Below are positions 1-64,000 of a stretch of 64,000 nucleotides of DNA, piece by piece (position 1 is the first letter of the stretch; each line of letters opens with the position of its first letter). Source of the DNA: an uncultured Candidatus Saccharibacteria bacterium (GTDB taxonomy: Bacteria; Patescibacteriota; Minisyncoccia; Phycocordibacterales; WO2-35-19). The notes under the pieces are model-generated. The model had not been told where the DNA came from. It saw nothing but the letters and a program-made list of their open reading frames with translations, and searched no databases. The stretch lies in the NCBI GenBank assembly GCA_964392285.1, contig CAYMOW010000002.1, forward strand, positions 1-64,000, written 5' to 3'. The translations under genes and the position numbers were made by a program.

Positions 1-430
1 CGGGCGAATTGCCGACAATCTCGGCCGCCAAAAGATGAGCCGTCCAATTAACGGTTGTGGTCTTGCCTCTGGTACCAGTAATACCAACAATTTGCTGGCT
101 CTGACAATTTTTGAAAAACAAACTTAGCTCATTCTCGATTATTTTGCCCTTAGCCTTGGCTAGCTTGATAAAGGGGCTGTCGATCGGCACGTCTGGGTTG
201 ACCACAATGATCTCGTTTTCCAAGAAATCTTGCTCGCGGTGCTCGCCTAGCACAAACTTTATAGCCGGCAAGTCGCGCAATTTGGCCAGAGAAGGCTCAA
301 GAAATTCCGGAGTCTTCATATCGGTGACTGTGAGCAGAGCTCCCCTTTCGGCCAAAAATCTGGCCGTGGCCACACCGCCACCCAAAATTCCAAGACCCAT
401 CAGCAATACTTTTTTGCCTTTCAAGTCCAT
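1..430 (-). CDS. murD: UDP-N-acetylmuramoylalanine--D-glutamate ligase MurD, N-terminal part (gene runs off the left edge)
   Basis: Minus-strand translation from ATG at 430..428 reads MDLKGKKVLLMGLGILGGGVATARFLAERGA... with the VGITGTRGKTTT P-loop typical of Mur ligases. There is no stop before position 1, so it is missing from the ORF table. Confidence 0.7.
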   Translation of the reverse strand, partial: MDLKGKKVLLMGLGILGGGVATARFLAERGALLTVTDMKTPEFLEPSLAKLRDLPAIKFVLGEHREQDFLENEIIVVNPDVPIDSPFIKLAKAKGKIIENELSLFFKNCQSQQIVGITGTRGKTTTVNWTAHLLAAEIVGNSP

Positions 431-439
431 TGTTACAAA

Positions 440-1957
440 TTATACGCCAGTAATCTTTTCGATCGAAGCACCGATTGAGTTTAGTCGTTCGACCACATCT
501 TCATAACCGCGATTAATCGAATAGACATTGCGGAGGATAGAAACACCGGGCGCGGCGAGCATAGCAATAAGTATGATCATCGCCGGGCGAAGCGCCGGCG
601 GACAAACAAGTTGAGCCGGTTTGAGCGGTGTTGGCCCAGTCACAAAAACTCGGTGCGGGTCGGCAAGGGTGATATTTGCCCCCAACCGATTGAGCTCGGT
701 AAAATAAATCGCCCGATTCTCCCACATCCAATCGTGAATGAGCGTGGTACCCTCGGCTTGCGTAGCGATCGGCACAAAGAAAGGCAGATTGTCTGAGTTG
801 AGCCCAGGGTAAGGCAGCGGATGAATTTTGTCTCGCAGAGATTTGAGCTTAGACGGCAAGAGGCTTAGGTCGACCAATTTGGTTTTACCATTTTTGGCTA
901 AATATTCTTTAGAAGTTTTATATTTGAGACCCATCATCTTGAGCTTTAGCAGTTCGACCGCCAAGAAATCAATCGGACAGCGCAAAATTTTCAGACTAGA
1001 TTTGGTGGTAACCGCCGCCCCAATAAACATCATCGACTCAATCGGATCTTCGCTGTTGTAATACTCGACATTCTGATTTATCTCTTTGAGTCCGTGGACG
1101 CGCAGATTGGTCGTGCCGACACCTTCGATCTCCACTCCCAATTTCTGCAAAAAGAAACAAACTTCTTGGACCTGATAATTGGGCGGCGCAAAATGAATTT
1201 CAGTTACACCCGGCACCAAGGCCGCCATCATGATGGCATTGATCGCGGCTGTATCGCTCGCCTCATACATCACAATTTTAGCTTTGTGGATCTTTGTACT
1301 CGAAACCTCATAGCGCTTTTCGACCGTCTTGATCGAAACTCCAAACTCGGCCAAAGCCGAGCGATGAGCGCCGATAGTTCGTTCGCCCATCTTGCAACCA
1401 CCAGAATGAAGCAAGACAAACTTACCCAAATTGTGCACCAGCGCCGGCAAAAGCATCAAGCTTGAGCGGACATTGGCAACCGACGGGTGAAGCAGACCTT
1501 GCTTGTCAAACTTTTTGGGTGGCTCGATCTCGAGAGTTTGCTTGTCTTGCCACCTGACTTTGACGCCAAGGGCTGTGAGTATCTCGATCATTCGACTAAC
1601 CTCTTCGATCCTCGGAATACCGTGCAGTGTGGTTGTGCCTCGATTGAGAAGCGCGGCAGAGAGGAGCCCCATGGCGCCATTCTTGGAAGGGTTGGTAGTG
1701 ATCGAGCCATGAAGCTTCCGACCGCCCTCGATCCGAAAGTCGATCGAATCAGAGAGCGAAACAATCTTGTGTTCGAGCGCGTCGCCGATGCGCAAGAGTT
1801 CGCTCGCCGTCAGATTTTGCCGACCACTCTCAATTCGCGCAATGGTACTCTGAGCCGTATTGAGCCTCTTTGCGAGCTCTTCTTGAGTAAGGAGCCTCTT
1901 TTCACGCAATCTTTTGATAAATTCACCGATGGCTTTCTGGTTTTGATTGGTTTTCAT
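440..1957 (-). CDS. murA: UDP-N-acetylglucosamine 1-carboxyvinyltransferase MurA with an in-frame N-terminal XRE-type helix-turn-helix domain
   Basis: ORF 440..2230. The real start is most likely ATG at 1957 (MKTNQNQKAIGEFIKRLREKRLLTQEELAKRLNTAQSTIARIESGRQNLTASELLRIGDAL = classic XRE HTH). This is directly followed by the MurA core (KLHGSITTNPSKNGAMGLLSAALL, GGCKMGERTIGAHRSAL, C-terminal NRGYEDVVERL). The 91 codons upstream would overlap the murB start region. Confidence 0.8.
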   Translation of the reverse strand: MKTNQNQKAIGEFIKRLREKRLLTQEELAKRLNTAQSTIARIESGRQNLTASELLRIGDALEHKIVSLSDSIDFRIEGGRKLHGSITTNPSKNGAMGLLSAALLNRGTTTLHGIPRIEEVSRMIEILTALGVKVRWQDKQTLEIEPPKKFDKQGLLHPSVANVRSSLMLLPALVHNLGKFVLLHSGGCKMGERTIGAHRSALAEFGVSIKTVEKRYEVSSTKIHKAKIVMYEASDTAAINAIMMAALVPGVTEIHFAPPNYQVQEVCFFLQKLGVEIEGVGTTNLRVHGLKEINQNVEYYNSEDPIESMMFIGAAVTTKSSLKILRCPIDFLAVELLKLKMMGLKYKTSKEYLAKNGKTKLVDLSLLPSKLKSLRDKIHPLPYPGLNSDNLPFFVPIATQAEGTTLIHDWMWENRAIYFTELNRLGANITLADPHRVFVTGPTPLKPAQLVCPPALRPAMIILIAMLAAPGVSILRNVYSINRGYEDVVERLNSIGASIEKITGV

Positions 1958-1991
1958 ACTAGCAATATAGCATATGTGATATAATAAATAT

Positions 1992-3023
1992 ATGATGTAT
2001 GTGGAAAGCGAAGCTCTAATCCCCAACTCCTTTGCGCTAAAATCAAAGGCTAGGTTTTTGCTCCAAATTAAAACCAAAGCAGACGTTCTCGACGCCGACC
2101 GTTTGGCCAAAGAAAAGAAGTTGCCTCTCCTCACCTTGGGCTCAGGCACCAACGTAATCCTACCCGAATATATTGAGGCCATAGTCGCCCTAACCAAAAC
2201 AAAAGGCCTAAAAACAAAAGACCTCCACATCGAGGTTCAGGCTGGTGAGGAGTGGGACAGGGTGGTTGGGTTTGCAGTCGAGAATAATCTTTCGGGTCTT
2301 GAAGCACTTTCGTCTATCCCTGGCAAAGCTGGCTCAGCTCCAATCCAAAACATTGGCGCTTACGGCACAGAAATTGGAGACGCTCTTGTCTCCGTCGAAG
2401 CCTACGACACCTCAAAAAAAGATTTTGTGGTTATCAGAAAAAAGGATTGCGGTTTTAGCTATCGCGACAGCCTTTTCAAAAGAAACCCCAACCGATTTAT
2501 AATTACCTCGCTTATCCTAGAGCTCTCCAAAGAATCTCCAAGTATCCCCAATTACAAAGATGTCCAAAGTTATTTCGCCAAAAGGGAGAATCCAAAACCC
2601 AAACTCAAAGAAATACGGGAGGCGATTATAGAAATAAGACAAAACAAATTGCCCGATTATCACCAAATTCCCAACTGCGGCTCATTCTTCAAAAATCCAA
2701 TCATCGAAACCAAACTGGCCCAAAAAATAAAACAAGACTTCCCCGACCTGCCAATATATACCCCAAACCTCCCAACGTCCGACGTTGGGAGATCGAAAAC
2801 TTCAAACAAAGTCAAAATTCCGGCTGGCTACCTAATCGAAAAAGCTGGTCTCAAAGGCGCAAACATAGACAACATAGTCGTTTATGAGCGCAACGCTCTT
2901 GTCCTCACTAACCCCTTTGGTGCTTCCTTTGCCAACCTAGTGTCAGCCAAAAACAAAATCCAAAAAATTGTCTTCCAAAAATTCGGTGTCCTGCTCGAGC
3001 CGGAAGTAAATATAAGAATATAA
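1992..3023 (+). CDS. murB: UDP-N-acetylenolpyruvoylglucosamine reductase MurB
   Basis: FAD-binding-domain motifs LGSGTNVI and the MurB C-terminal signature NCGSFFKNP; divergent from murA with a 34-bp shared intergenic region. Confidence 0.85.
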   Translation: MMYVESEALIPNSFALKSKARFLLQIKTKADVLDADRLAKEKKLPLLTLGSGTNVILPEYIEAIVALTKTKGLKTKDLHIEVQAGEEWDRVVGFAVENNLSGLEALSSIPGKAGSAPIQNIGAYGTEIGDALVSVEAYDTSKKDFVVIRKKDCGFSYRDSLFKRNPNRFIITSLILELSKESPSIPNYKDVQSYFAKRENPKPKLKEIREAIIEIRQNKLPDYHQIPNCGSFFKNPIIETKLAQKIKQDFPDLPIYTPNLPTSDVGRSKTSNKVKIPAGYLIEKAGLKGANIDNIVVYERNALVLTNPFGASFANLVSAKNKIQKIVFQKFGVLLEPEVNIRI

Positions 3024-3068
3024 AAAAGTGGGAGCCCTCCGCCGAGCTCCCACCGACGGCCTCTCCCA

Positions 3069-3302
3069 TCAAACGTTGAGACCGAATTCACACCTAAGGA
3101 AATCAGCCCCCTCCTGCTTCCCGGCAAAAAAGATTACCTCCTCCTCGCGAACGATCGCGGCTGCGATCAGGTTAGAGAATAGACCCTCAAACACCAGGGT
3201 GACGTTATCGTCACCTAGTAACACCCCCTGGTATTTCAAGGGTTCTCCGTAGAGACTCCTTCTGGCGATGATATCATCGCCAGAAACAGATATCGAAGTC
3301 AT
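3069..3302 (-). CDS. hypothetical small protein (77 aa)
   Basis: ORF with a strong Shine-Dalgarno (AAGGAGGTG) about 5 nt upstream of the ATG at 3302, lying in the murB-murC spacer. I recognise no domain. Confidence 0.4.
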   Translation of the reverse strand: MTSISVSGDDIIARRSLYGEPLKYQGVLLGDDNVTLVFEGLFSNLIAAAIVREEEVIFFAGKQEGADFLRCEFGLNV

Positions 3303-3342
3303 GTCTCACCTCCTTTTTCTTTTATACCATATATGAGATAAT

Positions 3343-4722
3343 TTGAAAACAATGATTCTGGATAAAAATAATTACCACTTTATAGGCATCGGGGGGATTG
3401 GGATTTCGGCCATTGCCCAAATGCTTTTAAGGCAAGGCAAAAAGGTCAGCGGGTCGGACCAAGCAAGGTCGGAAATTACTGATGATTTGGAAAAGCTTGG
3501 CGCCAAAATATTTATTGGTCACAAAGCCGAAAATATTACCAAGGATGTAGAAGCAGTAATTTATACCATCGCTATCCCCGACTCTAATCCCGAGATGCAA
3601 GAAGCTAGAAATAGAGTTTTCGAGACAAAATCAGCCGTAGAGCGAACATCCACAGCGAAGCGAGGACAAGAGAGCGGAACGGCTGATTTTGTCGAGAAAC
3701 CCATCATTATTGCTTCCTACCCCGAAGCGCTTGGGGAACTTTCGAAACAAAAATACACTATCGCCATTTCTGGCACTCACGGCAAAACCACGACTACAGC
3801 AATGATCGGACATATTTTGCAAAAAGCTGGTCTCGAACCAACAATTGTTGTTGGTTCGAAAATGCTCTCCGAGAACGAAAACAAAGAGAGCAATTTTTAT
3901 GGCGGGGCAGGTAAATATTTGGTAGTCGAGGCTTGCGAGTATCGACGTTCTTTTCTCAATCTTTCGCCCCAAATTCTTGTGATTACAAACATCGAAGCAG
4001 ACCACCTCGATTACTATAAAGATCTGGCCGATATCGAGAGCGCTTTCGACGAACTCAAAGCCAAAGTGCCAAAAGACGGGCAAATCATCACCGAAGCTGA
4101 ATACGAAAAGGTAGAGATAAAGAAGGAGGATCTGCTTATCCCCGGCAAGCACAATATCAAAAACGCCCAAGCCGCCGTGAAGGCCGCCGAAGCAATCGGT
4201 ATATCCGCAGAAGAAGCCAAGGAATATCTCAAGAGTTTTCGGGGTACTTGGCGTCGACTCGAATATAAAGGTACAAAACAATCACCTGATCTGAAAATTG
4301 AAAATATTTTTTACGACGACTATGCTCATCATCCGAGCGAAATCAAGGCTTCCCTTTTGGCCTTGCGCGAGAGATATCCAGAGCACCACCTCATCGCCAT
4401 CTTCGAACCACACCAACAAAGTCGGACCAAACTACTCTTTGATGATTTTGTCTCATCGCTCTCTTTGGCTGACCTAGTCTTCATTGCACCAATCTACAAG
4501 GCGCGCGAGACACCCGACCCCACCATCTCCAACCAAATCTTGGCCGAAGCAGTCAACAAATTTAAGCCGAGTATGGCAGTGGAGGGCGTAGAAGAATTGA
4601 AAGAGAAACTATCACCCCCTAACCCCCTCTTGTATCAAGAGGGGGGACCAGACACAAAAACTTGTATCGTCCTAATGGGCGCAGGTGATATCTACAAATG
4701 GACACCTGCTCTCCTTGCCTAA
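3343..4722 (+). CDS. murC: UDP-N-acetylmuramate--L-alanine ligase MurC
   Basis: HFIGIGGIGISAIAQMLLRQGKKVSGSD N-terminus, IAISGTHGKTTTTAMIGHIL P-loop and a C-terminal Mur ligase domain; contains a roughly 30-aa insertion (KSAVERTSTAKRGQESGTADFVEK). Confidence 0.9.
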   Translation: MKTMILDKNNYHFIGIGGIGISAIAQMLLRQGKKVSGSDQARSEITDDLEKLGAKIFIGHKAENITKDVEAVIYTIAIPDSNPEMQEARNRVFETKSAVERTSTAKRGQESGTADFVEKPIIIASYPEALGELSKQKYTIAISGTHGKTTTTAMIGHILQKAGLEPTIVVGSKMLSENENKESNFYGGAGKYLVVEACEYRRSFLNLSPQILVITNIEADHLDYYKDLADIESAFDELKAKVPKDGQIITEAEYEKVEIKKEDLLIPGKHNIKNAQAAVKAAEAIGISAEEAKEYLKSFRGTWRRLEYKGTKQSPDLKIENIFYDDYAHHPSEIKASLLALRERYPEHHLIAIFEPHQQSRTKLLFDDFVSSLSLADLVFIAPIYKARETPDPTISNQILAEAVNKFKPSMAVEGVEELKEKLSPPNPLLYQEGGPDTKTCIVLMGAGDIYKWTPALLA

Positions 4723-4728
4723 CCAAAA

Positions 4729-4744
4729 TTTCGCGGCCGCGAAA
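4729..4744. terminator. GC palindrome TTTCGCGGCCGCGAAA immediately after murC
   Basis: Perfect inverted repeat directly downstream of the murC stop; flanked by A/T runs. Confidence 0.4.
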
Positions 4745-4777
4745 AAATGGTTGATTCAAAAATTTAAAATATTAATG

Positions 4778-4811
4778 CTCAACTAGTTGACCGATCGGTC
4801 AGCTAGTTGAG
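4778..4811. repeat. 34-nt near-perfect palindrome CTCAACTAGTTGACCGATCGGTCAGCTAGTTGAG
   Basis: Read directly from the sequence; one mismatch from perfect dyad symmetry. Sits in a 450-bp hairpin-rich non-coding stretch (further hairpins at 4829..4855 and 4884..4913). Confidence 0.5.
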
Positions 4812-5174
4812 ATTTACACAAACAAATTGTGCGTGGCGATACTTCTGCCACGCACGTTACGGATTGATCTGTTCTTGTTTTTTCCGCCCGCAGATCACCT
4901 CTGCGAGGCGGGCAAAAAAGTATGGCACGGCCATTAGGCCGAGCCAAAAACCGATAGCGAGTGAGGTTTTGAACCTCACTTGTTCCCCCTTCCCCAACCC
5001 CTCTTGGGGTCGGAAAGAAAACTCAAAAAAAGCGCGGTGATCGCAACAACCGTAGGGATCACCGACGGAAAAACCAGCTGAAGAATCTTTCTCATCTAAA
5101 AACCATTATTGCATAAAAGGCCTAAAAGACAAAATGTGGAAAAAAAGGATAAGTTTTGGTAGACTCTTAGGAGC

Positions 5175-5257
5175 GCGTCGGTGGTAGAGTGGTCAATTAC
5201 AACAGACTGTAAATCTGTCGGCTTCGGCCTACGCAGGTTCGAATCCTGCCCGGCGCA
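5175..5257 (+). tRNA. tRNA-Tyr (anticodon GTA), long variable arm
   Basis: Folded by hand: acceptor GCGTCGG/CCGGCGC, D-arm GTAG-AGTGGTCAA-TTAC, anticodon stem ACAGA/TCTGT with loop CTGTAAA, variable arm CGGCTTCGGCCTAC, T-arm GCAGG-TTCGAAT-CCTGC. CCA is not encoded. Confidence 0.85.
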
Positions 5258-5261
5258 CAAG

Positions 5262-5290
5262 AAAAAATCCGCACCTGCGGATTTTTTTGT
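5262..5290 (+). terminator. rho-independent terminator after tRNA-Tyr
   Basis: AAAAAATCCGCACCTGCGGATTTTTTTGT: hairpin plus T-run. Confidence 0.6.
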
Positions 5291-5443
5291 GCGTCGGGAG
5301 GAAAAGCGTGGGACGCTTTTCCGTCAGGATTCGAACGACGGAGCGGGACCCACTTTAGCAAAAGTGGGAGCGAGTCGGTGCCCAGACCAAAAATTTGTGG
5401 CTGACAAATTTTTGAGTCGAGGGAGAAATTCCTGCCCGGCGCA
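5291..5443 (+). ncRNA. tRNA-Tyr-derived / tRNA-like structured element (unknown identity)
   Basis: Begins with the same GCGTCGG as the tRNA-Tyr 5' acceptor strand and ends with TCCTGCCCGGCGCACA, identical to the tRNA-Tyr 3' T-stem plus acceptor. The interior has no D or anticodon arm but four strong hairpins (GGAAAAGCG-TGGGA-CGCTTTTCC; CCGTC-AGGATTCGAAC-GACGG; CCCACTTT-AGCA-AAAGTGGG; CAAAAATTTGT-GGCTG-ACAAATTTTTG). Confidence 0.3.
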
Positions 5444-5448
5444 CAGAG

Positions 5449-8139
5449 TTATTCAACACTGACTGGTGTAGTTAGGATCGAGGGTTCGATGATTGCGCCG
5501 CGGCGGCCTTTTTTGATATCGAAACAAAGCTCACCATTTTTGAGTGCAATATGCACAAAGCCACCCTTCATAATCGACTTCCCGATGATAAGCGAGGCAA
5601 TTGGATTTAGAATCTTGTTCTGGATCAAGCGCTTCAGCGGTCTGGCACCATATTGCGGGTTGTAACCTTCGCGAGCCAAATAATCGAGTGCTTCTTCGGT
5701 AATATCGATGTCTATTTCCTTAACCGAAAGTCTTTCGCGCACCAAACCGATTTGGATTTTAACGATTTCTCTGATGGCCGATCTTGGCAAAACATCAAAG
5801 ACCACAATATCGTCTAGACGATTGAGGAATTCTGGACTGAAGTGATCTTTGAGCGCTTCGAGGACCTTGTCTTTGACATTGTCATAGGAAGTATTTTCCT
5901 CACCGCTGCGTTCGCCAAAGCCCATCTTCTCCATCTTTTCGATGTATTGAGCACCGATGTTCGAAGTCATAATGATGATGGTATTTTTGAAGTTGACGGT
6001 TCGGCCCTTCGAATCGGTCAGACGACCATTGTCGAGCACTTGCAAAAGCACATTAAAGACTTCCGGATGCGCCTTCTCGATCTCGTCAAAAAGCACTATC
6101 GAGTATGGCCGATGACGCACAGACTCGGTCAAACCACCGGCATCATCGAAGCCAACATAGCCCGGAGGCGCACCAATCAGTTTGGAGACAGAGTGCTTCT
6201 CCATAAATTCAGACATATCGACTCGGATCAAAGCCTTTTCGTCGTTAAACATAAATTCAGCCAGAGCTTTGGTCAGCTCGGTCTTGCCGACTCCGGTCGG
6301 ACCAAGAAAGATAAAGCTGCCGATTGGCTTGTTCGGATCTGAAATGCCAGCACGCGAGCGCTTGATGGTATCGGAAATTTTTTGGACCGCCTCGTCTTGG
6401 CCGACAATACGCTTTTTGAGCTCGGCTTCCATTCGGCCAAGCTTTTCGGCCTCCTCTTCGAGCATGCGCGAAACCGGAATACCAGTCCATTTGGCCACAA
6501 TTTCGGCAATGTCGTTCTCGGTAATTTCTTCGCGCAAAATCTGACGTGAGCTTTGCAACTTTTTGAGCTTCTTGACTTGAGCCTCGAGCTCTTTCTGCAA
6601 CTCCGGAAGTTTGCCATAACGGATCTCGGCGGCACGAGCCAAGTCGGCCACCGCTTCGGCTGATTCGGCATTGAGACGCTCTTGCTCGAGCTCCTTCTTT
6701 AGACGTTTGATTTCGGTGACCGTCTCCTTTTCGTTCTTCCATTTGAGGTCAAGCTCGCTGGTTTCTTCGCGCATATCGGCGATTGCTTTTTCTATCTCTT
6801 GCAAACGCTTTTTGGCCTTGGCATTCTTGCCTTCAGCCTCTTTCTTTAGAGCCTCTCTTTCAATTTCGAGTTTGATGATTTTGGCATTGGTTTCGGCAAG
6901 CGCCGGAGGCATATTTTCAAGTGAAATTTTGAGATGCGAAGCCGCCTCATCGATCAGATCGACAGCCTTGTCGGGCAAAAAGCGGTCAGTAATATAACGC
7001 GAAGAAAGATTGACCGCTGATTTTATAGCATCATCAGTAATGTGCACGCCGTGGTAAAGCTCATATTTTTCTTTGAGTCCGCGCAAAATGGTTGTGGCAT
7101 CATCGATTGAAGGTTCTGACACATAAACCGGCTGGAATCTGCGAGTCAGCGCTGGGTCCTTCTCGATGTGCTTTTGGTATTCTTTGAGCGTTGTTGCACC
7201 GATAGCCCGAAGCTCACCGCGCGCCAAAGCCGGCTTGAGCATATTGGAAGCATCGAGCGAACCCTCGGCACTGCCAGCGCCGACTATGGTGTGGATCTCG
7301 TCGATAAAAAGAATTATTTTGCCTTCGGACTTTTCGATTTCTTTTATAATATTCTTCAATCTTTCCTCAAACTCACCACGATATTTGGTACCCGCCACCA
7401 AAAGCCCCAGATCTAGAGAGACTAGCTCTTTTTCACGCAACGATTCGGGCACATTGCCAGAAGCAATACGCATAGCCAAACCTTCGGCAATCGCTGTTTT
7501 GCCGACACCGGCTTCGCCGATTAGGATCGGATTGTTTTTGGTCCGACGACTAAGGATCTGAATAACCCGAGCAATCTCGTCTTCCCTACCAATGACCGGA
7601 TCGAGCTTGTTTTCTTTGGCCAAGGTTGTGAGCGAACGAGTGAATTTGGAGATAGCTTTGTTCTTTTGGTTGGGTTTGCTTTCGAAAACTCGGCCTTGCT
7701 TGATTTCTTGGATCAGAAATCTGACCTTCTCCTTCTCAATTTTAAATCTGGCCAAGATATCTTTGGCCGGACTCGGTATCTCAAGACAAGCCAAGAACAA
7801 ATGTTCGGTCGAAACAAATTCATCACCCATTGAAGAAGCGATCTTGGCTGAATCTTCTATGATCCGAGCTAGTTCTGGCAAAAGATAAATCTGATAGGAA
7901 GGCGAGATGGTGTTGCTCGAAGAGCCAGGCTCGATTGCTTCGAGCAAGGAATCAGTCAGGAGTATGGTATCAACCTCCATCCGATCAAGAATCGAAATAA
8001 CCATCGACTCTTCTTGAAGCAGGAGCGCGGTCAAAAGATGCAGAGGCCCAACGTGGTTTTGGCCACGCTCAATTACCAATTCGTGCGACTTACGAATGAC
8101 TTCTTTGGCTTTGGTTGTAAAGTTGTTGAACGGAGGCAT
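5449..8139 (-). CDS. clpB: ATP-dependent chaperone ClpB
   Basis: 896 aa with a Clp N-domain, two AAA+ modules ([19 protein letters not shown] Walker A motifs) and a long coiled-coil middle domain. Confidence 0.9.
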
Positions 8140-8199
8140 AAAATTGCAAATAAATTAAAAAACTTCTTCCCATCAAAGTCAAATTATAGCAGAAAAGGC

Positions 8200-9009
8200 T
8201 TATTTGGCAAGTTCCGCTACGGCAGTTTTTATGGCCTTTTGCAAATTCGAAATTGGGTTGTAGCTCGCCATTTGGGCTGACTCGGCGGGCTCGGCTTCGA
8301 GCCCGACGATTTCGCCCTTGAGATTGAGAATTGGGCTACCAGGCTGGACTCGGCCAAAGCGAATATCGGTAGCAATTTTTTGGACCTCGCCTTGGGCTGT
8401 CTTTTCGAGGTCGGCGACTCGGCCGGTCAAAACGGTGTTTCTTTCTCTGCCACCGACCGCGATCACCGTCTGGCCAAGCTTGAGGATTGAGGGATTGCCC
8501 AAAACAGCTGGATAAAACTGATATTTGTCGCTAGCAGTTTTGCCGATCTTGAGAAAAACAAAACCGGAGGTCTGATCTTTGTAATTTTTGGAAATCGAAT
8601 AAACTGCCCCATCGTGAAAAACCGCCGAATAGTTGCCCGAGCCAAAACTGCGTTCGTCGACTGCAATAACACCACCTTGGTCAACCACGATACCGAAGCC
8701 GGTCATAATTTCGCTGCCATCGGCGCCGAGAGTCTTGAGACGCACAATCGAACGAGCATTGCTTTCGATCGATTGCATAATCAGATCTTCTTCGCTGACA
8801 ACAGTGGTGATCTCTTTGACCGTCTCGCCCGTGCCGGGCTCGCTGACCACCTTTTCGATTGTGCGTTCAACAACCCGATTGATATTTTGGGTTACGGCGA
8901 TCGGCGCTTCTTGAAGCAGAGTAAAAGTAATGATGCCGGTCGCAATCGATGTCACAAAACTCACAAGCAATGTGAGCAAAATTAGTTGTTGTTTGTTGAG
9001 ATCTTCCAT
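8200..9009 (-). CDS. membrane-anchored trypsin-like (S1/HtrA-like) serine protease without a PDZ domain
   Basis: N-terminal TM helix, then a chymotrypsin fold with G-S-P-I-L around the putative catalytic Ser (QPGSPILNLKGEIVG) and the FGIVVDQGGVIAV region. Confidence 0.55.
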   Translation of the reverse strand: MEDLNKQQLILLTLLVSFVTSIATGIITFTLLQEAPIAVTQNINRVVERTIEKVVSEPGTGETVKEITTVVSEEDLIMQSIESNARSIVRLKTLGADGSEIMTGFGIVVDQGGVIAVDERSFGSGNYSAVFHDGAVYSISKNYKDQTSGFVFLKIGKTASDKYQFYPAVLGNPSILKLGQTVIAVGGRERNTVLTGRVADLEKTAQGEVQKIATDIRFGRVQPGSPILNLKGEIVGLEAEPAESAQMASYNPISNLQKAIKTAVAELAK

Positions 9010-9023
9010 TGTCGTAAATTATA

Positions 9024-10178
9024 TCAAATTATTTTTTTGAGTGCATCAATAAGTTTGTCGATATCACCTTTCTTGGTTTCGCGACCAAAAGTAAAGCGCA
9101 AAGATGAGCCAGCGCATTCTTTCTTGCCCAAAGATTCGATAACATAAGAAGAGTTTTCGAGAACCAAAGCCTTGCAAGCGCTCGCCGCCGAAACGGCAAA
9201 ACCCAGAGTATCCAGCTTGATTACTGCAAACTCACTATCCAATCCTGCAAAACAAAAGTTGACGTTGTTTGCAATCCTTTCGGTGCGACTGCCATTCAAG
9301 CTAGCGCCAGGAATTTCTTTTTCTATTCTCTCGATACAATAGTCACGCAATTTTGTTAGACGTCTCTTTTCTGCTTCTCTCTTTTCGAATGCTATTTCAA
9401 GCGCTTTGGCAAAGCCGAGCGCCCCAACCACGTTTTCGGTCCCCGGACGCAAACCTCGCTCTTGACCGCCGCCAAAAAGGCTCGGCGCCAGATCAACCTT
9501 ATCTTTAACAACCAAAACCCCAAAGCCTCTGGGGCCATAAATTTTTATCCCATCTATAATTAGAATATCGGCTCCTAAGCGCTCGATCGAAATGTCTTCA
9601 TACAAAGCACCTTGCGAAGCGTCGACCATAAAAATCGCTCGACCATTTGTAACTCTTGAAATTTTTTGGACCGGCTCGATTACACCGATTTCGTTTTGGG
9701 TCTGCATCACGACAACCAAAGCCGTTTCGGCTCGCAATTCCCTTTCGATAGTTTCGGGTTTTATAATACCTTCTGCGTCTGGCATCACAAAACTCACTTC
9801 GACTCCCCAACCCGTAAGCGAGCGCACCTTTTCAATTACGGCCGGATGCTCTAGAGCAGAAACAATGATATGTGGGTTCACTATATACTTTTTGGCATTC
9901 ATCACCACACCATCGATCGCCAGATTGATCGCCTCGGTGCCACCGGAAGTAAAATAGATTTCGCTTTGTTTGCAGTGCAAGATTTTGGCAATTCTTTTGC
10001 GAGCCTCTTCGAGCGCCGATTTGGCTTGCTCGCCTTCTTGGTGGAGCGAGGAAGCATTGGCCCAAAAAGCCTGCTCGGCCCGATGTATTGCTTCTACCAC
10101 CAGAGGATCAACCGGGGTTGAAGCCGCAAAATCGAGGTAGACCCTGTTTTTCTCTTTGTTTTTAAGCCAAGCCAACAT
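9024..10178 (-). CDS. iscS: cysteine desulfurase (class V aminotransferase, IscS/NifS family)
   Basis: YLDFAASTPVDP N-terminus, SGGTEAINLAI motif, and a lysine-PLP region. Confidence 0.85.
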   Translation of the reverse strand: MLAWLKNKEKNRVYLDFAASTPVDPLVVEAIHRAEQAFWANASSLHQEGEQAKSALEEARKRIAKILHCKQSEIYFTSGGTEAINLAIDGVVMNAKKYIVNPHIIVSALEHPAVIEKVRSLTGWGVEVSFVMPDAEGIIKPETIERELRAETALVVVMQTQNEIGVIEPVQKISRVTNGRAIFMVDASQGALYEDISIERLGADILIIDGIKIYGPRGFGVLVVKDKVDLAPSLFGGGQERGLRPGTENVVGALGFAKALEIAFEKREAEKRRLTKLRDYCIERIEKEIPGASLNGSRTERIANNVNFCFAGLDSEFAVIKLDTLGFAVSAASACKALVLENSSYVIESLGKKECAGSSLRFTFGRETKKGDIDKLIDALKKII

Positions 10179-10261
10179 AGCTTATTTCTACATCAAATTT
10201 TGCAATTTCTCAACAAAAAAGGTAGAATTGCAGAGCTTTAAGCTTATGGCCAAATACTCCT

Positions 10262-11749
10262 ATGCCAAATCAAAATTCTCAAAACCGAATAAGGCGGGCG
10301 CCGGTCGTGGCTGTGCTTGGCCATATTGATCATGGCAAATCTACTCTGCTTGATTACATCAGGAAATCCAACACTGTGGAAAAAGAGGTTGGCGGTATTA
10401 CCCAACACTTGAGCGCTTACGAAGCCGAAGTTGGCCCCGATAAACGCAAGATCACCTTCCTCGATACGCCCGGCCACGAGGCTTTTTGTGCCATAAGAGA
10501 ACGCGGTAGCCGTGTCGCCGACATCGCCATTTTGGTCGTCTCGGCTGAAGATGGAGTCAAACCGCAAACAATCGAAGCGATCAAATGTATCTGCGCCGAG
10601 GCGACACCTTTTATCGTCGCCATCAACAAAATCGACAAACCCAACGCCAACATCGAAAAAACCAAACAGGACCTAGCCGGACAAGAAGTCTTTGTTGAAG
10701 GTTGGGGCGGAACCGTGCCAGTCGTGAATATTTCAGCCAAAAAAGGTGACGGCGTAGCCGAACTACTCGAGATGATTTTGCTTCAAGCCGATCTACTCGA
10801 GCTCGAAAGCGACCCTCTTGCACCAGCCGAAGGTTTTGTGATCGAGAGTGCCAAAGATACCAAGAACGGTGTTTCGGCGACCTTGATCATCAAAAATGGT
10901 CAGCTCAAAAAAGGTACCTATGTGGCCAGTCAAGGCGGTTTTGTGGCTGTGCGCCAAATCGAAACTTTTGACGGCCAAAAAATCGATCGAGCCGAAGCTT
11001 CGATGCCGATCAGACTGACCGGCTGGAACGGCCTGCCGATTGTCGGTGAAGATTTTGCAAGCTTCGACTCCAAATCAGAAGCCGAAGAATACGTCAGCCA
11101 ATTAGCGAGAAAAACCGAAACTCAAAAAATCTTTGGCCAAAACGAGGCCGGCTGTTCTTGCCTACCAATCATCATCAAAGCTGATGCCCAAGGCTCGCTC
11201 GAAGCAATCGAAAACGAATTTAACAAAATCAATATCTCTGGCATCAATCTAAAAATAATTGCCGATGGTATCGGCCCAATCACCGAAGGTGATGTCAAAA
11301 CCGCGGTCTCGAGCAAAGCGGTTATGATCGGCTTCAATGTTCCGACCGACAAAAATGCAAACGCTCTCGGTTTGCGCGACGCAGTCGAGATCAGAAACTT
11401 TTCGATTATCTACGAACTAACCGATTGGCTCAAAGAAAAACTCCAAGAACTCGCACCCAAAGAAAAACAAGAAGTCATAACCGCCAAAGTTAAGATTCTC
11501 AAAGTCTTCAGCCAGAGCAAAGACAAACAAGTCATTGGTTGCCGAGCCGAGGATGGCGAGGTCAAGTCTGGACAGGTGGCGCGCATCTTTCGACGTGAAG
11601 CCCAGATCGGCGAAGGCCGTATCCGCGAACTCCAATCTCAAAAACAAAAAGTTGGTTCGATCGAACAAGGCCAAGAATTTGGAATGCTGTTCGAATCCAA
11701 AACCGAAGTTGCTCCGGGCGATTATCTCGAGATTGTCAGCTTATCCTAA
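10262..11749 (+). CDS. infB: translation initiation factor IF-2 (short form, lacks the N-terminal domains)
   Basis: G-domain VVAVLGHIDHGKSTLLD, DTPGHEAF, NKID, followed by the IF-2 beta-barrel domains. Confidence 0.9.
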   Translation: MPNQNSQNRIRRAPVVAVLGHIDHGKSTLLDYIRKSNTVEKEVGGITQHLSAYEAEVGPDKRKITFLDTPGHEAFCAIRERGSRVADIAILVVSAEDGVKPQTIEAIKCICAEATPFIVAINKIDKPNANIEKTKQDLAGQEVFVEGWGGTVPVVNISAKKGDGVAELLEMILLQADLLELESDPLAPAEGFVIESAKDTKNGVSATLIIKNGQLKKGTYVASQGGFVAVRQIETFDGQKIDRAEASMPIRLTGWNGLPIVGEDFASFDSKSEAEEYVSQLARKTETQKIFGQNEAGCSCLPIIIKADAQGSLEAIENEFNKINISGINLKIIADGIGPITEGDVKTAVSSKAVMIGFNVPTDKNANALGLRDAVEIRNFSIIYELTDWLKEKLQELAPKEKQEVITAKVKILKVFSQSKDKQVIGCRAEDGEVKSGQVARIFRREAQIGEGRIRELQSQKQKVGSIEQGQEFGMLFESKTEVAPGDYLEIVSLS

Positions 11750-11804
11750 TCGCCTATTTTGTGTTAAATTAATTCTGGGCCCAAAAAAGTAGATGCATAA
11801 TCTG

Positions 11805-11876
11805 GGCCTAGTCGCCAAGTGGTAAGGCAAGGGTCTGCAAAACCCTTATACGGCGGTTCGATTCCGCCCTAGGCCT
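11805..11876 (+). tRNA. tRNA-Cys (GCA)
   Basis: Acceptor GGCCTAG/CTAGGCC, 3-bp D-stem, anticodon loop CTGCAAA, T-arm GGCGG-TTCGATT-CCGCC. Confidence 0.8.
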
Positions 11877-11942
11877 CAAAACATAGCCAGCTGATACACT
11901 AATTTTATAAAAGAGAATCGCCAAACCGTTTTGAAACTTCTG

Positions 11943-12024
11943 TGCCTGGGGCGGGCATCGAACCCACATCTCTTTCGAGACACGATTTTAAGTCGTGCGC
12001 GTATACCAATTCCGCCACCCAGGC
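11943..12024 (-). tRNA. tRNA-Leu (TAA), long variable arm
   Basis: Reverse complement gives GCCTGGGTGGCGGAATTGGTA...CACGA-CTTAAAA-TCGTG..GGGTTCGATGCCC..CCCAGGC. Confidence 0.8.
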
Positions 12025-12086
12025 TTTGTGTTTATATTATATGCTATTTGAGAAATTACAAATTTTGCTGTATATTTTCTTCTATA

Positions 12087-12159
12087 CCGCCCATAGCTCA
12101 GCTGGTAGAGCAGACGCCTCTTAAGCGTAAGGTCCTAGGTTCGAACCCTAGTGGGCGGA
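12087..12159 (+). tRNA. tRNA-Lys (CTT)
   Basis: Acceptor CCGCCCA/TGGGCGG, D-arm GCTC-AGCTGGTA-GAGC, anticodon loop CTCTTAA, T-arm CTAGG-TTCGAAC-CCTAG. There is one mismatch at the top of the anticodon stem. Confidence 0.7.
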
Positions 12160-12203
12160 CACGAGTAAAAAATATGAACTGCTTCATATTTTTTACTCGT
12201 GTC
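12158..12203. terminator. 20-bp perfect hairpin after tRNA-Lys
   Basis: GACACGAGTAAAAAATATGAA-CTGC-TTCATATTTTTTACTCGTGTC. Confidence 0.6.
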
Positions 12204-12493
12204 CGAGCCGGAGCGATGTTTTTGTTTGAGCTTTGCTCAAGGCAAAAACCGCGAGGCGGGATCGCAGAAAATTTGAGTCAGCAAATTTATCTGTGATGAC
12301 AATGTCCGAGGCGGAGCCATGTTTTGATAGCAATCAAAACAGGCGAGCCGGGTGAGAAGCGAATACTTGGAGCTTCGCAAGACTCATTGAGCTCGAGTCC
12401 TCGAGAGCCAATGAGTGGACAGATCCTGTAAGGATTGCGGAAATTTTCGAGCGACGGCGAGAAAATTATCCGTGACGACAAGATAGAATCGAT

Positions 12494-12575
12494 GCTGGGG
12501 TGGCGTAATTGGTAGCCGCGCTAGTCTTAGGAACTAGTGGAGTAATCCGTGGGAGTTCAAGTCTCCCCCCCAGCA
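12494..12575 (+). tRNA. tRNA-Leu (TAG), long variable arm
   Basis: Acceptor GCTGGGG/CCCCAGC, anticodon stem CTAGT/ACTAG with loop CTTAGGA, variable arm GGAGTAATCCGT, T-arm GGGAG-TTCAAGT-CTCCC. Confidence 0.8.
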
Positions 12576-12706
12576 CAGATTGAGCACGGCGAAAGCTGTG
12601 CTGGGGGTGCAGCTTTATGCAATAAAGCGTAGCACTGACTTGAAAGCCGGAGCGCGACGGCGCGAGGCGGGGTCGACCAAATTTTCAGCAGAAAATTATG
12701 GGTGAC

Positions 12707-12726
12707 CAAGTCTCCCCCCCAGCACA
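12707..12726 (+). repeat. direct repeat of the tRNA-Leu(TAG) 3' end (CAAGTCTCCCCCCCAGCACA)
   Basis: 20-nt exact copy of 12558..12577, about 130 nt downstream of the tRNA. The 12205..12700 region also carries three copies of a GCCGGAGCG...GCGAGGCGGG module and AAAATTAT[CG][CG]GTGA[CT]GAC modules. Confidence 0.6.
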
Positions 12727-12768
12727 AATGCAAAACTCGCCTTTTGGGCGAGTTTTGCATTTTGTGAT

Positions 12769-13094
12769 CCTCATTCTCATAAGCCGAATTCTGTTTCTTT
12801 GCAATAATTTATCTAGGTCCTAGATTGCTCTAGGACTCGAGCGGCACTCCCCTCGATTGCTTTCGGGGCACGGCCTTGCACAGAAGTAAGAGTTTAGTCG
12901 TTGCACCCGTATGTTGCCATACGATTACTCCACAAGGGAGCTCCTTGCCTTTCGGCTTGGACGTCACTGTTCGCATCTCGCGCCTCACGGCGGACGGGCA
13001 TTACCCGCTACTTGGCTCTCCAATCGAAATTGGAGCTGTGTTCGGACTTTCCTCTCCGACTAAAACGTCGGAGCTATTGCTCGGAATGAGAATC
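12769..13094 (-). ncRNA. rnpB: RNase P RNA (rnpB) candidate
   Basis: The minus-strand RNA contains the universal CR-I-like GAGAGGAAAGUCCGAAC near its 5' end and a CR-V-like AACAGAAUUCGGCUUAU near its 3' end. The P4 partners are GUCCGAA and UUCGGCU. The terminal P1 pairing is UCUCAUUC...GAGAAUGAG. The whole is about 326 nt and GC-rich. Confidence 0.6.
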
Positions 13095-13205
13095 TAGACA
13101 TATTCTATCACATATTTTCAACTTCGCAAATTTTGCTTGCATTTTTTCCCTTTTAGTGATATAATTGAAGACGGTAGTTATTTTGACAATTTAGGGAGGT
13201 AAGAA

Positions 13206-14252
13206 ATGGCTAGCGCACCACCAATTGAACTTCAAGAAGGGGCAGTGCCCAGACCAAGATATCAACTCTTCACTGATTGCCCCCAAGATTGGTTCTTGGT
13301 GGTCGTACGTGGGGGGGACATTCACAAGATCGTCCATTCTGTAAAAGGGTGGCGAGTAAACGAAGAGTTTGAGTTCGTAACAGAAGATGCTACGAACAAA
13401 AACTTGATCACCCCTCTTCGAGCCCTGACAGGCTACGAATTTGTGGGTGTCCCGGGTTTCCAGGGGCTAAAAGTAATAAAGTTCGCCTGGAATAAATACT
13501 GGCGAACAGATGAAAACAGTCCAATCTACGGGGTGGTCGCTCACGACCCACAACTCGTTTATGTGTTCCCGTTCGAATCTCAATACCCTCTTACGTACGA
13601 AGGAATTGATACGGTGGCACAAAACCGAATAAAACCGGAAGAGTTGTCGCTCGTAGCGGTAACTTTTGTGGTCACGGTCCGAGTCAGGATGCTACGACCA
13701 CGGATCGCACTCGCTACAAACATCGATTGGTTCGGGGGGGTGCTTATTCCAAAACTCCAAGGAGTCCTGAAGGATTTCGCTGGAGAGAAAAGTTACGACG
13801 AACTGATTCGGGGGGCAAGGAAGACGGTTACGCAAGAACTCGAAGAGTTTGTGATGGGGACCAACCAGACCCCTAGTAAATTTCGGGAGAAAATTCTTCA
13901 AACGGCAGGAGTCGACATCATCGACTTTAGCCTAGTAGACATCAAACCCAACAAGGCCTTCGAAGACGCCCAAAATGAATTGGCTTCCGAACAACGAAAG
14001 GCCTCCGGGGTCATCGTCACAGCCGAAGCGGCCAAACAAGCCAAGATCCTGGAGGGAGAAGGACTGGAAGCATACGAAGCCGCGATAGGTAGGGGTAAGG
14101 CAACCGCGATAAAAGCCATCCGTGAAGCTGCGGGTTCCGACTCAGAGACCTACTTCAAGTGGGACGGGATGAAAAGTTCGAAACTGGGTACCTACGCGGA
14201 AGGTACCAGCAAGGCTAGCATCCTGGTCGGCCCTGACGGCAGACCTATCTAG
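13206..14252 (+). CDS. SPFH/band-7 (stomatin-prohibitin-flotillin-HflK/C-like) domain protein, no TM segment
   Basis: Strong RBS AGGGAGG. The C-terminal half matches the band-7 pattern (GVDIIDFSLVDIKPNKAFEDAQNELASEQRKASGVIVTAEAAKQAKILEGEGLEAYEAAIGRGKAT); the N-terminal roughly 150 aa are unique. Confidence 0.55.
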   Translation: MASAPPIELQEGAVPRPRYQLFTDCPQDWFLVVVRGGDIHKIVHSVKGWRVNEEFEFVTEDATNKNLITPLRALTGYEFVGVPGFQGLKVIKFAWNKYWRTDENSPIYGVVAHDPQLVYVFPFESQYPLTYEGIDTVAQNRIKPEELSLVAVTFVVTVRVRMLRPRIALATNIDWFGGVLIPKLQGVLKDFAGEKSYDELIRGARKTVTQELEEFVMGTNQTPSKFREKILQTAGVDIIDFSLVDIKPNKAFEDAQNELASEQRKASGVIVTAEAAKQAKILEGEGLEAYEAAIGRGKATAIKAIREAAGSDSETYFKWDGMKSSKLGTYAEGTSKASILVGPDGRPI

Positions 14253-14378
14253 CCAAACTTCTGACTACAACCCCTTTTGGAGAACTTACCAGTTCCAACC
14301 AAAAGGGGTTGCTTTTTTTATAGAATATGATATAATTGCCCACAGAATTGTAATCCGAAAATTGAAGGGAGGAAGAAA

Positions 14379-15509
14379 ATGCTTTGGATGATATTGGTAT
14401 GGACAGTGGCCATAATCCTAGCGATTGGGGCCAAGATTTTACTGCCACCCGTTATCGGGTGGCGCAACAAACTCATCACGACTAGGCAGGCGTGGCAAAT
14501 CCCAATAGTGGTGGCCGGTTGTGTATCCGTAATACGGGTGATCGCTCACCTGATCGGGTCACAATGGCAAACAATCTGGTGGATAGTAGGTTTAGTAGTC
14601 GTTGGATATCCGATTTATCGCATCATACGACGCGAAAAGGTTTCGAACCTCGCCCAAAGGTATAAGACAGACCTTACAATAGTGGGCGTCTCGACCTTTA
14701 CAGTGGTCGCCGCCAACTGCCTGCTATACTTTGTTACCAGTGCCGATCCAAGAATTTGGGCTTGGTACTATGGCAATGCGTATTTCTTCTGGGCATGGAA
14801 CTTTGGCTGGATCGTAGTGGCTTTCCTCCATTCCAAAAGAGACGACAAGAACATCGTGATTCCGATCGCGGTTACGGGCCGTAATTGGATTATGGTGATT
14901 TTGATTGCAGGACTCCTGATAAATTATGTGTTTTATCCTTCTTTACCGAGATGGGTCAACACATTGACTACCAGCGGTCTGGGTAATCTCGGCACCAACT
15001 TCGGTCAGCCTGACCTGCTCCGGTTAACGCCGGAGGAGCACAAGGCGACACACACAGCGTTGATGAAAACTCCGTTCGCGGAGCGGAAGGTGCTCTGGGC
15101 CCTCTACGAGTGCAACCCAGAAAACAAGGCCTTTCGTCCCAAGGATGGGGACCTTCCTGCCCTCAAGACCTACCAGTCAAAAGGCGCACAAGCCTTCGGC
15201 GATGCCTGTGTCGAGAAATTGACGCGGGCACGGCAAACGTTTGTCCTCGCCGTGGTGGAGGCCACGAGCGAGAAGTGGAGCGATCCAGTAATTTTACCGG
15301 AAGCGCTCTTGTACGAGATTGTGTACTCCTCCGAAGAGAGGAGACACAGGACCACAGTCCTGGGGCCCGATGATGGCCAGCAAATGGAGCTGGCCGAAGG
15401 ATACACGGTCCCGCCCTTCAAAACAGTCGGGGCCAAGTTCAAGTCCAAGGCCGGGACGGTGCGTGTCACCGTCGAATACCGGCCAACGAAAGGAGCGAGC
15501 TCGCAATGA
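14379..15509 (+). CDS. polytopic membrane protein (about 6 TM) with a C-terminal soluble domain, hypothetical
   Basis: Strong RBS GAAGGGAGG. Trp-rich hydrophobic N-terminal 200 aa followed by a charged, roughly 170-aa tail. Same strand as the SPFH gene, 126 nt downstream of it. Confidence 0.6.
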   Translation: MLWMILVWTVAIILAIGAKILLPPVIGWRNKLITTRQAWQIPIVVAGCVSVIRVIAHLIGSQWQTIWWIVGLVVVGYPIYRIIRREKVSNLAQRYKTDLTIVGVSTFTVVAANCLLYFVTSADPRIWAWYYGNAYFFWAWNFGWIVVAFLHSKRDDKNIVIPIAVTGRNWIMVILIAGLLINYVFYPSLPRWVNTLTTSGLGNLGTNFGQPDLLRLTPEEHKATHTALMKTPFAERKVLWALYECNPENKAFRPKDGDLPALKTYQSKGAQAFGDACVEKLTRARQTFVLAVVEATSEKWSDPVILPEALLYEIVYSSEERRHRTTVLGPDDGQQMELAEGYTVPPFKTVGAKFKSKAGTVRVTVEYRPTKGASSQ

Positions 15510-15553
15510 CGCGAGCCCGCTCCCCTTTTTTTTATCAACTTTTTAGACAACAA

Positions 15554-15823
15554 TTACGACTCGCCGAAGAATGATGGCACAGGAATACCGAAGGTGTTTA
15601 GCACCAAACGCAAGATGCCGTAGACGCTAAACATTACAAACATCCCAATGATACCGTAGAACACATTCATCTTCTTCTTTTCCAAATCCGAACCATCGGC
15701 TCCAGCTATGAGCCCGATAATGCCGTAAAAGAAGAATATAGTCGCCACCACAAAACCCAGAACGATAATCGGATTGATGATGTAGGTGGCTATTTTGCCG
15801 AGCAGGTTCGTAACAGCTGGCAT
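15554..15823 (-). CDS. small two-TM membrane protein, paralog 1 of a seven-member family (VirB2/TrbC-pilin-like?)
   Basis: Helix-charged loop-helix architecture: FFFYGIIGLIAGADGSDLEKKKMNVFYGIIGMFVMFSVYGIL. Confidence 0.65.
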   Translation of the reverse strand: MPAVTNLLGKIATYIINPIIVLGFVVATIFFFYGIIGLIAGADGSDLEKKKMNVFYGIIGMFVMFSVYGILRLVLNTFGIPVPSFFGES

Positions 15824-15826
15824 GTC

Positions 15827-16177
15827 TTATCTTGGAACAAGTTGACGAACATTAAAACCAGGACCCGTACCTGTGTCAATTCCCAAAGCATCACCGAGGA
15901 ATGCTACCAAACCCCAGACAGCAGCCATGACAAAGATGGCCACAACGCCCCAGATCATGGTCTTCTTGGCCTGATCTGCTTTGTGTTCGCCACCAAAGAT
16001 ATACATAGCCAAGCCCCAGAAGAAGAAGAGCATTGCCAAGGCAAAGATGATTGGGATCAGGATATTTATGATATCACCAATCGATTCTGCCAAGCTTTTG
16101 ACATTATTAAGCTCCTGACCAAAAGCCAAAACTGGCGAAGCCAGAGCAACTATTCCGAATGAAATTAATTTTTTCAT
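15827..16177 (-). CDS. small secreted two-TM protein, paralog 2 (signal peptide + pilin-like core)
   Basis: MKKLISFGIVALASPVLAFGQ signal peptide, then core FFWGLAMYIFGGEHKADQAKKTMIWGVVAIFVMAAVWGLVAF. Confidence 0.7.
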   Translation of the reverse strand: MKKLISFGIVALASPVLAFGQELNNVKSLAESIGDIINILIPIIFALAMLFFFWGLAMYIFGGEHKADQAKKTMIWGVVAIFVMAAVWGLVAFLGDALGIDTGTGPGFNVRQLVPR

Positions 16178-16286
16178 TATTTTGTTTTTAATAATTTATT
16201 TAATAACCAAACGACCTAATAATTGAATACATTATAACACTTTCATCCATCTTTTCCAAACTAATTATGTTAATTATGTTTAGATT

Positions 16287-16634
16287 CTAGTAATTTATTC
16301 TTGGCATATTAATGGTATTGCGTTCATCAATACCCAATTCTTGCCTAAAGAACCTCACAAGACCCCAAACAGAAGATATCACAAAGAGCGCAACGACACC
16401 CCAAACCATCACATTTTTCCCCTCTGCTTTGCCATCACCCTCAGATTTGATGTACTTGGCCACACCCCAGAAGAAATAAAGCAAAGCCAAAGTGAAAGCT
16501 ATCGGAATCAAATAAGCACCTACTATGTTATCAACACTGCTTATTATTCTTTCTGTCCCTTGTAAAGCCTGCGCACCTACCACCGTCGGTAAAACTAACA
16601 AAGCCGGCACAATAGAATATTTGAAAAATTTCAT
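16287..16634 (-). CDS. small secreted two-TM protein, paralog 3
   Basis: Signal peptide MKFFKYSIVPALLVLPTVVGAQA, core YFFWGVAKYIKSEGDGKAEGKNVMVWGVVALFVISSVWGLVRF. Confidence 0.7.
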   Translation of the reverse strand: MKFFKYSIVPALLVLPTVVGAQALQGTERIISSVDNIVGAYLIPIAFTLALLYFFWGVAKYIKSEGDGKAEGKNVMVWGVVALFVISSVWGLVRFFRQELGIDERNTINMPRINY

Positions 16635-16649
16635 ATAATTATAAATTTA

Positions 16650-16952
16650 TTAATTATTTTTAACTTCTACTTTGATTGGAATGTTGGAAAGGCCGAGTTC
16701 GCTTCGGATAAAGGCCACAATACCCCAGACCGAAAAGGCCACAAAGAGTCCGATGATACCCGAAACCATAATCCGCCTACCCTCTTCGGCCGCCTTGTCG
16801 CTACTTGCGCCCTCCTTGATATATTTTGCCACACCCCAAAAGAAATACAACAAGCAAAGTGAAAAAGCCAGTGGTATGAGTATGCTGTTCACTATGCCGA
16901 ATGCTGAATCTATGAGGTCGCCAAGTTTCATCCCGTTAGTGAAAAATGGCAT
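16650..16952 (-). CDS. small two-TM protein, paralog 4
   Basis: Core YFFWGVAKYIKEGASSDKAAEEGRRIMVSGIIGLFVAFSVWGIVAFI; about 85% identity to paralog 3 in the core. Confidence 0.7.
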   Translation of the reverse strand: MPFFTNGMKLGDLIDSAFGIVNSILIPLAFSLCLLYFFWGVAKYIKEGASSDKAAEEGRRIMVSGIIGLFVAFSVWGIVAFIRSELGLSNIPIKVEVKNN

Positions 16953-17087
16953 TGCTTTTTTGAAAAGCCACCATTTTATTTTTTAGTTTGTAATTCATAT
17001 AAATATCGACTTAATATATTATAACTCGATTGAAAAAGCTTTTCTATGCCATTTTCTACTACGGGATTCATATTACAATTTTCAATC

Positions 17088-17369
17088 TTAAATCTTAAAA
17101 TTGATTTGCGGTATGCCGACCGGACTGTTCCAACCAAACTCTGAGCGCAAAAAGACCATAATGCCCCAGATAGTCGTCAGCACAAAGAGACCGATTATAC
17201 CCCAGATGAGCAGGTTTTTGCTCTCTTTGAGCTCCTTCTCATTGCCCGCAGCTCGAATAAACCGCCCCACTCCAAGCACAAAGACCAAAAAGGCCACCAC
17301 GCCCAAAAACGGAATAATCTTCATTCCGAGGTCGGTGAACATCTTTACTACTTCGCCAAGGTTTTTCAT
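17088..17369 (-). CDS. small two-TM protein, paralog 5
   Basis: Core VFVLGVGRFIRAAGNEKELKESKNLLIWGIIGLFVLTTIWGIMVF. Confidence 0.65.
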   Translation of the reverse strand: MKNLGEVVKMFTDLGMKIIPFLGVVAFLVFVLGVGRFIRAAGNEKELKESKNLLIWGIIGLFVLTTIWGIMVFLRSEFGWNSPVGIPQINFKI

Positions 17370-17381
17370 AATTTGTCTTTT

Positions 17382-17795
17382 TTATGAGCGCAATTGGTCT
17401 ATCGTGCCACCTATCGCTTCAGATATAACCCAAGCACCGAGGAGTATAGCTGCCCCGATCACTCCATAAAGCAAGGTGTCGTGGGCTGTTTTGATTTTAC
17501 CCGTATCGCCTCTTGCTGTGACATAAAGAAAGCCCGCATACATTATAACCAAAACAGCAATTACTCCGCCTATAGGTATCAGTATTTCGTTTATAACCGT
17601 CTTTATAAAGTCCATCAGATTATCGCCACCCTTGAATGGATTGTCTATTTTTATATTGAATTTGACTGGACTTGGAGCCGGAGTAACCTGTGGACTTGGG
17701 GCTGGAGTAATTTGTGCCCACAAAACCACTGGAACAAAGGCAGAAAATATAACCACAACAACAAAAAGATTTTTGAATAAATTTTTGATCTTCAT
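17382..17795 (-). CDS. small secreted two-TM protein, paralog 6 (Pro/Thr-rich linker)
   Basis: Signal/TM MKIKNLFKNLFVVVVIFSAFVPVVLWA, the repeat PAPSPQVTPAPSP, and core YAGFLYVTARGDTGKIKTAHDTLLYGVIGAAILLGAWVISEAIGG. Confidence 0.65.
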   Translation of the reverse strand: MKIKNLFKNLFVVVVIFSAFVPVVLWAQITPAPSPQVTPAPSPVKFNIKIDNPFKGGDNLMDFIKTVINEILIPIGGVIAVLVIMYAGFLYVTARGDTGKIKTAHDTLLYGVIGAAILLGAWVISEAIGGTIDQLRS

Positions 17796-18199
17796 TTGTT
17801 TATTATATTAGTATAATCGCCTTTGAAAAGTGCACCAACGATGGCTTCGGTTACGAGCCAGGCCGAAAGTATGATGGCGAGTCCGATGCCAACTTTTTTC
17901 ATCATTGCAATCGATTCGCTTCTTTTGCCTGAATTGTCCGGATTGAGCATCATATTCAAGCCAGCCCAAGCAAAGACTCCAGCCGAAACCGGCACGGCAT
18001 ACTTGATCAGCTCTCTGATAATATTGTTTATAAGGGTTACAAAATCATCAAAACCACATTCCTGGTTCAGCCCGCCCGAATTGTTGCGCTGGCCACATTC
18101 GGGGATAATGCCACCTCTATTGGTCTGTGCCAGAGCCTGGCTTGGCACAAGCACCAAGAGCATAAGACAGACGAATAGTATTTTGGTTGAAGTTTTCAT
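17792..18199 (-). CDS. small secreted two-TM protein, paralog 7
   Basis: Signal peptide MKTSTKILFVCLMLLVLVPSQALA, core WAGLNMMLNPDNSGKRSESIAMMKKVGIGLAIILSAWLVTEAIVG; its stop overlaps the start of paralog 6 by 4 nt. Confidence 0.65.
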   Translation of the reverse strand: MKTSTKILFVCLMLLVLVPSQALAQTNRGGIIPECGQRNNSGGLNQECGFDDFVTLINNIIRELIKYAVPVSAGVFAWAGLNMMLNPDNSGKRSESIAMMKKVGIGLAIILSAWLVTEAIVGALFKGDYTNIINK

Positions 18200-18208
18200 C
18201 TTGAATAT

Positions 18209-19516
18209 TTAATCGGCGACAACGTCGTAGATATTGTATTTGCCAAGCAGGGCCTCGAGCTCCCGGCTGGCACGAGTAATCGCTTCCGAAACTCTGGCTC
18301 GCCCGCTTGTTACTGACTCAATCATAGCACGGAAGACTGCTTCGCTTTCTTTGGGTTCCGGATCAAGCCAAGCTCTGGCTCGGATAGCGCTATCATAAAA
18401 GACACTCCTGTAAGCATCGGTCTGTCTTTGGGCTAGAAGATCGCGGCGCACCGGTGGCAGACCAAAAACCTGGCTCCAGGGTTCGGCCCCTTCGGTCGCT
18501 AAAGTATAGGCCACGTTGTAAGCCGAATTAATATTGGCTGAAGCCTTGGTGATAGCTAACCCCAAAAAGTCGCCGTAGACGAAGAAATCGCCAGCCTCGC
18601 GCGAGGTCGGCACCTTAGCTACATCAAAATTGAGATTGGGGTTGCGATACTGTAGTCCGGTAAGTTCGCTCGCAAGACCAAAGTAAAGAGCCAGATCACC
18701 ACCCAAAAAATAATTGTAAGAAAGAGGTAGAGAGCGGTTCCAAGAATAAGTTGGTTTGGCCGGATTGCTAAATTCGGTATAAAAGTTGATCGAGGCTTCG
18801 GCTGGAATGATCGGCTTGTCGAATCGATAGTCAAAAACACTGGCCACCTTGTTGCCCTGCCAAGCGGTAATCGGCGTCCCAGCCTGCATGGCTAAGGTCG
18901 AGATGATGGCCTTGGCGTGAGAAATGTTTGCATACTCGCCAAAGCTAACCACACTTCGTTGGATATTGAGCGCGCCATCTTTTTGAGAAATTAGACCTGC
19001 GAGAGTATAAAACTCGTCCCAATATTTTGGTGGTTCGGTAATGCGGGTTTGGTTGAAAATGTTGCGATTCCAATACATCACTAGCGGGTCAACCACAACC
19101 GGCAAAGCCAGAACGCCCTTGGGAGTAGTAAATATTTCTGCACCTTCAATAAAACTGTCTTTGAATTGGCGTGAAGTCAAAACCGAATAAGGCACCTCGA
19201 AGATCTTGTTGCGGTGCTTCATAATTTTGTTCGAGGGCAAAAGAAAGAGGTCGGGTCCATTACCCGAGGCCAAAGCTTCGACAAACTCAGCATCAAACTC
19301 GTCGGCGTTGATTTCTTTGTAAGAAACCTCGATCGTTTCGCTGTCTTTGAGCGAAGTGGCATCAAGCACATTGGCAAAAAGGTCGGAGCGCAGACTGCCC
19401 CAAACCACAACCGTAACTTTGTCTTGCGAAGCACCTTTATAAGCGGAAAAGATAATCAGTCCGATTACAATAAAGGCTCCAAAGACACCGGTCAAAATAA
19501 GCTGAAATTTACTCAT
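18209..19516 (-). CDS. membrane-anchored extracellular solute-binding-protein-like (SBP family 1-like) protein
   Basis: N-terminal TM helix, then TVVVWGSL...EALASGNGPDLFLL, reminiscent of the sugar-type ABC substrate-binding-protein signature (AxxSGxxPDV). Confidence 0.45.
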   Translation of the reverse strand: MSKFQLILTGVFGAFIVIGLIIFSAYKGASQDKVTVVVWGSLRSDLFANVLDATSLKDSETIEVSYKEINADEFDAEFVEALASGNGPDLFLLPSNKIMKHRNKIFEVPYSVLTSRQFKDSFIEGAEIFTTPKGVLALPVVVDPLVMYWNRNIFNQTRITEPPKYWDEFYTLAGLISQKDGALNIQRSVVSFGEYANISHAKAIISTLAMQAGTPITAWQGNKVASVFDYRFDKPIIPAEASINFYTEFSNPAKPTYSWNRSLPLSYNYFLGGDLALYFGLASELTGLQYRNPNLNFDVAKVPTSREAGDFFVYGDFLGLAITKASANINSAYNVAYTLATEGAEPWSQVFGLPPVRRDLLAQRQTDAYRSVFYDSAIRARAWLDPEPKESEAVFRAMIESVTSGRARVSEAITRASRELEALLGKYNIYDVVAD

Positions 19517-19590
19517 TATGCCTTAATTGTAGCAAATATTTTTAATGCAAAAACAAAATCTGTTAATACATTAGGACTAATCTTCCCTAA

Positions 19591-19613
19591 CCCCTCTTTA
19601 CTCTAAAGAGGGG
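19591..19613. repeat. hairpin CCCCTCTTTA-CTC-TAAAGAGGGG (copy 1 of 2)
   Basis: Seen directly; the second copy at 19660..19684 has the same stem with loop ATG. Both lie between gyrA and the SBP-like gene. Confidence 0.6.
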
Positions 19614-19659
19614 AACTGCGCAATACATTGTTAAATCAATGAGTAATAAATTGCAGTCA

Positions 19660-19684
19660 CTCCCTCTTTAATGTAAAGAGGGAG
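19660..19684. repeat. hairpin CTCCCTCTTTA-ATG-TAAAGAGGGAG (copy 2 of 2)
   Basis: Seen directly; likely a gyrA transcription terminator (minus strand) or a repeated regulatory hairpin. Confidence 0.6.
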
Positions 19685-19695
19685 ATGGAGGGAGA

Positions 19696-22161
19696 TTAAA
19701 AGCAAATCAGTGAGGCCAGGGAGTCGCCTTCGCGCAGCTTCATGATGCGCACCCCTTGAGTCGAGCGACCAAGCGAAGGGATTTCGGAAAGTTCGAGACG
19801 GATGACTTGAGCCTTTTTGGACATAGCCACAAGCTCGGTTTCTTCTGGTGTTACTACGCTCGAAGCCATTATTTCGCCGGTTTTGGCTGTAACGCTCGAA
19901 GTCTTGATACCGGAGCCGCCACGCTTTTGGATCTTATATTCAGAAATTGGCGTTTTTTTGCCATAACCATTGGCACCGACAACCAAAATTTCCGAGACCT
20001 TCTCTTTGTCTTTGGCAATACGATCGGCACCGACAATACTGTCGTTCTTGCCAAGCTTCATAGCTCGCACACCCCCCGCCGTGCGCCCCATCTCGCGAAT
20101 GTCGCTCTCTTTGAACCTGATCGACTGACCCTTGGCCGTGACCAAAATACAAGTATCGCCCTTTTCGACAGCCGAAACCGAAACCAACCGATCGCCATCC
20201 TGGAGCTTGATGGCAATAATGCCGTTTGATCGCACATCGTGGAAACTGGCAGCACTGACTCGCTTGCCAATTCCAGCCGAAGTGATCATCAGTAGTGAGA
20301 GATCTTTGTTGTCTTTGATATTTTTTGGCATCGGCAAAATAGAGGTCACCTTCTCCCCCTCCGAGAGCGCTAGGAAATTCATAATCGATTTGCCTCTGGT
20401 GGCACGTTTGCCTTCGGGGATGTCATACATTTTGATCTGATAGGCCTTGCCCCGATCGGTAAAGAAAAGCAGATCGGAATGTGTGCTCGCAGTCAAAAAG
20501 TTGGTTACAAAATCTTCTTCTTTGGTATCAAGATCCACCACCCCGACCCCACCGCGCTTCTGTCGGCGAAATTCGTCCGGATTGGTGCGTTTGATATAAC
20601 CGCCAGCCGTCAGGGTCAGAGTATTCTCTTCATCAGCAATCAAATCTTCGACTGAAAGGACCTTGACTCCGCCCTTGATCAGTTTGGTGCGACGCTCGTC
20701 GCCATACTTTTCGGAAATTTCGGAAAGCTCTTTCTTGATGATCGAAAGAATCTTTTTGGGATTGGCCAAAATCGATTCGAGTTCGACGATCAGGGCTTGC
20801 ACGGCCTTGAGTTCGTCTTCGATCTTCTGGCGTTCTAGGCCGGCGAGCTTTTGCAAACGCATTTCCAAAATGGCGTTGGCCTGCAACTCGGAAAATTTGA
20901 ATTCTTTCATCAGGTTGGCCCGAGCTGTATCGACATCTTTGGACTTCTTGATGAGTTTGATGATTTCGTCGATATGGTCGAGCGCCTTCTTTAGACCGAG
21001 CAAAATATGCTCGCGCGCCTTGGCTTCTTTGAGGTCAAATTCGGTTCGGCGTCTAACCACCAATTGTCGGTGCTTGATGAATTCTTCGATGATCCCTTTG
21101 AGCGAAAGAGTTTGTGGCACTCCATCGACAAGAGCCACCAAGTTAACATGAAAAGTGTCTTCGAGTTGGGTGTGCTTGTAGAGAGCGTTTAGAACTTTCT
21201 GCGGATGACTGTTGCCTTTGAGCTCGACTACGACCCGGATATCTTTGGTCGACTCGTCGCGCATATCTCTGATGCCTTCGATTTTTTTGTCGCGGTGAAG
21301 CTCGGCGATCTTTTGGATCATCTCGGCTTTGTTGACCCTAAATGGTATCGAGGTGATGATGATTTGCGAGCCGTTTTTGGTTTCTACAATTTCGGCCACG
21401 CCTCGAGTCACGATCCCGCCTCGGCCGGTTGTATAAGCATGCTGAATATCTTTGCTATTGAAAATCACACCTCCAAGCGGAAAATCCGGACCCTGAATAA
21501 ATTGCAAAAGCTCTTCGGTTGTGGCGTCTTTGTTATCGATAAGATAGGCGCAAGCATCGCAAACCTCGCGCAAGTTGTGAGGTGGAATGTTGGTCGCCAT
21601 ACCGACCGCAATGCCCAAGGTGCCGTTCAAAAGGAGTTGGGGCACGGCGCTCGGCAAAACCAACGGCTCCTTTTTGGTTGCGTCATAATTCGGTTTCCAA
21701 TCGACGGTCTCTTTGCCGATATCGCGTAGAAGTTCGCCGGCGATCCGGCTCATTTTGGCTTCGGTATAACGCATCGCGGCCGGACTGTCGCCGTCGATCG
21801 AGCCGAAGTTGCCTTGACCAATAACCAACGGGTAGCGAAAAGTGAAGTCTTGGGCCATCTTGACCATCGCATCATAACAAGCGGTGTCGCCGTGCGGGTG
21901 GTAATTACCAAGCACCTCACCGACTACAGCCGCACTTTTGCGTGTCTTGGCGCTAGCACCAAGACCCATATTGTGCATTGCATAAAGAATCCGGCGGTGG
22001 ACCGGCTTGAGCCCATCGCGCACATCGGGCAAGGCGCGATCAGTGATAACCGACATTGCATAGTCGATAAAAGATTTTTTCATCTCGCTCACAATCGAGC
22101 GCGAAACCACGCCTGTCGGCGCGTCTTGTTCTGGGCTATTTTCTCTAGTATTTTTGGCCAT
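19696..22161 (-). CDS. gyrA: DNA gyrase subunit A
   Basis: [30 protein letters not shown]-terminus with the active-site Tyr region, and C-terminal beta-pinwheel repeats. Confidence 0.95.
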
Positions 22162-22218
22162 AAAACTTTATACCCATTATAGCAAATAAGGGCTGATTTT
22201 CAAGCAAAAAACGGGCGA

Positions 22219-22566
22219 TTACCTACGTTCGTAGACTTCGATACCGGTAATAAAAGGCACAAAAACTCCGGCCAAAGAATCTCTGACCGAACCATAAACC
22301 TCGCCGAGGCCCGACCAAGCCGAGCCCAAAGAAAGCTTGAGCTGATCGAGGGGCGTCGGGAGGTCGTCGGAAACAGGATTTTCTGCGCGCGCCGACGGAG
22401 CCACACTTGCCTTTTGGGCCAAGTTATCACCAGAGAATTCGATAAGCCCCCGCTGTCCGGCCCAGCCGAAAGCCACAACCAAAGTTAGGACCAAAGAAAG
22501 ACCGAGAGCCACACCCTGCTTGTGAGTCTCCGAACTCTGACGGATTTTCTCCAAGAAAGATTGCAT
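22219..22566 (-). CDS. hypothetical small membrane-associated protein
   Basis: ORF with one TM segment (GVALGLSLVLTLVVAFGWAG); I recognise no domain. Confidence 0.4.
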   Translation of the reverse strand: MQSFLEKIRQSSETHKQGVALGLSLVLTLVVAFGWAGQRGLIEFSGDNLAQKASVAPSARAENPVSDDLPTPLDQLKLSLGSAWSGLGEVYGSVRDSLAGVFVPFITGIEVYERR

Positions 22567-22579
22567 TTTATTTTTGTGA

Positions 22580-23194
22580 TTATTGCTGACCCAAGACGAC
22601 GATTTCTCCTTGTTTGCCTTCGAGATCCTTTTTCTTGACCGTCAACTTCTCGACTGATTTGAGATTTTCAACCCCACCTTCTTTCAGAAAAGATCGGATC
22701 GACTTTTCGTCGAAGTTCATAGGTATAATTATAGAAGGTTCAAGCGAAACAGCAAACTTGTAAGCCTCGCTCGGACCAAGCGTATCGACCGGCACAAAAA
22801 GTATGTCGATACCGTCGAGCGACTCTTTGGCATCGGCCGAAAGCTTGGAGTCGCTTAGAGCACCCAAGAAGCAGAGGTTCATACTTTCCAAACTGACTCT
22901 ATATATAGTATTGATCAGTCTTTCGCCACCATAATCAGAAACCCCAGCACTACCTTTGATAAAAACTCCGCTAACTTCATATTCACCTGGGCCATCTACT
23001 ACAAAAGCCTGCTTCTCGCCCCGACTAGCCTGATCGCTACCATTCATATCTGGATGGTTCAAAGAAATAAGGGCGATATCGGCCCCAAAATTGCCAGCCT
23101 TGAGTTTGGAATTCTTGGAAATTGGGTCAAAAGCGAGCACGGTATCGCCAAACTGCACCCGGAAGCTTTGCATCCCTTGGTATGTGATAATCAT
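22580..23194 (-). CDS. MBL-fold metal-dependent hydrolase-like protein (COG2220/UPF0173-like)
   Basis: Starts MIITYQGMQSFRVQFGDTVLAFDPI (compare MKITYLGHSxF...DP), then ALISLNHPDMNG. The start was chosen at the internal ATG (23194). Confidence 0.45.
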   Translation of the reverse strand: MIITYQGMQSFRVQFGDTVLAFDPISKNSKLKAGNFGADIALISLNHPDMNGSDQASRGEKQAFVVDGPGEYEVSGVFIKGSAGVSDYGGERLINTIYRVSLESMNLCFLGALSDSKLSADAKESLDGIDILFVPVDTLGPSEAYKFAVSLEPSIIIPMNFDEKSIRSFLKEGGVENLKSVEKLTVKKKDLEGKQGEIVVLGQQ

Positions 23195-23242
23195 GGCTGA
23201 AATATAGCACAAATCGACCCAAAATGGAAATCCGGCACGAAA

Positions 23243-25105
23243 TTATTTAGTTAAATATTCTATGTTGTATTTTATAAGATCATAAGCTTCTATTGTTATT
23301 GCTTTCTTTTTCAGGAGCAACTGCAATTCAGTCATAAAAAGCTTCACCAAAATTTTATTAACCTTTTTGTCAAAAACCTCTACTCTCTTTAATTTTACTG
23401 AACCATCAGGAAGTTTTTCTTTGACTACCTCTATTTTCTTATTGAATTTGATAGCACCATTAACTTGTTTTATCAGACTATCACGCACCTTTTTATCTTT
23501 AATCCAACCAAGATCGAAAGATTTGTTTATATCTCTTATCAGAGTTTCAAGGGTTATTTCTTCAACATCACTCTCCGGCAACGTGATTTTTGGTTCGCCA
23601 ATTTCTGCCGTCGGTTCACTTGCAATATAATCAACCACTACTTCATATTCAACCTTTTCTCCTTCAACAATATCTTTTTTCACAGTTTCGATCTTGTCTG
23701 TATCAGAATCAGATAACGCTACCGCCATATGATATTTACCATCAGAAGTTCCGACTAGTTCCACCTTGTAATCTCCCGCCAACCCATTAGGAATAATTAT
23801 CATTTTCAACCCCTCAGGATTACTTTCTCCTGTATAAATAGCTCCAGGTATACTATTGGTGTTTTTGGTTATAACTCTGCCTTGCGGATCTGTAATTTTG
23901 ACTTCAACCGGTGAAGCAAACCAAAAAGAAGTCAGATTATCTGGTTCTGGCGGTGGCACATAAGCAACGGATGGTTGTGGTAAAGAAAGAGTGGAGAAGA
24001 TATCGGAAATGGCTTTGGTCGGCAAATCACCGTGTTTCGAATCTACCTCAATGTGTTTTAGGAATTCACTGGGATTTAATTGGGCGTAAGCAGTCGGTAA
24101 AATTTTTGCAAACAATCTTTGCCAAAAATTCTGCATCAGAACTGGTGGAAATATGTCAATCCCACCAAAAGACGCACTGAGAGCCAGTACTCTATTATCA
24201 CCTTCGGTCGTATCTCTGATTGGGGTAATTGGCTCTGGTACTCCATCTACCCAAAGTTTAGTTTCCGAAGCACTCCTTGGGACAATCGGGATACTTTCTA
24301 TTGTGTCTTGACCTTTACCTGCAACTGTCAGAATGCCTCCGACATTTTGTAACTGCATTGTTGAACTATTAAGATTTAGGTTCTCTAGAAAATAATTCCT
24401 GCCTTGTTGAAGATTCTCATATGAGATCAATTCCCCATTCTCATCTTTAAGAAAATTATATAGCGGTAAAAGTTCCCCTATTGATGGAATAAAGCTGTGG
24501 ATGGTGTCGTAACTATCAGCAGTCTGAGCGGTCGCGGTGGTCATATACCAAAGATACAACCCCACCCCAGCCCGTGTTAGTTTATCCCAATTCTCTGGCA
24601 CAACACCACCTTCCCATAATACATAAACTTCAGAGCTACCCCAATTTGGAGTACCTAATAAAATAAGCTTGTTCACATCGTTCCTGTAATTATGACTTTG
24701 GATGTAACGCCTAGTCACCAAACCACCCATAGAGTGAGCGATTATATTCACTTTGCCAGTCGGAGAATTAGCAAGAGCCTTATCTATTGTTGGTATAAGA
24801 TAATCGGTAGCAGAATTTATATTGCTCTGCCTCCAATCATAAAAAGCAATGAAAAGTGTTTTGTCTTTTTCATAACCCGCTTTCTCTAGGGCATCGATCA
24901 TATTATCCCAGGTTTTATCAGATGGAAAGAAATCCCAACTCCCGCTACCATTCCTCTGTAGCATCACTTCCCAATTCCAAGACCCCATAATCCCGGGCAC
25001 TATGACTATTGGTTCTTTTGCTTCTTGAGCAAAAACTTGTTGACAAGGGTTAAATACAAAACTTGTCAAAAACAATAAAATTACAACCTTATGAAATATA
25101 TTCAT
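23243..25105 (-). CDS. secreted alpha/beta-hydrolase lipase/esterase with a C-terminal extension
   Basis: Signal peptide, IVIVPGIMGSW, and the GxSxG nucleophile elbow IIAHSMGGLV. The C-terminal 250 aa are Lys/Glu-rich. The region is AT-rich. Confidence 0.65.
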   Translation of the reverse strand: MNIFHKVVILLFLTSFVFNPCQQVFAQEAKEPIVIVPGIMGSWNWEVMLQRNGSGSWDFFPSDKTWDNMIDALEKAGYEKDKTLFIAFYDWRQSNINSATDYLIPTIDKALANSPTGKVNIIAHSMGGLVTRRYIQSHNYRNDVNKLILLGTPNWGSSEVYVLWEGGVVPENWDKLTRAGVGLYLWYMTTATAQTADSYDTIHSFIPSIGELLPLYNFLKDENGELISYENLQQGRNYFLENLNLNSSTMQLQNVGGILTVAGKGQDTIESIPIVPRSASETKLWVDGVPEPITPIRDTTEGDNRVLALSASFGGIDIFPPVLMQNFWQRLFAKILPTAYAQLNPSEFLKHIEVDSKHGDLPTKAISDIFSTLSLPQPSVAYVPPPEPDNLTSFWFASPVEVKITDPQGRVITKNTNSIPGAIYTGESNPEGLKMIIIPNGLAGDYKVELVGTSDGKYHMAVALSDSDTDKIETVKKDIVEGEKVEYEVVVDYIASEPTAEIGEPKITLPESDVEEITLETLIRDINKSFDLGWIKDKKVRDSLIKQVNGAIKFNKKIEVVKEKLPDGSVKLKRVEVFDKKVNKILVKLFMTELQLLLKKKAITIEAYDLIKYNIEYLTK

Positions 25106-25120
25106 TGTAAATTTTAATAA

Positions 25121-25603
25121 TTATAATATTTTTCCAGACGCATATCCCAAACCAAGTACCATAACGAAAAAGAAAATTGCCACAAAAACAGCCAGCAAAA
25201 TAAGTGCAACAACCAAAGAAATTACGAAATTCTTTAAGGTAAATTTACCGTGCTTTAGAACTATGTAGCAATAAAAAACCAACACTGACCAACCTAAAAC
25301 TGATATCGGTATCAAATCAAACACCTTGTTTTCTATAACACTTTGCAGATTATAACCATTTGAAAAATAATTATGAGTCAGTTCTGTTGCAGACCAAAAT
25401 CCAAACCAAGCACAAACCACAAAAGTCACAAGAGATGTTAGATAGGCTAGGATTACCTGCCACCAAGAGATTGATAATTTTCTTTTCCATTTTCTAAATC
25501 CTAAGTATGCAAAAGGTAAAAAAATAAAAAATGCTGATAGCAAGAAAAATACCCACTCGATAACGAGTATCAATGTAGGCCCCGCCCTAAAATAGGTTTC
25601 CAT
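25121..25603 (-). CDS. hypothetical membrane protein (about 4 TM)
   Basis: Hydrophobic ORF, AT-rich, no recognisable domain. Confidence 0.45.
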   Translation of the reverse strand: METYFRAGPTLILVIEWVFFLLSAFFIFLPFAYLGFRKWKRKLSISWWQVILAYLTSLVTFVVCAWFGFWSATELTHNYFSNGYNLQSVIENKVFDLIPISVLGWSVLVFYCYIVLKHGKFTLKNFVISLVVALILLAVFVAIFFFVMVLGLGYASGKIL

Positions 25604-25666
25604 TTGAGGTTATACACTTATGGTAGCACAACGACTTGATTCGTTTTACAAGCTTATCCACATAAT

Positions 25667-26761
25667 TTATTCAGCACAGATAACATAATGCAGATATTCT
25701 GTCGTCTTGCTTGCTGTATAATTCCTGTTTTCTGATTTATCAGCCCTAAAACGACTATGCTCTTTTGTAAAACATCCATATTTACCCCGGAGACTCATTA
25801 TTTCTCTTATATCATCGGGGGTCATCAAACCTTCATTGTTATAACTCAAAAATATATATTTGACTTTGGCCTTCAATATCAAATCTTTAAACGATTTTCT
25901 GACCTGGTTTTTTGAACAATACAAAGATTTCTGATCAGTATAATCTCGTAGACCAGTCTTCCCATATATTTTAGGATTATCATACCTAGCAATTGTCTCT
26001 AAAATATGATAATTCGTTGCATATTGACGATGATTATATGGTGGGTCAAGATATAAAACATCTCCGTTAATTTTTTCGACGATTTTATTTATATCCATAT
26101 TGAAAATTTCGTGATCTTGTTCATTAACAATCAATTCTGCTGGTTTCAAGATCAGACTACTTTGAGCTGTCTTTTTTAGATTCTTCAGGAAAGCTCCGTA
26201 GACGGATGCTGTGTTCGCATATTTATCAATCGATTCGACTAAACTAGCGATCAAAAAATAATATTCATCATCAGAGATTAAATCTTTCTCTTTCCAATTT
26301 TCAATTTTTTGACGAATAGCGTCGCACCGCATTCCATTTTCATTTGAAAAATATTGTCTTGATTCTTCTTTGTCTTTGGTTTCTCCGAGACAATAATTTT
26401 TATAGATAAAGCCTTTTACACCCTCCAAATTTGATAGATATTCACAAACAAAATCTTTACGTTTTTCTGTGTCAATATTTTTTAGACCAGCAATTTCTTT
26501 TGTTAGTTTTATAAATTTTAATTCCTTATGATTCCCAACATAGTGCCTATTCAATACATAACTGTAATATTGAATATCGTTAGAAATTATTTTGTAACCT
26601 CTTTTCTTGAAATAACTACCGACAACTCCAGTTCCAGCAAATAAGTCACAAAAAACCTTGCAGTTTTTATCAACTACTTTATTAATTGATTCTTCCAAGA
26701 ATTCTAACAAAGATAGTTTACTGCCGATATAATTCATAAATTCATGATAACATACCCGCAA
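25667..26761 (-). CDS. Dam-family (alpha-class, D12) N6-adenine DNA methyltransferase
   Basis: N-terminal NYIGSKLSLLEFL and FCDLFAGTGVVG (motif I); C-terminal LYLDPPYN (motif IV DPPY). Confidence 0.8.
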   Translation of the reverse strand: MRVCYHEFMNYIGSKLSLLEFLEESINKVVDKNCKVFCDLFAGTGVVGSYFKKRGYKIISNDIQYYSYVLNRHYVGNHKELKFIKLTKEIAGLKNIDTEKRKDFVCEYLSNLEGVKGFIYKNYCLGETKDKEESRQYFSNENGMRCDAIRQKIENWKEKDLISDDEYYFLIASLVESIDKYANTASVYGAFLKNLKKTAQSSLILKPAELIVNEQDHEIFNMDINKIVEKINGDVLYLDPPYNHRQYATNYHILETIARYDNPKIYGKTGLRDYTDQKSLYCSKNQVRKSFKDLILKAKVKYIFLSYNNEGLMTPDDIREIMSLRGKYGCFTKEHSRFRADKSENRNYTASKTTEYLHYVICAE

Positions 26762-26799
26762 TAAAATCTATACGAAAACATAGGCTTTTGTGGTAGTAT

Positions 26800-27549
26800 T
26801 TGCCTATGTTAAAAAACGACTTAAATAATGAACGAATTGGCGTCTCTGCTGAAATTTCAATTGCAGATATTTTTGAAATTCCTATCAGTGACAACTATCG
26901 AAATCGCGGAGCACAAGATATTACAAACACCATCAAACCTATCATTGCCGATATCTTCAACTTAAATAATATTCCTCCACCAATCAAACATGTTGCGGAA
27001 AATCAAAATACTATAGATTTTATACTTGAAGGCAATAAAACTTTATCCGTAAAAACAAATAAACAAAAATTGGGCAAAGCTGCACCACAAAAAATTGGCC
27101 AGGCATCATCAAACACTTGGTTTGCGATTTTAGCAGAACGATTAGGTATAGCATATATACCGACAGCTTATCCTGAAAAAGTCAAACTTTTTAAAATAAT
27201 TGCACTAACAAGGATCGAGGAACTACTTTTTATTTACTGGGAATACATGTTCGATTGCGATTTTTTGATCCATATTTTCAATATCGTTGATTCTAATAAC
27301 AACCTTACTCGTGATCCGAAATACATAGTAACTAAGAAAACCAGTAGCCCTATTTGGGATCCTGCAAAAATTACATTTACAAGGCCAACTGTATCCGAGT
27401 GGAATGAGAGCAATACTGTAAAATACGAATACGATGGTGTGGCAATAGGTGAATTTCAAGTCCACAACAATAGGGACAATTTTAAATTTCGTTTCAATAT
27501 GGCCGGTATTTTCAAGTTAATGACAGAAGGTCGTCTCAGTTTTTCTTAA
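26800..27549 (+). CDS. putative type II restriction endonuclease (hypothetical, sits between two methyltransferases)
   Basis: 249-aa ORF with no recognisable family. It is divergent from the Dam-like MTase and convergent with the second MTase; AT-rich. Confidence 0.4.
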   Translation: MPMLKNDLNNERIGVSAEISIADIFEIPISDNYRNRGAQDITNTIKPIIADIFNLNNIPPPIKHVAENQNTIDFILEGNKTLSVKTNKQKLGKAAPQKIGQASSNTWFAILAERLGIAYIPTAYPEKVKLFKIIALTRIEELLFIYWEYMFDCDFLIHIFNIVDSNNNLTRDPKYIVTKKTSSPIWDPAKITFTRPTVSEWNESNTVKYEYDGVAIGEFQVHNNRDNFKFRFNMAGIFKLMTEGRLSFS

Positions 27550-28321
27550 AAACCATTATGTATTCGTGTTTGAATATATAATAATCACTTGATAACGCGC
27601 GGTATCTCCAAATTCCTTCTTTATTCTGTTTGCCACGATTACCAACCATATTCTTTATTATAATACTTTTCAGAATTAGACCTAGTTTTTGAGCCTCATT
27701 CATACAATAAAAACCCAATGGTACCCACTTCCCCATTTTATATGCATCACCAATAACAATCGCCAAATATCTACCATTTTCCAAAACATCTATTGTATTC
27801 TTTAAAACTTCAGCAAATTTTCCTAAAAACTCTTTCAAGGATTTTGCGTTTGATAAATCATCTTTTAAGTCACTAAACTTTATAATATCCGCATATGGTG
27901 GGTGCAATATGGCCATTTGCACATTTTTCTTTTTGTGTTTTTCTAAAATATCTTTTACTTTTTCAAAAGTTTGGATTTTTGTGCTGTCACCTATAATTAG
28001 CTCAGAAAAATTACCTTTCGCATCAATATTCTCACTGACATAATCAACGAGTTTTTTCTGTATATCGATCCCAATAAAATTCCTGTTTAGACTCTCTGCC
28101 TCATAAGCAGTGGTTCCACTTCCTAAAAATGGGTCCAGGATTGTTTCGTTCTTTTTTGTGTACCTAGATATTAACTGGTGAGGAATTTGTGGAACAAAAT
28201 TCCCATGGTAAAAACCGCTATGTTTTCCTGACTTGTCTCTTTCTGAAATAATCCAGAGACTATCCGTCCAAATTTCTGATTCTTTCCACTTACTTAAATC
28301 AAGATCATTAAAAATTGGCAT
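27536..28321 (-). CDS. DNA methyltransferase, N4/N6 amino-MTase (PF01555-like)
   Basis: HGNFVPQIPHQLISRY (motif X-like), ILDPFLGSGTT (motif I), ILHPPYADI (motif IV-like). The table ORF extends to 28441, but those 40 extra codons read through tRNA-Glu; ATG at 28321 (MPIFNDL) is used instead. Confidence 0.7.
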   Translation of the reverse strand: MPIFNDLDLSKWKESEIWTDSLWIISERDKSGKHSGFYHGNFVPQIPHQLISRYTKKNETILDPFLGSGTTAYEAESLNRNFIGIDIQKKLVDYVSENIDAKGNFSELIIGDSTKIQTFEKVKDILEKHKKKNVQMAILHPPYADIIKFSDLKDDLSNAKSLKEFLGKFAEVLKNTIDVLENGRYLAIVIGDAYKMGKWVPLGFYCMNEAQKLGLILKSIIIKNMVGNRGKQNKEGIWRYRALSSDYYIFKHEYIMVFKKN

Positions 28322-28332
28322 CTTAATATTTG

Positions 28333-28406
28333 TGACGCTACCGGGATTTGAACCCGGGTACCAAGCTTGAAAAGCTTGTGTCCTAACCAGACTAGACGAT
28401 AGCGCC
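28333..28406 (-). tRNA. tRNA-Glu (TTC)
   Basis: Reverse complement GGCGCTATCGTCTAGTCTGGTTAGGACACAAGC-TTTTCAA-GCTTGGTACCCGGGTTCAAATCCCGGTAGCGTCA. Confidence 0.8.
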
Positions 28407-28500
28407 TTTCGACTCGCTTTGCTCGCTTCAAGGCAAGCCAAGGAGAGAGTAATAGTAACATATTTTGATAAAAAGGCAAAAAATGATAGGCTGTAATTAG

Positions 28501-28587
28501 GGAAGAGTGGCTGAGTGGTTTAAGGCACCGGTTTCGAAAACCGGCGTGGGGGCAACCCCACCGTGAGTTCAAATCTCACCTCTTCCG
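28501..28587 (+). tRNA. tRNA-Ser (CGA), long variable arm
   Basis: Acceptor GGAAGAG/CTCTTCC, anticodon stem CCGGT/ACCGG with loop TTCGAAA, variable arm CGTGGGGGCAACCCCACC, T-arm GTGAG-TTCAAAT-CTCAC. Confidence 0.8.
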
Positions 28588-28589
28588 CT

Positions 28590-29771
28590 ATGATAATTCT
28601 GGGTATAGAGACAAGTTGTGATGAGACGGCAATCAGTGTCGTCAGAGCAGAGGGCGATGTCGACAAGCCGGTTTTTGAGGTGCTTGGAAGCAGTGTTCAG
28701 AGTCAGATTGATATTCACAAAGAATACGGTGGCGTCTTCCCCACCCTCGCCAAACGTGAGCACATCATAAATTTGCCTGCTGTTTTAATTGAGGCACTTA
28801 GGAAGGCAAATTTAATTTCCAATTTTCATTTTTCAATTTTCAATGAATCACAAAACCCCGAGGAGGTCTGGCAAGATTTTTTTGATAAATTGCCAAAAGT
28901 AGATGTCGACATGATTGCTGTAACCGTTGGCCCAGGACTCGAACCCGCCCTGTGGACAGGTATAAACTTCGCCCAAGAGCTGGGGAAAAGATGTGGAAAA
29001 CCTGTGGTTCCAACCAATCACATGTTGGGCCATATTGCTTCGGTGCTATTGAACAAACAAATAACCTTTCCAGCTATCGCCCTACTTGTAAGTGGCGGCC
29101 ACACTGAACTGGTCTTACTCAAAAGTTGGGCTGACAAAAAGAAAATCGGCGAAACTCAAGACGACGCGGTCGGCGAAGCTTTCGATAAGGTAGCTAGGAT
29201 GCTTGGCCTGCCCTATCCGGGTGGACCAGAAATTTCCAAACTAGCCGAAGAAGCCCGGATTCAAAATATTAACCTGGAGAAAAAGTTACCAAGACCAATG
29301 ATTAATTCTGGTGATTTTAATTTTTCTTTTTCGGGTTTAAAAACTGCTGTTTTGTATTATTTGAGAGACCTGACCTCACCCCTGACAATGGGTCCTCTTC
29401 CGTCTGGAATTCCCTCCCCTGATCAAGGGGAGGGATCAAAGGGTGGGGTGTCTTTTCAGACAAAATTAGCCGTAGCGCGAGAATTTGAAGACTCGGTCAT
29501 CGAAACTCTACTAAGCAAAACTCGCAAAGCTATCGATGCTCATTCGCCAAAAAGTTTGATCATTGGCGGTGGTGTCATCGCCAACAAAGCTCTGCGAGAA
29601 AACTTTCTCAAACTCAAAGAAGTCTACCCCAACCTCGAAATTTTCATACCCGAAAGAGAACTCACGACCGACAACGCCACCATGATCGCAATGGCCGGAT
29701 TTATAGAATACTTGCAAAATAAAACCGAAATACCCGCCAAGCTCGAAGCTCGCGGGTATTTGGAAATCTAA
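28590..29771 (+). CDS. tsaD: tRNA N6-adenosine threonylcarbamoyltransferase TsaD (Kae1/OSGEP family)
   Basis: MIILGIETSCDETAISVV start 2 nt after tRNA-Ser (the table ORF begins inside the tRNA); HMLGHI, SGGV, and a C-terminal ASKD fold. Contains an extra segment, roughly 40 aa, EALRKANLISNFHFSIFNESQ.... Confidence 0.85.
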   Translation: MIILGIETSCDETAISVVRAEGDVDKPVFEVLGSSVQSQIDIHKEYGGVFPTLAKREHIINLPAVLIEALRKANLISNFHFSIFNESQNPEEVWQDFFDKLPKVDVDMIAVTVGPGLEPALWTGINFAQELGKRCGKPVVPTNHMLGHIASVLLNKQITFPAIALLVSGGHTELVLLKSWADKKKIGETQDDAVGEAFDKVARMLGLPYPGGPEISKLAEEARIQNINLEKKLPRPMINSGDFNFSFSGLKTAVLYYLRDLTSPLTMGPLPSGIPSPDQGEGSKGGVSFQTKLAVAREFEDSVIETLLSKTRKAIDAHSPKSLIIGGGVIANKALRENFLKLKEVYPNLEIFIPERELTTDNATMIAMAGFIEYLQNKTEIPAKLEARGYLEI

Positions 29772-29785
29772 AAAGATTTTAAGTT

Positions 29786-32700
29786 TTAATTTTGATCAGC
29801 TTCCTCGATCACAAGCTCGCCTTCCGGAAGATCGGTTGGTTTCTTGCTCACGCCAGGCATAGCAACAACCGGTGAAGCTTGGTCTTTGTTGGCCAGACCA
29901 GCAGCCAAGAGAGCTGCGGCCACAGCACTAGCTTGCTTGCGCTTGCAGATCGCCGAGAAAATCAAGAACATTATAGCGAGCAAGATAAGGAAGAGTAGAC
30001 CGAAGACGATAGCCGTATCGCGAGGCGAACTGAAGAGAGTGATGGCGACATTTCGCAAAATAGATGTATCCGATTCGTCGCGATCCTCTTTGGCCAAATC
30101 AACGACCACACCAGCAACAGAACCTAGAGTGCTTGTTGCCTCGGCCGAACCAGAGACTAGAGTCGTAGTAGAAAATGTTCCACTTCTACCCACAGAACCA
30201 CCAAAACTTGATGTGTCTATTTCAACTCCACGAGATCTGAGATTTTCAAGAAGCGCTCGGAAAGCATTGATCTCATTTTGTTCTTCAGAAGTCACAGGGA
30301 AAAGAGAGCGACAGAATATTTCGTTGATCTTCTTTTTGGTCAAGATATAAACGAAGCCAGTCGGTGCATCATGACCCCAAGGTTCAAGAATATCGGCGAA
30401 GTATTTATTTTGGAATCTCGAAACAGCATCAAAGGTTGCTTGATCAAAATTCGAGTTCAAGGACAAATTTTCTTGTTCAAAGACATTTAGGAATGTTTTT
30501 AGTTTGAGCATTTCCGTTGGGTCATTGTTCCAACCCATCTTGAGGTGATCGCGCAAGTAGAAGCAGGTAGTTGCTCCAAGGATTTCACCTTGAGGACGTC
30601 GGCGACTACCGCCAAGCGATGAGCCACCACCTCCACCACCGCCGCCACCACCGCCACCAGTGTTCACTGTAATGGTTGTAGTTGCGCTAGCGCTGCCCCC
30701 AGCACCAGTACAAGAAATACTGTACTCGGTTGTAGAACCCGGAGTTACAGAAGCTGTGCCTGAGGTTGAGGTTGCGCTCGTCCAAGCTGCGCTACAAGAA
30801 GTTGCGTTGGTAGAACTCCAAGATAGAGTCGAGGAATTGCCTTTATCGATCGTTGAAGGATTGCCAGTCAAAGTCACAGTCGGCTTTGGATCAGGATTGG
30901 AGATCGGGTTTACAATTATTGTGGTTGTCGAAGTTGCATTACCACCTGATCCGGTACAGGTGATTGAATAAGTTGTAGTTGTAGCTGGAGAAAGTATTGC
31001 ACTACCAGAAGTTGAGGTGGCACTAGTCCAAGCCGCACTACAAGAATTTGTATTATTTGAAGTCCAAGAAAGAGTTGTTGTAGCCCCAATGGTGATAGTC
31101 GAAGGATTGCCAGTCAAATTTACTGAAGGTAGTAGTGGTCCACCGCCTTGTGGCTTGACGATAACTGTCCTTGTGGTTGAAGCACTAAGTCCACCCGAGT
31201 CGGTCACGGTGTAAGTAAGAGTATAAGTACCAGTTGTCGAAGCGTTGACACTGCCGGTTTTTACAATAACAGAAGTCAAATTGCCATCTTCAAGATCGTT
31301 TGCAGTTGCGCCCGGGTCAGTAAAGACATTGCCCACAATTATTTCAATTGGGTTTGCACCAACCAAAGTGATAGTTGGTGGGGTGTTGACCGGAGCGGTA
31401 GTACAAGGCAATTCAATCGAATCGATGGTAAAGTCAATACCATTTCTCGATGTTGCATCGATAAGCAAACTTATTGCGCCGACATTGCTCATATTGGCAC
31501 CACTACCAAGGAATGGCGTAAAGCTACTGAATGGCACACTGCCATTAAGGACAGTGTTACTAGCACCATAAAGCTCAAGGACAGCTTGAGAAGCATTATT
31601 GGCATCAGTATAGACTCTAAAGGTCAAAGTAACCTTTTTGTTGTCAACAAAATCTGCACTGTAAGTAAAGTTTATTCTATTTCTTTGACCGTTCAAGGAC
31701 AAATCTTTACCATTCAGACCTGTATAATTTATAACATTGGCATTAGTATCCTTGCCATCCCAAACCAGAAGAACAGTGCTTTTGGTATTAGCTCCGTTGG
31801 AAAGAGCAAAGGCACCAGAAGTCGTATCTGTAAAATCAGAGAAACTAGCTGAACCTATTCTGGTAATAGTATGAAATACATCGAGTTCGCCACCAAGACC
31901 CGAAGTGTCTACATAGTGCATCAATCTTGACGAACTAGGTGTCTCATAGGTTATGGCTTGATAGGCATTTGAGAAATGATCGACAACTAAAGGACATTGA
32001 CCACCGATCGGAGGCGGCACAACCGGATTACAACTATTGACCGTAACCTTTACAACCAAATCATTAAAATCATTGTCAGATTCAGATGAAGGTAAGTCTT
32101 CAAAACCAATCAAGAATACATTGTTGTCGATTTCATAAACCACAGCGTGATCCGTAGCGTCTTGGTTGTTAGCTATCTTGGTCGAATAGTATCTGCCACT
32201 ACCAGTGTTGATTACAAAAGCAATCTCTGAGTTGGCAGGCAGATCAAAATTTGCCGTTTGACCAACCGAAAGAGTTGGAGCAGATGAGTGGTCGGTATTG
32301 ACACCATTCTTAAAGACCGGAACAAAGGAACCAGATGAGGTGCTAAAACCGAAAGCCGAGTCTAGTACGGCATCGCGATGAATATATTCCACTGTAACCG
32401 AAGTCGTGGCTTGAGTATTCCAAATCTGAAACTGCTTCTGATCATTGATAACATTCAAACCATAACCTTTGGTGGTAATAACGTCTTGCAAAGACAATGG
32501 TCCAGTGCCTGGAACGACTGGTTCGACAGAACCATCACCCAAAGTACTCGGCAGAGCACAGGTGTGAGTAATAGTTTTTGGCACGACATTTACAACTCTA
32601 TTCACAGTAACCGAAGAACCCTTGGAATCAGCAACAGTGTAAGAGATAGTATAGGAGCCGGTGCTTGAAGCATTGACCGTGCCCGACTTTTGGATCTGAG

Positions 32701-33544
32701 AAGTCAAATCCCCGTCTTCGGCATCAGTCGAAGTAGCACCCGGATCAACAAAAGGTGTATTGACGACGATAGTCATCGGATTATTGCCAAGCAAAGTCAA
32801 AACCGGAGGCGTGTTGGCTGGAGGTACAACCGGGCCACCACCATTATCCTGAACGCAATTTACACTAACTGAATCGATAAACATACCGTAGCCAGAAGGA
32901 TTGTTATCGACTCCTTGATCGATAAAAGATAAGTAAGTCTCAGAAGTTGTAGCCACAAATTCATACTGCTTGACGGTCCAAGCAGTGTTCATATTGTTTG
33001 CATTATCAACAATGTTAGCAATGAGAGATCCATTGAAATAAACAGAAACATTGTTGTCAGCAGAAGTCTGCTGAGGACGAGGCGAGTAAGCAAAAGTAAG
33101 TTTGTATTTTGTGCCAGCATTTGTAGAAAGCTTATTCATTACAGGCACATCAAGACCGCCATCGATTTCAGCATATTGATTGCCTTGATACGGTGCCCAA
33201 GGTAAAACATCATCAGCTTTGAGACCGGCCTGAACTTCCAAACCATATTTGGTCGCAGTAGACTCCCAGCCAAGGTTTTGAGTATTCCAAGGGAAGATCT
33301 GCCATTTGTCCTGATGAGTTACAACCACATCTTCAAAGCCGCCATTTTTGACCAACTCGATATTTGGGTCACAAGCAGGAACAGCCAAACTCAAATTTTG
33401 TACGGAAAGATTCTCAGTGTTTTCAGTAGAGTCAGTTTGCTCGGTATTTGTATTGTTCGACTCTTCGGCAAAGGCCACCAAAGGTGAAAATACAAACGAG
33501 ATTGCAAGGAAAGATACGGCTGTGTTTTTGATAATGTTTTTCAT
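29786..33544 (-). CDS. very large (1252 aa) cell-surface protein
   Basis: Signal peptide MKNIIKNTAVSFLAISFVFSPLVAFA. Two roughly 90-aa repeats NTPP(V/T)(L/I)TL(L/V)G(N/A)NP..VDPGATS(T/A)D.EDG(D/N)LTS. Two roughly 95-aa repeats VxLTGNPSTI..G.S.TLSWSS.N...CSAAWTSATSTSG. GGGGGGGGGGGGSS tract. PG_binding_1-like segment LKLKTFLNVFEQENL...FDQATFDAVSRFQNKY. C-terminal TM FGLLFLILLAIMFLIFSAI. Confidence 0.75.
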   Translation of the reverse strand: MKNIIKNTAVSFLAISFVFSPLVAFAEESNNTNTEQTDSTENTENLSVQNLSLAVPACDPNIELVKNGGFEDVVVTHQDKWQIFPWNTQNLGWESTATKYGLEVQAGLKADDVLPWAPYQGNQYAEIDGGLDVPVMNKLSTNAGTKYKLTFAYSPRPQQTSADNNVSVYFNGSLIANIVDNANNMNTAWTVKQYEFVATTSETYLSFIDQGVDNNPSGYGMFIDSVSVNCVQDNGGGPVVPPANTPPVLTLLGNNPMTIVVNTPFVDPGATSTDAEDGDLTSQIQKSGTVNASSTGSYTISYTVADSKGSSVTVNRVVNVVPKTITHTCALPSTLGDGSVEPVVPGTGPLSLQDVITTKGYGLNVINDQKQFQIWNTQATTSVTVEYIHRDAVLDSAFGFSTSSGSFVPVFKNGVNTDHSSAPTLSVGQTANFDLPANSEIAFVINTGSGRYYSTKIANNQDATDHAVVYEIDNNVFLIGFEDLPSSESDNDFNDLVVKVTVNSCNPVVPPPIGGQCPLVVDHFSNAYQAITYETPSSSRLMHYVDTSGLGGELDVFHTITRIGSASFSDFTDTTSGAFALSNGANTKSTVLLVWDGKDTNANVINYTGLNGKDLSLNGQRNRINFTYSADFVDNKKVTLTFRVYTDANNASQAVLELYGASNTVLNGSVPFSSFTPFLGSGANMSNVGAISLLIDATSRNGIDFTIDSIELPCTTAPVNTPPTITLVGANPIEIIVGNVFTDPGATANDLEDGNLTSVIVKTGSVNASTTGTYTLTYTVTDSGGLSASTTRTVIVKPQGGGPLLPSVNLTGNPSTITIGATTTLSWTSNNTNSCSAAWTSATSTSGSAILSPATTTTYSITCTGSGGNATSTTTIIVNPISNPDPKPTVTLTGNPSTIDKGNSSTLSWSSTNATSCSAAWTSATSTSGTASVTPGSTTEYSISCTGAGGSASATTTITVNTGGGGGGGGGGGGSSLGGSRRRPQGEILGATTCFYLRDHLKMGWNNDPTEMLKLKTFLNVFEQENLSLNSNFDQATFDAVSRFQNKYFADILEPWGHDAPTGFVYILTKKKINEIFCRSLFPVTSEEQNEINAFRALLENLRSRGVEIDTSSFGGSVGRSGTFSTTTLVSGSAEATSTLGSVAGVVVDLAKEDRDESDTSILRNVAITLFSSPRDTAIVFGLLFLILLAIMFLIFSAICKRKQASAVAAALLAAGLANKDQASPVVAMPGVSKKPTDLPEGELVIEEADQN

Positions 33545-33908
33545 GGCGACTTGTTAAAATTTTTAAGAAGTTTTAATGATTAAATCGAATTTTGTTGTGC
33601 GTGCGCATACTATAATATTTATATACTTTTGTAAAGAGCGGGCCAAAATTGACCATGTGATAAATATCCTTATTTATAGCCTTTTTTTGAAAAAATCTGA
33701 ATTTTTGATTTTTTTGTCCTTTATAAAAACCTGAAAGTCCTTTATAGGACAGAAAAAAGTTATAAAAAGATTGATTAATTTTATAAAAGACAAAAAGCGA
33801 CAAAGTAGCCCTTGCAGAGTCTTTTATACCAATTAAAGCCCAAACCAAGCTAAAGCGATGTCTTGGCCAAATTTTGAAAAAGAGACCATTTAATATAGTA
33901 TTGTCTAT

Positions 33909-36044
33909 ATGAACGAAGAGCTCAAAAAACCCTACAATCCAAAAGAAGTTGAGGAAAAAATATACAAACAATGGGAAGAGAGTGGTTATTTCAATCCCGA
34001 TGTCTGTATTGAAAAAGGTTTGACAAATCTTGAAGCACCAACTTTTTCTATGGTTCTACCGCCACCAAATGTAACTGGTTCCTTGCACATCGGTCACGCC
34101 TTTGAGGACAGCTTGCAAGATGTCGCCGTAAGATACAAAAGGATGAAGGGTTTAAGAACTTTATGGATCCCCGGTACAGACCATGCCGCCATAGCCACCC
34201 AATCAAAAGTCGAGAAAATTTTGGAGAAAGAAGGATTGAAAAGAAAAGAATTGGGCAGAGAAAAATTTCTAGCCAAAACCAAAGAATTTGCTGAGACAAG
34301 CAAAAACACCATCGTGAGCCAAATCAGAAGAATGGGCGCCTCTCTTGATTGGTCGCGTGAGGCGTTCACTCTAGACAAAAAAAGAGAGTTTGCCGTCAGG
34401 ACAGCTTTCAAAAAACTTTTTGACCTTGGTCTTATTTATCGAGGCTACAAAGTTATCAACTGGGACCCGAAGGGTCAGACTGTTATTTCCGATGATGAAG
34501 TAGTACACGAAGAACGGTCCAGCCAGCTCTACACATTCAAATACTGGTCCGACTTCCCTATCTACATTTCCACTACCAGACCAGAAACCAAAATCGGTGA
34601 CGTAGCCGTAGCTGTAAACCCAAAAGATTCACGTTACCAAAAATATATCGGGCAGATATTCGAGGGAGACTTTGTCGGGTACCAACTGAAAATCAAAATA
34701 ATTGGTGATCACACAATCGACCCTGAATTCGGTACTGGAGCAGTTGGTATCACCCCAACTCACAGTCAGATAGACGCCGAAATAGCCGATCGGCACCAAT
34801 TGGAAGGTATACCGGTTATAGACCAATACGCCAAAATATCGATCGGACCACTCGCTGGGCTGAAAACCATCGAGGCTCGCCAAAAAATTATTGACCAACT
34901 AAAAGATTCTGGATTATTAGAAAAAGAGGAAGAGATCAAGATCAATATATCTTTGGCTGAAAGGACAGGTGGTGTCATAGAACCCCTACCCAAATTGCAA
35001 TGGTTTATTGCGGTCAACAAACCATTAGAGTCCGGTAAGACATTGAAAAATTTGATGCAAGAAGCAGTGTCCGAGGGTGAAATAAGAATAATCCCAGAAA
35101 ATTTTGAAAAGATTTATTACAACTGGATAGATAATTTGCGCGATTGGTGTATCTCGCGTCAGATTTGGTATGGCCACCAAATTCCAGTCTGGTATCGCGG
35201 AGAAGAGGTTTGGGTAGACACCGAAGACCCAGAAGGTGAAGGTTGGGTTCAAGACGAAGACACTTTGGATACTTGGTTTTCCTCAGCCCTTTGGACATTT
35301 TCGACCTTAGGTTGGCCAGGAGAAACTCCAGATCTCAAAGACTACCACCCAACGAGCTTGATGGCACCTGGCTATGAGATTCTCTTTTTCTGGGTCGCTC
35401 GAATGATTTTGATGTCTAAAACATTACTTGGAAACATTCCTTTCAGAACCGTTTACATCCACGGCATCGTCAGAGATAAAAACGGCAACAAGTTTAGCAA
35501 ATCTGCCGGCAACGGTGTTGATCCAATAGAAGTAATCGAAGAATACGGGGCCGATGCTTTGCGAATGGCGCTTTTGGTTGGTGTCGGACCTGGCAACGAC
35601 AGCAAATACGATCAGAACAAAGTAAAAGCCTACAAGCATTTTGCTAACAAGATTTGGAACGCTTCGCGCTTTGTTTTGGAGCAAACCGCAGGACAGCCAA
35701 TCGCCAACATTGACCAACTGACCGAGGCAGACAGAAAAATTCTTGAAGATTTTGCGTCTTTCCTCAAAGATCTAACATCAGATATGGAAAATTATCGCTT
35801 CTACTTGGCAAGCGAAAAAATCTACCACTATTTTTGGCACACCTTTGCCGACAAAATCATCGAAGACACCAAGGAACGCATCAGATCAGACCAAGAAGCC
35901 GAATCAGCGCGCTTTGTACTCATTCACCTACTTGAAAATCAGCTCAAAGTCTTGCATCCCTTTATGCCGTTTATAACAGAAAAGATTTGGAGCTTACTGC
36001 CAAACCGCAAAAACTTGCTCATAGTGGAAAAGTGGCCCGATTAA
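33909..36044 (+). CDS. valS: valyl-tRNA synthetase (short form, no C-terminal coiled-coil)
   Basis: PPPNVTGSLHIGHA (HIGH), KFSKS (KMSKS), an editing domain, and an anticodon-binding domain. Confidence 0.85.
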   Translation: MNEELKKPYNPKEVEEKIYKQWEESGYFNPDVCIEKGLTNLEAPTFSMVLPPPNVTGSLHIGHAFEDSLQDVAVRYKRMKGLRTLWIPGTDHAAIATQSKVEKILEKEGLKRKELGREKFLAKTKEFAETSKNTIVSQIRRMGASLDWSREAFTLDKKREFAVRTAFKKLFDLGLIYRGYKVINWDPKGQTVISDDEVVHEERSSQLYTFKYWSDFPIYISTTRPETKIGDVAVAVNPKDSRYQKYIGQIFEGDFVGYQLKIKIIGDHTIDPEFGTGAVGITPTHSQIDAEIADRHQLEGIPVIDQYAKISIGPLAGLKTIEARQKIIDQLKDSGLLEKEEEIKINISLAERTGGVIEPLPKLQWFIAVNKPLESGKTLKNLMQEAVSEGEIRIIPENFEKIYYNWIDNLRDWCISRQIWYGHQIPVWYRGEEVWVDTEDPEGEGWVQDEDTLDTWFSSALWTFSTLGWPGETPDLKDYHPTSLMAPGYEILFFWVARMILMSKTLLGNIPFRTVYIHGIVRDKNGNKFSKSAGNGVDPIEVIEEYGADALRMALLVGVGPGNDSKYDQNKVKAYKHFANKIWNASRFVLEQTAGQPIANIDQLTEADRKILEDFASFLKDLTSDMENYRFYLASEKIYHYFWHTFADKIIEDTKERIRSDQEAESARFVLIHLLENQLKVLHPFMPFITEKIWSLLPNRKNLLIVEKWPD

Positions 36045-36069
36045 ATTTAACCTCTGCTATAATAGAACA

Positions 36070-36757
36070 AATGAACACCGGGATTACTTTGTTTCTTTCA
36101 CTTTTAGGTGGTGTCTTGCCGGCTTTGCTCTGGCTTTGGTTTTGGCGCAAAGAAGATCGCCTACACCCCGAACCACGACGCCAAGTGGCTCTGGTCTTCC
36201 TCTGTGGAATGCTTGCGGTTATCTTGGTTTTGCCACTCGAGCGATTCATCTACTCACTCGTCGGTAACAATGTAAATAATCTGACAATCGCACTCTGGGC
36301 CAGCGCCGAGGAGATTTTCAAATTTTTGGCCGTCTATCTTGCGGTCTTTCGCAGTCGCGAAATGGACGAACCTATAGATGCGAGCCTCTATATGATCACC
36401 GGCGCCTTGGGTTTTTCGGCTCTCGAAAATACATTTTTCCTCTGGCACCTGATCGATGACGGACTCTTTACCCAAAGCATTATTACCGGCAACATGCGCT
36501 TCCTTGGTGCTACCCTGCTTCACACGGCAAGTTCGGCTTGTATCGGTATCCTCTATGGTTTGGCTTTTTATAAGAGCTGCCTAACCAGAAAGATTGTTTT
36601 GTTTTCCGGACTTTTGGTAGCGATCGTATTGCATACCATTTTCAACTTGCTTATAATAAATGCTGGCAAGAATATCTTTTTCATCTTCGCCGGAATTTGG
36701 GTTGTTATAACTTTCCTGATTGTCGCAATGGAAAAAGTCAAAAAAGTTCACGCTTAA
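36070..36757 (+). CDS. prsW: PrsW-family intramembrane protease
   Basis: LLWLWFWRKEDRLHPEP, EEIFK (EExxK), and HTASSACIGILYG. Start moved to ATG at 36070 to avoid a 58-nt overlap with valS. Confidence 0.65.
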
Positions 36758-36767
36758 TTAAAATCAT

Positions 36768-37214
36768 ATGAAAAAAAGATCATTTTTTGAAAGACTCACC
36801 GGCTCAATCTCTCTGCCAGACGAAGTCGATGTCGAAATCGAAACCACGCCAAGAAACGAAGGCTGGATAAACGACCAACCCGAAGAGGGCGAGCTCTCCG
36901 TCGATGTCTTCCAAAACCAAAACGAAATCGTGATCAAGACAATGGTCGCTGGCGTAAAGCCTGAAGACCTCGATGTCTCAATCTCGCGCGATATGGTCGC
37001 AATCAAAGGCAAGCGCGAGAACGAGCGTACTATCGCCGATGACGACTATTTTCATCGCGAGCTTTATTGGGGCACCTTTTCACGCACAGTCGTCCTACCT
37101 CAAGAAATCGACGTCGATGCCGCCGAGGCGATCGAAAAGCACGGCCTCCTTATCATCAAACTGCCCAAACTCGACAAAAACCGCCAAACCCGCCTCAAAG
37201 TCAGGGGTAATTAA
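36768..37214 (+). CDS. Hsp20/alpha-crystallin small heat-shock protein
   Basis: LSVDVFQNQNEIVIKTMVAGVKPEDLDVSI...FSRTVVLPQEIDVDAAEAIEKHGLLIIKLPK, the ACD fold pattern. Confidence 0.85.
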   Translation: MKKRSFFERLTGSISLPDEVDVEIETTPRNEGWINDQPEEGELSVDVFQNQNEIVIKTMVAGVKPEDLDVSISRDMVAIKGKRENERTIADDDYFHRELYWGTFSRTVVLPQEIDVDAAEAIEKHGLLIIKLPKLDKNRQTRLKVRGN

Positions 37215-37298
37215 ATTACACCACAATTTTCAAATGGAAGAGGGTCACCCTCTTCCATTTTGATTTTATGGTCTAGTTTTATTTAAAAATATGCTTGG

Positions 37299-37371
37299 TG
37301 CCGAGGGGCGGGCTCGAACCGCCGACCTATCGCTCTTCAGGCGAGCGCTCTACCAACTGAGCTACCTCGGC
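37299..37371 (-). tRNA. tRNA-Phe (GAA)
   Basis: Reverse complement GCCGAGGTAGCTCAGTTGGTAGAGCGCTCGC-CTGAAGA-GCGATAGGTCGGCGGTTCGAGCCCGCCCCTCGGCA. Confidence 0.8.
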
Positions 37372-37436
37372 AATAACAGCTATAATACTAAAACTCAGAC
37401 CTTTTGCAAAATCTCAACCAAAGCTCTTTTTGATCT

Positions 37437-37682
37437 CTACCTAAACAAATCGCCGAAGTTGCGCAAGTCGCCCTTGATATTGCCATAGACGTTGATGGCT
37501 TCGTTGATATAGGGATCGATATAATAGTAGATACCAATAGCCGCGCCGATTATAAGCACCCAGTAAGCAATGCGGAAGACTCGCCCCCAAATCATCTGCC
37601 GACGAATACTATGAAGCATTTTGTTGTTCTCTTGGGCCAACTCGAGCGTCTTTTTGAGTAAAGCTTTTTCTTCTTCGTTCAT
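37437..37682 (-). CDS. hypothetical small membrane protein
   Basis: ORF 37437..37757 trimmed to the internal ATG (MNEEEKALLKK...) to avoid overlap with the glutaredoxin gene; one C-terminal TM (WVLIIGAAIGIYYYI). Confidence 0.4.
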   Translation of the reverse strand: MNEEEKALLKKTLELAQENNKMLHSIRRQMIWGRVFRIAYWVLIIGAAIGIYYYIDPYINEAINVYGNIKGDLRNFGDLFR

Positions 37683-37692
37683 ATTTTTATTA

Positions 37693-37929
37693 CTATTTAA
37701 GACCCAGACTATCTTCAATCCGAGCCTGATCAAAGCCGACAATAACTTCGTCGCCAATCACAATAACCGGCACACCCATCTGGCCAGATTTTTGCATCAT
37801 CTCTTGTCTTTTGGATAAATCGCTCAAAACATCAAAGTCTTCAAAAGGCACATTGTTTTCTTTAAAAAAGTCTTTGGCTAAATGACAGAAATGGCAGGTT
37901 GGGGTCGAATAGATGGTTACTTTTTGCAT
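37693..37929 (-). CDS. glutaredoxin-like protein (NrdH/Grx family)
   Basis: MQKVTIYSTPTCHFCHLAKDFF...GVPVIVIGDEVIVG: CxxC and the cis-Pro region of the thioredoxin fold; start at the internal ATG (37929). Confidence 0.75.
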   Translation of the reverse strand: MQKVTIYSTPTCHFCHLAKDFFKENNVPFEDFDVLSDLSKRQEMMQKSGQMGVPVIVIGDEVIVGFDQARIEDSLGLK

Positions 37930-38146
37930 AGTCTTTTGGTTATTTGATAATATAATCCAAATTCTCCTCACAAGCTTTGCTGTAGAACGGACAGGGCTCA
38001 AGAACAACATCCTCGGGAGGAAACAGGTAGTCAGTATAAACCATAATCACACAAGCGCAAAGGGCCGAAAAAGAAGCAAAGATCAAGACTCTAACATAGT
38101 TCATAACCAATCTATTGTAGCAAAAAAACTAGCACAAAAAAACCAC

Positions 38147-38293
38147 CGGGGGCCAATCTCTTACAGCAGGAGGTAGTAAAGAGAGATCGGCCCCGGCGGT
38201 ACACGAGTGGGGTCGCCCGTGGACTGGCGACCCCGAGGGGAGGGTGGGGTCGGAGGAGCTTGACCTCGCAGAACGGACAAGCACCCCACCCCC
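38147..38293. other. GC-rich highly structured element between grx and groEL (candidate ncRNA or complex terminator)
   Basis: GGGGGCCAATCTCTTAC...GTAAAGAGAGATCGGCCCC long hairpin, GGGGTCGCC-CGTGGACT-GGCGACCCC perfect hairpin, and GGGTGGGGT...ACCCCACCC; stands out in an AT-rich neighbourhood. Confidence 0.4.
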
Positions 38294-38393
38294 CTATCTA
38301 ATGTCTAGGGTAACAAACCCACAGAATTTGTAAAGCCCCAATTCAAAAAACCCCCTCTCTTGCATCCAAGAGAAGAGGCTTGGGGATGAGTTA

Positions 38394-40040
<1,647 letters not shown>

Positions 40041-40144
40041 TTACAATTTTCAGTTTTCAATTTTCATTAAATTTCCAATTTCTCAATGTTTGAAAATTAG
40101 AAGATTTAATCATTTATTGAAAATTTTAAATTATAAATTGAAAA

Positions 40145-40498
40145 TTAATTGATAATTGCCAATATATTCTCCTCCTTCAAAATGTAATATTCTTCGCCTG
40201 CGTATTTTATTTCATCATAACCGTAGCGAGAAAAGACGACCCGATCACCAACCTTGACCGAAGGTTTGATCAAAACCCCATCATCCCACCTGCCCTCGCC
40301 CACCGCTACAACCTTGCCTTGCTCAGGCTTTTCCTTATTAACAGTGTCGGGAATAATAATACCCGAAGCTCTTTTATCGCCGATCTCTTCTGAAGCCAAA
40401 GGCCTCAAAACCACTCGATCGCCCAAAGGCCATAAGCCAAAAGTCGATCCGGACTTGGCTACAGACTTGTTTGTTTTTTTCTTTAATGGCTTTTTCAT
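40145..40498 (-). CDS. groES: co-chaperonin GroES (with a roughly 20-aa basic N-terminal extension in this ORF)
   Basis: LWPLGDRVVLRPLASEE...GKVVAVGEGR...GDRVVFSRYG. Confidence 0.85.
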   Translation of the reverse strand: MKKPLKKKTNKSVAKSGSTFGLWPLGDRVVLRPLASEEIGDKRASGIIIPDTVNKEKPEQGKVVAVGEGRWDDGVLIKPSVKVGDRVVFSRYGYDEIKYAGEEYYILKEENILAIIN

Positions 40499-40612
40499 AT
40501 GCCTTATGAGAAGTTAGCTTAATAATGCTTTTTGCGCGAGTTATTATAGTATATTTGAGGAAGCTTGCAAGACTCTGAACTTATGCTAGAATGATCCAGT
40601 AACCAATCCTTT

Positions 40613-40825
40613 ATGTTAGCTTATATCCAAATCATACTCGCCATTTTGCTTGGCGCGCTCGTCTTGATCCAGCAGTCCGAGGGTAGTTTGGGCTCGGCTT
40701 TTGGCGGTAGCAGTTTGGGCGAAAACACCCACACTCGCCGCGGGCCGGAACTTTGGATTTTCAGATCAACTATTGTTATTGCGATCGCCTTCGTTGCATC
40801 CACACTGCTCAATTTGGTATACTAG
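40613..40825 (+). CDS. secG: preprotein translocase subunit SecG
   Basis: MLAYIQIILAILLGALVLIQQSEGSLGSAFGGS...RRGPE, a second TM and the SecG pattern. Confidence 0.75.
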   Translation: MLAYIQIILAILLGALVLIQQSEGSLGSAFGGSSLGENTHTRRGPELWIFRSTIVIAIAFVASTLLNLVY

Positions 40826-40868
40826 AACTTCGTTTCTCCCATCTTTAATCCAATCTTGAAAAACATTA

Positions 40869-42617
40869 ATGAACCTTTTGGCAAAAATTTCATCTTTTTT
40901 TGATGCTTTATTCGTCCGTCCCCGAAGTCTAAAACTCTCAGAGAAAGGACAGGGCGTGATCGACTCAATGCGACCAACCGAAAAACTTTTGTTTGGAATC
41001 TTTGGTCTTGTTGTTGTTTTCAGTAGTCTGATCTTGCTTTTCAAAGTTCACCGATTCTTTCTGATCGAAGTACCGACTTATGGCGGAAGCTTCACTGAGG
41101 GTGTCGTCGGCAATCTGCGTTTTGTCAATCCGGTCCTAGCTATTTCCGATACCGACAAAGAGTTGTCGAGCCTTATTTACTCCGGCATCCTCAAGAAAGA
41201 TTCGTCTGGCGACTTAGTCAACGACCTGGCCGAAAGCTGGGCAATTTCAGAAGACGGACTCACCTATGAGGTCAAAATCCGCGAAGATGCTTTTTTCCAC
41301 GACGACCGACCAGTCACAAGCGCCGACATCGCCTTCACGATCGAAAAGGTGCTTGACCCAACAATCAAAAGTCCGCGCCGCGCCAACTGGGAAGGTGTGG
41401 AGGTAGAAATAATTTCCGAAAAATCTTTGCGCTTTGTGCTCAAAAAACCTTTCGGACCTTTTGCTGAAGCCCTGACTCTGGGCATATTACCCAAACATAT
41501 TTGGTCCAGTGCCTCTTCAGAAGAGTTTCCTTTTAGCGAATGGAATGTCAGCCCGATCGGCTCCGGCCCCTACCAGATCAACAACGTCAAGCGCAATTCA
41601 GCCGGTATTCCGAACTCCATCAGTCTTTCGGCTTGGTCAAAATACACACTCGGTAAACCATTCATAAAAAATCTAAACTTCAAATTCTTTTCAAACGACG
41701 AGGAACTAAAGAAAGCTTACGAAACCAAAGAAATCGACAGCTTGGCTCGGATTGGCAAAGAATCAGCTCGCCTGCTCGACCAAAAAGCAGATTTTATTTC
41801 GACTGCTTCGCCTAGAGTCTTCGGAGCTTTCTTCAACCAAAACTCGGCCCCCGCCTTTTTGAACAAAGAAGTCAGGCAGGCTCTGGATCTTTCGGCACCC
41901 AAAGACGAGATTGTCGAAAAGATCCTCTTTGGCTACGGCTCGGTTGCTCTCGGACCATTACCAGAACAAAACCGCCAGACCGCAGAAGAGAGCGACAAAA
42001 CTGCCGAAGCCAGAGAACTACTCAGATCACACGGCTGGCAAATCGATGAAGCCGATGGCATTCTCAAGAAAAAAACCAAATCAGAAACAGTGGCCCTAAG
42101 TTTCGTCTTGAGCACCGCCGACACACCCGAACTCAGACAAACGGCGGAAATACTCAGATCTGCCTGGCAAGCAATCGGAGCCAGTGTCGAAATCAAAGTT
42201 TTTGAAGCGAGCGACCTAAACCAAAATGTCATCCGCCCTCGAAAATACGATGTCTTACTTTTTGGTCAGGCAATTTCAAATCCGAGCGAACTTTATTCTT
42301 TCTGGCACTCCTCGCAACGCAACGATCCGGGCCTCAACGTACCACTTTATGCCAACATCACTGCCGACAAAATACTCGAGGAATTGCGCATCGGAAGCAA
42401 AATCGATCAAGAAGAAAGAATCAAAACTCTAACTCGCGAAATTACGAACGATGTGCCGGCGGTTTTCCTTTTTGTCCCCGACACCATTTATTTACCAGCC
42501 AAAAACATCAAAAACATTTCTCTACCCAAAGTTTCAAGCCCGAGCGAACGCTTCAATTCTATCAACAATTGGTTTATCGAGACCGATAAAGTTTGGAGCT
42601 TTTTTGCTCGGATATAA
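40869..42617 (+). CDS. ABC transporter substrate-binding protein, family 5 (oligopeptide/OppA-like), membrane anchored
   Basis: N-terminal TM, LVNDLAESWAISEDGLTYEVKIREDAFFHDDRPVTSADIAFTIEKVLDP. Confidence 0.75.
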   Translation: MNLLAKISSFFDALFVRPRSLKLSEKGQGVIDSMRPTEKLLFGIFGLVVVFSSLILLFKVHRFFLIEVPTYGGSFTEGVVGNLRFVNPVLAISDTDKELSSLIYSGILKKDSSGDLVNDLAESWAISEDGLTYEVKIREDAFFHDDRPVTSADIAFTIEKVLDPTIKSPRRANWEGVEVEIISEKSLRFVLKKPFGPFAEALTLGILPKHIWSSASSEEFPFSEWNVSPIGSGPYQINNVKRNSAGIPNSISLSAWSKYTLGKPFIKNLNFKFFSNDEELKKAYETKEIDSLARIGKESARLLDQKADFISTASPRVFGAFFNQNSAPAFLNKEVRQALDLSAPKDEIVEKILFGYGSVALGPLPEQNRQTAEESDKTAEARELLRSHGWQIDEADGILKKKTKSETVALSFVLSTADTPELRQTAEILRSAWQAIGASVEIKVFEASDLNQNVIRPRKYDVLLFGQAISNPSELYSFWHSSQRNDPGLNVPLYANITADKILEELRIGSKIDQEERIKTLTREITNDVPAVFLFVPDTIYLPAKNIKNISLPKVSSPSERFNSINNWFIETDKVWSFFARI

Positions 42618-42647
42618 CAAAAAATCAAAATTATCTTAAAAAGTCTA

Positions 42648-44545
42648 AAATGAAAAATCGAGAAAGAATCAGAAGCTATCATGCACCTAGCGCGCCCACC
42701 ACAAGACCAAGGCGTGCCCGTCGCACATTTACCACCACCGGAGCCGGTCAGACCCCAAGCAAACCCCGAAGCAGTTCGTCGCGTTTTAGCCGACCGCCCA
42801 AACGCCGGCCTTCGCCGCCACCGGTCAATCCAGAAAAAGAATTAGTGCGCAAGCCGGAAACTCTTGGCTTACCAACGGTGGGCAAAAATATCCGCATCAT
42901 CCCGCTCGGTGGCGTGGAGGAAGTCGGACGCAATATGACCGCAATCGAAATCGGCGACGATATTGTGGTTGTCGATGCCGGTTTTCAATTTAAAGATGAG
43001 GATTCGCCTGGTATCGATTACATCTTGCCCAACACCAAATACCTTGAGGAAAGAAAAGAGAAGATCCGCGGACTCTTTATCACCCACGGTCACCTCGACC
43101 ACATTGGCGGTATTCCCTTCATCATTGATCGCATTGGTTATCCGACGGTCTACACCAGGCAATTCGGTGCCATTATGGTCCAAAAACGCCAAGAAGAATT
43201 CCCTCACCTCAAACCCCTCGATATCAAAGTTATTGGAGGTAACGAAACCATTACCTGTGGCAAAATCCGAGTCAGCACCTTCCCCATTTCGCACACTATT
43301 CCGGATTCGATGGGTCTTGTGATCGAGACACCTTACGGCAATATCGTCTTTATCGAAGACGTGCGCGTCGACAACGTCAAGGGTGTGCCGACCGAAGAAG
43401 AAGAGCGCCAATACGAACGTTTCAAAAATATGAATGTCTTGCTTTTGACCATGGACTCGACTTCGATCGAAAAACCCGGCTTCTCTCTCTCCGAAAACGT
43501 CGTAGCTGAAAACATCGAGCGCTTCATCAAGGAGACCAAAGCTCGACTCATTATCGGCACCTTTGCGAGCCAAGTCGAGCGCATTATCTCAATCATCAAA
43601 ACGGCCGAAAAATACGGCAAGAAAATTGCCGTTGAAGGCAGAAGTATGAAAACCAACCTCGAGATTATAAAGCAACTAAAACTGGCCGAAATAACCAACA
43701 TCATCCCAATCGAGGAAATAGAAAATTATCCGCCTGACCGCATTGTGATGCTCGTCACTGGCGCCCAAGGCGAAGAATTTGCAGCTCTGATGCGTATCGC
43801 AAACAAAACTCACAAATATGTCCGACTCAAAAAAACCGATACTATCCTGCTCTCTTCTTCGATTATTCCGACCAACTACAAAGCCATCGTCAAACTCAAA
43901 GACAATCTTTATCGTTCAGAGGCCAAGGTCGTAACCTATCTCGACTCAGACATCCATGCCTCCGGTCACGGCAACCGCGATGAATTGCGCTGGATCCACA
44001 ATCAGATCAAGTATCGTTTCTTTATGCCGGTCCACGGCAACCATTATATGCTCTATCAGCATGCCGAATTGGCTCAATCAGTCGGCACCCCAAGAGAAAA
44101 CATCGTCATTCCCGACAACGGTTCAATCGTCGAAATTTATGATGAGGGCCAGAAGATCAAAGTCCTGAAAGAAAAGGCCCCGAGCGATTTGGTTATGGTC
44201 GACGGCTTCGCCGTTGGTGGCGTCCAAGAAGTGGTTTTGCGCGACCGACAAATGCTGGCCGAAGATGGGATGTTTGTTATCGTCGCAGTCATCAATCTCA
44301 AGACCGGACGCCTACGCAAATCACCAGACATCATCTCACGCGGATTTGTTTATCTACGCGAATCCCAAGACCTACTAAACCAAACTCGCCTCCTGATCAA
44401 AAAGACCATCGAGGATTCGACCCACAATACCAACCCGATCAATTTTGATTTCGTCAAAAACCAAGTCACCGACTCGGTCTCGCGCTTCCTCTTCCAACAA
44501 ACCGCCAAGAAGCCAATTGTTATACCAGTCGTCCTCGGATTGTAA
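42648..44545 (+). CDS. rnj: ribonuclease J (MBL + beta-CASP) with an Arg/Ser/Pro-rich N-terminal extension
   Basis: IRIIPLGGVEEVGRNMTAIEI, THGHLDHIGGIPF. The first roughly 85 aa are MKNRERIRSYHAPSAPTTRPRRARRTFTTTGAGQTPSKPRSSSSRFSRPPKRRPSPPPV; ATG at 42648 was chosen over the table start, which overlaps oppA. Confidence 0.85.
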
Positions 44546-44565
44546 TTGTAGTAGAATAGAGTCTT

Positions 44566-45720
44566 ATGGCATCAAGAAAGAGAGTCTGGTTTGTTTATCT
44601 CGGTGGGCTTTTTTTGGCTTTGCATTATGCACTCATCATCTACGTCAACTCCTCTTTTTTGAAGCAATTTATGCAAGAGAGCGCCATTAGCGCTCTCTAT
44701 GTGCTCGGTTCTGCCGTTAGCGTCGGTCTTTTTCTAAACGCCGGCCGGATTTTGCGCCACTTTGGCAATCTGACGACCTTTTTTATATTCCTGATCCTCG
44801 AACTAATCTCAATGGTCGGCATCTTCTCAGCCGATTCGGCTTCGAGCGCGGCTTTCTTTTTCATAATCCATCAGGCCGTCATCTCGCTTATCTTCTACAA
44901 CCTCGATATCTTCCTCGAACGCGAACAAGAAGTCGAGGAGAACACCGGCAATCGCCGAGGCGCTTTTCTAACCTTCCAAAACATTGCCTGGATCAGCGCC
45001 CCGATCATCTCGGGATTTATTGCCAACGCTTTTGGCCTCAAAAACGTTTATCTTTTGGCATCGATTTTGATAATTCCACCAGCGATCATTTTGGGCAAGA
45101 TTTTCTATGGCCGGATCCATCCGCCGATCAGAACAACCAGTCTAATAGAAATCTATCACTTCCTGCGGACCAAAAGCGATCTCAAGAGAATTTTGCTTTC
45201 GAATATTTTGTTGCAATTTTTCTACGCCACTATGGTCATCTTTATCCCAATATTTCTGATCGAGAGTCTGGGCTTCAACTGGCAACAGACCGGCATCATC
45301 TTTACGATTATGCTTCTACCCTTCCTGATCCTTGAATGGCCACTCGGTTACATCGCCGACAAAAAACTCGGTGAAAAAGAAATATTGGGTTTTGGTTTTA
45401 TAACTATGGGCTTTGCGACCCTAATTGTCTCGATCACAAGCTCAACGGCTTTTTCCGTCTGGGCCCTGCTTCTCTTTGCTACTCGCATCGGAGCAAGCGC
45501 AGTCGAAATCGGCAACGAAGCTTACTTCTTCCGCCAAGTCAAAGAACGCGACGCCGGCATCATCGGCCTCTTCCGGATGACTCGCCCGCTCGCCTACGTC
45601 CTCTCGCCTATCTTTGCTTATATTGTTTTGAGCTTTGCCGGAGTTCGAACCCTCTTCTTTCTCCTCGCGCTTCTAACCCTCCTCGGCTTGATTTTTATCC
45701 CCAAAAAAGATACCAGGTAA
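44566..45720 (+). CDS. MFS transporter
   Basis: 12 predicted TM segments with a central loop, the MFS architecture. Confidence 0.7.
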   Translation: MASRKRVWFVYLGGLFLALHYALIIYVNSSFLKQFMQESAISALYVLGSAVSVGLFLNAGRILRHFGNLTTFFIFLILELISMVGIFSADSASSAAFFFIIHQAVISLIFYNLDIFLEREQEVEENTGNRRGAFLTFQNIAWISAPIISGFIANAFGLKNVYLLASILIIPPAIILGKIFYGRIHPPIRTTSLIEIYHFLRTKSDLKRILLSNILLQFFYATMVIFIPIFLIESLGFNWQQTGIIFTIMLLPFLILEWPLGYIADKKLGEKEILGFGFITMGFATLIVSITSSTAFSVWALLLFATRIGASAVEIGNEAYFFRQVKERDAGIIGLFRMTRPLAYVLSPIFAYIVLSFAGVRTLFFLLALLTLLGLIFIPKKDTR

Positions 45721-45723
45721 AAA

Positions 45724-46227
45724 TTAAGGTTCCAAAATACCTTCCGTCTCACCATCAATTGAGATGACAACCCGATCGATATCTGGCAGAGCCATAAGTG
45801 TATTCTCGATCTGTGAGCGGATGGCCGCAGCATTGCAAGAACCAGCCAAACCTTGATTTAGAGCAGAATTAAAATCAACATAAGATGTACCGTCTAGTAT
45901 TTCAAATTTCTGAATCAAGGTAGCTGGATTGACAGCAGAAAAATAGTCAACCTGCTCTTCCGGCCTCAAACCCTCAATCAAAGCCGACAGGGCCCCAGGG
46001 CCCAAAGTTTCGGCATTCAAGACTTTGCGATTTAGAGGCGCTTCGGCCAAACAACTTTCCAGTTCTGCGACTGATTTTTTTACAAAAAAGACTTGAACCT
46101 CCTTTTCCCATTCAAAAGCATTGGCAACCGGAGTCGGCTCGGTTCGACGGCCAAAATTCGCAACCAACAAAAGAAAGAGCAAGCCACAGGCTACAACGTA
46201 AACGAAATATTTCAAAATTTTTGTCAT
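45724..46227 (-). CDS. secreted GerMN-like domain protein (putative)
   Basis: N-terminal TM/signal, and a C-terminal ...ALPDIDRVVISIDGET pattern resembling GerM/Gmad2 domains. Confidence 0.35.
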   Translation of the reverse strand: MTKILKYFVYVVACGLLFLLLVANFGRRTEPTPVANAFEWEKEVQVFFVKKSVAELESCLAEAPLNRKVLNAETLGPGALSALIEGLRPEEQVDYFSAVNPATLIQKFEILDGTSYVDFNSALNQGLAGSCNAAAIRSQIENTLMALPDIDRVVISIDGETEGILEP

Positions 46228-46249
46228 AGCACGAAATTAAGTTTGAGCC

Positions 46250-46549
46250 TCAAACAACAACCTTTTTCTTTCTGGTTTTAGGTTTAACCACACTGGAAAG
46301 GAGTAAGGTAAAAATCGTCCGGACAAAACTCGAGGCTTCGCTCGAAAGTTCCGAACCCAAGAGAGTTGCGCCCTTGGCAAAACTTTTGGCAATAAACTCG
46401 GCCTCGCGCCGAGCAATGTTTGAAAGCTTTTTGACATCGCGCAAAATCGAAAGCACATAAAACAAGACCGCCAGAAGCAAACCAAAAACGGCAATCGTCG
46501 CCACACTTGCCACCGCAAAATAAATTTGCATATAAGAAAGATCGCTCAT
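46250..46549 (-). CDS. hypothetical membrane protein
   Basis: ORF with two hydrophobic segments and a lysine-rich C-terminus. Confidence 0.4.
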   Translation of the reverse strand: MSDLSYMQIYFAVASVATIAVFGLLLAVLFYVLSILRDVKKLSNIARREAEFIAKSFAKGATLLGSELSSEASSFVRTIFTLLLSSVVKPKTRKKKVVV

Positions 46550-46610
46550 ATGTATATTCTACACGATTCAAATCACAAAAAGTGAGTCGACCTGTGAATT
46601 ACTCGAGACT

Positions 46611-47018
46611 TCATTGGATAAAGTCTACTTCAAACCCATACATCCCCATCGTACAACTACCCTGCATCAAACCTTCGGCGGGCGAACCGACCTCAATGTC
46701 TGTATTGCCAGAAAAATCCAGACTCCTACTTATACCAACACTTGGGATCCTGACTGAAACAGAACAATCAAACGAGCCTTTAGAGTCAAAACGAAAAACG
46801 GTCGGCAGACCGGCTTTGGCAACGCTTCGCCTCGGAGAGTATCCGCCCTTGGCTCTTATATTTACAACCTGCACCCCATCAACAAATTCGACATTCGCCG
46901 TCGGTGCTTTGGTGTAGTTCGCCTCTCTGGGTCTGCTTTCTTGACTCTTACCCTGACCAAATAAGAACAAGAGGCCGACTAAGGCCAATAAAGTTATTCC
47001 GATCAGAGCAGTTTTCAT
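46611..47018 (-). CDS. secreted cupredoxin-like/metal-binding domain protein (putative copper-binding partner of the cop operon)
   Basis: Signal peptide, and a beta-rich domain ending GSCTMGMYGFEV (a Cys/Met pair). It lies immediately downstream of the HMA-permease and copA on the same strand. Confidence 0.4.
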   Translation of the reverse strand: MKTALIGITLLALVGLLFLFGQGKSQESRPREANYTKAPTANVEFVDGVQVVNIRAKGGYSPRRSVAKAGLPTVFRFDSKGSFDCSVSVRIPSVGISRSLDFSGNTDIEVGSPAEGLMQGSCTMGMYGFEVDFIQ

Positions 47019-47031
47019 AAAATTTATTCTA

Positions 47032-48054
47032 TCAGAAATTAAAAATCGGTGACAAAAGACCGACTGCCACCAAACTATTCAGAAGATTAAACAGAGCAAA
47101 GAGGATAACTAGAAGACCGGCTGATTTGAAGAAAACTCCAGCCCAAGAACTTTTGTGTATGGCAAAAGACGAAAAGCTGAGGAGCGCAAGTATTGGCAAG
47201 GTACCGAGAGCAAAGACAAACATCGTGAGCGCGCCGTCCAAGAAGGAGCCCGAAGAAAGAGTGTAGATCTGCATTGATTGGGTAAAACCGCAAGGCAAAA
47301 AGAAGGTCGCGACGCCAACTAAAATCGGCGAAAGAGAATGGCTAAGCTTTGAAGCATTGTGAACGTGCTTGCCAATAAACTTTGGCATACGCGGCTCTAG
47401 CCTCTTGGCCCAAGGAAAGATATCAAGCAAATTTATCCCGAGCACAACCATGACCAAACCAATGATCAAGCTCAGAACAAAAGAGAGGCTCGGACTCAAA
47501 GTAAAGGCGGTACCCATGGCACCAATCACTCCACCCAACAAAAAGAAAGAGACTAGTCGACCAAGATGGAACATAGTTTGGGGACGCAACTTATCGCCTT
47601 CTTTGGCAAAAGTTGCCGACATCGAAAGCACCAGACCGCCCACAACCGCCATACAAGAAGAAAGCGAGGCAATCACCCCAACAAGAAAGACGGTGCCAAA
47701 AGACAACTTACTCGCATCAACCCAATTTACTATGCCAAGCTTTTGGAGCAGAACAAAAAGCACACTCAGAAAAAGAGCAATGGGTATAGCCCATCTAAAG
47801 TCCGACCACTTGCCTGACTTTGACTCTTTTTCCAAAGAAAGTTTGTAGCCGTGCGGTATAAGTGGTCGCGAGAGGAACTCGGCAATTTCCGCCGCGCTCA
47901 GATCGCCAAAATCACCAACAACCTGCATCGTTTGGGTTTTTAGGTGAGACTTTGCGCTTTCAACCCCGGCAATATTGCCGACTTCGCTTTCGGTCAACAG
48001 GACACAAGAAGCGCAGTGCATACCATGAATATGAAAAGTGTAATTCTGGCTCAT
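47032..48054 (-). CDS. HMA (heavy-metal-associated) domain fused to a polytopic membrane permease-like domain
   Basis: [20 protein letters not shown] (MxCxxC), followed by about 8 TM segments. The start overlaps the copA stop by 4 nt. Confidence 0.65.
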
Positions 48055-50396
48055 ATTTTTTTGGATTTTATTCGTAATGAATTCGCTACAACCGAGACAC
48101 TCGACATCGCCATGGCAAAGCCGGCAAAGATTGGGTTGAGTAGCCAGCCGAAAAAGGGATAAAAAGCTCCAGCCGCAAGCGGGATACCCACAACGTTATA
48201 AATAAAAGCCCAGAACAAATTTTGCCTGATACCGCGCATGGTCATCTTTGAGAGCCGGGTAGCTTTGACAAGTTTGGAGATGTCGCCATGAAGCAGAGTG
48301 ATCCCGGCCGATTCGATTGCCACATCAGTACCAGTCGCCATAGCAATACCGACATCGGCTTTGGCCAAAGCCGGAGCATCGTTCACCCCATCGCCAGCCA
48401 TCGCAACCACAAGACCTTCTCTTTGCAGAGCCTCAATCTTGCGTAGTTTGTCCTCGGGCAAGACATGAGCGACGACCTCATCGATACCGACCTCGTTTGC
48501 AATATAACGCGCGGTCTTCTCTTCATCACCAGTGAGCATTACAACTTTGATCCCGAGTTTGTGGAGGTCGGAAACAGCTTGCTTTGCTTCTGGCTTTACC
48601 TCGTCGGCAACCATCACCAAGGCTAACACTTTTTCTTTTGTAGCCAAGATAACCGGTGTTTTGCCCTGAGCGGTTAGCTCGTGCAGTTTGGTCTGTTCAA
48701 AATCGAGAGCGAGTTCGTCTACAAGTTTTGTATTGCCGGCAAAGTATTCGACTCCATCGATCAGCCCTTTGATACCCTTCCCTTGCAGATTTTGAAAATT
48801 GACCACTTCCGCAAGATCCAAATTTTTGGCTTCGGTCCTTAGAGGATCTGCGGTCCTTACAGGATCTACGACCCTTTCAGGATCTGCGACATAATTCAAG
48901 ATGGCGCGAGCGATTGGGTGCTCGGACTTTTTCTCCAGCGAAGCCAAGATTGAGATCACTTGCGAGTCGGTAAAGGTTGAAAAGTTTATGACATCGACGA
49001 GAGTTGGAAAACCTTTAGTCACAGTGCCGGTCTTATCGACAACTACTGTATTTACTTTGTGCAATTTCTCCAAAGTCGCCGCATCTTTGATGAGGATGCC
49101 TTCCTTGGCACCCTTGCCCACCCCGACGATTATAGCGGTCGGCGTAGCCAAACCCAGAGCGCAAGGACAAGCAATGACCAGGATACCCACAAATGAGACC
49201 AGACCAAAAGAGAGAGCTTCGGCAAAACCCAAATATTGCGAACCGACAAAGAGCCAGAGCCCCAAGGTAACAAAGGCGAGCACAAGCACAACCGGCACAA
49301 AAACACTGGAGATTTTGTCCGCAAGCGCTTGGATCGGCGCTTTGCTGCCTTGGGCCTCTCTTACCATTTTTACAATCTGAGCGAGCAGGGTTTCTGAGCC
49401 AACTTTGGTCGCTTTGAAAACAAAAGAGCCTGTCGTATTGATAGTCCCCGAAACAACGCTGTCACCGACCGATTTTTTCACCGGCATTGGCTCACCGGTC
49501 ACAAGCGATTCATCTACAAAAGAAACACCATTGGTTATCAGACCATCGACAGGAATCTTTGAACCGGGTTTGACCACAATCAAATCGCCATGCTTTACAT
49601 CATTCACAGAAATTTCGATCTCTTGACCGTCGCGTATCACCAAAGCAGTTTTGGCCTGAAGATTGAGAAGCTTTTCGATAGCATCGCCGGTCTTTACCTT
49701 TGAACGAGCTTCGAGATACTTGCCGAGAGTAATAAAAGTGATGACAACAATTGTGACATCATAATATTGGTGATCGACATTTACAAAATTCTCAAGCAAG
49801 GTCTCGAAGGCTGAGATCACAAAGCTATACAGATAGGCTGCGCTTGTACCGATACCAATCAGGGTATCCATGTTGGCCTTACCAAAACGCAGAAAACGAT
49901 AGACACCAGAAAGATACGGTCGGCCAATAACAAACAAAATATAAGTCGCAAACACCGGCAATAAGTGATGCACAAAATCATCGACTACCGGACTCATTTC
50001 GGCTGCCAACTCATATTGCATCAAAACATCCCAGATCATTATGGCGATACTAAAGATCGCAATCGGCACCGCCGAGAACAACCCTTTCTTCATACTTTGT
50101 AATTCGGCAAGCTTCTCCACCTTTGACTCACTGAGTCCGAGATGCTTCGCGTGCTCGTCTGCGCTCATACCCATTGCCTCGGCTGTGTCTTCAACAAGAG
50201 AGTAGCCCAACGGTTCGATTTGTTTTGACAGATCTTTGGCGTGCAACTTCTGCTCATCAAAACTTATTTTGGCCGTTTCCGTACCAAAATTTACTTCAAC
50301 ACTATTTACGCCACTTTCTTTTTTGAGCGTCTTTTCGATAATATTGGCGCAAGACGCACAATGCATTCCTTTTATCTTAAAAATTTCTTTTCTCAT
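48051..50396 (-). CDS. copA: copper-translocating P1B-type ATPase CopA
   Basis: N-terminal [19 protein letters not shown] motif ([12 protein letters not shown]), DKTGTVT, and [10 protein letters not shown]. Confidence 0.95.
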
Positions 50397-50443
50397 ATCT
50401 TATATTTTTTATTTTTCGTAGTTTTCGTATAATTTTAGTCTAT

Positions 50444-50707
50444 TTATTTTCTCTTGAGTCGATAAACCTCCAGCACTTCTTTGACCGCCTTGCTTTCGCT
50501 ACCCTTCTTCATCTGATGTACGACGCAAGTATTGAGATGGTTCTCAAGTAAAGCGTCCTCAACGCTCGAAAGCGCCCGTTTGACCGCCGAAGTCTGGGTA
50601 ATAACATCGATACAATAGACATCTCGGTCGATCATTTCTTGCAAACCTCTGACCTGACCTTCAATAATTTTGAGCCTCCTAATTATACGTGATTTGGGTG
50701 TAATCAT
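50444..50707 (-). CDS. csoR: CsoR-family copper-sensing repressor
   Basis: LKRLKIIEGQVRGLQEMIDRDVYCIDVITQTSAVKRALSSVEDALLENHL: the RcnR/CsoR fold with Cys and His ligands. Confidence 0.85.
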   Translation of the reverse strand: MITPKSRIIRRLKIIEGQVRGLQEMIDRDVYCIDVITQTSAVKRALSSVEDALLENHLNTCVVHQMKKGSESKAVKEVLEVYRLKRK

Positions 50708-50845
50708 ATTTTTGAAAATTGAAAATTATAAATTGATAATTCTATACTATACCCCCCTAGGGTATTAGTCAAGTCAAACCAAAACCACTTCTGGGGATAA
50801 TCCAAAAGTGGTTTTGGCCGGTTTCGGCTTTGGTCGAACCAGAGA

Positions 50846-51481
50846 TTAATTGGCTTTAGACAGAGCTTCTCTCAAAATCAGACGAAACTCATCAACCGAG
50901 CTGGGATTTTTTATTTGTTCACCATTCAGAAAGAAGCTCGGCGTGCCCTGTAAACCAGATTTGAGCGAGTGAACTCTCTGCGCCGAAACAAAATTCTTGA
51001 CTTCCTTGCTACGCCAATCGAGATTGAATTTTTCTACATCGAGATTCAAAAGTTTGGCATAGTTTTCAAAAAGCGGTGCAATATCGGAAACATTTGACCA
51101 CTCGTTCTGTTTTTCAAACAAAAGATCGTGCATCTCCCAGAACTTACCTTGGCGACCGGCAGCTTCCGCTACCCGAGCAGCAAACTCGGCGTTGGGATGG
51201 ATAGCATTGAGCGGAAAATGTCTGTAGACAAAAGCCACCTCATTGCCAAATTCGGCCGAGAGTTGTCGTAGGACTGGATAATAAGCCCGACAAGCCGGAC
51301 ATTGAAAGTCGCTGTATTCCATAAGCACTACCTTAGCCTCCTTGTTGCCTTTTATATTATCGAGTGGATGCAAAACTCCCTTTTCAAAAGGTGGCTCAAT
51401 CTTGGGTCCACCACCAAAACTCGCAAGCAAAACGATACCAACCACAACCAACACACCAACTATCCAATAAGTTTTTTTCAT
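50846..51481 (-). CDS. DsbA-family thiol:disulfide oxidoreductase, membrane anchored
   Basis: N-terminal TM, and KVVLMEYSDFQCPACRAYYP (the CPxC active site). Confidence 0.8.
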   Translation of the reverse strand: MKKTYWIVGVLVVVGIVLLASFGGGPKIEPPFEKGVLHPLDNIKGNKEAKVVLMEYSDFQCPACRAYYPVLRQLSAEFGNEVAFVYRHFPLNAIHPNAEFAARVAEAAGRQGKFWEMHDLLFEKQNEWSNVSDIAPLFENYAKLLNLDVEKFNLDWRSKEVKNFVSAQRVHSLKSGLQGTPSFFLNGEQIKNPSSVDEFRLILREALSKAN

Positions 51482-51552
51482 TTTATTTTCGGTTGATTTT
51501 CTATAATTCTCCTATTTTACCACTTCCCCAAAACTTTGCTAGCCAAAAAATA

Positions 51553-51999
51553 TCAAAAATAAATAAGATACCAGACTAGGAGTGCCAAGGCGCCCCACCA
51601 ACCAAGGTCAGAAAAAATAAGACTGACTATTATTTTGTTCTGCCAAGAAGCGGGCAAAAGCTCCTCCGCTCGACCCTCCCTCTCTTTTTTCAAAAGATAT
51701 GGGCTGACGCGAAAAGATAAAAACAAGCCATTGAGTATGAGCACGATAGCAATCAGAGCCAAGTACATTGGCAGACCAACAAAAGGTTCGCTCCTAAAAA
51801 ATATACCGCCCCCGATAATCGCAAGAAAAATACCCGCCCAAATCATCGGCTTAGTGACTTTGTGGGTGCGCGTGGTAGCCTCGGTCCAGTAATTTGATTT
51901 TCGCCCTAAAAATCCATGAATATCAATCACCGTCACAGCTCCAAGTCCAACCACAAACCCAGCGACAAGCAAGAACAATCCGATGAAATCAAGAATCAT
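51553..51999 (-). CDS. hypothetical membrane protein (4 TM, no cysteines; not DsbB/VKOR)
   Basis: Hydrophobic ORF; Cys-free, so unlikely to be the DsbA redox partner. Confidence 0.45.
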   Translation of the reverse strand: MILDFIGLFLLVAGFVVGLGAVTVIDIHGFLGRKSNYWTEATTRTHKVTKPMIWAGIFLAIIGGGIFFRSEPFVGLPMYLALIAIVLILNGLFLSFRVSPYLLKKEREGRAEELLPASWQNKIIVSLIFSDLGWWGALALLVWYLIYF

Positions 52000-52050
52000 A
52001 AACTTATAATAACACCAAACTAGTTAGTAAAAAATTCTCAAACTCACAAA

Positions 52051-52467
52051 CTAAGAGTTGAGGTAAGTAATGGTCAATTGCAAAACAGTGGCAAAAGAGA
52101 CCCACAAGAGATATGGAATGTTCGCATAAACTACCCACCTCAGATCACTAGAACCTTGAGGCACAAGTCGCCATATTAGGACCATCCCCCAGACCAAAGT
52201 AGCCAGAACCAGCAAAATATCGATCGAGGCCAAAAGATTGTTTTGCAGACCAAATTGAATCGGTGTAAAAGCAAAATTAAAAAACAGATTCAAAACAAAA
52301 GGCAACGCCACAAATCGCGGAATCTTGCGCTTCAAGGCAGAGTAAAAGACTTTACCAAAAGAAATGGCAATGATGGCATAAAGTACCGTCCACACCGGAC
52401 CAAAGACCCAACTCGGCGGCGCCCAAGATGGTTTGATCAAATCTATATACTTAGTTGTTTCGTTCAT
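52051..52467 (-). CDS. tspO: TspO/MBR-family tryptophan-rich sensory protein
   Basis: PSWAPPSWVFGPVWTVLYAIIAISFG: the canonical TspO N-terminus and a 5-TM layout. Confidence 0.85.
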   Translation of the reverse strand: MNETTKYIDLIKPSWAPPSWVFGPVWTVLYAIIAISFGKVFYSALKRKIPRFVALPFVLNLFFNFAFTPIQFGLQNNLLASIDILLVLATLVWGMVLIWRLVPQGSSDLRWVVYANIPYLLWVSFATVLQLTITYLNS

Positions 52468-52515
52468 GTTATTTTATAACTTACATAAATTTGATAGTAT
52501 TGTGATGATTTGAGT

Positions 52516-53346
52516 TTACGCCGTGTTGAGAGATACCGCAACTTTTGCTTTCAAATATTCGCCGACTATAACATCGATTCCTACTGGATTTTTATACCAA
52601 GAATCTCGTTTATATTGATCTCCCGTACCGCAATTTACACGAATCAACCTAGCATCATCGGGAAGATATTTTTTGAAATGAGCCCAACCCCTTCTTTGGG
52701 TATAAGGAGAATTCACCAAAACGATTGAATTGTAAGAAATTCCTTTTTCATCAAGAATATTTAACGAACTCCTTACATTATCAGGGACAGTAATTGATTT
52801 GTCTTCAATAATAATTGCTTTTTCTGGCACACCTTTATCCATGGCCATTTGAGCATAAACTTCTGCCTCGGTCGGAGCAGAGCCCTCTCCATAATACGGA
52901 CCTCGACCACTGACGACAATAGTTTGTGATATCTCTTGTTTATAAAGCTCAATAGCTTTTTCAATTCTAAATGGAGTTTTGGCACCAAAAACAAATATCA
53001 AATCCGATTTTTCTGGCACATCTTCCTCGGCAAGATAATCGTAAACACTGTTAAGTACTTCTACGTCTTCGGGTAACAATTCTTTGTTAAGAATCTTGCC
53101 TTTTAACTGCCCTACAATACCTTTTCCTTTTTCTAACAAATTTTCATTACCTACGTCTTCTTTTGAATATGTCGTGGCCAAAATTTGAGCATCCAAACCA
53201 AAATGTTCAGCCAGTTTAATCAATGGAGAAAAATCAAAATAATGAAGTTCTTCCTTTCCTTTAGGAAAACCTCTTTTTGCTTCCGCATCGAGGATAGTCT
53301 TGAGTTCTTCTGAGTTTGGCAGTTGACTAAAATTATCTCTTTTCAT
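52516..53346 (-). CDS. DUF218/YdcF-ElyC-like domain protein
   Basis: LIFVFGAK...IVVSGRG...EAEVYAQMAMDKGVPEKAIIIEDKSITVPDNVRSS...LVNSPYTQRR. Confidence 0.6.
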   Translation of the reverse strand: MKRDNFSQLPNSEELKTILDAEAKRGFPKGKEELHYFDFSPLIKLAEHFGLDAQILATTYSKEDVGNENLLEKGKGIVGQLKGKILNKELLPEDVEVLNSVYDYLAEEDVPEKSDLIFVFGAKTPFRIEKAIELYKQEISQTIVVSGRGPYYGEGSAPTEAEVYAQMAMDKGVPEKAIIIEDKSITVPDNVRSSLNILDEKGISYNSIVLVNSPYTQRRGWAHFKKYLPDDARLIRVNCGTGDQYKRDSWYKNPVGIDVIVGEYLKAKVAVSLNTA

Positions 53347-53410
53347 CTCTTACATTATAGACTAATATTATACGATTAAATTTTGCTAGTTGTTTGAGAG
53401 AGTATACAGA

Positions 53411-54229
53411 CTATTTTAGACCAAGTACCTTTTCAACAAAAGGCTTAAATTTATTGAACTCTGCAGCAACATCTGGGCCTATCTCCACTATCGACTCTTC
53501 ATATTTTATTTCTTTTTTTAAACTTCTTTCTACATAATCGTCGTGGATTTCCCCCAACCATGCAGATAGTTTAAAAATAGAATAAAACAGCCAATGTAAG
53601 TTTCCGCCACAATTCTCAGCAGCAGGGACTTGCATAAGATTCGATAATAATCGAAATCTTTTTCTTAATTTATGAAATTGTTCTATTGGAAGATTGTTTG
53701 CCTGTACTAGTGTTGCAATGTGATCTAAAATACTTTTCGCATATTTTTTGAATTCTTCTGTATCTATAAAATTTACTGAAAAATCTAGGTCGCTCAAACT
53801 ATCTAAAATACCTTCCCTAATTTCTGGTTGAGATGATATCCAGTAACTGTCATTGTACTCACCCAAAAGAAACAAAAAGTGATTTAATTTTTCTCCACAT
53901 TTATGGCTGGTGTCGGTAAATCTATATAGAGCTTTCAGGATCAGCCCATAACGCCTAACCTGTTTTAAATAAGAAAAGCTTTCTTCATTTGCTTCAAGTT
54001 TAATTTCTCGTACAAACCTCTCCTTATCAAAAATAAATTCAAATGCTTTTCTTGCTTCTTCAAAAATATGTTCACGATATTGTTTATCTTCAAAAATATT
54101 TGAAAAATCAACTTCATCAGGATTCAATTCTGGTCTTGTTCTAATATCAAAAAAACGAGAGACCAGGATTGGTTCAGTCTGTATGTTCTCTAAATTATTT
54201 TTCATATTTGATATATTATCAGGATTCAA
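53411..54229 (-). CDS. hypothetical protein (272 aa), AT-rich
   Basis: ORF only; I recognise no family. Confidence 0.4.
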   Translation of the reverse strand: MNPDNISNMKNNLENIQTEPILVSRFFDIRTRPELNPDEVDFSNIFEDKQYREHIFEEARKAFEFIFDKERFVREIKLEANEESFSYLKQVRRYGLILKALYRFTDTSHKCGEKLNHFLFLLGEYNDSYWISSQPEIREGILDSLSDLDFSVNFIDTEEFKKYAKSILDHIATLVQANNLPIEQFHKLRKRFRLLSNLMQVPAAENCGGNLHWLFYSIFKLSAWLGEIHDDYVERSLKKEIKYEESIVEIGPDVAAEFNKFKPFVEKVLGLK

Positions 54230-54417
54230 AATTGTTAGATAGGTATCAATTTTACGTTGTAAATACTACTAAAGTCTAGGGTTATCCGTCCAAAGGAGCA
54301 CCTAAACAGAACCGAGATCAATATAACAGAAAACTCACTGAGCGACGAGTTCCTGTAATACAGACCAACTTGTGTATTGAAATCATGGACTGGCCCAATC
54401 TCCAAATTTATGACTAC

Positions 54418-54452
54418 CAAAACCGCTCCGCCCTTCAGAGCGGTTTTGATTT
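54418..54452 (+). terminator. intrinsic terminator closing a roughly 180-nt leader upstream of the 54518 gene (possible attenuator/riboswitch)
   Basis: AAAACCGCTC-CGCCCTTCA-GAGCGGTTTT followed by GATTTGTTCT. The upstream 54270..54417 contains CTAGGGTTATCCG...GAACCGAGA. Confidence 0.45.
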
Positions 54453-54517
54453 GTTCTAAAAGATAGCTCGTTCTTCAATCGATGGACAAATTAAAAAGGC
54501 GCGAATAGAATAGAAAC

Positions 54518-54991
54518 ATGTATAAAAAAATTCCTAATTTTATTTTATATGGAGCCACGGCGGTCTTGGGTCTCATTGTCCTCGCCTTATGTATTTTTGC
54601 CTTGCCTTCGATGTGGCGAAATGGCCCACTTGAATTTCCCGAGGCTAGCTTGGCAGTGCGACTCATCGTAATCGGTTTGTATGCGACCACTATTCCCTTT
54701 TTTATCGGTCTTTGGCATGTCTTCAAATTCCTCCGCTATGTGAGCAAAGATATGGGCTTTTCTGACCTAGCGATAAAAGCCTTACACAATATAAAATACT
54801 GTGCCCTCATAATAGGAGTTATGTGTATGATTGGCGTGCCACTTTTGCTCCCAATCGCCGAGGCCGATGATGCTCCCGGGCTTCTTGTAGTCGGATTTGC
54901 AATCGCTTGCGCACCTTTCGTCATTGCTTCATTTATCGAAATTCTACAAAGGCTTTTGAGAATTGGGATGAAAAAATCTGGGATAAAATAA
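54518..54991 (+). CDS. small membrane protein (4 TM), DUF2975-like
   Basis: MYKKIPNFILYGATAVLGLIVLALCIFALP..., a hydrophobic 157-aa ORF preceded by the leader/terminator. Confidence 0.55.
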   Translation: MYKKIPNFILYGATAVLGLIVLALCIFALPSMWRNGPLEFPEASLAVRLIVIGLYATTIPFFIGLWHVFKFLRYVSKDMGFSDLAIKALHNIKYCALIIGVMCMIGVPLLLPIAEADDAPGLLVVGFAIACAPFVIASFIEILQRLLRIGMKKSGIK

Positions 54992-55056
54992 AAAAGCGCC
55001 CGCAAAGGTATGTAAACCCCTACTGGCGCAAACCCCACGGATTCAAATCGCACGGT

Positions 55057-55794
55057 TCACCCCTTATAGAGAATGAACCATTGGTGCTCAAACGGGAACC
55101 TGATCACTCCCCGCGTGCACTCTTTGCCAAAGTATTCCGCCAGATAGGCGGGCACCGCTGGCGCAGAGATAAATCTCTCGTAGCGGTCCTTTTCTGCGTT
55201 ACTGTAAACAAAAGCTAGGGCTTCCATGACTTCGTTGATGCTTTCTGAGGTTACAAGAGTCGGAACCATATGCTCTTGAATTACACAGAAATTGGTCCGC
55301 AAGAACCACCTCAATCCATCAAGCCCCTCCCGATTGACAGGAAACCGCTCGAGCGAACTCCAATCAAGCAAATCGCTCCAATGCCCTTGTTCATCATTGA
55401 ATGTAACGACGACGAGATGACCACCCTTCGCGACCATCCGATGAGCCTCCCGGACGAAGTGCTCTCGCGTCGCCGTGATGTTGGGCAAAGAGTGCGAAAT
55501 CAACACCAGGTCGAACTGCTCGCTTGGGGAAGTACCGACAACCTCAGGAAAAAAGCCTTCCACAACATTGATACCTTGCCCCGTGAGGCGCGATACAAAA
55601 TTCTTGCTCGCCTCGATTGCCCTATAGTGAGGCACCAAATTAGAAAGTGGTAGAGCAAGACTTCCATCCCCCGCCCCGATGTCCAGCAAAGACGCCGGCT
55701 TGAACGTGCTAATAATTTGCGTGAGGTACCGGATGAAAACCGCCTTCTCGTCGGTACACGCAAGAAAACGACCAAAACTCTCTTCATAGCTCAT
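55057..55794 (-). CDS. class I SAM-dependent methyltransferase
   Basis: LLDIGAGDGSLA (motif I) and the acidic loop DLVLISHSL. Start moved to ATG 55794 (MSYEESF), which has a CTAGGAG RBS. Confidence 0.7.
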   Translation of the reverse strand: MSYEESFGRFLACTDEKAVFIRYLTQIISTFKPASLLDIGAGDGSLALPLSNLVPHYRAIEASKNFVSRLTGQGINVVEGFFPEVVGTSPSEQFDLVLISHSLPNITATREHFVREAHRMVAKGGHLVVVTFNDEQGHWSDLLDWSSLERFPVNREGLDGLRWFLRTNFCVIQEHMVPTLVTSESINEVMEALAFVYSNAEKDRYERFISAPAVPAYLAEYFGKECTRGVIRFPFEHQWFILYKG

Positions 55795-55836
55795 AAGTAC
55801 TCCTAGCAAGCACCCTAGCATTTCTGAAATTTATTT

Positions 55837-55989
55837 TCAATTCGATGAAATAAAAAAATATATACCTATAATAACACCAAAAGAAATCGCGATGATGGCA
55901 TAAAGTACTGTCCACACCGGACCAAAGATCCAACTCGGCGGCGCCCAATCCGGTCTAATCAAATTCAAATACCTTGTTGCTTCGTTCAT
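55837..55989 (-). pseudogene. tspO: truncated duplicate of the tspO 5' end (51 codons)
   Basis: Encodes MNEATRYLNLIRPDWAPPSWIFGPVWTVLYAIIAISFG... then diverges and stops. The DNA is about 88% identical to 52351..52470. Confidence 0.7.
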
Positions 55990-56018
55990 ATTGTTTTGTA
56001 TTAATTTGAAATTTTAAA

Positions 56019-56330
56019 TCACTTTTTAGGTTTACCTAGGCCCGTGGTAGTGACGAATTGTTCCATATAATTCAAGTAATCCTGACTTCCAACTTGTATT
56101 TTCAAATCATCAAAAGCCTCTTTCAGAATTTGCGAAGCGTCTTCCATATTCAAGGCTGGCTCGTAAGAATCATCTTCTGCCCCATCACCTTCTTCATCTT
56201 TTGACTTACCAAACAAATTCTGCCGCATTCTCTTTTCGAGATATGCTCGCGCATCCCTTTCCGCTCGTTCGTTTATCTCCCTCAACCGGTCCGCACCACC
56301 TTCCAAACTTGGTTTAATAGGTTCTTCCAT
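56019..56330 (-). CDS. hypothetical acidic protein (103 aa)
   Basis: ORF; charged and helical; no family recognised. Confidence 0.4.
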   Translation of the reverse strand: MEEPIKPSLEGGADRLREINERAERDARAYLEKRMRQNLFGKSKDEEGDGAEDDSYEPALNMEDASQILKEAFDDLKIQVGSQDYLNYMEQFVTTTGLGKPKK

Positions 56331-56407
56331 ATTTCTTATATTAGGATTAAATTTTGCTGGCCATCTGGTACGAAGTCGGAACAGTTCTATGTATTTAATT
56401 CAAGTTT

Positions 56408-57493
56408 TTACCTGCCTATTTGTTCTCGCAACATTTTAATAAGTTCGGTTACAAGTTGTGAGTCATATTTGCCACTAACTTCTTTTGTTCTAGGTTCAGA
56501 AAATAGTATATCTAAACCTTTATCAAGAATTTTCTCCCCTCTCTCTTTGTGGGTAGTAATAAGGTTGTTCATAGTATTCATTGATGAATACTTAAACATA
56601 TAATTATTATAAAGTCGTTTGTGAAATAAAAACTGATTGGCAGCAAAAAGGGTTAGGTACGCGGGCACAATTAAACTAGTTATACGCAATATAGCCATAC
56701 CAACTTTTATTTCCTGAGTTTTTGTTGCTGCTTTAATAATGAATTCGTATGTTACCCATCCGGTCATAAAAGCAAAAATAAACGAGGCTAGAAGCCATAG
56801 CCAACTACCACCCAAATCATATTCAGAAGGAAATTTCTTCATTTTTTCTTTTATAGATTCAGGAGCATTATTTTTGCCTATCCAAGCACGAATTGTTTTA
56901 TGTTCACGAGCCATATCATGGAATGCTTCAGCTTGTTCCTCTATTGTTTTTCCGTTAATGTCGCGCCGAATATGTAACCATTTCTCTGCTCCACCGATTG
57001 CTTCTTGTATGTCAGTAGATTTAGTAGCAAGTGAATTAGCAACACTTTCTGCCTCTGTAAAACGATTTATTTTTTGAACAAGAATGCTTTCAGCAATTTT
57101 TGCAGCATTTAAATCTACATATATACCAGTGTTCTTAATCGAGGAGTTAAGTGAGTGCAATTGCGATACCGCATTATGATGTTGGGTGGTAATTTGATCA
57201 TAACCAAGAGTGGGTAAACCATGATTGTTATAAGAATTTATAAATCCAGATAACTGATTGTCGATGTTTCTAATATCAAGCGGTGAAGCTGAATCAAGAA
57301 CAGAAATGTTAGTTTTGATATCTTGCAAAAGATTAACCACAATTTGTACCAAGTGTTGGACATCTTCGGGAGTTAAATTATTCCAATTTTGTATACTAGG
57401 ATTTTTGGAGTACAACTTACTAAGATCAAATTTTAAAATCTGATCAATTTTTTCCAATATCTGTGCTTTTACTTCTGAGGTTGCCATCTGCAA
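56408..57493 (-). CDS. hypothetical protein with a soluble N-terminal domain and a C-terminal 2-TM module (SLATT-like effector architecture?)
   Basis: About 230-aa soluble region, then WLWLLASFIFAFMTGWVTYEFII and MAILRITSLIVPAYLTLFAANQFLF, plus a roughly 80-aa tail; AT-rich. Confidence 0.5.
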   Translation of the reverse strand: MQMATSEVKAQILEKIDQILKFDLSKLYSKNPSIQNWNNLTPEDVQHLVQIVVNLLQDIKTNISVLDSASPLDIRNIDNQLSGFINSYNNHGLPTLGYDQITTQHHNAVSQLHSLNSSIKNTGIYVDLNAAKIAESILVQKINRFTEAESVANSLATKSTDIQEAIGGAEKWLHIRRDINGKTIEEQAEAFHDMAREHKTIRAWIGKNNAPESIKEKMKKFPSEYDLGGSWLWLLASFIFAFMTGWVTYEFIIKAATKTQEIKVGMAILRITSLIVPAYLTLFAANQFLFHKRLYNNYMFKYSSMNTMNNLITTHKERGEKILDKGLDILFSEPRTKEVSGKYDSQLVTELIKMLREQIGR

Positions 57494-57956
57494 TTATAGT
57501 TTCTATTATTCTTAATTTGTTTTTAAAATTATCTCCAACCTCTACAACTTCTAGTAGTAAATTCGTATCTTGAAACAACTGTTTTTTAAAGTGGTCGGAA
57601 CTAATTCGTTTGGGGTCAAGGTGCGATTTGCCATTAAGTTCTATAGCAAAGATGGGTTTAAAATACTCGTTGCACACAAGAAAGTCAACATGCCGAGACC
57701 AGATTTTATTCCGCCATTTATAATCTGAATTTGTTGGTTCGATAAAATCTATAATTCTTGTTTTTGGGAAAATATGATATTCAGGCGGCAAAGACTTTTT
57801 GAGTTCAAAAAATAGAGCTTCCTCACTCTTATTGAAAAAATTTTGTCTTAGTTTGTAAGGTAATTTTTCTTCACCACTTTCAAACTTTAAGCCTTTAAAA
57901 ATAGCCAGCAAAATTACAAGAACAATTATTGCTATAGCAAAATAAATCATAACCAA
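57444..57956 (-). CDS. membrane-anchored DUF2726-like (restriction-endonuclease-fold/NERD-like) protein
   Basis: N-terminal TM, and HVDFLVCN...PIFAIELNGKSH (a D...E-x-K-like motif). Confidence 0.5.
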   Translation of the reverse strand: MVMIYFAIAIIVLVILLAIFKGLKFESGEEKLPYKLRQNFFNKSEEALFFELKKSLPPEYHIFPKTRIIDFIEPTNSDYKWRNKIWSRHVDFLVCNEYFKPIFAIELNGKSHLDPKRISSDHFKKQLFQDTNLLLEVVEVGDNFKNKLRIIETIIADGNLRSKSTDIGKN

Positions 57957-57968
57957 ATTATATCACTT

Positions 57969-58211
57969 CTATTCTTGTGTATTTTCTCCCGGCACAGGTA
58001 TCTTGTTTCTCCTAAAGTATTCCTCGTCAAAATTTTCGTCTGGATACCTAACACCTTCTTTTCTGGTGTTTCTCTCAATCCTTTCCAAAATCCTTATCGC
58101 TTTATTTACTTTCCAATACCAAGTCAAAATTTCTCTTATTAAAAAGAAGAATATTATTCCTCCGATAAGATATACGAGAGAGTCGCTAGATAAAAGATTA
58201 TTTAAATTCAT
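57969..58211 (-). CDS. hypothetical small membrane protein (80 aa)
   Basis: ORF with a single TM. Confidence 0.35.
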   Translation of the reverse strand: MNLNNLLSSDSLVYLIGGIIFFFLIREILTWYWKVNKAIRILERIERNTRKEGVRYPDENFDEEYFRRNKIPVPGENTQE

Positions 58212-58261
58212 ATTTCTTCAGTTGTGGTTTAAATATATCATAAAAACAGAAAACCCCCACA

Positions 58262-58531
58262 TCAAACAGATCTAATAAGGCTTAATTTCTTTTCCCTCTT
58301 CCATCCTTTGATTTCTGTTTCTCTTCTTCTTGCTTCAATAAGAGTTTTAAATCCTTCAGAGTATCTCAGGATAACCGGTCTACGAATTTTGGTGTAATGA
58401 GCGCCAGATTTGGAGTTGTTGTGTTGATCCAATCTTCGTTCTAAATCATTTGTGCAACCGACGTAAAAGGATCCATCTGCACATTCTAAGATGTAGGTGA
58501 AGTATTGCATGAGATTTGAAGATACTTCCAC
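58262..58531 (-). CDS. GIY-YIG nuclease-domain protein (UPF0213-like)
   Basis: YFTYILECADGSFYVGCTNDLERRLDQHN...TLIEARRRETEIKGWKREKK. Confidence 0.75.
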   Translation of the reverse strand: MEVSSNLMQYFTYILECADGSFYVGCTNDLERRLDQHNNSKSGAHYTKIRRPVILRYSEGFKTLIEARRRETEIKGWKREKKLSLIRSV

Positions 58532-58612
58532 TTCGCTTTGCTCAGTGTCAGTACCTTCGTCTCAGTTTATTTCCTCGTGCCGAAGGCCCTGAGGAGCTAT
58601 TGCGACGAAGGG

Positions 58613-58683
58613 CTGCGGGACTTGGGCTCGAACCAAGATTAACGGATTCAGAGTCCGCTGTCCTACCATTAGACGATCCCGCA
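58613..58683 (-). tRNA. tRNA-Gln (CTG)
   Basis: Reverse complement TGCGGGATCGTCTAATGGTAGGACAGCGGA-CTCTGAA-TCCGTTAATCTTGGTTCGAGCCCAAGTCCCGCA. Confidence 0.75.
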
Positions 58684-58765
58684 ATGTTCTGTATAAAAAT
58701 ACCCTGAAATCAGATAAAATTCAACGTCTGGACGATTTTTTCAACACACAGGTTGAGCCTGTGTG

Positions 58766-60421
58766 TTATTTGGCCTTCTTTTTGCGAGCGATGGCGGAAG
58801 CGATGAATTCGGAGAAGAGTGGGTGGGGAGAAAGAGGACGGGCCAAGAATTCGGGATGGAATTGGGTGCCAAGGAAAAATGGGTGGCTAGACTTGGGCAA
58901 TTCGGCGATCTCCATCAGCTTACCATCGGGCGAAATACCAGAGAAAACCAGCCCGGCCTTTTCTATAGCCTCGATAAATTCTGGATTGACTTCGTAGCGA
59001 TGACGATGCCTCTCTCTTATGACTTCCTGCTTGTAAGCGCTACGCGCAATGGTGCCCTGGCGGAGAAGCGCCGGGTAGGAACCGAGGCGCATAGTGCCCC
59101 CCATCTCGCCCTTAGCGATAAGTTTCTTCTGTTCGGGCATAATATCGATAATCAGATGTTTGGATTTGGGATTGATTTCGGCCGTATGCGCGTCTTTCCA
59201 ACCCAAAACATTGCGCGCGTATTCGACAACCATTAGTTGCATACCATAGCAGAGTCCAAAATATGGAATCTTGTTCTCTCGACAGTATTGTATGGCTTTG
59301 ATTTTGCCTTCAACCCCGCTCTCACCAAAGCCCCCGGGCACAAGCACACCATCATACTTTTTGAGTTCAGAAAGTTTGCTCTGGTTTCTTTCGTACTCTT
59401 TAGCATTTAACCATTCGATGACCGGCTTCTTGTTCTTATGAATAGCCGATATTTTGAGCGCCTCGATCACTGAAATGTAGGCATCGGAGAGCACAAAATC
59501 ACCAGTGTCGAAATACTTGCCCACAATCGCAATCCGCACTTCGTCTCTGACCGAACCGGCCTTGCGCACAAACTCGCGCCATTCGACCAAATCTTTCTTT
59601 CTGGGTCGCAAACCAAAATGCTTCAAAATACGATCGGAGAGCCCGTCATCTTCGAAGTTGATCGGCACTTGATAAATCGAGTCGATATCTGGTGCAGAGA
59701 TGACATTTTCTGAAGGAATACCCGAGGCCATCGCCACCTTTTCTTTGCGCTTCCTGTCGAGCGGATATTCACTCCGAGCAATAATCATATCGGCATTAAC
59801 ACCATAAGAAGAAAGTTGGCGCACGGCATTTTGGGTCGGCTTGGTCTTCATTTCGCCGATTTTGTTCGGCACCGGAAAATAGCTGACCAGCACAAAAAGC
59901 ACATCTTTGGGATGTTGCAATTTGATCATTCGGGCCGCTTCGATAAAGATGGCATTTTGGTATTCACCAATGGTGCCCCCAATTTCCATAATTGTGATTT
60001 CCGAACCACTCCTTTCAATCGAGCGCTTGATCCGACGCAAAATTTCTTCGGTAATGTGGAAAACCGGTTCGACACACTTGCCCTTGTAGCCGAGCGCACG
60101 CTCCTTGTCGATCACATACTTAAAGACCATACCGTTGGTCATATAGTTGTCAGCCGGAACACTTTGGTTGAGAAAGCGTTCGTAATTGCCCATATCCTGA
60201 TCCGTTTCGAGCCCAGAATCAAGCACAAAAACCTCGCCATGCTCGGTCGGGTTCATGGTACCAGCGTCGACATTGAGATACGGATCAGCCTTGATTGAGG
60301 AAACTTTGAAGCCTTTGGACTGGAGAATGGTGCCGATAGAAGCCGAGGTAATACCCTTGCCCACCCCCGACATAACACCTCCAATAACGAAGATGTATTT
60401 GTGTTTGCTTCTTTTCACCAC
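58766..60421 (-). CDS. pyrG: CTP synthase
   Basis: KYIFVIGGVMSGVGKGITSASIG N-terminus, and the GATase domain GLCYGMQ. Confidence 0.95.
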   Translation of the reverse strand: MVKRSKHKYIFVIGGVMSGVGKGITSASIGTILQSKGFKVSSIKADPYLNVDAGTMNPTEHGEVFVLDSGLETDQDMGNYERFLNQSVPADNYMTNGMVFKYVIDKERALGYKGKCVEPVFHITEEILRRIKRSIERSGSEITIMEIGGTIGEYQNAIFIEAARMIKLQHPKDVLFVLVSYFPVPNKIGEMKTKPTQNAVRQLSSYGVNADMIIARSEYPLDRKRKEKVAMASGIPSENVISAPDIDSIYQVPINFEDDGLSDRILKHFGLRPRKKDLVEWREFVRKAGSVRDEVRIAIVGKYFDTGDFVLSDAYISVIEALKISAIHKNKKPVIEWLNAKEYERNQSKLSELKKYDGVLVPGGFGESGVEGKIKAIQYCRENKIPYFGLCYGMQLMVVEYARNVLGWKDAHTAEINPKSKHLIIDIMPEQKKLIAKGEMGGTMRLGSYPALLRQGTIARSAYKQEVIRERHRHRYEVNPEFIEAIEKAGLVFSGISPDGKLMEIAELPKSSHPFFLGTQFHPEFLARPLSPHPLFSEFIASAIARKKKAK

Positions 60422-60425
60422 CCGA

Positions 60426-61364
60426 TTATAACTTCAAATAACGTCTGACCGCAAGTAGACTAGAAAGGGCGCCAATACCTACTCCGGCGCCAATAACAAC
60501 CAAAGCAATTTGCACAAAATTTTGGAGATAGTAGCTAAAGACGTTGAGCCCGATAAAGAAATTTTGAGTCACACCACCGAGCCAATAAAGTAAGGGGAAG
60601 AAGAGCAAGACGGTCAGCAATCCAGAAACCGAGCCGACCAAAAAACCAGTTACCACAAACGGTCCTTTGATGTAGTTTTTGGAAGCGCCGACAAGTTGCA
60701 TTACACTAATTTCTTCGCGAGAGATATAAATGGCCAACCGAATGGTGTTGAAAGTTATAATGATCGAGACCAAAACCAAGGCAACCGAAACAGCCGTGCC
60801 CAGCCGACCAGCCGAGTCGATAATGCGCGAAAGTTTTTCGATCGCTGTCTTGTTCTCAAAATAATTGACCTTATCGACAATTTTTTGACCACCACTACCC
60901 AGAATATTTTCTTCATTCAAAAAGTTAGCCAGCGATTCGTATTGCGAAGGCTCCTTGGCTTTGATATTGAGCACTGCTCCTAGCGGGTTATCGCCGAGTT
61001 CTTCGAGCGCTTGCAGAGTAATCGCATCGCTCGAATGTCTGTCTTTGAATCTTTGTAGGGCCTCCTCTCGACTAACATATTCGACCCGAGCCACCTCGGG
61101 CATTGATTCGATCCGAGTCTTGAGCGAAAGGATGTCCGCTTCGCCGGCCGCAGTGACAAAATAGACATTGACATCGACCTTGTTGCGCAATTCTTGCAAA
61201 GTTATATTGAGTATGGCGCCTAGAAAAATCACCCCTCCAACCACCGAAAGAGTCACCATCATCACCAAGATCGAAGCCAGCGAAACGTAGCCACTGCGCC
61301 AGAAATTGAAGAAGCCGGCCTTGATCACCCTTTTGAGTTTTATCTTGAATGTGCTTTGTTCCAT
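60426..61364 (-). CDS. ftsX: cell-division permease FtsX
   Basis: N-terminal cytoplasmic segment, TM, periplasmic domain, and three C-terminal TM segments. Confidence 0.8.
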   Translation of the reverse strand: MEQSTFKIKLKRVIKAGFFNFWRSGYVSLASILVMMVTLSVVGGVIFLGAILNITLQELRNKVDVNVYFVTAAGEADILSLKTRIESMPEVARVEYVSREEALQRFKDRHSSDAITLQALEELGDNPLGAVLNIKAKEPSQYESLANFLNEENILGSGGQKIVDKVNYFENKTAIEKLSRIIDSAGRLGTAVSVALVLVSIIITFNTIRLAIYISREEISVMQLVGASKNYIKGPFVVTGFLVGSVSGLLTVLLFFPLLYWLGGVTQNFFIGLNVFSYYLQNFVQIALVVIGAGVGIGALSSLLAVRRYLKL

Positions 61365-61474
61365 AGTGGTTTAATTTTCAATTTTTAATTTAGAATTTTC
61401 AACAAATGATTTAATTTAAAATTTATAAACATTGAAAATTTAATGAAAATTGATAATTGATAATTCTAAATTTC

Positions 61475-62188
61475 TTAAAGTATGTATTTTCCAGTTGGAT
61501 CGTCTCTTATAATCTTGCCGTTTTGCATCGTAATCACCCTTTTACCGATCGAGTCGATCACCCCCTTGTTGTGAGTGGTTAAAATCACGGTCGTGCCCAG
61601 ATCGTTGATACGTTTCAAAATTTCGACAATATCGTAGGTGTTGACCGGGTCGAGGTTGCCAGTCGGCTCGTCGGCAATAATGATATCCGGCTGATTGACA
61701 ATCGCCCGCGCGATCGCCACCCTCTGCTTTTCACCGCCCGAAAGTTCGTTTGGAAAATTCCAAATTTTTGGTCCAAGATCCACAAGCTCCAAAACATGCG
61801 GCACATCAGACTCAATCTCCTCATCGCTCCGACCAGCCGCTTCCATAGCAAAAGCGATATTTTCGAAAACATTTTTTTGCGGTAGAAGACGAAAATCTTG
61901 GAAGACAGCGCCAATCTTGCGGCGCACAAAGTTGATGTCGTCATCGTGCAAAGCGTGAATATCGGTGCCCTGCAACAAAACCTTGCCCGCAGTCGGCCGG
62001 TCTTCGGCTAAGAGCATTTTGAGCAAAGTAGTCTTGCCGGCGCCGGATGGCCCAACAATAGAGACAAATTCATTAGGTTCGACTACAAAGGAGACGCCTT
62101 CTAGGGCTACATAATCGCCATTGTATTTTTTGGATACATTATCAAAAGTAATCACAGCCTTTATTATATCACAATCCAAACAATGCAA
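61475..62188 (-). CDS. ftsE: cell-division ABC ATPase FtsE
   Basis: ITFDNVSKKY..GPSGAGKTTLLKML, LSGGEKQRVAIARA, and IIADEPTGNLD. Confidence 0.85.
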   Translation of the reverse strand: MHCLDCDIIKAVITFDNVSKKYNGDYVALEGVSFVVEPNEFVSIVGPSGAGKTTLLKMLLAEDRPTAGKVLLQGTDIHALHDDDINFVRRKIGAVFQDFRLLPQKNVFENIAFAMEAAGRSDEEIESDVPHVLELVDLGPKIWNFPNELSGGEKQRVAIARAIVNQPDIIIADEPTGNLDPVNTYDIVEILKRINDLGTTVILTTHNKGVIDSIGKRVITMQNGKIIRDDPTGKYIL

Positions 62189-62192
62189 AACT

Positions 62193-63077
62193 CTAACGGG
62201 ATTCGGCGTCTAAAAATTCTTGAATTTCACCTTGCTCTAAAACACCTTCGACATCGCTCGTCTCGACATTGGTCCGATGATCCTTGACCATCTTGTAGGG
62301 GTGGAGCACATAAGAGCGGATTTGGTTGCCCCAAGCAACTTCGGTTGTCTTGCTTATATACATTCCCTCAACTTTGCTCACTCGCTCCTCTTCGAGCGCT
62401 TTAAAAATTTTGGCCTTGAGGATAGAGAGAGCCTTTTCTTTGTTGTCAGCCTGACTACGCTCGTTGTCGGAGGAAGCACTAAGTCCGGTCGGCAGATGCA
62501 CAATCCGCACAGCCGTCTCACGCTTGTTGACGTTTTGTCCGCCGGGGCCGGAAGAACGCGAAAGTTCAATTTTCAAATCTTCATCGCGTAGTTCTATGTC
62601 TGCCTCAATCTGTTTATCAAATTTTGGTATGACCTCGACCATACTGAAGCTTGTATGCCTTTTTTGATTAGCATTGAAGGGCGAAACCCGCACTAGTCGG
62701 TGCACCCCAGACTCCTTCTTCAATACTCCATAAATATTTTTGCCACCCACCTCGACCGTTACATTCCGGAACCCTCCATGATCGTTTTGGTTTTCGTGCA
62801 AAATTTTGTAACTAAAATTGTTTTTATCAAAATATTTGAAATACATCCGCAAAAGCATCGCGCTAAAGTCTTCGGCGTCATCACCTCCTGCACCCGAAAA
62901 GATAGTCATGATAGCGTCACCCCTATCGTACTTACCCACTCCCAAAAGCTCGTCTTTGAGCCTCTGCATTTCTTTGATGATCGCCTGCGCGCGCTCCTTG
63001 TCTTCCCAAAAGCGTGGGCTTATCATCTGCGCCTCGAGCTCTTTTATCTTCTGTTCAATTTCTGCTTTTTCTGCCAT
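62193..63077 (-). CDS. prfB: peptide chain release factor 2 (short N-terminus, no frameshift site seen)
   Basis: SPF motif (VRVSPFNANQ), GGQ (SSGPGGQNVNK); 294 aa. The upstream context shows no CUU-UGA-C shift site. Confidence 0.85.
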   Translation of the reverse strand: MAEKAEIEQKIKELEAQMISPRFWEDKERAQAIIKEMQRLKDELLGVGKYDRGDAIMTIFSGAGGDDAEDFSAMLLRMYFKYFDKNNFSYKILHENQNDHGGFRNVTVEVGGKNIYGVLKKESGVHRLVRVSPFNANQKRHTSFSMVEVIPKFDKQIEADIELRDEDLKIELSRSSGPGGQNVNKRETAVRIVHLPTGLSASSDNERSQADNKEKALSILKAKIFKALEEERVSKVEGMYISKTTEVAWGNQIRSYVLHPYKMVKDHRTNVETSDVEGVLEQGEIQEFLDAESR

Positions 63078-63109
63078 TAAATCACTTTAACCCTTTTTAC
63101 CAATTTGAG

Positions 63110-63417
63110 CAAAAAAATTAAGTATGAATAAAGGGCCCCCTGGTGGAAGCCCTTTTGTGAGAGGTAAAAAACCTCTCGATGAGTGCTGGGGCGCATCGGG
63201 CGCGCCCAGGAGGTACCCTTCGCGACGCCCCCGTAAAAGAAATTGGTGTGGAGGTCGGATGAGCACCTACAGGATATCATAAACAGAAAAAAGTGCAAGC
63301 GAATCTGTGGACTGGCCGCAAAGGATACCTCTTGGTGTGTGCCGTCCCAGGCGTCCCAAAAGAGTACCTAACACCCATTGTCAAATTGCCAATGGTAGGC
63401 AACCAACCACAGATCCA
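63110..63417 (-). ncRNA. candidate roughly 300-nt structured ncRNA (identity unresolved: ssrA/ssrS/ffs-like?)
   Basis: On the minus strand there is a consensus sigma70-like promoter, TTGACA (63452..63447), a 17-nt spacer, and TATACT (63429..63424). This is followed by roughly 300 nt of GC-rich sequence (about 60% GC) with no ORF. It ends in the hairpin GGGCUUCC-ACCA-GGGGGCCC (63152..63133) plus UUUAUUCAUACUUAAUUUUUUU. Confidence 0.45.
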
Positions 63418-63493
63418 CAAGCGAGTATACACGATTATTAAACTCTGTCAAGTCCCTGTATCCGTCCACCCACCAATTTATATAAAAGAAAAG

Positions 63494-63521
63494 CCCCCGA
63501 GGCGCGCGCCAAACGCCTCGG
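63494..63521 (-). terminator. rho-independent terminator for the 63568..63990 gene
   Basis: CCCGAGGCG-CGCGCCAAA-CGCCTCGGG hairpin, followed on the minus strand by CTTTTCTTTTAT. Confidence 0.55.
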
Positions 63522-63567
63522 GAAACCTTATTGCCACCTTTTCTCCAGAAGGTGGTCCAGCCGGCGC

Positions 63568-63990
63568 TCATCGCGCCGGCGAGTGTGCAGTCGCCGAACC
63601 GCGACGACCGCGAAAAGCAGACATACCACCGTCGGCCACCCGACGAAAAACCCGAGAATTTCGAACATAAAACCCCTCCGATTTCTGAAGCCCCCATCGT
63701 AGCAGACGGAAGCAGGTTGCAGTGGCCAGGAGAGCGACGCTCCAGACCATCAAGACCGCGATTAGCTCGCCTGGATCAGCGGGCGCTTGATAGACTTGCC
63801 CCGCATCAATCCATTCCGCCATTTCTTGTCCATACTCTATGTATTTCCACCCGGCACTAATTAAAAAAAACAACCCCGGAAAGAAACACATCCAAGACAA
63901 GACCGAGCAAATGGCTCTGGAAAAACGCAGAAACCACATTGTGAGCCTCCCTGCGAACGGGATTTCCTCAAATATTATACCTAAAATCAA
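63568..63990 (-). CDS. hypothetical membrane protein with a basic C-terminal tail
   Basis: A hydrophobic N-terminal two-thirds and an Arg-rich tail; a terminator lies downstream. Confidence 0.35.
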   Translation of the reverse strand: MILGIIFEEIPFAGRLTMWFLRFSRAICSVLSWMCFFPGLFFLISAGWKYIEYGQEMAEWIDAGQVYQAPADPGELIAVLMVWSVALLATATCFRLLRWGLQKSEGFYVRNSRVFRRVADGGMSAFRGRRGSATAHSPAR

Positions 63991-64000
63991 ATAAAAAGCA

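Follow-up and report, generated by a model that had tools for sequence, protein, structure and literature searches.

The intergenic region between groEL and a glutaredoxin (grx) operon in the window, meaning the whole 64-kb stretch of DNA that was analyzed, raises the question of whether a strongly folded, GC-rich element belongs to the groESL transcript, acts as a leader of the operon that follows, or is a gene in its own right. A sequence-only reading of the locus had offered three options, namely a stable RNA, a processed 3' UTR-derived small RNA, and an attenuator coupling groESL to the grx operon, and had also pointed to an unannotated 54-codon ORF beside the element. The stable RNA is favored here on account of a putative promoter, a structured body and an intrinsic terminator, together with the conservation of position and promoter sequence in relatives. 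With a probability of roughly 65%, the element is read as an independent structured non-coding RNA gene of ~160 nt with its own promoter and terminator. This unit would stand between groESL, which has a terminator of its own, and the operon formed by the small ORF, grx and a gene for an 81-aa protein, which would be transcribed from a separate extended -10 promoter into a leaderless mRNA (Table 1). The window RNA is best read as a lineage-specific member of a set of predicted RNAs, none of them in Rfam, that occupy the slot downstream of groEL in Paceibacteria.

Table 1. Features at and around the groEL-downstream element (positions within the 64-kb window).
Feature	Position	Strand	Details
groEL	38394..40028	minus	
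Terminator-like hairpin of groEL	38381..38348, with T-run to 38342	minus	15 pairs; terminator scan
Putative RNA promoter	38334..38307	minus	-35 TTTACA 38334..38329, 16-nt spacer, TGt 38315..38313, TACCCT 38312..38307
Predicted small non-coding RNA, ~160 nt	38299..38136	minus	5' AGAUAGGGGGG... 3' ...GGUGGUUUUUUU
Hairpin 1 (H1)	38294..38239	minus	7-nt 3' internal loop UCCUCCG, CCUCC at 38256..38252
Hairpin 2 (H2)	38234..38209	minus	perfect 9-bp stem GGGGUCGCC/GGCGACCCC, 8-nt loop
Hairpin 3 (H3)	38200..38142	minus	59 nt, then U7 at 38142..38136
Putative extended -10 promoter of the small-ORF/grx operon	38122..38114	minus	TGCTACAAT, 9 nt ahead of the ATG
54-aa small membrane protein gene	38104..37940, including stop	minus	orthologs, dN/dS
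Glutaredoxin-like protein, YruB family	37929..37693	minus	PF00462 3.6e-20; TIGR02196 91.4 bits vs 88.55; CHFC
Gene for the conserved 81-aa membrane protein, at the end of the operon	37682..37437	minus	129 homologs

Composition and fold of the element

The 100-nt GC content of the window, which averages 0.444 (sd 0.082), peaks at 0.72 at 38141-38320; another set of 100-nt values for the element reaches 0.67-0.68. Folded on the minus strand, the element reached a minimum free energy of -92.0 kcal/mol compared with -66.2 +/- 4.4 for dinucleotide shuffles (n=200; z -5.84, with 0/200 shuffles as good). The plus strand reached -83.4 (z -5.26), which is 8.6 kcal/mol worse, and a run of seven U residues (U7) follows the last hairpin on the minus strand only. 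The 72% GC peak and the fold (z -5.8) confirm the GC-rich segment (38143-38296) with three strong hairpins, including a perfect stem, that had been described previously. The location directly downstream of groEL is also true, yet a terminator-like hairpin and a putative promoter intervene after the groEL stop codon; the element starts 95 nt past that codon on the same strand.

Hairpin 3 and the U7 together have the form of an intrinsic (Rho-independent) terminator, in which a GC-rich stem base (ACCGCCGGGGCC/GGCCCCCGGUGGU) leads into the U7. A simple terminator scan skips this hairpin because its stem is unusually long (~24 bp). The equivalent hairpins in two related loci, L082 and L001, end in U6-U7.

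A predicted transcription unit between two operons

The putative RNA promoter has a pattern, TTTACA-16-TACCCT with TGn, that occurs once in the window. Its -10 is weak, with TACCCT fitting 3/6 consensus positions, and for this reason a simple promoter scan omits it. The promoter is homologous, spacer included, to TTGACAgattcTGTgGnTtTGCTATAAT of the relatives, the spacer ATTCTGTGGGTTTG / AATTCTGTGGGTTTG being common to the window promoter and the relatives' promoters; in L168, the closest locus with a groEL 99.4% identical to that of the window, the corresponding version is TTTACAAATTCTGTGGGTTTGCTATCAT (TTTACA..TGCTATCAT). From the promoter geometry and the conserved YAGAU start of the relatives' RNAs, the 5' end of the window RNA would lie at 38299, and hairpin 3 with its U7 would mark the 3' end. 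A coding role for the element was rejected: the predicted RNA holds no AUG, its GTG-start ORFs of 42-51 aa lack conservation, and L082 has another hairpin in the place of hairpin 2.

Upstream of this unit, the terminator-like hairpin of groEL has a counterpart, AAAAAATGGCTCA..GCCATTTTTT, that is conserved in most relatives; in L168 and L082 groEL lacks a terminator of its own. Downstream, the distance from the extended -10 to the small-ORF ATG is 9 nt in L001 (TGATATACT), 6 nt in L082 (TGGTATAAT), and 7 nt in both L086 and L169, an arrangement that recurs genome-wide. No CIRCE heat-shock operator was found in the 64-kb window. The neighborhood is stress-related in its gene content, with groESL, Hsp20, PrsW and grx.

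Predicted RNA units downstream of groEL in related genomes

Syntenic loci were taken from genomes, metagenomes and Logan assemblies. GroEL and the 81-aa membrane protein assign the window to Paceibacterota/Parcubacteria (CPR), with Candidatus Zambryskibacteria MAGs as the nearest named relatives. The loci compared comprised L168 (groEL at 99.4% nucleotide identity), L082, L086, L169, L083 and L002 (GroEL identity of 92%, 91%, 88%, 87% and 82%, respectively), L001, which is a 923-bp fragment, and about 20 more distant loci.

A common gene order was seen in 19 of 26 distinct groEL-linked loci, in which groEL is followed by a terminator, a promoter, a GC-rich RNA with its own terminator, and the next promoter. 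The RNA promoter in those 19 loci consists of an A-rich upstream stretch and a near-consensus TTGACA-16-TGCTATAAT. These predicted RNAs start with YAGAU, are 150-430 nt long, are GC-rich, and each have their own terminator; the unit that follows has a TGnTATAAT promoter and begins with lemA, a ydjM-like gene or the small ORF. Seven loci, including L169, L089, L099, L120 and L125, have no RNA unit and keep both flanking units; in L169 the small ORF comes straight after groEL, behind TGGTATAAT. Because both flanks are retained where the RNA is missing, the RNA unit appears to be a separable transcription module, neither the groEL terminator nor the leader of the next operon. L102, L105 and L114 carry two or three RNA units in tandem, and a separate promoter and terminator go with each of them.

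The bodies of the relatives' RNAs are mosaic: nine loci contain a core hairpin, GCCGGCCGyCGGsGG...CCsCCGACGCGCUGGyC; one module (CAAGGAGUUUUCCGCC..GGAAGAUAAUyCUUCU) is common to L002 and L101, another to L117, L118 and L083, and L101, L102 and L104 have a GUGUCACCAAACCAAAC domain that looks like a pseudoknot. Covariation supports the core hairpin, with 91.9% of cells paired and double changes in 7/15 pairs (0/500 shuffles as good), and slid registers collapse in the same test. A covariance model of this hairpin trained on its nine members, R1, scores those members at 44-70 bits and additionally matches L126, L100 and L098; in the window, L168, L082, L086, L083 and L002 it gave no match at E <= 10. 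The orthology of the window RNA to this set is therefore argued from its position and its promoter only. A derivation of hairpin 3 from the core hairpin by truncation was likewise dropped since R1 misses the window RNA, despite shared CCGCCGGGG/CCCCCG strings.

Overall, the window RNA resembles the relatives' groEL-downstream RNAs in its slot and strand, a homologous promoter, the YAGAU start, an intrinsic terminator of its own, a GC-rich body in an AT-rich genome, and, in the minimal plan, a few hairpins followed by a terminator. It differs from them in the body, where no sequence or structure homology was detectable and where theirs are mosaic and extend up to 430 nt.

Conservation of the window-type RNA

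Across all 169 loci retrieved, BLASTN-short and nhmmer found the window-type RNA only in L168, L082 and, in part, L001, and BLAST links among RNA bodies joined only the window, L168 and L082. Viral contigs scanned with hairpin 1 or the promoter gave no match. Between the window and L082, hairpin 1 is identical at 42/42 positions (5' strand 15/15; 3' strand, including UCCUCCG, 27/27), compared with 114/238 (48%) identical groEL four-fold sites for the same pair and 37% for the window and L086. Complete identity of hairpin 1 at 48% neutral identity points to strong purifying selection on its sequence, and the hairpin shows no covariation because it is invariant. With neutral sites so diverged, only constrained sequence would be expected to survive, so that undetected homology among the RNA bodies is unsurprising.

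A 7-bp version of hairpin 2 is kept in L001, and an unrelated hairpin takes its place in L082. Hairpin 3, 59 nt long in the window, is shortened to 40 nt in both L082 and L001, with stems that differ in sequence; from the stem base, the changes from the window to L082 are C-G to U-A, G.U to G-C, C-G to U.G and G-C to A-U, so that pairing is kept via two double and two single compensatory changes, read by hand since a MAFFT alignment of the four window-type RNAs was too poor for pair counting. The L082 RNA as a whole has the same three-hairpin plan (z -6.4), and a terminal helix closes the RNA of L086, the next relative, whose fold is unrelated. The comparison set for this RNA type amounts to three and a half homologous sequences.

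Relation to known RNA families

Rfam 15 holds no family for the element, for the 64-kb window at this position, or for the RNAs of twelve relatives, L002, L082, L083 and L086 among them. A scan of the whole window at gathering thresholds returned only tRNAs and an RNase P RNA (12764..13092), a scan of the 3 kb around the element at E <= 10 gave no RsaE/RoxS, 6S, SRP or riboswitch match, and no tmRNA was found in the window (ARAGORN; Rfam). The sole Rfam alignment to the element was to CcsR1 (RF02791), whose score of 15.7 bits (E = 1.9) lies below the gathering threshold of 65.3. CcsR1 membership was rejected on this score and on the absence of the full CCUCCUCCC loop motif, of which only CCUCC/UCCUCC is present. 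There is a likeness to the stress-induced CcsR1-4 'CCUCCUCCC motif' RNAs of Rhodobacter, which, as in the element, combine CCUCC-type anti-Shine-Dalgarno (anti-SD) hairpins with a stress-gene neighborhood. The CcsR RNAs belong to Alphaproteobacteria, where they share a transcript with an upstream DUF1127 gene, an arrangement absent at the window element, and in Rhodobacter they also pair via C-rich loops with Shine-Dalgarno sites.

In Firmicutes, small RNAs with C-rich loops pair with G-rich Shine-Dalgarno regions (RsaE/RoxS, Rsa RNAs; Geissmann et al. 2009, PMC2790875). The predicted window RNA resembles the Rsa RNAs in independent transcription, a length of ~100-200 nt, an Hfq-independent style, unpaired C-rich motifs and an intrinsic terminator, and differs from them in carrying CCUCC instead of UCCC/CCCC, in belonging to another phylum, and in lacking a sequence or covariance-model match. 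The likeness is a functional analogy only, drawn partly from general knowledge. With 6S RNA the window RNA would share a promoter of the kind that drives abundant RNAs, and both are highly structured and poorly conserved in sequence; however, 6S RNA is a rod with a central bubble, whereas the window RNA is predicted to form three separate hairpins, is patchy among close relatives, and has no match to the 6S model.

Type I 3'UTR-region small RNAs with their own promoter, such as DapZ and MicL, offer a further comparison. Like the window RNA, they lie on the same strand immediately 3' of a highly expressed gene, with the terminator shared or supplied, and L168 and L082 come closest to this arrangement since the RNA terminator is the only groESL terminator there. 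Unlike them, the window and most relatives have a separate groEL terminator, and the putative RNA promoter is intergenic and not in the CDS.

To our knowledge, regulatory and structural RNAs are almost undescribed in bacteria of the candidate phyla radiation, and a literature search on CPR ncRNAs found nothing specific. CPR bacteria have tiny genomes and few regulators, and a promoter-conserved RNA locus outside Rfam beside the chaperonin operon of many Paceibacteria would open CPR RNA biology.

Possible modes of action

CCUCC, the core of the anti-SD sequence, occurs three times in the predicted RNA compared with 0.87 expected from dinucleotide shuffles (P about 0.05), a marginal enrichment, and GGAGG does not occur in it; the wider set of relatives' RNAs is without such enrichment (8 CCUCC vs 6 GGAGG). 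In the predicted fold, two of these copies are unpaired: the first lies in the internal loop on the 3' side of hairpin 1, the second in the apical loop of hairpin 3, which displays ACCUCCU (CCUCC at 38173..38169). Both remain unpaired in L082, although the hairpin 3 stem differs there, and the hairpin 3 loop of L001 reads CAUCC instead of CCUCC.

Shine-Dalgarno (SD) sites are scarce in the window. Only 4/46 long ORFs have an SD-like motif, whereas a -10-like hexamer lies 4-10 nt upstream at 24/48 starts vs 9% of all ATG triplets; with -10 boxes close ahead of half of the starts, the majority of mRNAs would seem to be leaderless. A strong GGGAGG site precedes only a few genes, among them those for an SPFH/Band-7 protein and its neighbor.

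Given an independent RNA gene, an anti-SD pairing mechanism can be proposed tentatively. The window RNA would act in trans, its three hairpins forming a stable scaffold that exposes two anti-SD-like motifs, UCCUCC in the hairpin 1 internal loop and ACCUCCU in the hairpin 3 apical loop, and these would pair with the GGAGG-type ribosome-binding sites of the few SD-led mRNAs in a mostly leaderless genome. Target prediction within the 64 kb returned only generic GGAGG strings, the best of them inside the pyrG coding sequence (GGVxSxxGKG motif), and the mRNAs of the small ORF, groES and hsp20 showed no more pairing than expected. If the anti-SD reading is true, it would show by what means an organism with mostly leaderless mRNAs picks out the few genes that depend on Shine-Dalgarno sites.

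An RNA that is real and independent might instead bind or scaffold a protein through its helices and hairpin 1 (6S-like, CsrB-like or as an RNP component), which is less probable but a serious alternative. Several observations lean toward it: hairpin 1 is conserved in sequence and not merely in structure, the window yielded no target, and the relatives' RNAs of 350-430 nt, with shared modules and a pseudoknot-like domain, look more RNP-like than seed-pairing small RNAs. Additionally, the relatives' near-consensus promoters with an A-rich upstream stretch resemble those of abundant stable RNAs. No known protein-binding RNA family matches, however, three tandem hairpins are unlike the 6S rod, and across the loci examined no candidate partner gene came and went together with the RNA.

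A broader extension of the anti-SD mechanism is unlikely as a whole. It holds that the groESL-downstream slot of Zambryskibacteria-like Paceibacteria carries a mosaic RNA class outside Rfam, with members of about 120 to 430 nt that are probably highly expressed in view of the near-consensus promoter. The window RNA would be a remodeled minimal derivative of this class in which two anti-Shine-Dalgarno mimics have become exposed, and its effect would be to silence, selectively, the small number of SD-led mRNAs.

Other explanations for the element

The element might be only the 3' end of the groESL transcript, serving as a compound stable terminator or 3'-end protector, with any small RNA a by-product of processing. 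Its position on the same strand 95 nt past the groEL stop codon and the weak -10 of the window fit this explanation, as does the missing intervening terminator in L168 and L082, where groESL transcripts must end at hairpin 3. It is made improbable by a promoter and spacer conserved in ~19 loci, where groEL mostly ends in a terminator of its own, by a sequence constraint on hairpin 1 that a mere terminator does not need, and by the tandem units with their own promoters and terminators in L102, L114 and L105. The processed 3' UTR-derived small RNA offered by the sequence-only reading survives as a secondary possibility on the strength of L168 and L082, in which, with no terminator between groEL and the RNA, groESL read-through could contribute; the groEL terminator in the window itself counts against it.

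That the element is a decaying, non-functional remnant of a larger ancestral RNA is very improbable. The complete identity of hairpin 1 with L082, where neutral sites are 48% identical, the compensatory changes in hairpin 3 and the strong fold in both lineages (z -5.8, -6.4) are set against a weakened -10, the missing core hairpin of the family, the loss of the RNA in the close relative L169, and a stretch of groEL terminator and promoter that varies between strains 99.4% identical in groEL.

A cis-acting leader (attenuator, riboswitch or thermosensor) for read-through into the small ORF and grx, which the same-strand hairpin and U7, 31 nt ahead of the small-ORF ATG, and the stress-related neighborhood might suggest, is hardly credible: a second promoter, the extended -10, stands between the terminator and the ATG in every ortholog, including RNA-less L169, read-through would bury an SD-less, leaderless-type start behind 190 nt, the downstream gene is not constant (the small ORF, a ydjM-like gene in L082 and L086, or lemA in most relatives), and no alternative anti-terminator pairing or riboswitch family match is evident. 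The attenuator coupling groESL to the grx operon was accordingly not upheld, as the downstream operon keeps its own promoter with or without the RNA (L169, others).

A type I toxin-antitoxin pair formed by the RNA and the small ORF was also rejected. There is no excess complementarity between them (z 0.1), L169 has the ORF but no RNA, most relatives have an RNA but no such ORF, and the small ORF is co-transcribed with grx and under purifying selection. Because each occurs without the other in relatives, the RNA and the small ORF represent two findings and not one system.

The small membrane protein gene and the grx operon

The 54-codon ORF is present with the translation originally given, at coordinates (Table 1) that differ by one base from those first reported. 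Comparison of its five orthologs (dN/dS 0.02-0.15) bears out its standing as a real gene and identifies it as a genuine, clade-restricted gene for a small membrane protein. The orthologs were found only in L168, L001, L082, L086 and L169, which form the closest clade (GroEL identity of at least 88% in L168, L082, L086 and L169); none was found in L083 (GroEL 87%), and L002 has an assembly gap at the position. Over the first 29 codons, L168, which encodes a protein identical to that of the window and stands in for it, differs from L001 by 9.0 synonymous and 1.0 non-synonymous changes (dN/dS 0.02) and from L082 by 7.5 and 5.5, respectively (dN/dS 0.15). In every ortholog the ATG lies 6-9 nt past the extended -10, and the mRNA would therefore be leaderless or nearly so.

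In the encoded protein, a basic N-terminus precedes a single hydrophobic helix (residues ~5-24), and the tail is acidic; the positive-inside rule predicts an N-in, C-out topology. Three cysteines are conserved in all five distinct sequences, namely Cys16 within the helix and a pair in CPFY-x3/4-C. No Pfam or NCBIfam family covers the protein, a word-indexed search of 5.8e9 proteins for remote homologs returned only P0001, and an exhaustive phmmer search of 1.84e9 proteins returned only P0001 and two spurious tandem-repeat proteins.

The small ORF comes first in the operon, followed by grx and the 81-aa gene with 10-nt gaps. Named members of the 81-aa family come from Candidatus Zambryskibacteria and Parcubacteria MAGs, and the family is syntenic with grx in all examined loci. 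A redox-linked role for the small protein, as had been suggested earlier, is plausible given its three conserved cysteines and predicted co-transcription with a YruB-type glutaredoxin. A conserved grx operon thus gains a membrane micro-protein that carries cysteines and is specific to this clade. Such genes can escape calling, as the small ORF did on the Logan contig of L168.

Groel-downstream RNAs in related loci

GC-rich structured RNAs of 150-430 nt were found 3' of groEL at syntenic loci of related Paceibacteria (L092, L094, L095, L101, L102, L104, L112, L117, L118, L122, L163, L002 and L083), each preceded by a near-consensus promoter whose spacer is conserved. These RNAs form a mosaic family with modules and a covarying core hairpin in common, and none of them matched an Rfam family. 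Downstream of groEL at three loci, two or three small-RNA units are arranged in tandem, and every unit has a TTGACA/TATAAT-type promoter and a terminator of its own (see table). Additionally, L002 and L089 have in common a second conserved long-range hairpin region directly after groEL (AAAATAGCTTCTTTC...CTCAAGAACTATyTT), which in L002 lies 5' of the RNA promoter.

A ydjM-like membrane hydrolase gene separates the RNA from the small ORF (encoding a 54-aa membrane protein) in two close relatives; the window has neither this gene nor lemA, which precedes grx in most relatives. In L169, a close relative without the RNA, an IS200/IS605-type Y1 transposase gene was observed after an 84-aa membrane protein gene.

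Coordinates of features in the window and in related loci
Feature	Locus	Position
Tandem small-RNA units	L102	about 2250-2870
Tandem small-RNA units	L114	about 2395-2940
Tandem small-RNA units	L105	about 1800-2250
Second long-range hairpin region	L002	5660-5900
Second long-range hairpin region	L089	3424-3545
groEL-RNA junction	window	38300-38393
groEL-RNA junction	L168	1678-1745
-10-like box before small ORF	window	38114-38122
ydjM-like membrane hydrolase gene	L082	2476-2901
ydjM-like membrane hydrolase gene	L086	2379-2930
Y1 transposase gene	L169	6939-7643
Class A RNase P RNA	window	12764-13092 (-)
groES-groEL spacer	window	40029-40144 (-)
Diverged MITE-like copy	window	16937-17065

Strain differences and expression signals in the window

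Between the window and the near-identical strain L168, groEL is 99.4% identical (259 of 261 four-fold sites). At the junction with the RNA, the groEL terminator hairpin is absent from L168, and about 7 of 27 positions differ in the -10 and 5' leader of the RNA, which probably makes this junction a hotspot for local change or recombination.

Translation signals in the window are unusual. An SD-like motif was detected at only 4 of the 46 long ORFs, and a -10-like TAnn[AT]T box ends 4-10 nt 5' of the ATG at 24 of 48 starts, for example at that of the small ORF, vs. 9.1% of all ATG triplets. Combined, the scarcity of SD-like motifs and the placement of these boxes suggest that leaderless mRNAs dominate in this CPR genome. 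No SD was found upstream of groEL, where the 116-nt groES-groEL spacer is very AT-rich with repeated GAAAATTG-like words, and a CIRCE operator was not found anywhere in the window.

With the gathering threshold at 100 bits, the class A RNase P RNA of the window scored only 111.7, and its length is 329 nt vs. the 367 positions of the model. This RNase P RNA is reduced or divergent.

A MITE-like inverted-repeat element of about 75-130 nt, with termini CCCGTAGTAGATTTTGACA...TGTCAAAATTCACTACGGG, was observed between lemA and the terminator of the RNA in L094, L095 and L118, where its insertion site falls within the TGCTATAAT promoter of lemA. The window carries a diverged copy, with 3 mismatches and 16-nt inverted arms 93 nt apart.

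Follow-up and report, generated by a model that had tools for sequence, protein, structure and literature searches.

The locus described here raises the question of what two accessory proteins, conserved yet experimentally unstudied, contribute to a bacterial copper operon. In the window, that is, the whole 64-kb stretch of DNA analysed, all four open reading frames were verified on the minus strand, on which every feature given below also lies, and the tightly packed genes follow from the promoter in the order csoR (50444..50707; 87 aa, predicted Cu(I)-sensing repressor), copA (48051..50396; 781 aa, P1B-1 Cu(I)-exporting ATPase), the gene of an HMA-DsbD_2 membrane protein (47032..48054; 340 aa), and the gene of a CupA-type cupredoxin (46611..47018; 135 aa). 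The copA stop codon and the HMA-DsbD_2 start codon share ATGA at 48054..48051, and the CupA-type gene starts 14 nt past the HMA-DsbD_2 stop codon, leaving an intergenic spacer of 13 nt. The original prediction of a csoR-copA copper operon with two further genes and ATGA coupling agrees with these ORFs, their domains, and the overlap. Belonging to a Patescibacteria (CPR) bacterium, the locus is a copper-detoxification operon under CsoR control, with a conserved accessory pair added to the repressor and the pump; its identity as a copper operon and the physical cooperation of the accessory proteins are, taken jointly, highly probable.

CsoR matches PF02583 in the Pfam domain search (E = 1.8e-26) and a RicR-like entry (1.8e-22), and its ligand set, Cys32, His57, and Cys61, was read from the residue positions. 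CopA consists of HMA, E1-E2 ATPase, and HAD domains (TIGR01511 match, 3.3e-181), with a single N-terminal HMA domain bearing the motif MHCASC and the signature motifs TGE, CPC, DKTGT, SEHP, GDGVND, YN(x4)P, and MAMSS. The C-H-C CsoR, the GC-rich palindromic operator, and the P1B-1 CopA resemble those of the Gram-positive csoR-copA-copZ systems of B. subtilis and L. monocytogenes, while the present operon is without soluble CopZ, has a cupredoxin gene added, and has its sole chaperone-like HMA domain tethered to the DsbD_2 membrane protein.

The operon's only promoter in the promoter scan is a sigma-70-like element at 50744..50772 (-35 TTGACT at 50772..50767, 17-nt spacer, and -10 TAGTAT at 50749..50744), which agrees at 9 of 12 positions. 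Its spacer is occupied by the G/C-rich palindrome ATACCCTAGGGGGGTAT (50749..50765), which is a canonical CsoR operator and the regulatory element of the promoter. Of the 62 related loci, 59 have the pattern TACCC-N(1-8)-GGG+TA no more than 160 nt ahead of csoR; elsewhere it is nearly missing, with only 62 occurrences on the csoR-leader strand across 1.04 Mb of loci. When copper is low, CsoR (Cys32/His57/Cys61) would be bound to this spacer-filling operator; according to what is known of these families, binding of Cu(I) would free it and allow transcription of all four genes, and CopA would export Cu(I).

The small cupredoxin protein, which ends in ...GSCTMGMYGFEVDFIQ, had been proposed as a possible novel Cu(I) binder with Cys and Met placed like type-1 ligands but without the canonical His pair. 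The composition was as described (exactly two Cys, 85 and 122, together with Met124 and Met126, and zero His), while the novelty was not borne out, since Cys...Cys-x-Met-x-Met is the known binuclear site of CupA. S. pneumoniae CupA (4F2E) is both the top PDB sequence match (E = 3.8e-5, with only 23% identity) and the top fold match (TM 0.85, rmsd 1.6 Å), and Cupredoxin_1 scores 23.2 bits, slightly below the cut-off of 27. The cupredoxin β-barrel (residues 43–134; 46617..46892) is modelled with pLDDT ~90 over the domain, and the predicted Cu(I) ligands Cys85 (46766..46764), Cys122 (46655..46653), Met124, and Met126 align with C74, C111, M113, and M115 of CupA; C85 and M126 are invariant, and C122 and M124 are present in at least 90% of aligned sequences. 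The protein thus keeps a predicted CupA-type binuclear site, Cys85 and Cys122-x-Met124-x-Met126.

Together with the cupredoxin-type N-terminal metal-binding domain of pneumococcal CopA (4F2F), CupA (4F2E, 2MRY) is the closest known relative in sequence and fold, and it shares the single N-terminal membrane helix, the Cu(I) site, and the place in a copper-export operon beside copA. In contrast to the pneumococcal system, the repressor here is CsoR instead of CopY, and a ferredoxin-like HMA domain takes the place of the cupredoxin domain in the CopA partner. The small protein is obligately paired, or in other phyla fused, with a DsbD_2 membrane protein that is absent from pneumococcus, and it is predicted to face outward. 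CupA has been described as restricted to few streptococci (PMC7558416, PMC5646241), whereas the family found here counts 1,820 cluster representatives at E ≤ 1e-3, with relatives in at least 527 species genomes and at least 95 homologues (best E = 1.8e-81); owing to this breadth the four-gene observation is well beyond chance.

The two accessory genes travel together. Of the 80 genome loci, 78 have the HMA-DsbD_2 gene as the direct upstream neighbour of the CupA-type gene (one of the two exceptions is truncated by a contig end), and the CupA-type gene lies directly downstream of HMA-DsbD_2 in all 65 metagenome loci with sufficient flank. Upstream of the pair copA was found in 45 of 48 loci (~94% of loci with sufficient flank) and csoR in 32 of 39, while in five loci with the full 8 kb upstream the pair occurs with neither csoR-copA nor a recognisable operator. 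The modules are also fused in one protein beside a P1B ATPase in Clostridia, Actinomycetota, and some CPR-like relatives (close CPR-like fusions are P0351, P0393, and L038). For example, a single HMA-TM0-DsbD_2-cupredoxin protein stands directly upstream of copA in Acetoanaerobium and Clostridium thermosuccinogenes, and on Streptomyces and Mycolicibacterium plasmids DsbD_2-cupredoxin fusions are accompanied by a P1B ATPase, with HMA encoded by its own gene next to them. All of the best 120 matches listed carry HMA and DsbD_2, and most also have a recorded Cupredoxin_1 match. Gene content and fusions therefore indicate that the two genes form an obligate pair, predicted to act as one functional unit. 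Profile searches placed both proteins in metal-linked families, and co-occurrence analysis showed tight co-conservation, both within the pair and between the pair and copA, so neither non-metal families nor a lack of co-conservation, which would speak against the predicted copper role, was found. The literature search found no paper on the HMA-DsbD_2/CupA-type module.

The membrane protein matches HMA (PF00403, 4e-9) and DsbD_2 (PF13386, 1e-32; 114 bits against a cut-off of 24.9). It contains four Cys only, C14 and C17 in the HMA domain, C134 in core helix 1, and C255 in core helix 4. The HMA domain (residues 6–59; 47878..48039), assigned to the cytoplasm, has a GMHCxxC motif invariant among homologues (G11, M12, H13, C14, and C17). 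It is followed by an extra transmembrane helix found by hydropathy, TM0 (residues 90–108; 47731..47787), and by the DsbD_2/UreH-like six-helix core (residues 121–321; 47092..47694) with invariant Cys134 (SSCMAVVGG) and Pro254-Cys255-Gly256. In alignments the core Cys are invariant in Patescibacteria, Clostridia, Actinomycetota, and Pseudomonadota, and in Clostridia and Pseudomonadota the sequence of core helix 1 is H-C-x-x-M-C-G-G. The original prediction called this fusion unusual; with more than 7,500 homologues and ~65% identity across Patescibacteria the architecture is standard in that group, and HMA-DsbD_2-cupredoxin triple fusions are plentiful in Clostridia. Strong Pfam match, six-helix core, and conserved Cys in helices 1 and 4 ally the protein with the DsbD_2/UreH-like family (PF13386, COG2836), the UreH name being attached to it in database records. 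HMA-bearing COG2836 members with COG2217 ATPases were already predicted in the CsoR regulon of gut Firmicutes (PMC4938975), and Ni carriers have been reported among UreH members (PMC2667541), while the substrate proposed here is copper, not nickel. In the literature search no characterised DsbD_2/UreH member with an HMA fusion or cupredoxin partner was found.

Public annotation names the homologues "sulfite exporter TauE/SafE family protein", which would make the membrane protein a sulfite/anion exporter and the small protein an unrelated β-sandwich. This non-copper reading is near refuted: TauE (PF01925) gave no Pfam match at E ≤ 0.01, where DsbD_2 matched instead, the membrane protein bears a fused metal-binding HMA domain, its partner keeps the CupA Cu(I) ligands, and the pair is linked to copA and the CsoR operator in most loci.

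The next point is on which side of the membrane each domain lies. After the cytoplasmic HMA domain, the chain would cross the membrane through TM0 and enter the six-helix core at the outer face; actinobacterial homologues without the HMA domain also lack TM0 and begin at core helix 1. In every fusion examined the cupredoxin directly follows the sixth core helix, and seven helices stand between HMA and cupredoxin, an odd number that places them on opposite faces. In the core loops of the window protein 12 Lys/Arg were counted in loops 1-2, 3-4, and 5-6 versus 1 in the remaining loops. On the basis of the module fusions and charge bias, the HMA domain is predicted inside and the cupredoxin outside, and the membrane protein would have seven helices, a cytoplasm-facing CxxC, and two invariant intramembrane Cys, Cys134 and Cys255. 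The outer location of the cupredoxin is considered likely; it contrasts with the cytoplasmic role described for CupA, and it is put forward as a prediction because characterised CupA and ATPase-fused cupredoxin domains are cytoplasmic. At its N terminus the small protein has a hydrophobic anchor helix of ~20 residues (residues 2–21, a helix in the model; 46956..47015), in which neither a signal-peptidase site nor a lipoprotein cleavage site is obvious; across 92 homologues the hydrophobic stretch averages 20.6 residues. Of the earlier claim of secretion the extracytoplasmic location is thus supported indirectly, by fusions and charge, while "membrane-anchored" fits the protein better than "freely secreted", since the helix appears uncleaved.

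If the pneumococcal arrangement applied, the small protein would face the cytoplasm, collecting Cu(I) or reducing Cu(II) at the inner face, and CopA and the DsbD_2 protein would each receive Cu(I) from it at their HMA domains, the DsbD_2 protein being an independent permease. CupA as the top sequence and fold match, with like ligands and N-terminal anchor, argues for this, as do cupredoxin domains of the same type fused to cytoplasmic N-termini of P1B ATPases (including 4F2F) and anchor flanks that by Lys/Arg alone are ambiguous, slightly higher after the helix (1.4) than before it (1.0). By net charge, however, the N-flank exceeds the C-flank in 77 of the 92 homologues, favouring N-in/C-out, and one homologue has a lipoprotein box, LASC. 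These data, the seven intervening helices, the 12-to-1 loop bias, and a CopA with ferredoxin-like HMA, where CupA reportedly needs a cupredoxin-domain partner (PMC7558416), make the arrangement improbable.

The best explanation, in which the membrane protein moves copper and not electrons, is favoured tentatively, at somewhat below an even chance. Cu(I) would pass by ligand exchange from the cytoplasmic HMA domain to Cys134/Cys255 and then to the external cupredoxin site, alongside CopA, so that the module may form a second, ATP-independent Cu(I) outlet; the cupredoxin would retain exported Cu(I) at the cell surface, preventing its re-entry and the oxidation of surface thiols. In the Mer system soft-metal ligands span the membrane as a chain made up of an HMA CxxC domain, an intramembrane Cys pair, and another thiol site. 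MerTP and MerP HMA matches turned up in the domain/family search, and the proposed relay is comparable to that of MerP-MerT and MerTP in its membrane-spanning ligands but would run outward, with copper as the metal, a cytoplasmic HMA, and a non-homologous membrane part. Metal translocation is suggested by the cytoplasmic end of some members, to which as many as three metal-binding HMA domains are fused, by the H-C-x-x-M-C-G-G helix 1, by the UreH name (Ni transport has been reported for some UreH members; PMC2667541), by the separate CcdA-like genes that share gene islands with the module in several cases, and by HMA-less relatives adjoining ccoI-ccoS in Shewanella and a primary-amine oxidase gene in Agrobacterium. 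Counted against the relay are the lack of an evident energy source to drive Cu(I) outward, nearby thiol-redox genes, and the five loci without csoR-copA or operator; the AlphaFold model of the membrane domain is poor (pLDDT ~45), so a conduit lacks structural support, and a sequence search for a solved homologue of this domain returned none.

An electron shuttle would fit equally well, because the invariant core Cys pair aligns with the redox-active Cys of CcdA/DsbD, albeit with a profile-profile probability of only 27%. As the main rival, judged unlikely though a serious contender, it supposes a CcdA/DsbD/ScsB-like protein that carries reducing equivalents through Cys134/Cys255 and keeps the external CupA-type Cys pair reduced under copper stress for Cu(I) binding or Cu(II) reduction, with the HMA domain as copper sensor or electron entry point. 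CcdA, DsbD, and ScsB have a related six-helix core with one essential Cys each in helices 1 and 4 at aligned positions, and ScsB, a DsbD-family protein, contributes to copper tolerance. The Pro-Cys motif is retained in core helix 4, and the 114-bit DsbD_2 score is joined by PF02683 (DsbD_TM) matches on record for Clostridial homologues, while the window protein itself has no PF02683 match at E ≤ 0.01. DsbA, DsbB, AhpC/TSA redoxin-family, TlpA-family, and CcdA genes recur near the module, and for the CupA Cys pair both reduction of Cu(II) and a need for re-reduction "from a currently unknown source" have been reported (PMC5646241). Against the shuttle, the sequence relationship is weak, neither fusion nor obligate linkage brings in a thioredoxin-fold partner, the cytoplasmic partner being HMA in up to three copies and the external one cupredoxin, core helix 1 has no Pro-Cys and in many members shows H-C-x-x-M-C resembling a metal site, and several islands have their own CcdA-like protein.

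The direction of the copper relay could also be inward, the external cupredoxin capturing Cu and the DsbD_2 core importing it to the HMA domain for cytoplasmic or membrane copper enzymes, as in mercury transport. The module order is like that of MerP-MerT, and HMA-less relatives adjoin copper-enzyme biogenesis genes; primary-amine oxidase is a copper enzyme. UreH relatives putatively act as permeases in Ni uptake (PMC2667541). Such acquisition is nevertheless very improbable, since co-transcription with the exporter gene copA behind the CsoR operator, with linkage to copA in ~94% of loci, implies induction at copper excess, when import is harmful.

Two further elements flank the promoter. Between the upstream dsbA-like gene and the promoter an inverted repeat, CCAAAACCACTT...AAGTGGTTTTGG (50780..50818), was read directly and probably terminates the upstream transcript; the terminator scan did not flag it because its T run is short, and the terminator role is therefore a prediction. 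Downstream, an AT-rich 5' leader of about four tandem heptamers (AATTATC, AATTTAT, AATTTTC, and AATTTTC; 50712..50741) stops 4 nt ahead of the csoR ATG, and no Shine-Dalgarno sequence was found in it. The AT-rich repeat noticed earlier is thus present; as the regulatory element of the promoter it was ruled out in favour of the operator ATACCCTAGGGGGGTAT, which the original prediction had left unmentioned. The AATTTTC-like heptamer pattern occurs 29 times in the window versus 4.8 expected, and the repeat is also present in further intergenic regions.

The copper operon of the window is composed of four open reading frames which, in the ORF listing, follow one another in the same direction on the minus strand and were compared with Pfam and NCBIfam profiles. 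These are csoR (50707..50444; 87 aa, PF02583, 1.8e-26), copA (50396..48051; 781 aa, copper P1B ATPase, TIGR01511, 3.3e-181), the gene of an HMA-DsbD_2 membrane protein (48054..47032; 340 aa, HMA 4e-9 and DsbD_2 PF13386 1e-32), and the gene of a CupA-type cupredoxin protein (47018..46611; 135 aa, with a sub-threshold Cupredoxin_1 match). The stop codon of copA overlaps the start of the HMA-DsbD_2 gene as ATGA, and the cupredoxin gene starts 14 nt past the HMA-DsbD_2 stop codon, which leaves a spacer of 13 nt; no obvious Shine-Dalgarno sequence was recognised at any of the four genes. Judging by the names of homologues, the source organism belongs to Patescibacteria, in the vicinity of Paceibacteria.

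The first half of this operon is an ordinary CsoR-CopA system. On sequence inspection CsoR possesses Cys32, His57, and Cys61, the Cys-His-Cys ligand set for Cu(I), while CopA is assembled, according to profile matches, from HMA, E1-E2, and HAD domains and carries the motifs MHCASC, TGE, CPC, DKTGT, SEHP, GDGVND, YN(x4)P, and MAMSS, a set which constitutes the P1B-1 Cu(I) signature. The N-terminal domain of this CopA is a ferredoxin-like HMA (PF00403, 7e-17), and the Pfam scan found in it no cupredoxin-type N-terminal metal-binding domain, whereas the cognate CopA of CupA begins with a domain of the cupredoxin type. Neither a free-standing HMA ORF nor a soluble CopZ gene is present within the operon in the ORF listing.

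The second half is the accessory pair, of which the 135-aa protein is a CupA-type cupredoxin with a Cu(I) site predicted from sequence and structural model. Its best match among 177,635 PDB sequences is S. pneumoniae CupA (E = 3.8e-5), followed by the cupredoxin metal-binding domain of pneumococcal CopA (E = 0.1). In the AlphaFold2 model (mean pLDDT 81.6) residues 2-21 form an N-terminal helix, which is joined by a linker of low confidence to a beta domain of nine strands (residues 43-134) with a pLDDT of about 90. In the Foldseek comparison the top match was again CupA (4F2E; E = 5.4e-8, TM 0.85 on the target, rmsd 1.6 A over 92 columns) and the second the pneumococcal CopA domain (4F2F), the next being CuA domains, B. 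anthracis Cupredoxin_1 structures, and nitrous oxide reductase. The PF13473 (Cupredoxin_1) score of the protein itself is 23.2 bits, under the gathering threshold of 27, and a precomputed PF13473 match is on record for most of its homologues.

In an alignment of 28 sequences Cys85, Cys122, Met124, and Met126 fall on CupA residues Cys74, Cys111, Met113, and Met115, which are reported as the ligands of the high-affinity bis-thiolate site and the low-affinity Met-rich site of CupA (PMC5646241, PMC7558416). Cys85 and Met126 are invariant in this alignment, Cys122 and Met124 are kept in at least 90% of its sequences, and the C-x-M-x-M motif is retained by 233 of 244 family members. The original prediction regarded the protein as a possible novel binder with Cys and Met but without the canonical His pair; since these residues align with the CupA ligands, the absent His pair is explained by an already known Cu(I) site. 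A type-1 (blue) copper site (His-Cys-His-Met) is ruled out, because the 135-aa protein contains no histidine.

In reviews CupA is described as limited to a few streptococci (PMC7558416, PMC5646241); the cupredoxin family is far larger, with 1,820 cluster representatives at the level of E <= 1e-3 and with members encoded by no fewer than 527 species genomes. Relatives of the domain are met in several arrangements: fused to P1B ATPases in Streptomyces, Manganitrophus, and Cellulomonas, stand-alone in Lactococcus copY-cupA-copA operons, and as tandem copies adjoining a P1B ATPase in Nostoc.

The other member of the pair, the 340-aa membrane protein, matches DsbD_2 (PF13386) with 114 bits against a gathering threshold of 24.9, over profile positions 1-198 of 199. 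The HMA fusion, at first considered unusual, proved to be common, as at least 7,562 homologues were found at E <= 1e-3; the best 120 of them all contain HMA and DsbD_2 and are approximately 65% identical across Patescibacteria. The prevailing database name among these best 120 is “sulfite exporter TauE/SafE family protein”. This name is unsupported, because DsbD_2 and HMA are the only matches of the window protein, with none to PF01925 at E <= 0.01.

Two of the four cysteines of the membrane protein (C14 and C17) belong to the HMA motif, while C134 is situated in core helix 1 (SSCMAVVGG) and C255 in core helix 4 (LPCG). According to the alignment C134 and P254-C255-G256 are invariant across Patescibacteria, Clostridia, and Actinomycetota and also in HMA-less relatives from Shewanella and Agrobacterium, that is, in four phyla in all; core helix 1 takes the form H-C-x-x-M/L-C-G-G in Clostridia and Pseudomonadota. 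The AlphaFold2 model, for which a shallow alignment (14 sequences, approximately 65% identity) was available, provided a usable HMA domain, while the membrane part reached a pLDDT of about 45, and the PDB sequence search for a solved homologue of the membrane domain, made with residues 84-340, gave chance-level matches only.

The pair is the tightest unit of the operon and usually travels with csoR-copA. In 80 species-level genome loci found from the small protein, all of them titled as Patescibacteria, the small-protein gene is directly preceded by the HMA-DsbD_2 gene in 78 cases (one exception is at a contig end), and the complete csoR-copA-(HMA-DsbD_2)-cupredoxin order is observed in 60. 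The second set included 80 metagenome loci found from the membrane protein; here a CupA-type gene follows immediately downstream in all 65 loci whose flank measured 450 bp or more, copA is upstream in 45 of the 48 with at least 2.6 kb, and csoR in 32 of the 39 with at least 4.9 kb. The expected co-conservation of the pair with copA was thus found.

A gap of 0.15 to 4.3 kb holding other genes separates copA from the pair in 25/61 genome loci, for which reason the pair itself is considered the tightest unit. The genes in these gaps encode DUF305, SHOCT, and DUF1573 proteins, a Cys-rich 326-aa protein, and CcdA-like proteins; in related Patescibacteria the insertions between copA and the HMA-DsbD_2 gene are placed at 5393-6692 in L005, 3268-6893 in L008, 3825-6856 in L019, 2839-6953 in L020, and 5547-6940 in L023. 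The inserted DUF305 protein carries a Met/Gly-rich stretch and the SHOCT-domain inserts are peptides; other inserts are a small membrane protein ending in ...WLSLFENSP and the 326-aa protein with the motif CC(G/N)NS(T/V)HFPDCNHGMAMLG, neither of which has a Pfam match. In one Paceibacterota genome (L025, 3696-12803) two complete four-gene operons stand in tandem, each with its own CsoR operator, and the accessory proteins of the second copy are 38-42% identical to those of the window.

Among plasmids and chromids, tblastn revealed fused forms of the module. In Acetoanaerobium noterae a 480-490-aa HMA-TM0-DsbD_2-cupredoxin protein with the motifs ...GCNN... and SCWMGM is encoded directly upstream of copA; as a query it gave about 8,000 matches, of which the best 120 all contain HMA and DsbD_2, are mainly from Clostridia, and for the most part have a Cupredoxin_1 match on record. 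Some Clostridial fusions have two or three HMA domains in the N-terminal part and a pair of cupredoxin domains in the C-terminal part, and in Clostridium thermosuccinogenes an HMA-DsbD_2-cupredoxin fusion precedes a P1B ATPase. On Streptomyces and Mycolicibacterium plasmids a DsbD_2-cupredoxin fusion has as neighbours a P1B ATPase and an HMA protein with its own gene, and fusions also occur among close relatives of the window proteins (proteins P0351 and P0393 and locus L038). These natural fusions are strong evidence that the two window proteins act together physically. Three long Clostridial fusions (P0228, P0307, and P0317) also possess Cys-rich linkers and tails, namely, GGGCCG, GCCKPQT, and ...PLSCH.

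The fusions bear on the orientation of the module as well. By hydropathy the HMA-DsbD_2 protein has seven helices, TM0 and a six-helix core, with 12 Lys/Arg residues in the loops on the HMA side versus 1 on the other side. Actinobacterial HMA-less versions have no TM0; core helix 1 is their first helix and the charges are distributed in the same way, in agreement with the N-out orientation of DsbD/CcdA cores. In every fusion examined the cupredoxin domain comes directly after the sixth core helix and would therefore be located at the face opposite the HMA domain. The stand-alone small protein has a single N-terminal anchor (helix 2-21; mean hydrophobic stretch of 20.6 residues across 92 homologues), in 77 of the 92 homologues its N flank has a higher net charge than its C flank, while Lys/Arg alone at the anchor flanks are ambiguous (1.0 vs 1.4), and one homologue carries a lipoprotein box, LASC. 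Judging from the fusions and the charge bias, the cupredoxin domain is probably anchored on the outer face, which is in line with the secreted location proposed originally. This predicted external position differs from CupA, which is described with a cytoplasmic role. A Lactococcus piscium plasmid (L086, 4281-7706) carries a copY-cupA-(89-aa free cupredoxin)-copA-copZ operon, the CupA homologue of which has no Lys/Arg on either side of the anchor helix and an acidic C flank; thus sequence alone is not clearly predictive of a cytoplasmic CupA of the streptococcal type.

The sequence itself shows how operator and promoter are arranged, which ligand sets are present, and that the two accessory genes are obligately paired and elsewhere fused. 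From what is known of the families, Cu(I)-loaded CsoR would leave the operator and CopA would export Cu(I). For the pair the favoured role, which we infer from sequence, is a Cu(I) relay, where Cu(I) would pass from the HMA domain to Cys134/Cys255 and further to the external Cys2Met2 site, so that the ligand chain would run from CxxC through two intramembrane cysteines to Cys2Met2 in a module that is either split or fused. This role is favoured because all three modules are soft-metal binders, because some members have several HMA domains at the cytoplasmic end, and because helix 1 resembles a metal site in many of them. It is also favoured by the UreH name which the family carries, UreH proteins being putative Ni carriers with literature precedent for Ni transport (PMC2667541).

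The main rival, with which the sequence data also agree, is a CcdA-like reductant shuttle, which would keep the external cysteines reduced. In its favour, both membrane cysteines can be aligned with CcdA cysteines, although the alignment is weak: hhalign against a small CcdA alignment gave E = 6.8e-4 with a probability of 27%, and the alignment uses tentatively labelled CcdA-like proteins. Such 259-aa proteins from the related loci L008, L019, and L020 align with annotated CcdA; their label is tentative and the hhalign result needs caution, because the scanned L019 member has no Pfam match. In addition, thiol-redox genes cluster near the module, and CupA cysteines are reported to need a reductant, the source of which is not known (PMC5646241). 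PF02683 (CcdA/DsbD) does not match the window protein at E <= 0.01, and matches to this profile are on record for Clostridial homologues. In CcdA/DsbD each redox-active Cys is part of a Pro-Cys (helices 1 and 4); the window protein has Cys at the aligned positions, as Pro-Cys in helix 4 and as Ser-Ser-Cys with no Pro in helix 1. The partners of CcdA/DsbD are thioredoxin-fold electron donors and acceptors, whereas the fused or obligate partners here are HMA and cupredoxin domains.

The copper relay is preferred further because separate CcdA-like proteins occur in the same islands and because HMA-less relatives adjoin copper-related genes. In Shewanella baltica such a relative is found on a plasmid directly after ccoI-ccoS, the genes of cbb3 oxidase copper delivery (L088, 1309-4666), and on Agrobacterium pAt directly after a primary-amine oxidase gene (L087, 2973-5684); both relatives keep the two invariant cysteines. 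Primary-amine oxidases are copper enzymes, and the neighbours in these two loci hint at a link of the whole “TauE/SafE”-named DsbD_2 family to copper. As a complete proposal, that HMA-DsbD_2 and an outward CupA-type cupredoxin could form an undescribed ATP-independent transmembrane copper relay beside CopA in Patescibacteria, Clostridia, and Actinomycetota, the idea is tentative and rather doubtful at the moment.

In the literature on DsbD_2/PF13386/COG2836, on TauE with HMA and cupredoxin, and on cupredoxin with CsoR and CopA no study of the three-module system, its fusions, or its topology was found. The sole relevant paper found is a metagenomic CsoR-regulon prediction, which lists HMA-bearing COG2836 genes as putative regulon members associated with ATPases and as possible chaperones (PMC4938975). 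The three-module system is common in databases, where it is generically or wrongly named, and the window presents a typical member of a large family; thousands of records wrongly call members of the DsbD_2/COG2836 family “sulfite exporter”, and improved annotation of a very common gene pair is the practical benefit. The module joins three topics treated apart, namely, the CupA chaperone, the DsbD_2/COG2836 family, and HMA domains, and two of its features, how widely the CupA fold occurs and that it is predicted to point outwards, should come as a mild surprise to specialists in copper.

If the relay reading is true, the CupA fold, far from being a streptococcal curiosity, would serve widely as a copper acceptor outside the cytoplasm, and the large “TauE/SafE” or DsbD_2 (COG2836) family would be copper-handling, including the relatives beside ccoS and the copper amine oxidase gene. 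If the shuttle is true, the module may bear on what re-reduces CupA cysteines (PMC5646241). The fusions in culturable Clostridia and Actinomycetota are tractable systems with a clear experimental route to the choice between copper and electrons via the cysteine pair. There has been next to no study of how Patescibacteria, with their reduced genomes, handle copper, and the operon offers a full sensor-pump set together with a conserved two-gene module.

The regulatory region upstream of csoR contains, on the minus strand, a -35 element TTGACT (50772..50767) and, after a 17-nt spacer, a -10 element TAGTAT (50749..50744). The spacer is occupied by a GC-rich palindromic operator, ATACCCTAGGGGGGTAT (50765..50749, minus strand), which takes the form of the known GC-rich CsoR operator of B. 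subtilis and related sites. The pattern TACCC-N(1-8)-GGG+TA is present at most 160 nt upstream of csoR in 59 of 62 related loci, with only 62 occurrences on that strand in 1.04 Mb of related loci, and by this strict pattern no CsoR operator precedes the pair in loci without csoR-copA.

An AT-rich repeat was previously assigned to the csoR promoter region; the repeat is real, but it sits in the 5' leader (50741..50712) and not in the operator. AATTTTC-like heptamers have 29 matches in the window versus 4.8 expected and recur in other intergenic regions, where tandem repeats (consensus AATTTTC, 2-4 units) are placed at 28814-28843, 40038-40067, 40117-40146, 61373-61402, 61425-61472, 17070-17092, and 26289-26311 besides the leader array at 50712-50741. 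Several arrays stop a few bases ahead of an ATG, as at csoR and at the ATG near 28844. One possibility is that the heptamer array serves as a leader or promoter element specific to the lineage, whose genome is apparently without Shine-Dalgarno sequences at these genes.

Upstream of the operon the window encodes a membrane-anchored DsbA-like thioredoxin (50846-51481; PF13462, 2.7e-25), a 148-aa four-helix membrane protein with no family match (51553-51999), and a TspO/MBR protein (52051-52467), an order kept in the closest relative, L001. The dsbA-like gene was rejected as an operon member: it lies upstream of the promoter and operator, past an inverted repeat, and just 9/80 related loci include a DsbA-like gene. 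In two related loci (L022 and L077) DsbA, DsbB, and redoxin genes are situated near the module. Downstream, the genes of a 99-aa membrane protein with no family match (46250-46549) and of a Germane-domain protein (45724-46227) follow the operon in L001 and L077 only and are therefore probably outside it. An ORF further on (42593-44545) has by eye a metallo-beta-lactamase or RNase J-type look, with a long Pro/Arg/Ser-rich N-terminal extension from the listed TTG start; its true start may be further downstream.

What the first reader, a model, noticed from the sequence alone, without database searches (positions are those of the whole stretch)
52051..55989. A 3.4-kb segment bracketed by a full tspO and a 51-codon tspO 5' remnant
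The sequence at 55861..55990 is about 88% identical to the tspO 5' end (52351..52470) and encodes MNEATRYLNLIRPDWAPPSWIFGPVWTVLYAIIAISFG before diverging. The DNA in between carries a DUF218/YdcF-like gene, a 272-aa hypothetical, a leader-plus-terminator-controlled small membrane protein, and a SAM MTase, and it is mostly AT-rich. This looks like an insertion into, or partial duplication of, tspO: either a segmental duplication followed by replacement, or a cassette that targeted tspO. The remnant marks a recombination junction and could be used to date or define the event.
Basis: seen in the sequence. Interest (0 to 1): 0.6.

Follow-up and report, generated by a model that had tools for sequence, protein, structure and literature searches.

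The report
Decayed second tspO copy, recombination mosaic
The short tspO-like stretch is real: it is the 163-base wreck of a second copy of a two-gene module (tspO plus its usual membrane-protein neighbour), cut down by two small deletions in a much-recombined region of an uncultured Patescibacteria genome, which makes it an ordinary gene relic and not a mobile cassette that targeted tspO.

Summary
Window 55876-56000 repeats 52354-52478 (125 nt, 86%; coding part 99/114 nt), and Pfam recognises both the 138-aa TspO and the 50-aa ORF.

The next 38-44 nt (55838-55881) match 51976-52019, which is the end of the tspO-mem148 spacer plus the first 8 codons of the downstream 148-aa membrane gene. The relic aligns without gaps to the intact locus once 340 bp are removed between two ACCAAA hexamers. 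Its other end joins the methyltransferase upstream region at CGAATTG. So it is a second tspO-mem148 module reduced by two microhomology deletions.

The 3.4 kb between the copies is not one cassette. Relatives show the methyltransferase, the CHAD-like gene with its upstream spacer, and DUF218 each present or absent independently, around a DUF2975 gene that is always there. GC ranges from 0.32 to 0.51. No recombinase gene and no terminal inverted repeats were found.

The locus lies downstream of tRNA-Gln in a strain-variable zone. It carries fresh recombination patches, including 38 consecutive foreign-type sites at the methyltransferase 5' end.

Three independent assemblies at 97-100% identity share the same relic junctions. 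More distant relatives lack the relic.

Whether the second copy was imported or duplicated in place is unresolved; I favour import. Interest is low.

The parts
52051..52467 (-). Intact tspO (138 aa)
   Evidence: ORF. Pfam TspO_MBR E 4.9e-28, covering model positions 22-144 of 145. 62-76% aa identity to tspO of about 470 Patescibacteria-type MAG loci.
51553..51999 (-). mem148: a 148-aa membrane protein of no known family and the usual downstream partner of tspO. This is the resident copy.
   Evidence: 93% aa and 86.8% nt identity to the syntenic gene of L012/L084. Found near tspO in 11/80 genome loci and 21/56 metagenome loci. No Pfam, NCBIfam or PDB match.
52000..52050 (-). 51-nt tspO-mem148 spacer, specific to this lineage. 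In the A/B-type relatives the two genes overlap.
   Evidence: Three-way alignment. Its last 20 nt recur in the relic.
55876..56000 (-). Relic part A: 11 nt of tspO upstream sequence plus tspO codons 1-38
   Evidence: 125 nt, 86% identical to 52354-52478. 99/114 coding nt. 13 codons differ: 6 silently and 7 by conservative replacements. dN/dS about 0.32.
55838..55881 (-). Relic part B: last 20 nt of the tspO-mem148 spacer plus mem148 codons 1-8, with the start codon changed from ATG to ATA
   Evidence: 44 nt, 84% identical to 51976-52019 (D3). 0 of 5000 shuffles reach the score. Ungapped alignment of 55838-56000 to the intact locus minus 52020-52359.
55876..55881 (.). Junction 1: the hexamer ACCAAA. 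It occurs in the intact locus at both 52014-52019 and 52354-52359. The 340 bp between them (tspO codons 39-138, the stop codon and 31 nt of spacer) are missing from the relic.
   Evidence: Read directly from the sequence and the alignment.
55838..55844 (.). Junction 2: CGAATTG in gene sense. It is shared between mem148 codons 6-8 (CGGATTG in the intact copy) and the methyltransferase upstream region as it appears in relative L087 (CCGAATTGAAAAT).
   Evidence: Sequences printed and alignment. L087's homology to the window begins at 55844.
55837..55989 (-). 50-aa ORF formed by the relic: TspO helix 1, then read-through of the spacer and the mem148 start, ending at a TGA that lies inside junction 2
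   Evidence: Pfam fragment match. Called as a gene in L081 but not in L082/L083.
55057..55821 (-). Class I SAM-dependent methyltransferase. Its start codon is 16 nt after the relic ORF's stop. Positions 55675-55805 form a recombination patch.
   Evidence: Pfam Methyltransf_23/11. 38 consecutive diagnostic sites identical to L087 where L082/L083 differ by 30%.
54518..54991 (+). DUF2975 membrane protein on the opposite strand. It is the one gene of the interval that is present in every relative.
   Evidence: Pfam DUF2975 E 7.5e-22. 86% nt identity to L084/L012 and 98.1% to L087.
54230..54517 (.). Non-coding spacer with an 11-bp hairpin plus T-run at 54421-54451. Only 54479-54517 is shared with relatives.
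   Evidence: No Rfam family. The hairpin is single-copy and occurs only in D-type loci.
53411..54229 (-). 272-aa protein, a distant CHAD-domain relative. Present only in the D-type arrangement. GC 0.316.
   Evidence: 153 relatives among the representative proteins. 11 of 48 of them match Pfam CHAD. Absent from L087, L084 and L012. GC.
52516..53346 (-). DUF218 (YdcF-like) protein. Present in the C- and D-type arrangements. GC 0.368.
   Evidence: Pfam DUF218 E 2.7e-20. 77% nt identity to L087. Absent from L084/L012.
56019..56330 (-). hyp103: a 103-aa protein found only in this clade. It forms the upstream border of the relic. The relic's homology to tspO upstream sequence starts between 56001 and 56011.
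   Evidence: Only two protein clusters exist in 5.8 billion proteins. L084 homology ends at 56012, 7 nt after the stop codon. Only 14 codons remain in L012.
56356..58684 (-). Strain-variable AT-rich island (a 361-aa hypothetical, DUF2726, an 80-aa hypothetical, GIY-YIG) and tRNA-Gln (58610-58684)
   Evidence: tRNA. In L084 the tRNA-Gln sits directly before hyp103. L082/L083 carry different genes in the island. GC 0.342.

Best explanation
**What it is (sequence facts plus a strong inference).** The stretch 55838-56000 is the dead remainder of a second tspO-mem148 gene module. That module once lay between the hyp103 gene and the methyltransferase gene.

**How it got its shape (inferred).** Two microhomology-mediated deletions cut it down:
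- The first was 340 bp, between two ACCAAA hexamers. It removed tspO codons 39-138 and most of the spacer.
- The second was of unknown length. It joined mem148 codon 8 to the methyltransferase upstream region at CGAATTG.

The intact module 3.5 kb away is the resident one. It sits in the ancestral position next to dsbA, csoR and the copper ATPase.

**What lies between (shown by comparison).** The DNA between the two copies is not a cassette. It is a patchwork of blocks that come and go independently among relatives: the methyltransferase, the DUF2975 core, the CHAD-like gene with its spacer, and DUF218. The whole lies in a plasticity zone downstream of tRNA-Gln, where lineages more than 20% diverged still exchange patches of about 130-300 bp by homologous recombination.

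**Origin of the second module (inferred, about 50%).** The two copies are closer to each other than either is to the nearest relatives' tspO, and they share the lineage-specific 51-nt spacer. So the second module arose after the split from those relatives. I think it most likely came in on DNA from a sister lineage, together with or next to the methyltransferase. Homology in the DUF2975/methyltransferase region would have anchored one end and an illegitimate joint after hyp103 the other. Being redundant, it then decayed.

**Present role (inferred).** Probably none. At most it is a spacer through which hyp103 and the methyltransferase are co-transcribed.
For: **Anatomy.**
- 55838-56000 aligns without gaps to the intact locus once 52020-52359 is removed. 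The two repeats were found independently by the repeat finder (D1 and D3).
- D3 is the best match in the whole window and was unmatched in 5000 shuffles.
- The ACCAAA hexamers and CGAATTG can be read at the junctions.

**Module.** tspO and mem148 are neighbours in 11/80 and 21/56 unrelated loci.

**Real, not an assembly artefact.** The same junctions occur in Logan assemblies of three different sequencing runs, at 99.99%, 97.8% and about 97% identity.

**Not one unit.**
- L084-86 have tRNA-Gln, hyp103, DUF2975, tspO, mem148 with nothing else.
- L012 is the same, but with hyp103 cut to 14 codons.
- L087 has methyltransferase, DUF2975, DUF218 without the 272-aa gene and without the relic.
- GC is 0.316 to 0.511 across the interval.

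**Recombination.**
- The window has 0 mismatches to L082/L083 over hyp103, the relic, the spacer, the 272-aa gene and DUF218, but 30/100 mismatches in 55700-55799. There it is identical to L087.
- 38 consecutive L087-type sites at 55805-55675, and 13 more in DUF2975.
- DUF2975 is 98.1% identical to L087, against 82.7% for the methyltransferase and 77.1% for DUF218.

**Timing.**
- Full copy versus relic 99/114. Full versus L012 84/114. Relic versus L012 86/114. In the variable first 42 nt: 31, 19 and 23 matches.
- The spacer is shared by both window copies and absent in L012/L084.

**Selection before decay.** 6 of the 13 differing codons are silent, and dN/dS is about 0.32.

**No mobility genes.**

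**Precedent for the mechanism.** One homologous anchor plus an illegitimate joint is an established way for bacteria to take up foreign DNA (PMC3240628 abstract; PMC5361080).
Against: - No relative with an intact second module between hyp103 and the methyltransferase was found, so both deletions are inferred from the surviving copy.
- The microhomologies are read from the intact paralogue, not from the lost parent.
- The comparison that places the duplication after the split rests on 114 nt plus one structural character.
- Import and in-genome duplication cannot be separated with the present sampling. The lineage has only 8 short related contigs.
- The L087 contig is 1.9 kb. It shows a tRNA-Gln 5' end in inverted orientation directly upstream of the methyltransferase, which no simple scenario of mine predicts.
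- The relic's GC (0.38) and the methyltransferase's GC (0.51) do not mark either one clearly as foreign.
Confidence: 0.65

Rival explanations
1. In-genome segmental duplication. The tspO-mem148 module was copied within this lineage's own chromosome. Both copies were kept and diverged by about 13% under purifying selection. The upstream copy was later lost through the same two deletions.
For: - The two copies are each other's closest known relatives, and both carry the lineage-specific spacer.
- They are in direct orientation, 3.5 kb apart.
- dN/dS of about 0.32 fits a period when both were functional.
Against: - None of 136 other tspO or mem148 loci carries two similar tspO copies within the flanks examined, so long co-residence would be unusual.
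- The relic sits where the nearest collinear relatives (L084-86) have nothing between hyp103 and DUF2975.
- The locus demonstrably takes up DNA from diverged lineages, which explains the 13% divergence without a long two-copy phase.
Confidence: 0.27
2. One reading: a 3.4-kb cassette that targeted or inserted into tspO, for example by Campbell-type integration of a circle carrying a tspO 5' fragment. That would leave one truncated and one complete copy.
For: - A truncated 5' copy followed by foreign-looking DNA and then a complete copy is the topology a single crossover with a 5' fragment would give.
- Part of the interval is AT-rich.
Against: - The relic also contains the spacer end and the mem148 start, joined by an internal deletion. 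It therefore derives from a whole module.
- The copies are only 86% identical, with identical runs of at most about 19 nt.
- The interval's blocks vary independently in relatives, and DUF2975 in the middle is core.
- There is no recombinase gene, no terminal inverted repeats and no 3' tspO fragment.
Confidence: 0.04
3. The relic is not dead. The 50-aa ORF (TspO helix 1 plus a hydrophobic tail) is kept either as a small membrane protein or as an upstream ORF that couples translation or transcription into the methyltransferase gene 16 nt downstream.
For: - The ORF is intact, with its ATG, in all four D-type sequences.
- It fills the whole hyp103-methyltransferase gap, so the methyltransferase has no room for a promoter of its own.
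- A second, independent tspO 5' relic of similar size exists in L136.
Against: - The four sequences are nearly identical throughout the region, with 0-1 differences in the relic and 0 in several flanking kilobases. Their agreement therefore says nothing about selection.
- Gene callers skipped the ORF in two of three assemblies.
- The tail is simply read-through of the spacer and of a start-less mem148 fragment.
- L087 expresses its methyltransferase without any relic.
Confidence: 0.03
4. Chance similarity, conserved-motif convergence, or an assembly artefact.
For: The 72-nt core is 80-92% identical even between unrelated genomes.
Against: - Similarity also covers the variable N-terminal codons, the untranslated bases and a second collinear segment from the next gene.
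- The same structure occurs in assemblies from three sequencing runs.
Confidence: 0.01

Closest known systems
Gene relics (pseudogene fragments) left by deletional decay of a redundant copy in bacterial genomes
   Same: - A redundant paralogue or xenologue is reduced by small deletions with few-base microhomology at the joints.
- The surviving piece keeps a start codon and an open frame by accident.
- The neighbouring relative L012 shows the same process acting on hyp103, which is cut to 14 codons.
- That deletion bias is general in bacteria is my own knowledge, not something tested here.
   Different: Nothing essential. The unusual detail is that one 163-bp relic preserves pieces of two adjacent genes, which allows both junctions to be reconstructed.
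Homology-facilitated illegitimate recombination and module displacement (PMC3240628; V. cholerae T6SS effector-immunity arrays, PMC5361080)
   Same: - Incoming DNA is anchored by homology on one side and joined illegitimately on the other.
- The old and new copies then lie side by side, and fragments of the displaced gene persist.
- Here the DUF2975/methyltransferase region shows fresh homologous exchange, and the other borders are microhomology joints.
   Different: - In the displacement model the incoming module survives and the resident one is orphaned. Here synteny suggests that the resident module survived and the extra one decayed.
- No transformation or donor has been observed. The mechanism is inferred.
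tRNA-adjacent genomic islands / plasticity zones
   Same: - The locus lies downstream of tRNA-Gln.
- Its content differs between strains that are 97% identical.
- It has AT-rich blocks about 2 sd below the window mean.
- A relative carries restriction-modification-like genes at the same place.
   Different: No integrase, no att-like direct repeat of the tRNA 3' end and no mobility gene were found. The variation looks like piecemeal recombination and deletion, not a single integrative element.
Campbell-type integration or cassette insertion at a target gene
   Same: A truncated 5' copy and a complete copy in direct orientation bracket unrelated DNA.
   Different: - The copies are 14% diverged.
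- The relic contains downstream-gene sequence.
- The bracketed DNA is composite.
- There is no recombinase.

Membership tests
TspO/MBR family (Pfam PF03073) | Match to the family profile above the gathering score over essentially the full five-helix domain | tested here: met
   ORF 52051..52467: 98.2 bits against a cut-off of 24, model positions 22-144 of 145.
TspO/MBR family (Pfam PF03073): the 50-aa ORF as a functional member | Full five-helix domain present | tested here: not met
   ORF 55837..55989 matches only model positions 22-57 of 145, which is helix 1. No further tspO-like sequence occurs in the window.
Mobile cassette or insertion element that targets tspO | The target gene is split into complementary, non-overlapping 5' and 3' parts, or there is a short target-site duplication | tested here: not met
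   The intact gene contains the whole of the relic's tspO part. No 3' fragment exists.
Mobile cassette or insertion element that targets tspO | Carries a recombinase, transposase or integrase, or has terminal inverted repeats | tested here: not met
   - The four genes are DUF218, CHAD-like, DUF2975 and a SAM methyltransferase.
- PADLOC and PHROGs give no mobility hit.
- No inverted repeats at the borders.
Mobile cassette or insertion element that targets tspO | The bracketed DNA behaves as one unit: present or absent as a whole in relatives | tested here: not met
   DUF2975 is present in all four arrangement types. The methyltransferase is in C and D, DUF218 in C and D, and the 272-aa gene with its spacer in D only.
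Segmental duplication of the tspO-mem148 module (in-genome or imported) | The second copy includes flanking non-coding sequence and neighbouring-gene sequence collinear with the first copy | tested here: met
   11 nt upstream, 114 nt of tspO, 20 nt of spacer and 24 nt of mem148, collinear once a 340-bp gap is allowed for.
Segmental duplication of the tspO-mem148 module (in-genome or imported) | The copies are closer to each other than to orthologues of the nearest lineages | tested here: met
   99/114 against 84/114 and 86/114. No closer match among 80 genome loci. The comparison rests on short sequence.
Microhomology-mediated (illegitimate) deletion | A short identical sequence at both deletion endpoints, with one copy retained at the joint | tested here: met
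   - ACCAAA at 52014-19 and 52354-59, with one copy at 55876-81.
- CGAATTG shared by the mem148 start and the L087 methyltransferase upstream region, with one copy at 55838-44.
- The endpoints are read from the paralogue and a relative, not from the lost parent.
tRNA-linked integrative genomic island | An integrase gene and a direct repeat of the tRNA 3' end at the far border | tested here: not met
   No integrase in 51.5-58.7 kb. No repeat of the tRNA-Gln sequence was reported among the repeat families listed for 50000-58500; that search region stops short of the tRNA at 58610-58684, and no search aimed at the tRNA 3' end was run.
Riboswitch or attenuator leader of the DUF2975 gene | A known RNA family, or a terminator placed between the promoter and the start codon | tested here: not met
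   - No Rfam match at gathering score. Best E-value 1.2.
- The hairpin at 54421-54451 lies upstream of the conserved promoter-like site at 54483-54511.
- Transcription itself was not measured.

The most novel reading that the evidence does not exclude
tspO, together with its partner mem148, may be a recurrent target of replacement in Patescibacteria. Two unrelated lineages keep a 5' relic of about 40-50 codons beside a complete tspO next to mem148: this window's clade, and metagenome contig L136, where the complete copy is a distant 168-aa type. If this turnover is driven by selection, for example because TspO is a surface-exposed receptor in a conflict with phage or host, or if the helix-1 mini-ORF is retained for a function such as driving expression of the downstream gene, the relic would be more than debris.
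Probability: 0.06. Interest if true: 0.5.

Novelty: new member of a known kind. Interest (0 to 1): 0.2.

Why it matters
Mostly as a clean, base-resolved example.
- One 163-bp relic records two deletion junctions.
- Together with eight related contigs, it shows how a small streamlined Patescibacteria genome gains DNA by recombination with diverged relatives and then sheds the redundant part.
- It warns annotators that the 50-aa 'TspO' gene call is a fragment.
- It points to a conserved, uncharacterised tspO-mem148 gene pair that may help in working out what bacterial TspO does.

It opens no new class of element or mechanism.

Tried and rejected
- **Exact-sequence look-up of the window's TspO:** not on record.
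- **Search for an intact parent of the relic.**
  - The 50-aa ORF found only itself and P0019. P0019 is a tspO split by a frameshift in an unrelated, frameshift-rich JGI contig, L088. The candidate list held only 2 proteins, so this is not an exhaustive negative.
- **JGI metagenome scan with mem148:** 56 loci, best 83% aa identity, none from this clade.
- **GTDB genome scan with TspO:** 80 loci. Only L012 is syntenic. None holds the methyltransferase, hyp103, DUF218 or the 272-aa gene near tspO.
- **A sharp recombination breakpoint between tspO (74% to L084) and mem148 (87%):** rejected. tspO identity alternates between 62-65% in loops and 88% in helices, which means fast-evolving loops and not a replaced allele.
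- **An ancient two-module ancestor from which the relatives lost the second copy:** disfavoured, because the two window copies are much closer to each other than to L012/L084.
- **A riboswitch or leader upstream of DUF2975:** no Rfam family. The hairpin is single-copy and lies upstream of the promoter-like site.
- **The 272-aa protein as a hidden recombinase:** rejected. Its relatives match the CHAD domain.
- **PDB sequence searches for the 272-aa protein and mem148:** nothing.
- **PADLOC and PHROGs on ten genes of the region:** only generic methyltransferase and GIY-YIG matches.
- **Literature search for TspO in Patescibacteria:** nothing relevant.

Full report
**1. The observation**

ORF listing and direct reading show a 138-aa ORF at 52051..52467 on the minus strand and a 50-aa ORF at 55837..55989 on the minus strand. 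The 50-aa ORF begins MNEATRYLNLIRPDWAPPSWIFGPVWTVLYAIIAISFG.
- Pfam TspO_MBR matches the first ORF over the whole domain (E 4.9e-28). It matches the second over model positions 22-57 only (E 6.3e-11).
- The repeat finder reports the direct repeat 52354-52478 / 55876-56000: 125 nt, 86%, no gaps (alignment).
- The coding part is 99/114 identical.

**2.

The same repeat search lists a second family, 51976-52019 / 55838-55881 (44 nt, 84%). It abuts the first repeat in the relic but lies 340 bp away from it in the intact locus.

Those 44 nt are the last 20 nt of the tspO-mem148 spacer plus the first 8 codons of the next gene. That gene is a 148-aa membrane protein, 51553..51999 on the minus strand, called mem148 here.

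When 52020-52359 is removed from the intact locus, the product aligns without a gap to 55838-56000.
- The hexamer ACCAAA stands at both edges of the missing 340 bp (52014-19 and 52354-59) and once at the joint (55876-81).
- The 38 nt outside the overlap match 31/38. That is the best match anywhere in the window, and none of 5000 shuffles reached it; the best shuffle scored 26.
- In the relic the mem148 start codon reads ATA.
- The 50-aa ORF is TspO helix 1 followed by read-through of the spacer and the mem148 fragment.

No other tspO or mem148 fragment exists in the window.

**3. Organism and relatives**

A scan of species-representative genomes with TspO returned about 470 relatives, mostly Patescibacteria/Paceibacteria-type MAGs, at no more than 76% aa identity.

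One of them, L012, is syntenic.

Protein searches with hyp103 and the methyltransferase found only this clade. Context look-ups gave seven more contigs.

Written in the sense of the window's minus strand, four arrangements exist:

| Type | Members | Gene order |
|---|---|---|
| D | window; L081 99.99%; L082 97.8%; L083 about 97% | tRNA-Gln, variable island, hyp103, relic, methyltransferase, DUF2975 (opposite strand), spacer with hairpin, 272-aa gene, DUF218, tspO, mem148, dsbA |
| A | L084-86 | tRNA-Gln, hyp103, DUF2975, tspO, mem148, DUF1761, PspC, dsbA |
| B | L012 | as A, but hyp103 is cut to 14 codons and restriction-modification-like genes replace the tRNA side |
| C | L087, 1.9 kb | an inverted tRNA-Gln 5' end, methyltransferase, DUF2975, DUF218, with no relic and no 272-aa gene |

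The interval between the two tspO copies is therefore made of at least three blocks with separate histories, arranged around a core gene, DUF2975.

Composition agrees:

| Segment | GC |
|---|---|
| 272-aa gene | 0.316 |
| DUF218 | 0.368 |
| DUF2975 | 0.430 |
| methyltransferase | 0.511 |
| whole window | 0.444, sd 0.051 |

**4. The relic's borders**

*Upstream.* L084's homology with the window ends 7 nt after the hyp103 stop codon, at 56012. Similarity to the intact tspO's upstream bases begins by 56000.

*Downstream.* L087's homology to the methyltransferase upstream region starts at 55844 and includes CCGAATTGAAAAT. The intact mem148 reads CATCGGATTG, and the relic reads CATCGAATTGAAAAT.

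The second joint therefore also sits on a 4-7-nt microhomology. Both joints look like illegitimate, slippage-type deletions. This is an inference, because the undeleted parent has not been found.

**5. Is it real?**

The same 163 nt, with the same joints, occur in Logan assemblies of three different runs. L082 has one substitution.

**6. Recombination at the locus**
- The window and L082/L083 have no mismatch across hyp103, the relic, the spacer, the 272-aa gene and DUF218. They differ at 30 of 100 positions in 55700-55799. There the window is identical to L087, although L087 differs by 16-30% in the rest of the methyltransferase gene.
- Diagnostic sites give a run of 38 L087-type positions (55805-55675). 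Next come about 145 L082-type positions, interrupted by four single L087-type sites, and then 13 L087-type positions inside DUF2975.
- DUF2975 is 98.1% identical between the window and L087, while the flanking methyltransferase is 82.7% and DUF218 is 77.1%.

Lineages that are more than 20% diverged are therefore exchanging short patches here, right beside the relic.

**7. Timing and origin**
- Over codons 1-38 the two window copies share 99/114 nt. Each shares only 84-86/114 with L012. In the variable first 42 nt the counts are 31 against 19 and 23.
- Both window copies carry the 51-nt spacer. A/B-type genomes lack it, and tspO and mem148 overlap there.
- No locus among the 80 has a closer match to either copy.

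The second module therefore arose after the split from the A/B lineage, and before the radiation of the D strains.

Six of the 13 differing codons are silent and the replacements are conservative (dN/dS about 0.32, a tiny sample). Most of the 13% divergence thus accrued while both genes were under constraint.

That could have happened in two genomes (import) or in one (duplication with long co-residence). I favour import, at roughly 50% against 27%, for three reasons:
- None of 136 other loci holds two similar copies.
- The collinear A-type relatives have nothing at the relic's position.
- The locus is demonstrably open to foreign alleles.

The known mechanism that fits is homology-facilitated illegitimate recombination: one homologous anchor and one illegitimate joint (PMC3240628 abstract; applied to module displacement in PMC5361080). 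Neither a donor nor an intermediate has been seen.

**8. What the interval's genes are**
- DUF218 (E 2.7e-20), DUF2975 (E 7.5e-22) and a class I SAM methyltransferase.
- The 272-aa protein has no direct Pfam hit. It has 153 relatives among the representative proteins, and 11 of the 48 aligned match the CHAD domain.
- None is a recombinase. PADLOC and PHROGs add nothing.

The hairpin at 54421-54451 is strong but single-copy and has no Rfam family. It lies upstream of the promoter-like site 54483-54511, which sits in the 39 nt that relatives share. It is therefore not an attenuator of the DUF2975 gene, and its role is unexplained.

**9. Comparison with known things, and verdict**

This is a gene relic produced by deletional decay of a redundant module inside a tRNA-adjacent plasticity zone that evolves by recombination.
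- It is not a member of any mobile-element class. The defining features (split target, recombinase, terminal repeats, unit behaviour) were tested and not met.
- A second, independent tspO 5' relic lies beside a complete but distant TspO and a mem148 homologue in metagenome contig L136. This hints that tspO turnover recurs. With one extra case it is only a lead.

The finding is real and more precisely defined than before, but it is ordinary. Interest 0.2.

Noticed in passing
window 55675-55805 (5' end of the methyltransferase gene), and 54649-54946 in DUF2975: Recombination patches. There are 38 consecutive diagnostic sites where the window is identical to the otherwise 17-23% diverged relative L087 and 30% different from its own 97-100% identical strains L082/L083. 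A second run of 13 such sites lies in DUF2975.
   Followed up: yes
window 51553-51999 (-), with homologues in L012, L016, L036, L042, L053, L076, L089-L144: mem148 is a 148-aa membrane protein with no Pfam, NCBIfam or PDB match. It lies next to or near tspO in 11/80 genome loci and 21/56 metagenome loci, in either order and with TspO types as distant as 30% identity. This is a conserved, uncharacterised gene pair.
   Followed up: partly
L136 335-526 (+), 2041-2547 (+), 2787-3233 (+): A second, independent tspO 5' relic: a 63-aa ORF matching Pfam TspO_MBR positions 21-63 of 145. It lies 1.5 kb upstream of a complete but distant 168-aa TspO that directly precedes a mem148 homologue.
   Followed up: partly
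window 53411-54229 (-): The 272-aa 'hypothetical' belongs to a family of about 150 representative proteins, some of which match the CHAD (conserved histidine alpha-helical) domain. R92, G123, D127 and H186 are invariant in the alignment. The gene and the 250 nt upstream of it occur only in the D-type arrangement and have the lowest GC of the interval, 0.316.
   Followed up: partly
window 54236-54460, hairpin 54421-54451: A strong 11-bp hairpin with flanking A- and T-runs sits between two divergent genes. It lies upstream of the DUF2975 promoter-like site, is single-copy and has no Rfam family. The 225-nt fold has a z-score of -2.4. It could end a small plus-strand transcript or insulate the promoter. 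Unexplained.
   Followed up: partly
window 56356-58684; L082 1-2475; L083 1-1984; L012 1-5283: The stretch between tRNA-Gln and hyp103 is an AT-rich island (GC 0.342) whose genes differ even between strains 97% identical. The window has a 361-aa hypothetical and DUF2726. L082/L083 have 191-, 77- and 201-aa genes. L084 has nothing there, and L012 has a restriction-modification-like cluster.
   Followed up: partly
L012 5322-5366: In this relative, hyp103 is reduced to its promoter region and 14 codons (MEKSFGSNLGGTVF) abutting the 3' end of DUF2975. This is another deletion relic at the same locus.
   Followed up: yes
L087 1-77: Directly upstream of the methyltransferase, this relative carries the 5' part of a tRNA-Gln and its upstream region in inverted orientation relative to the window. 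This suggests an inversion with one breakpoint within about 12 nt of the relic's downstream junction. The contig is too short to test that.
   Followed up: partly
window 58262-58531 (-); L006, L009, L011, L038, L040 and others: A small stand-alone GIY-YIG protein (89 aa) sits next to tRNA-Gln. Homologues lie within a few kb of tspO, sometimes immediately downstream, in 9 of 80 genome loci.
   Followed up: no
window 23200-27800: Another long AT-rich stretch (GC 0.30-0.36 in 800-nt windows), the lowest in the window. It was not examined.
   Followed up: no
L088 8001-8406 and 8572-9824: An unrelated JGI contig has tspO split into 63-aa and 80-aa ORFs, and a neighbouring HI0933-like flavoprotein gene split into three. 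The cause is probably frameshift errors or pseudogenes. A DUF2975 gene again lies 2 kb from tspO.
   Followed up: no
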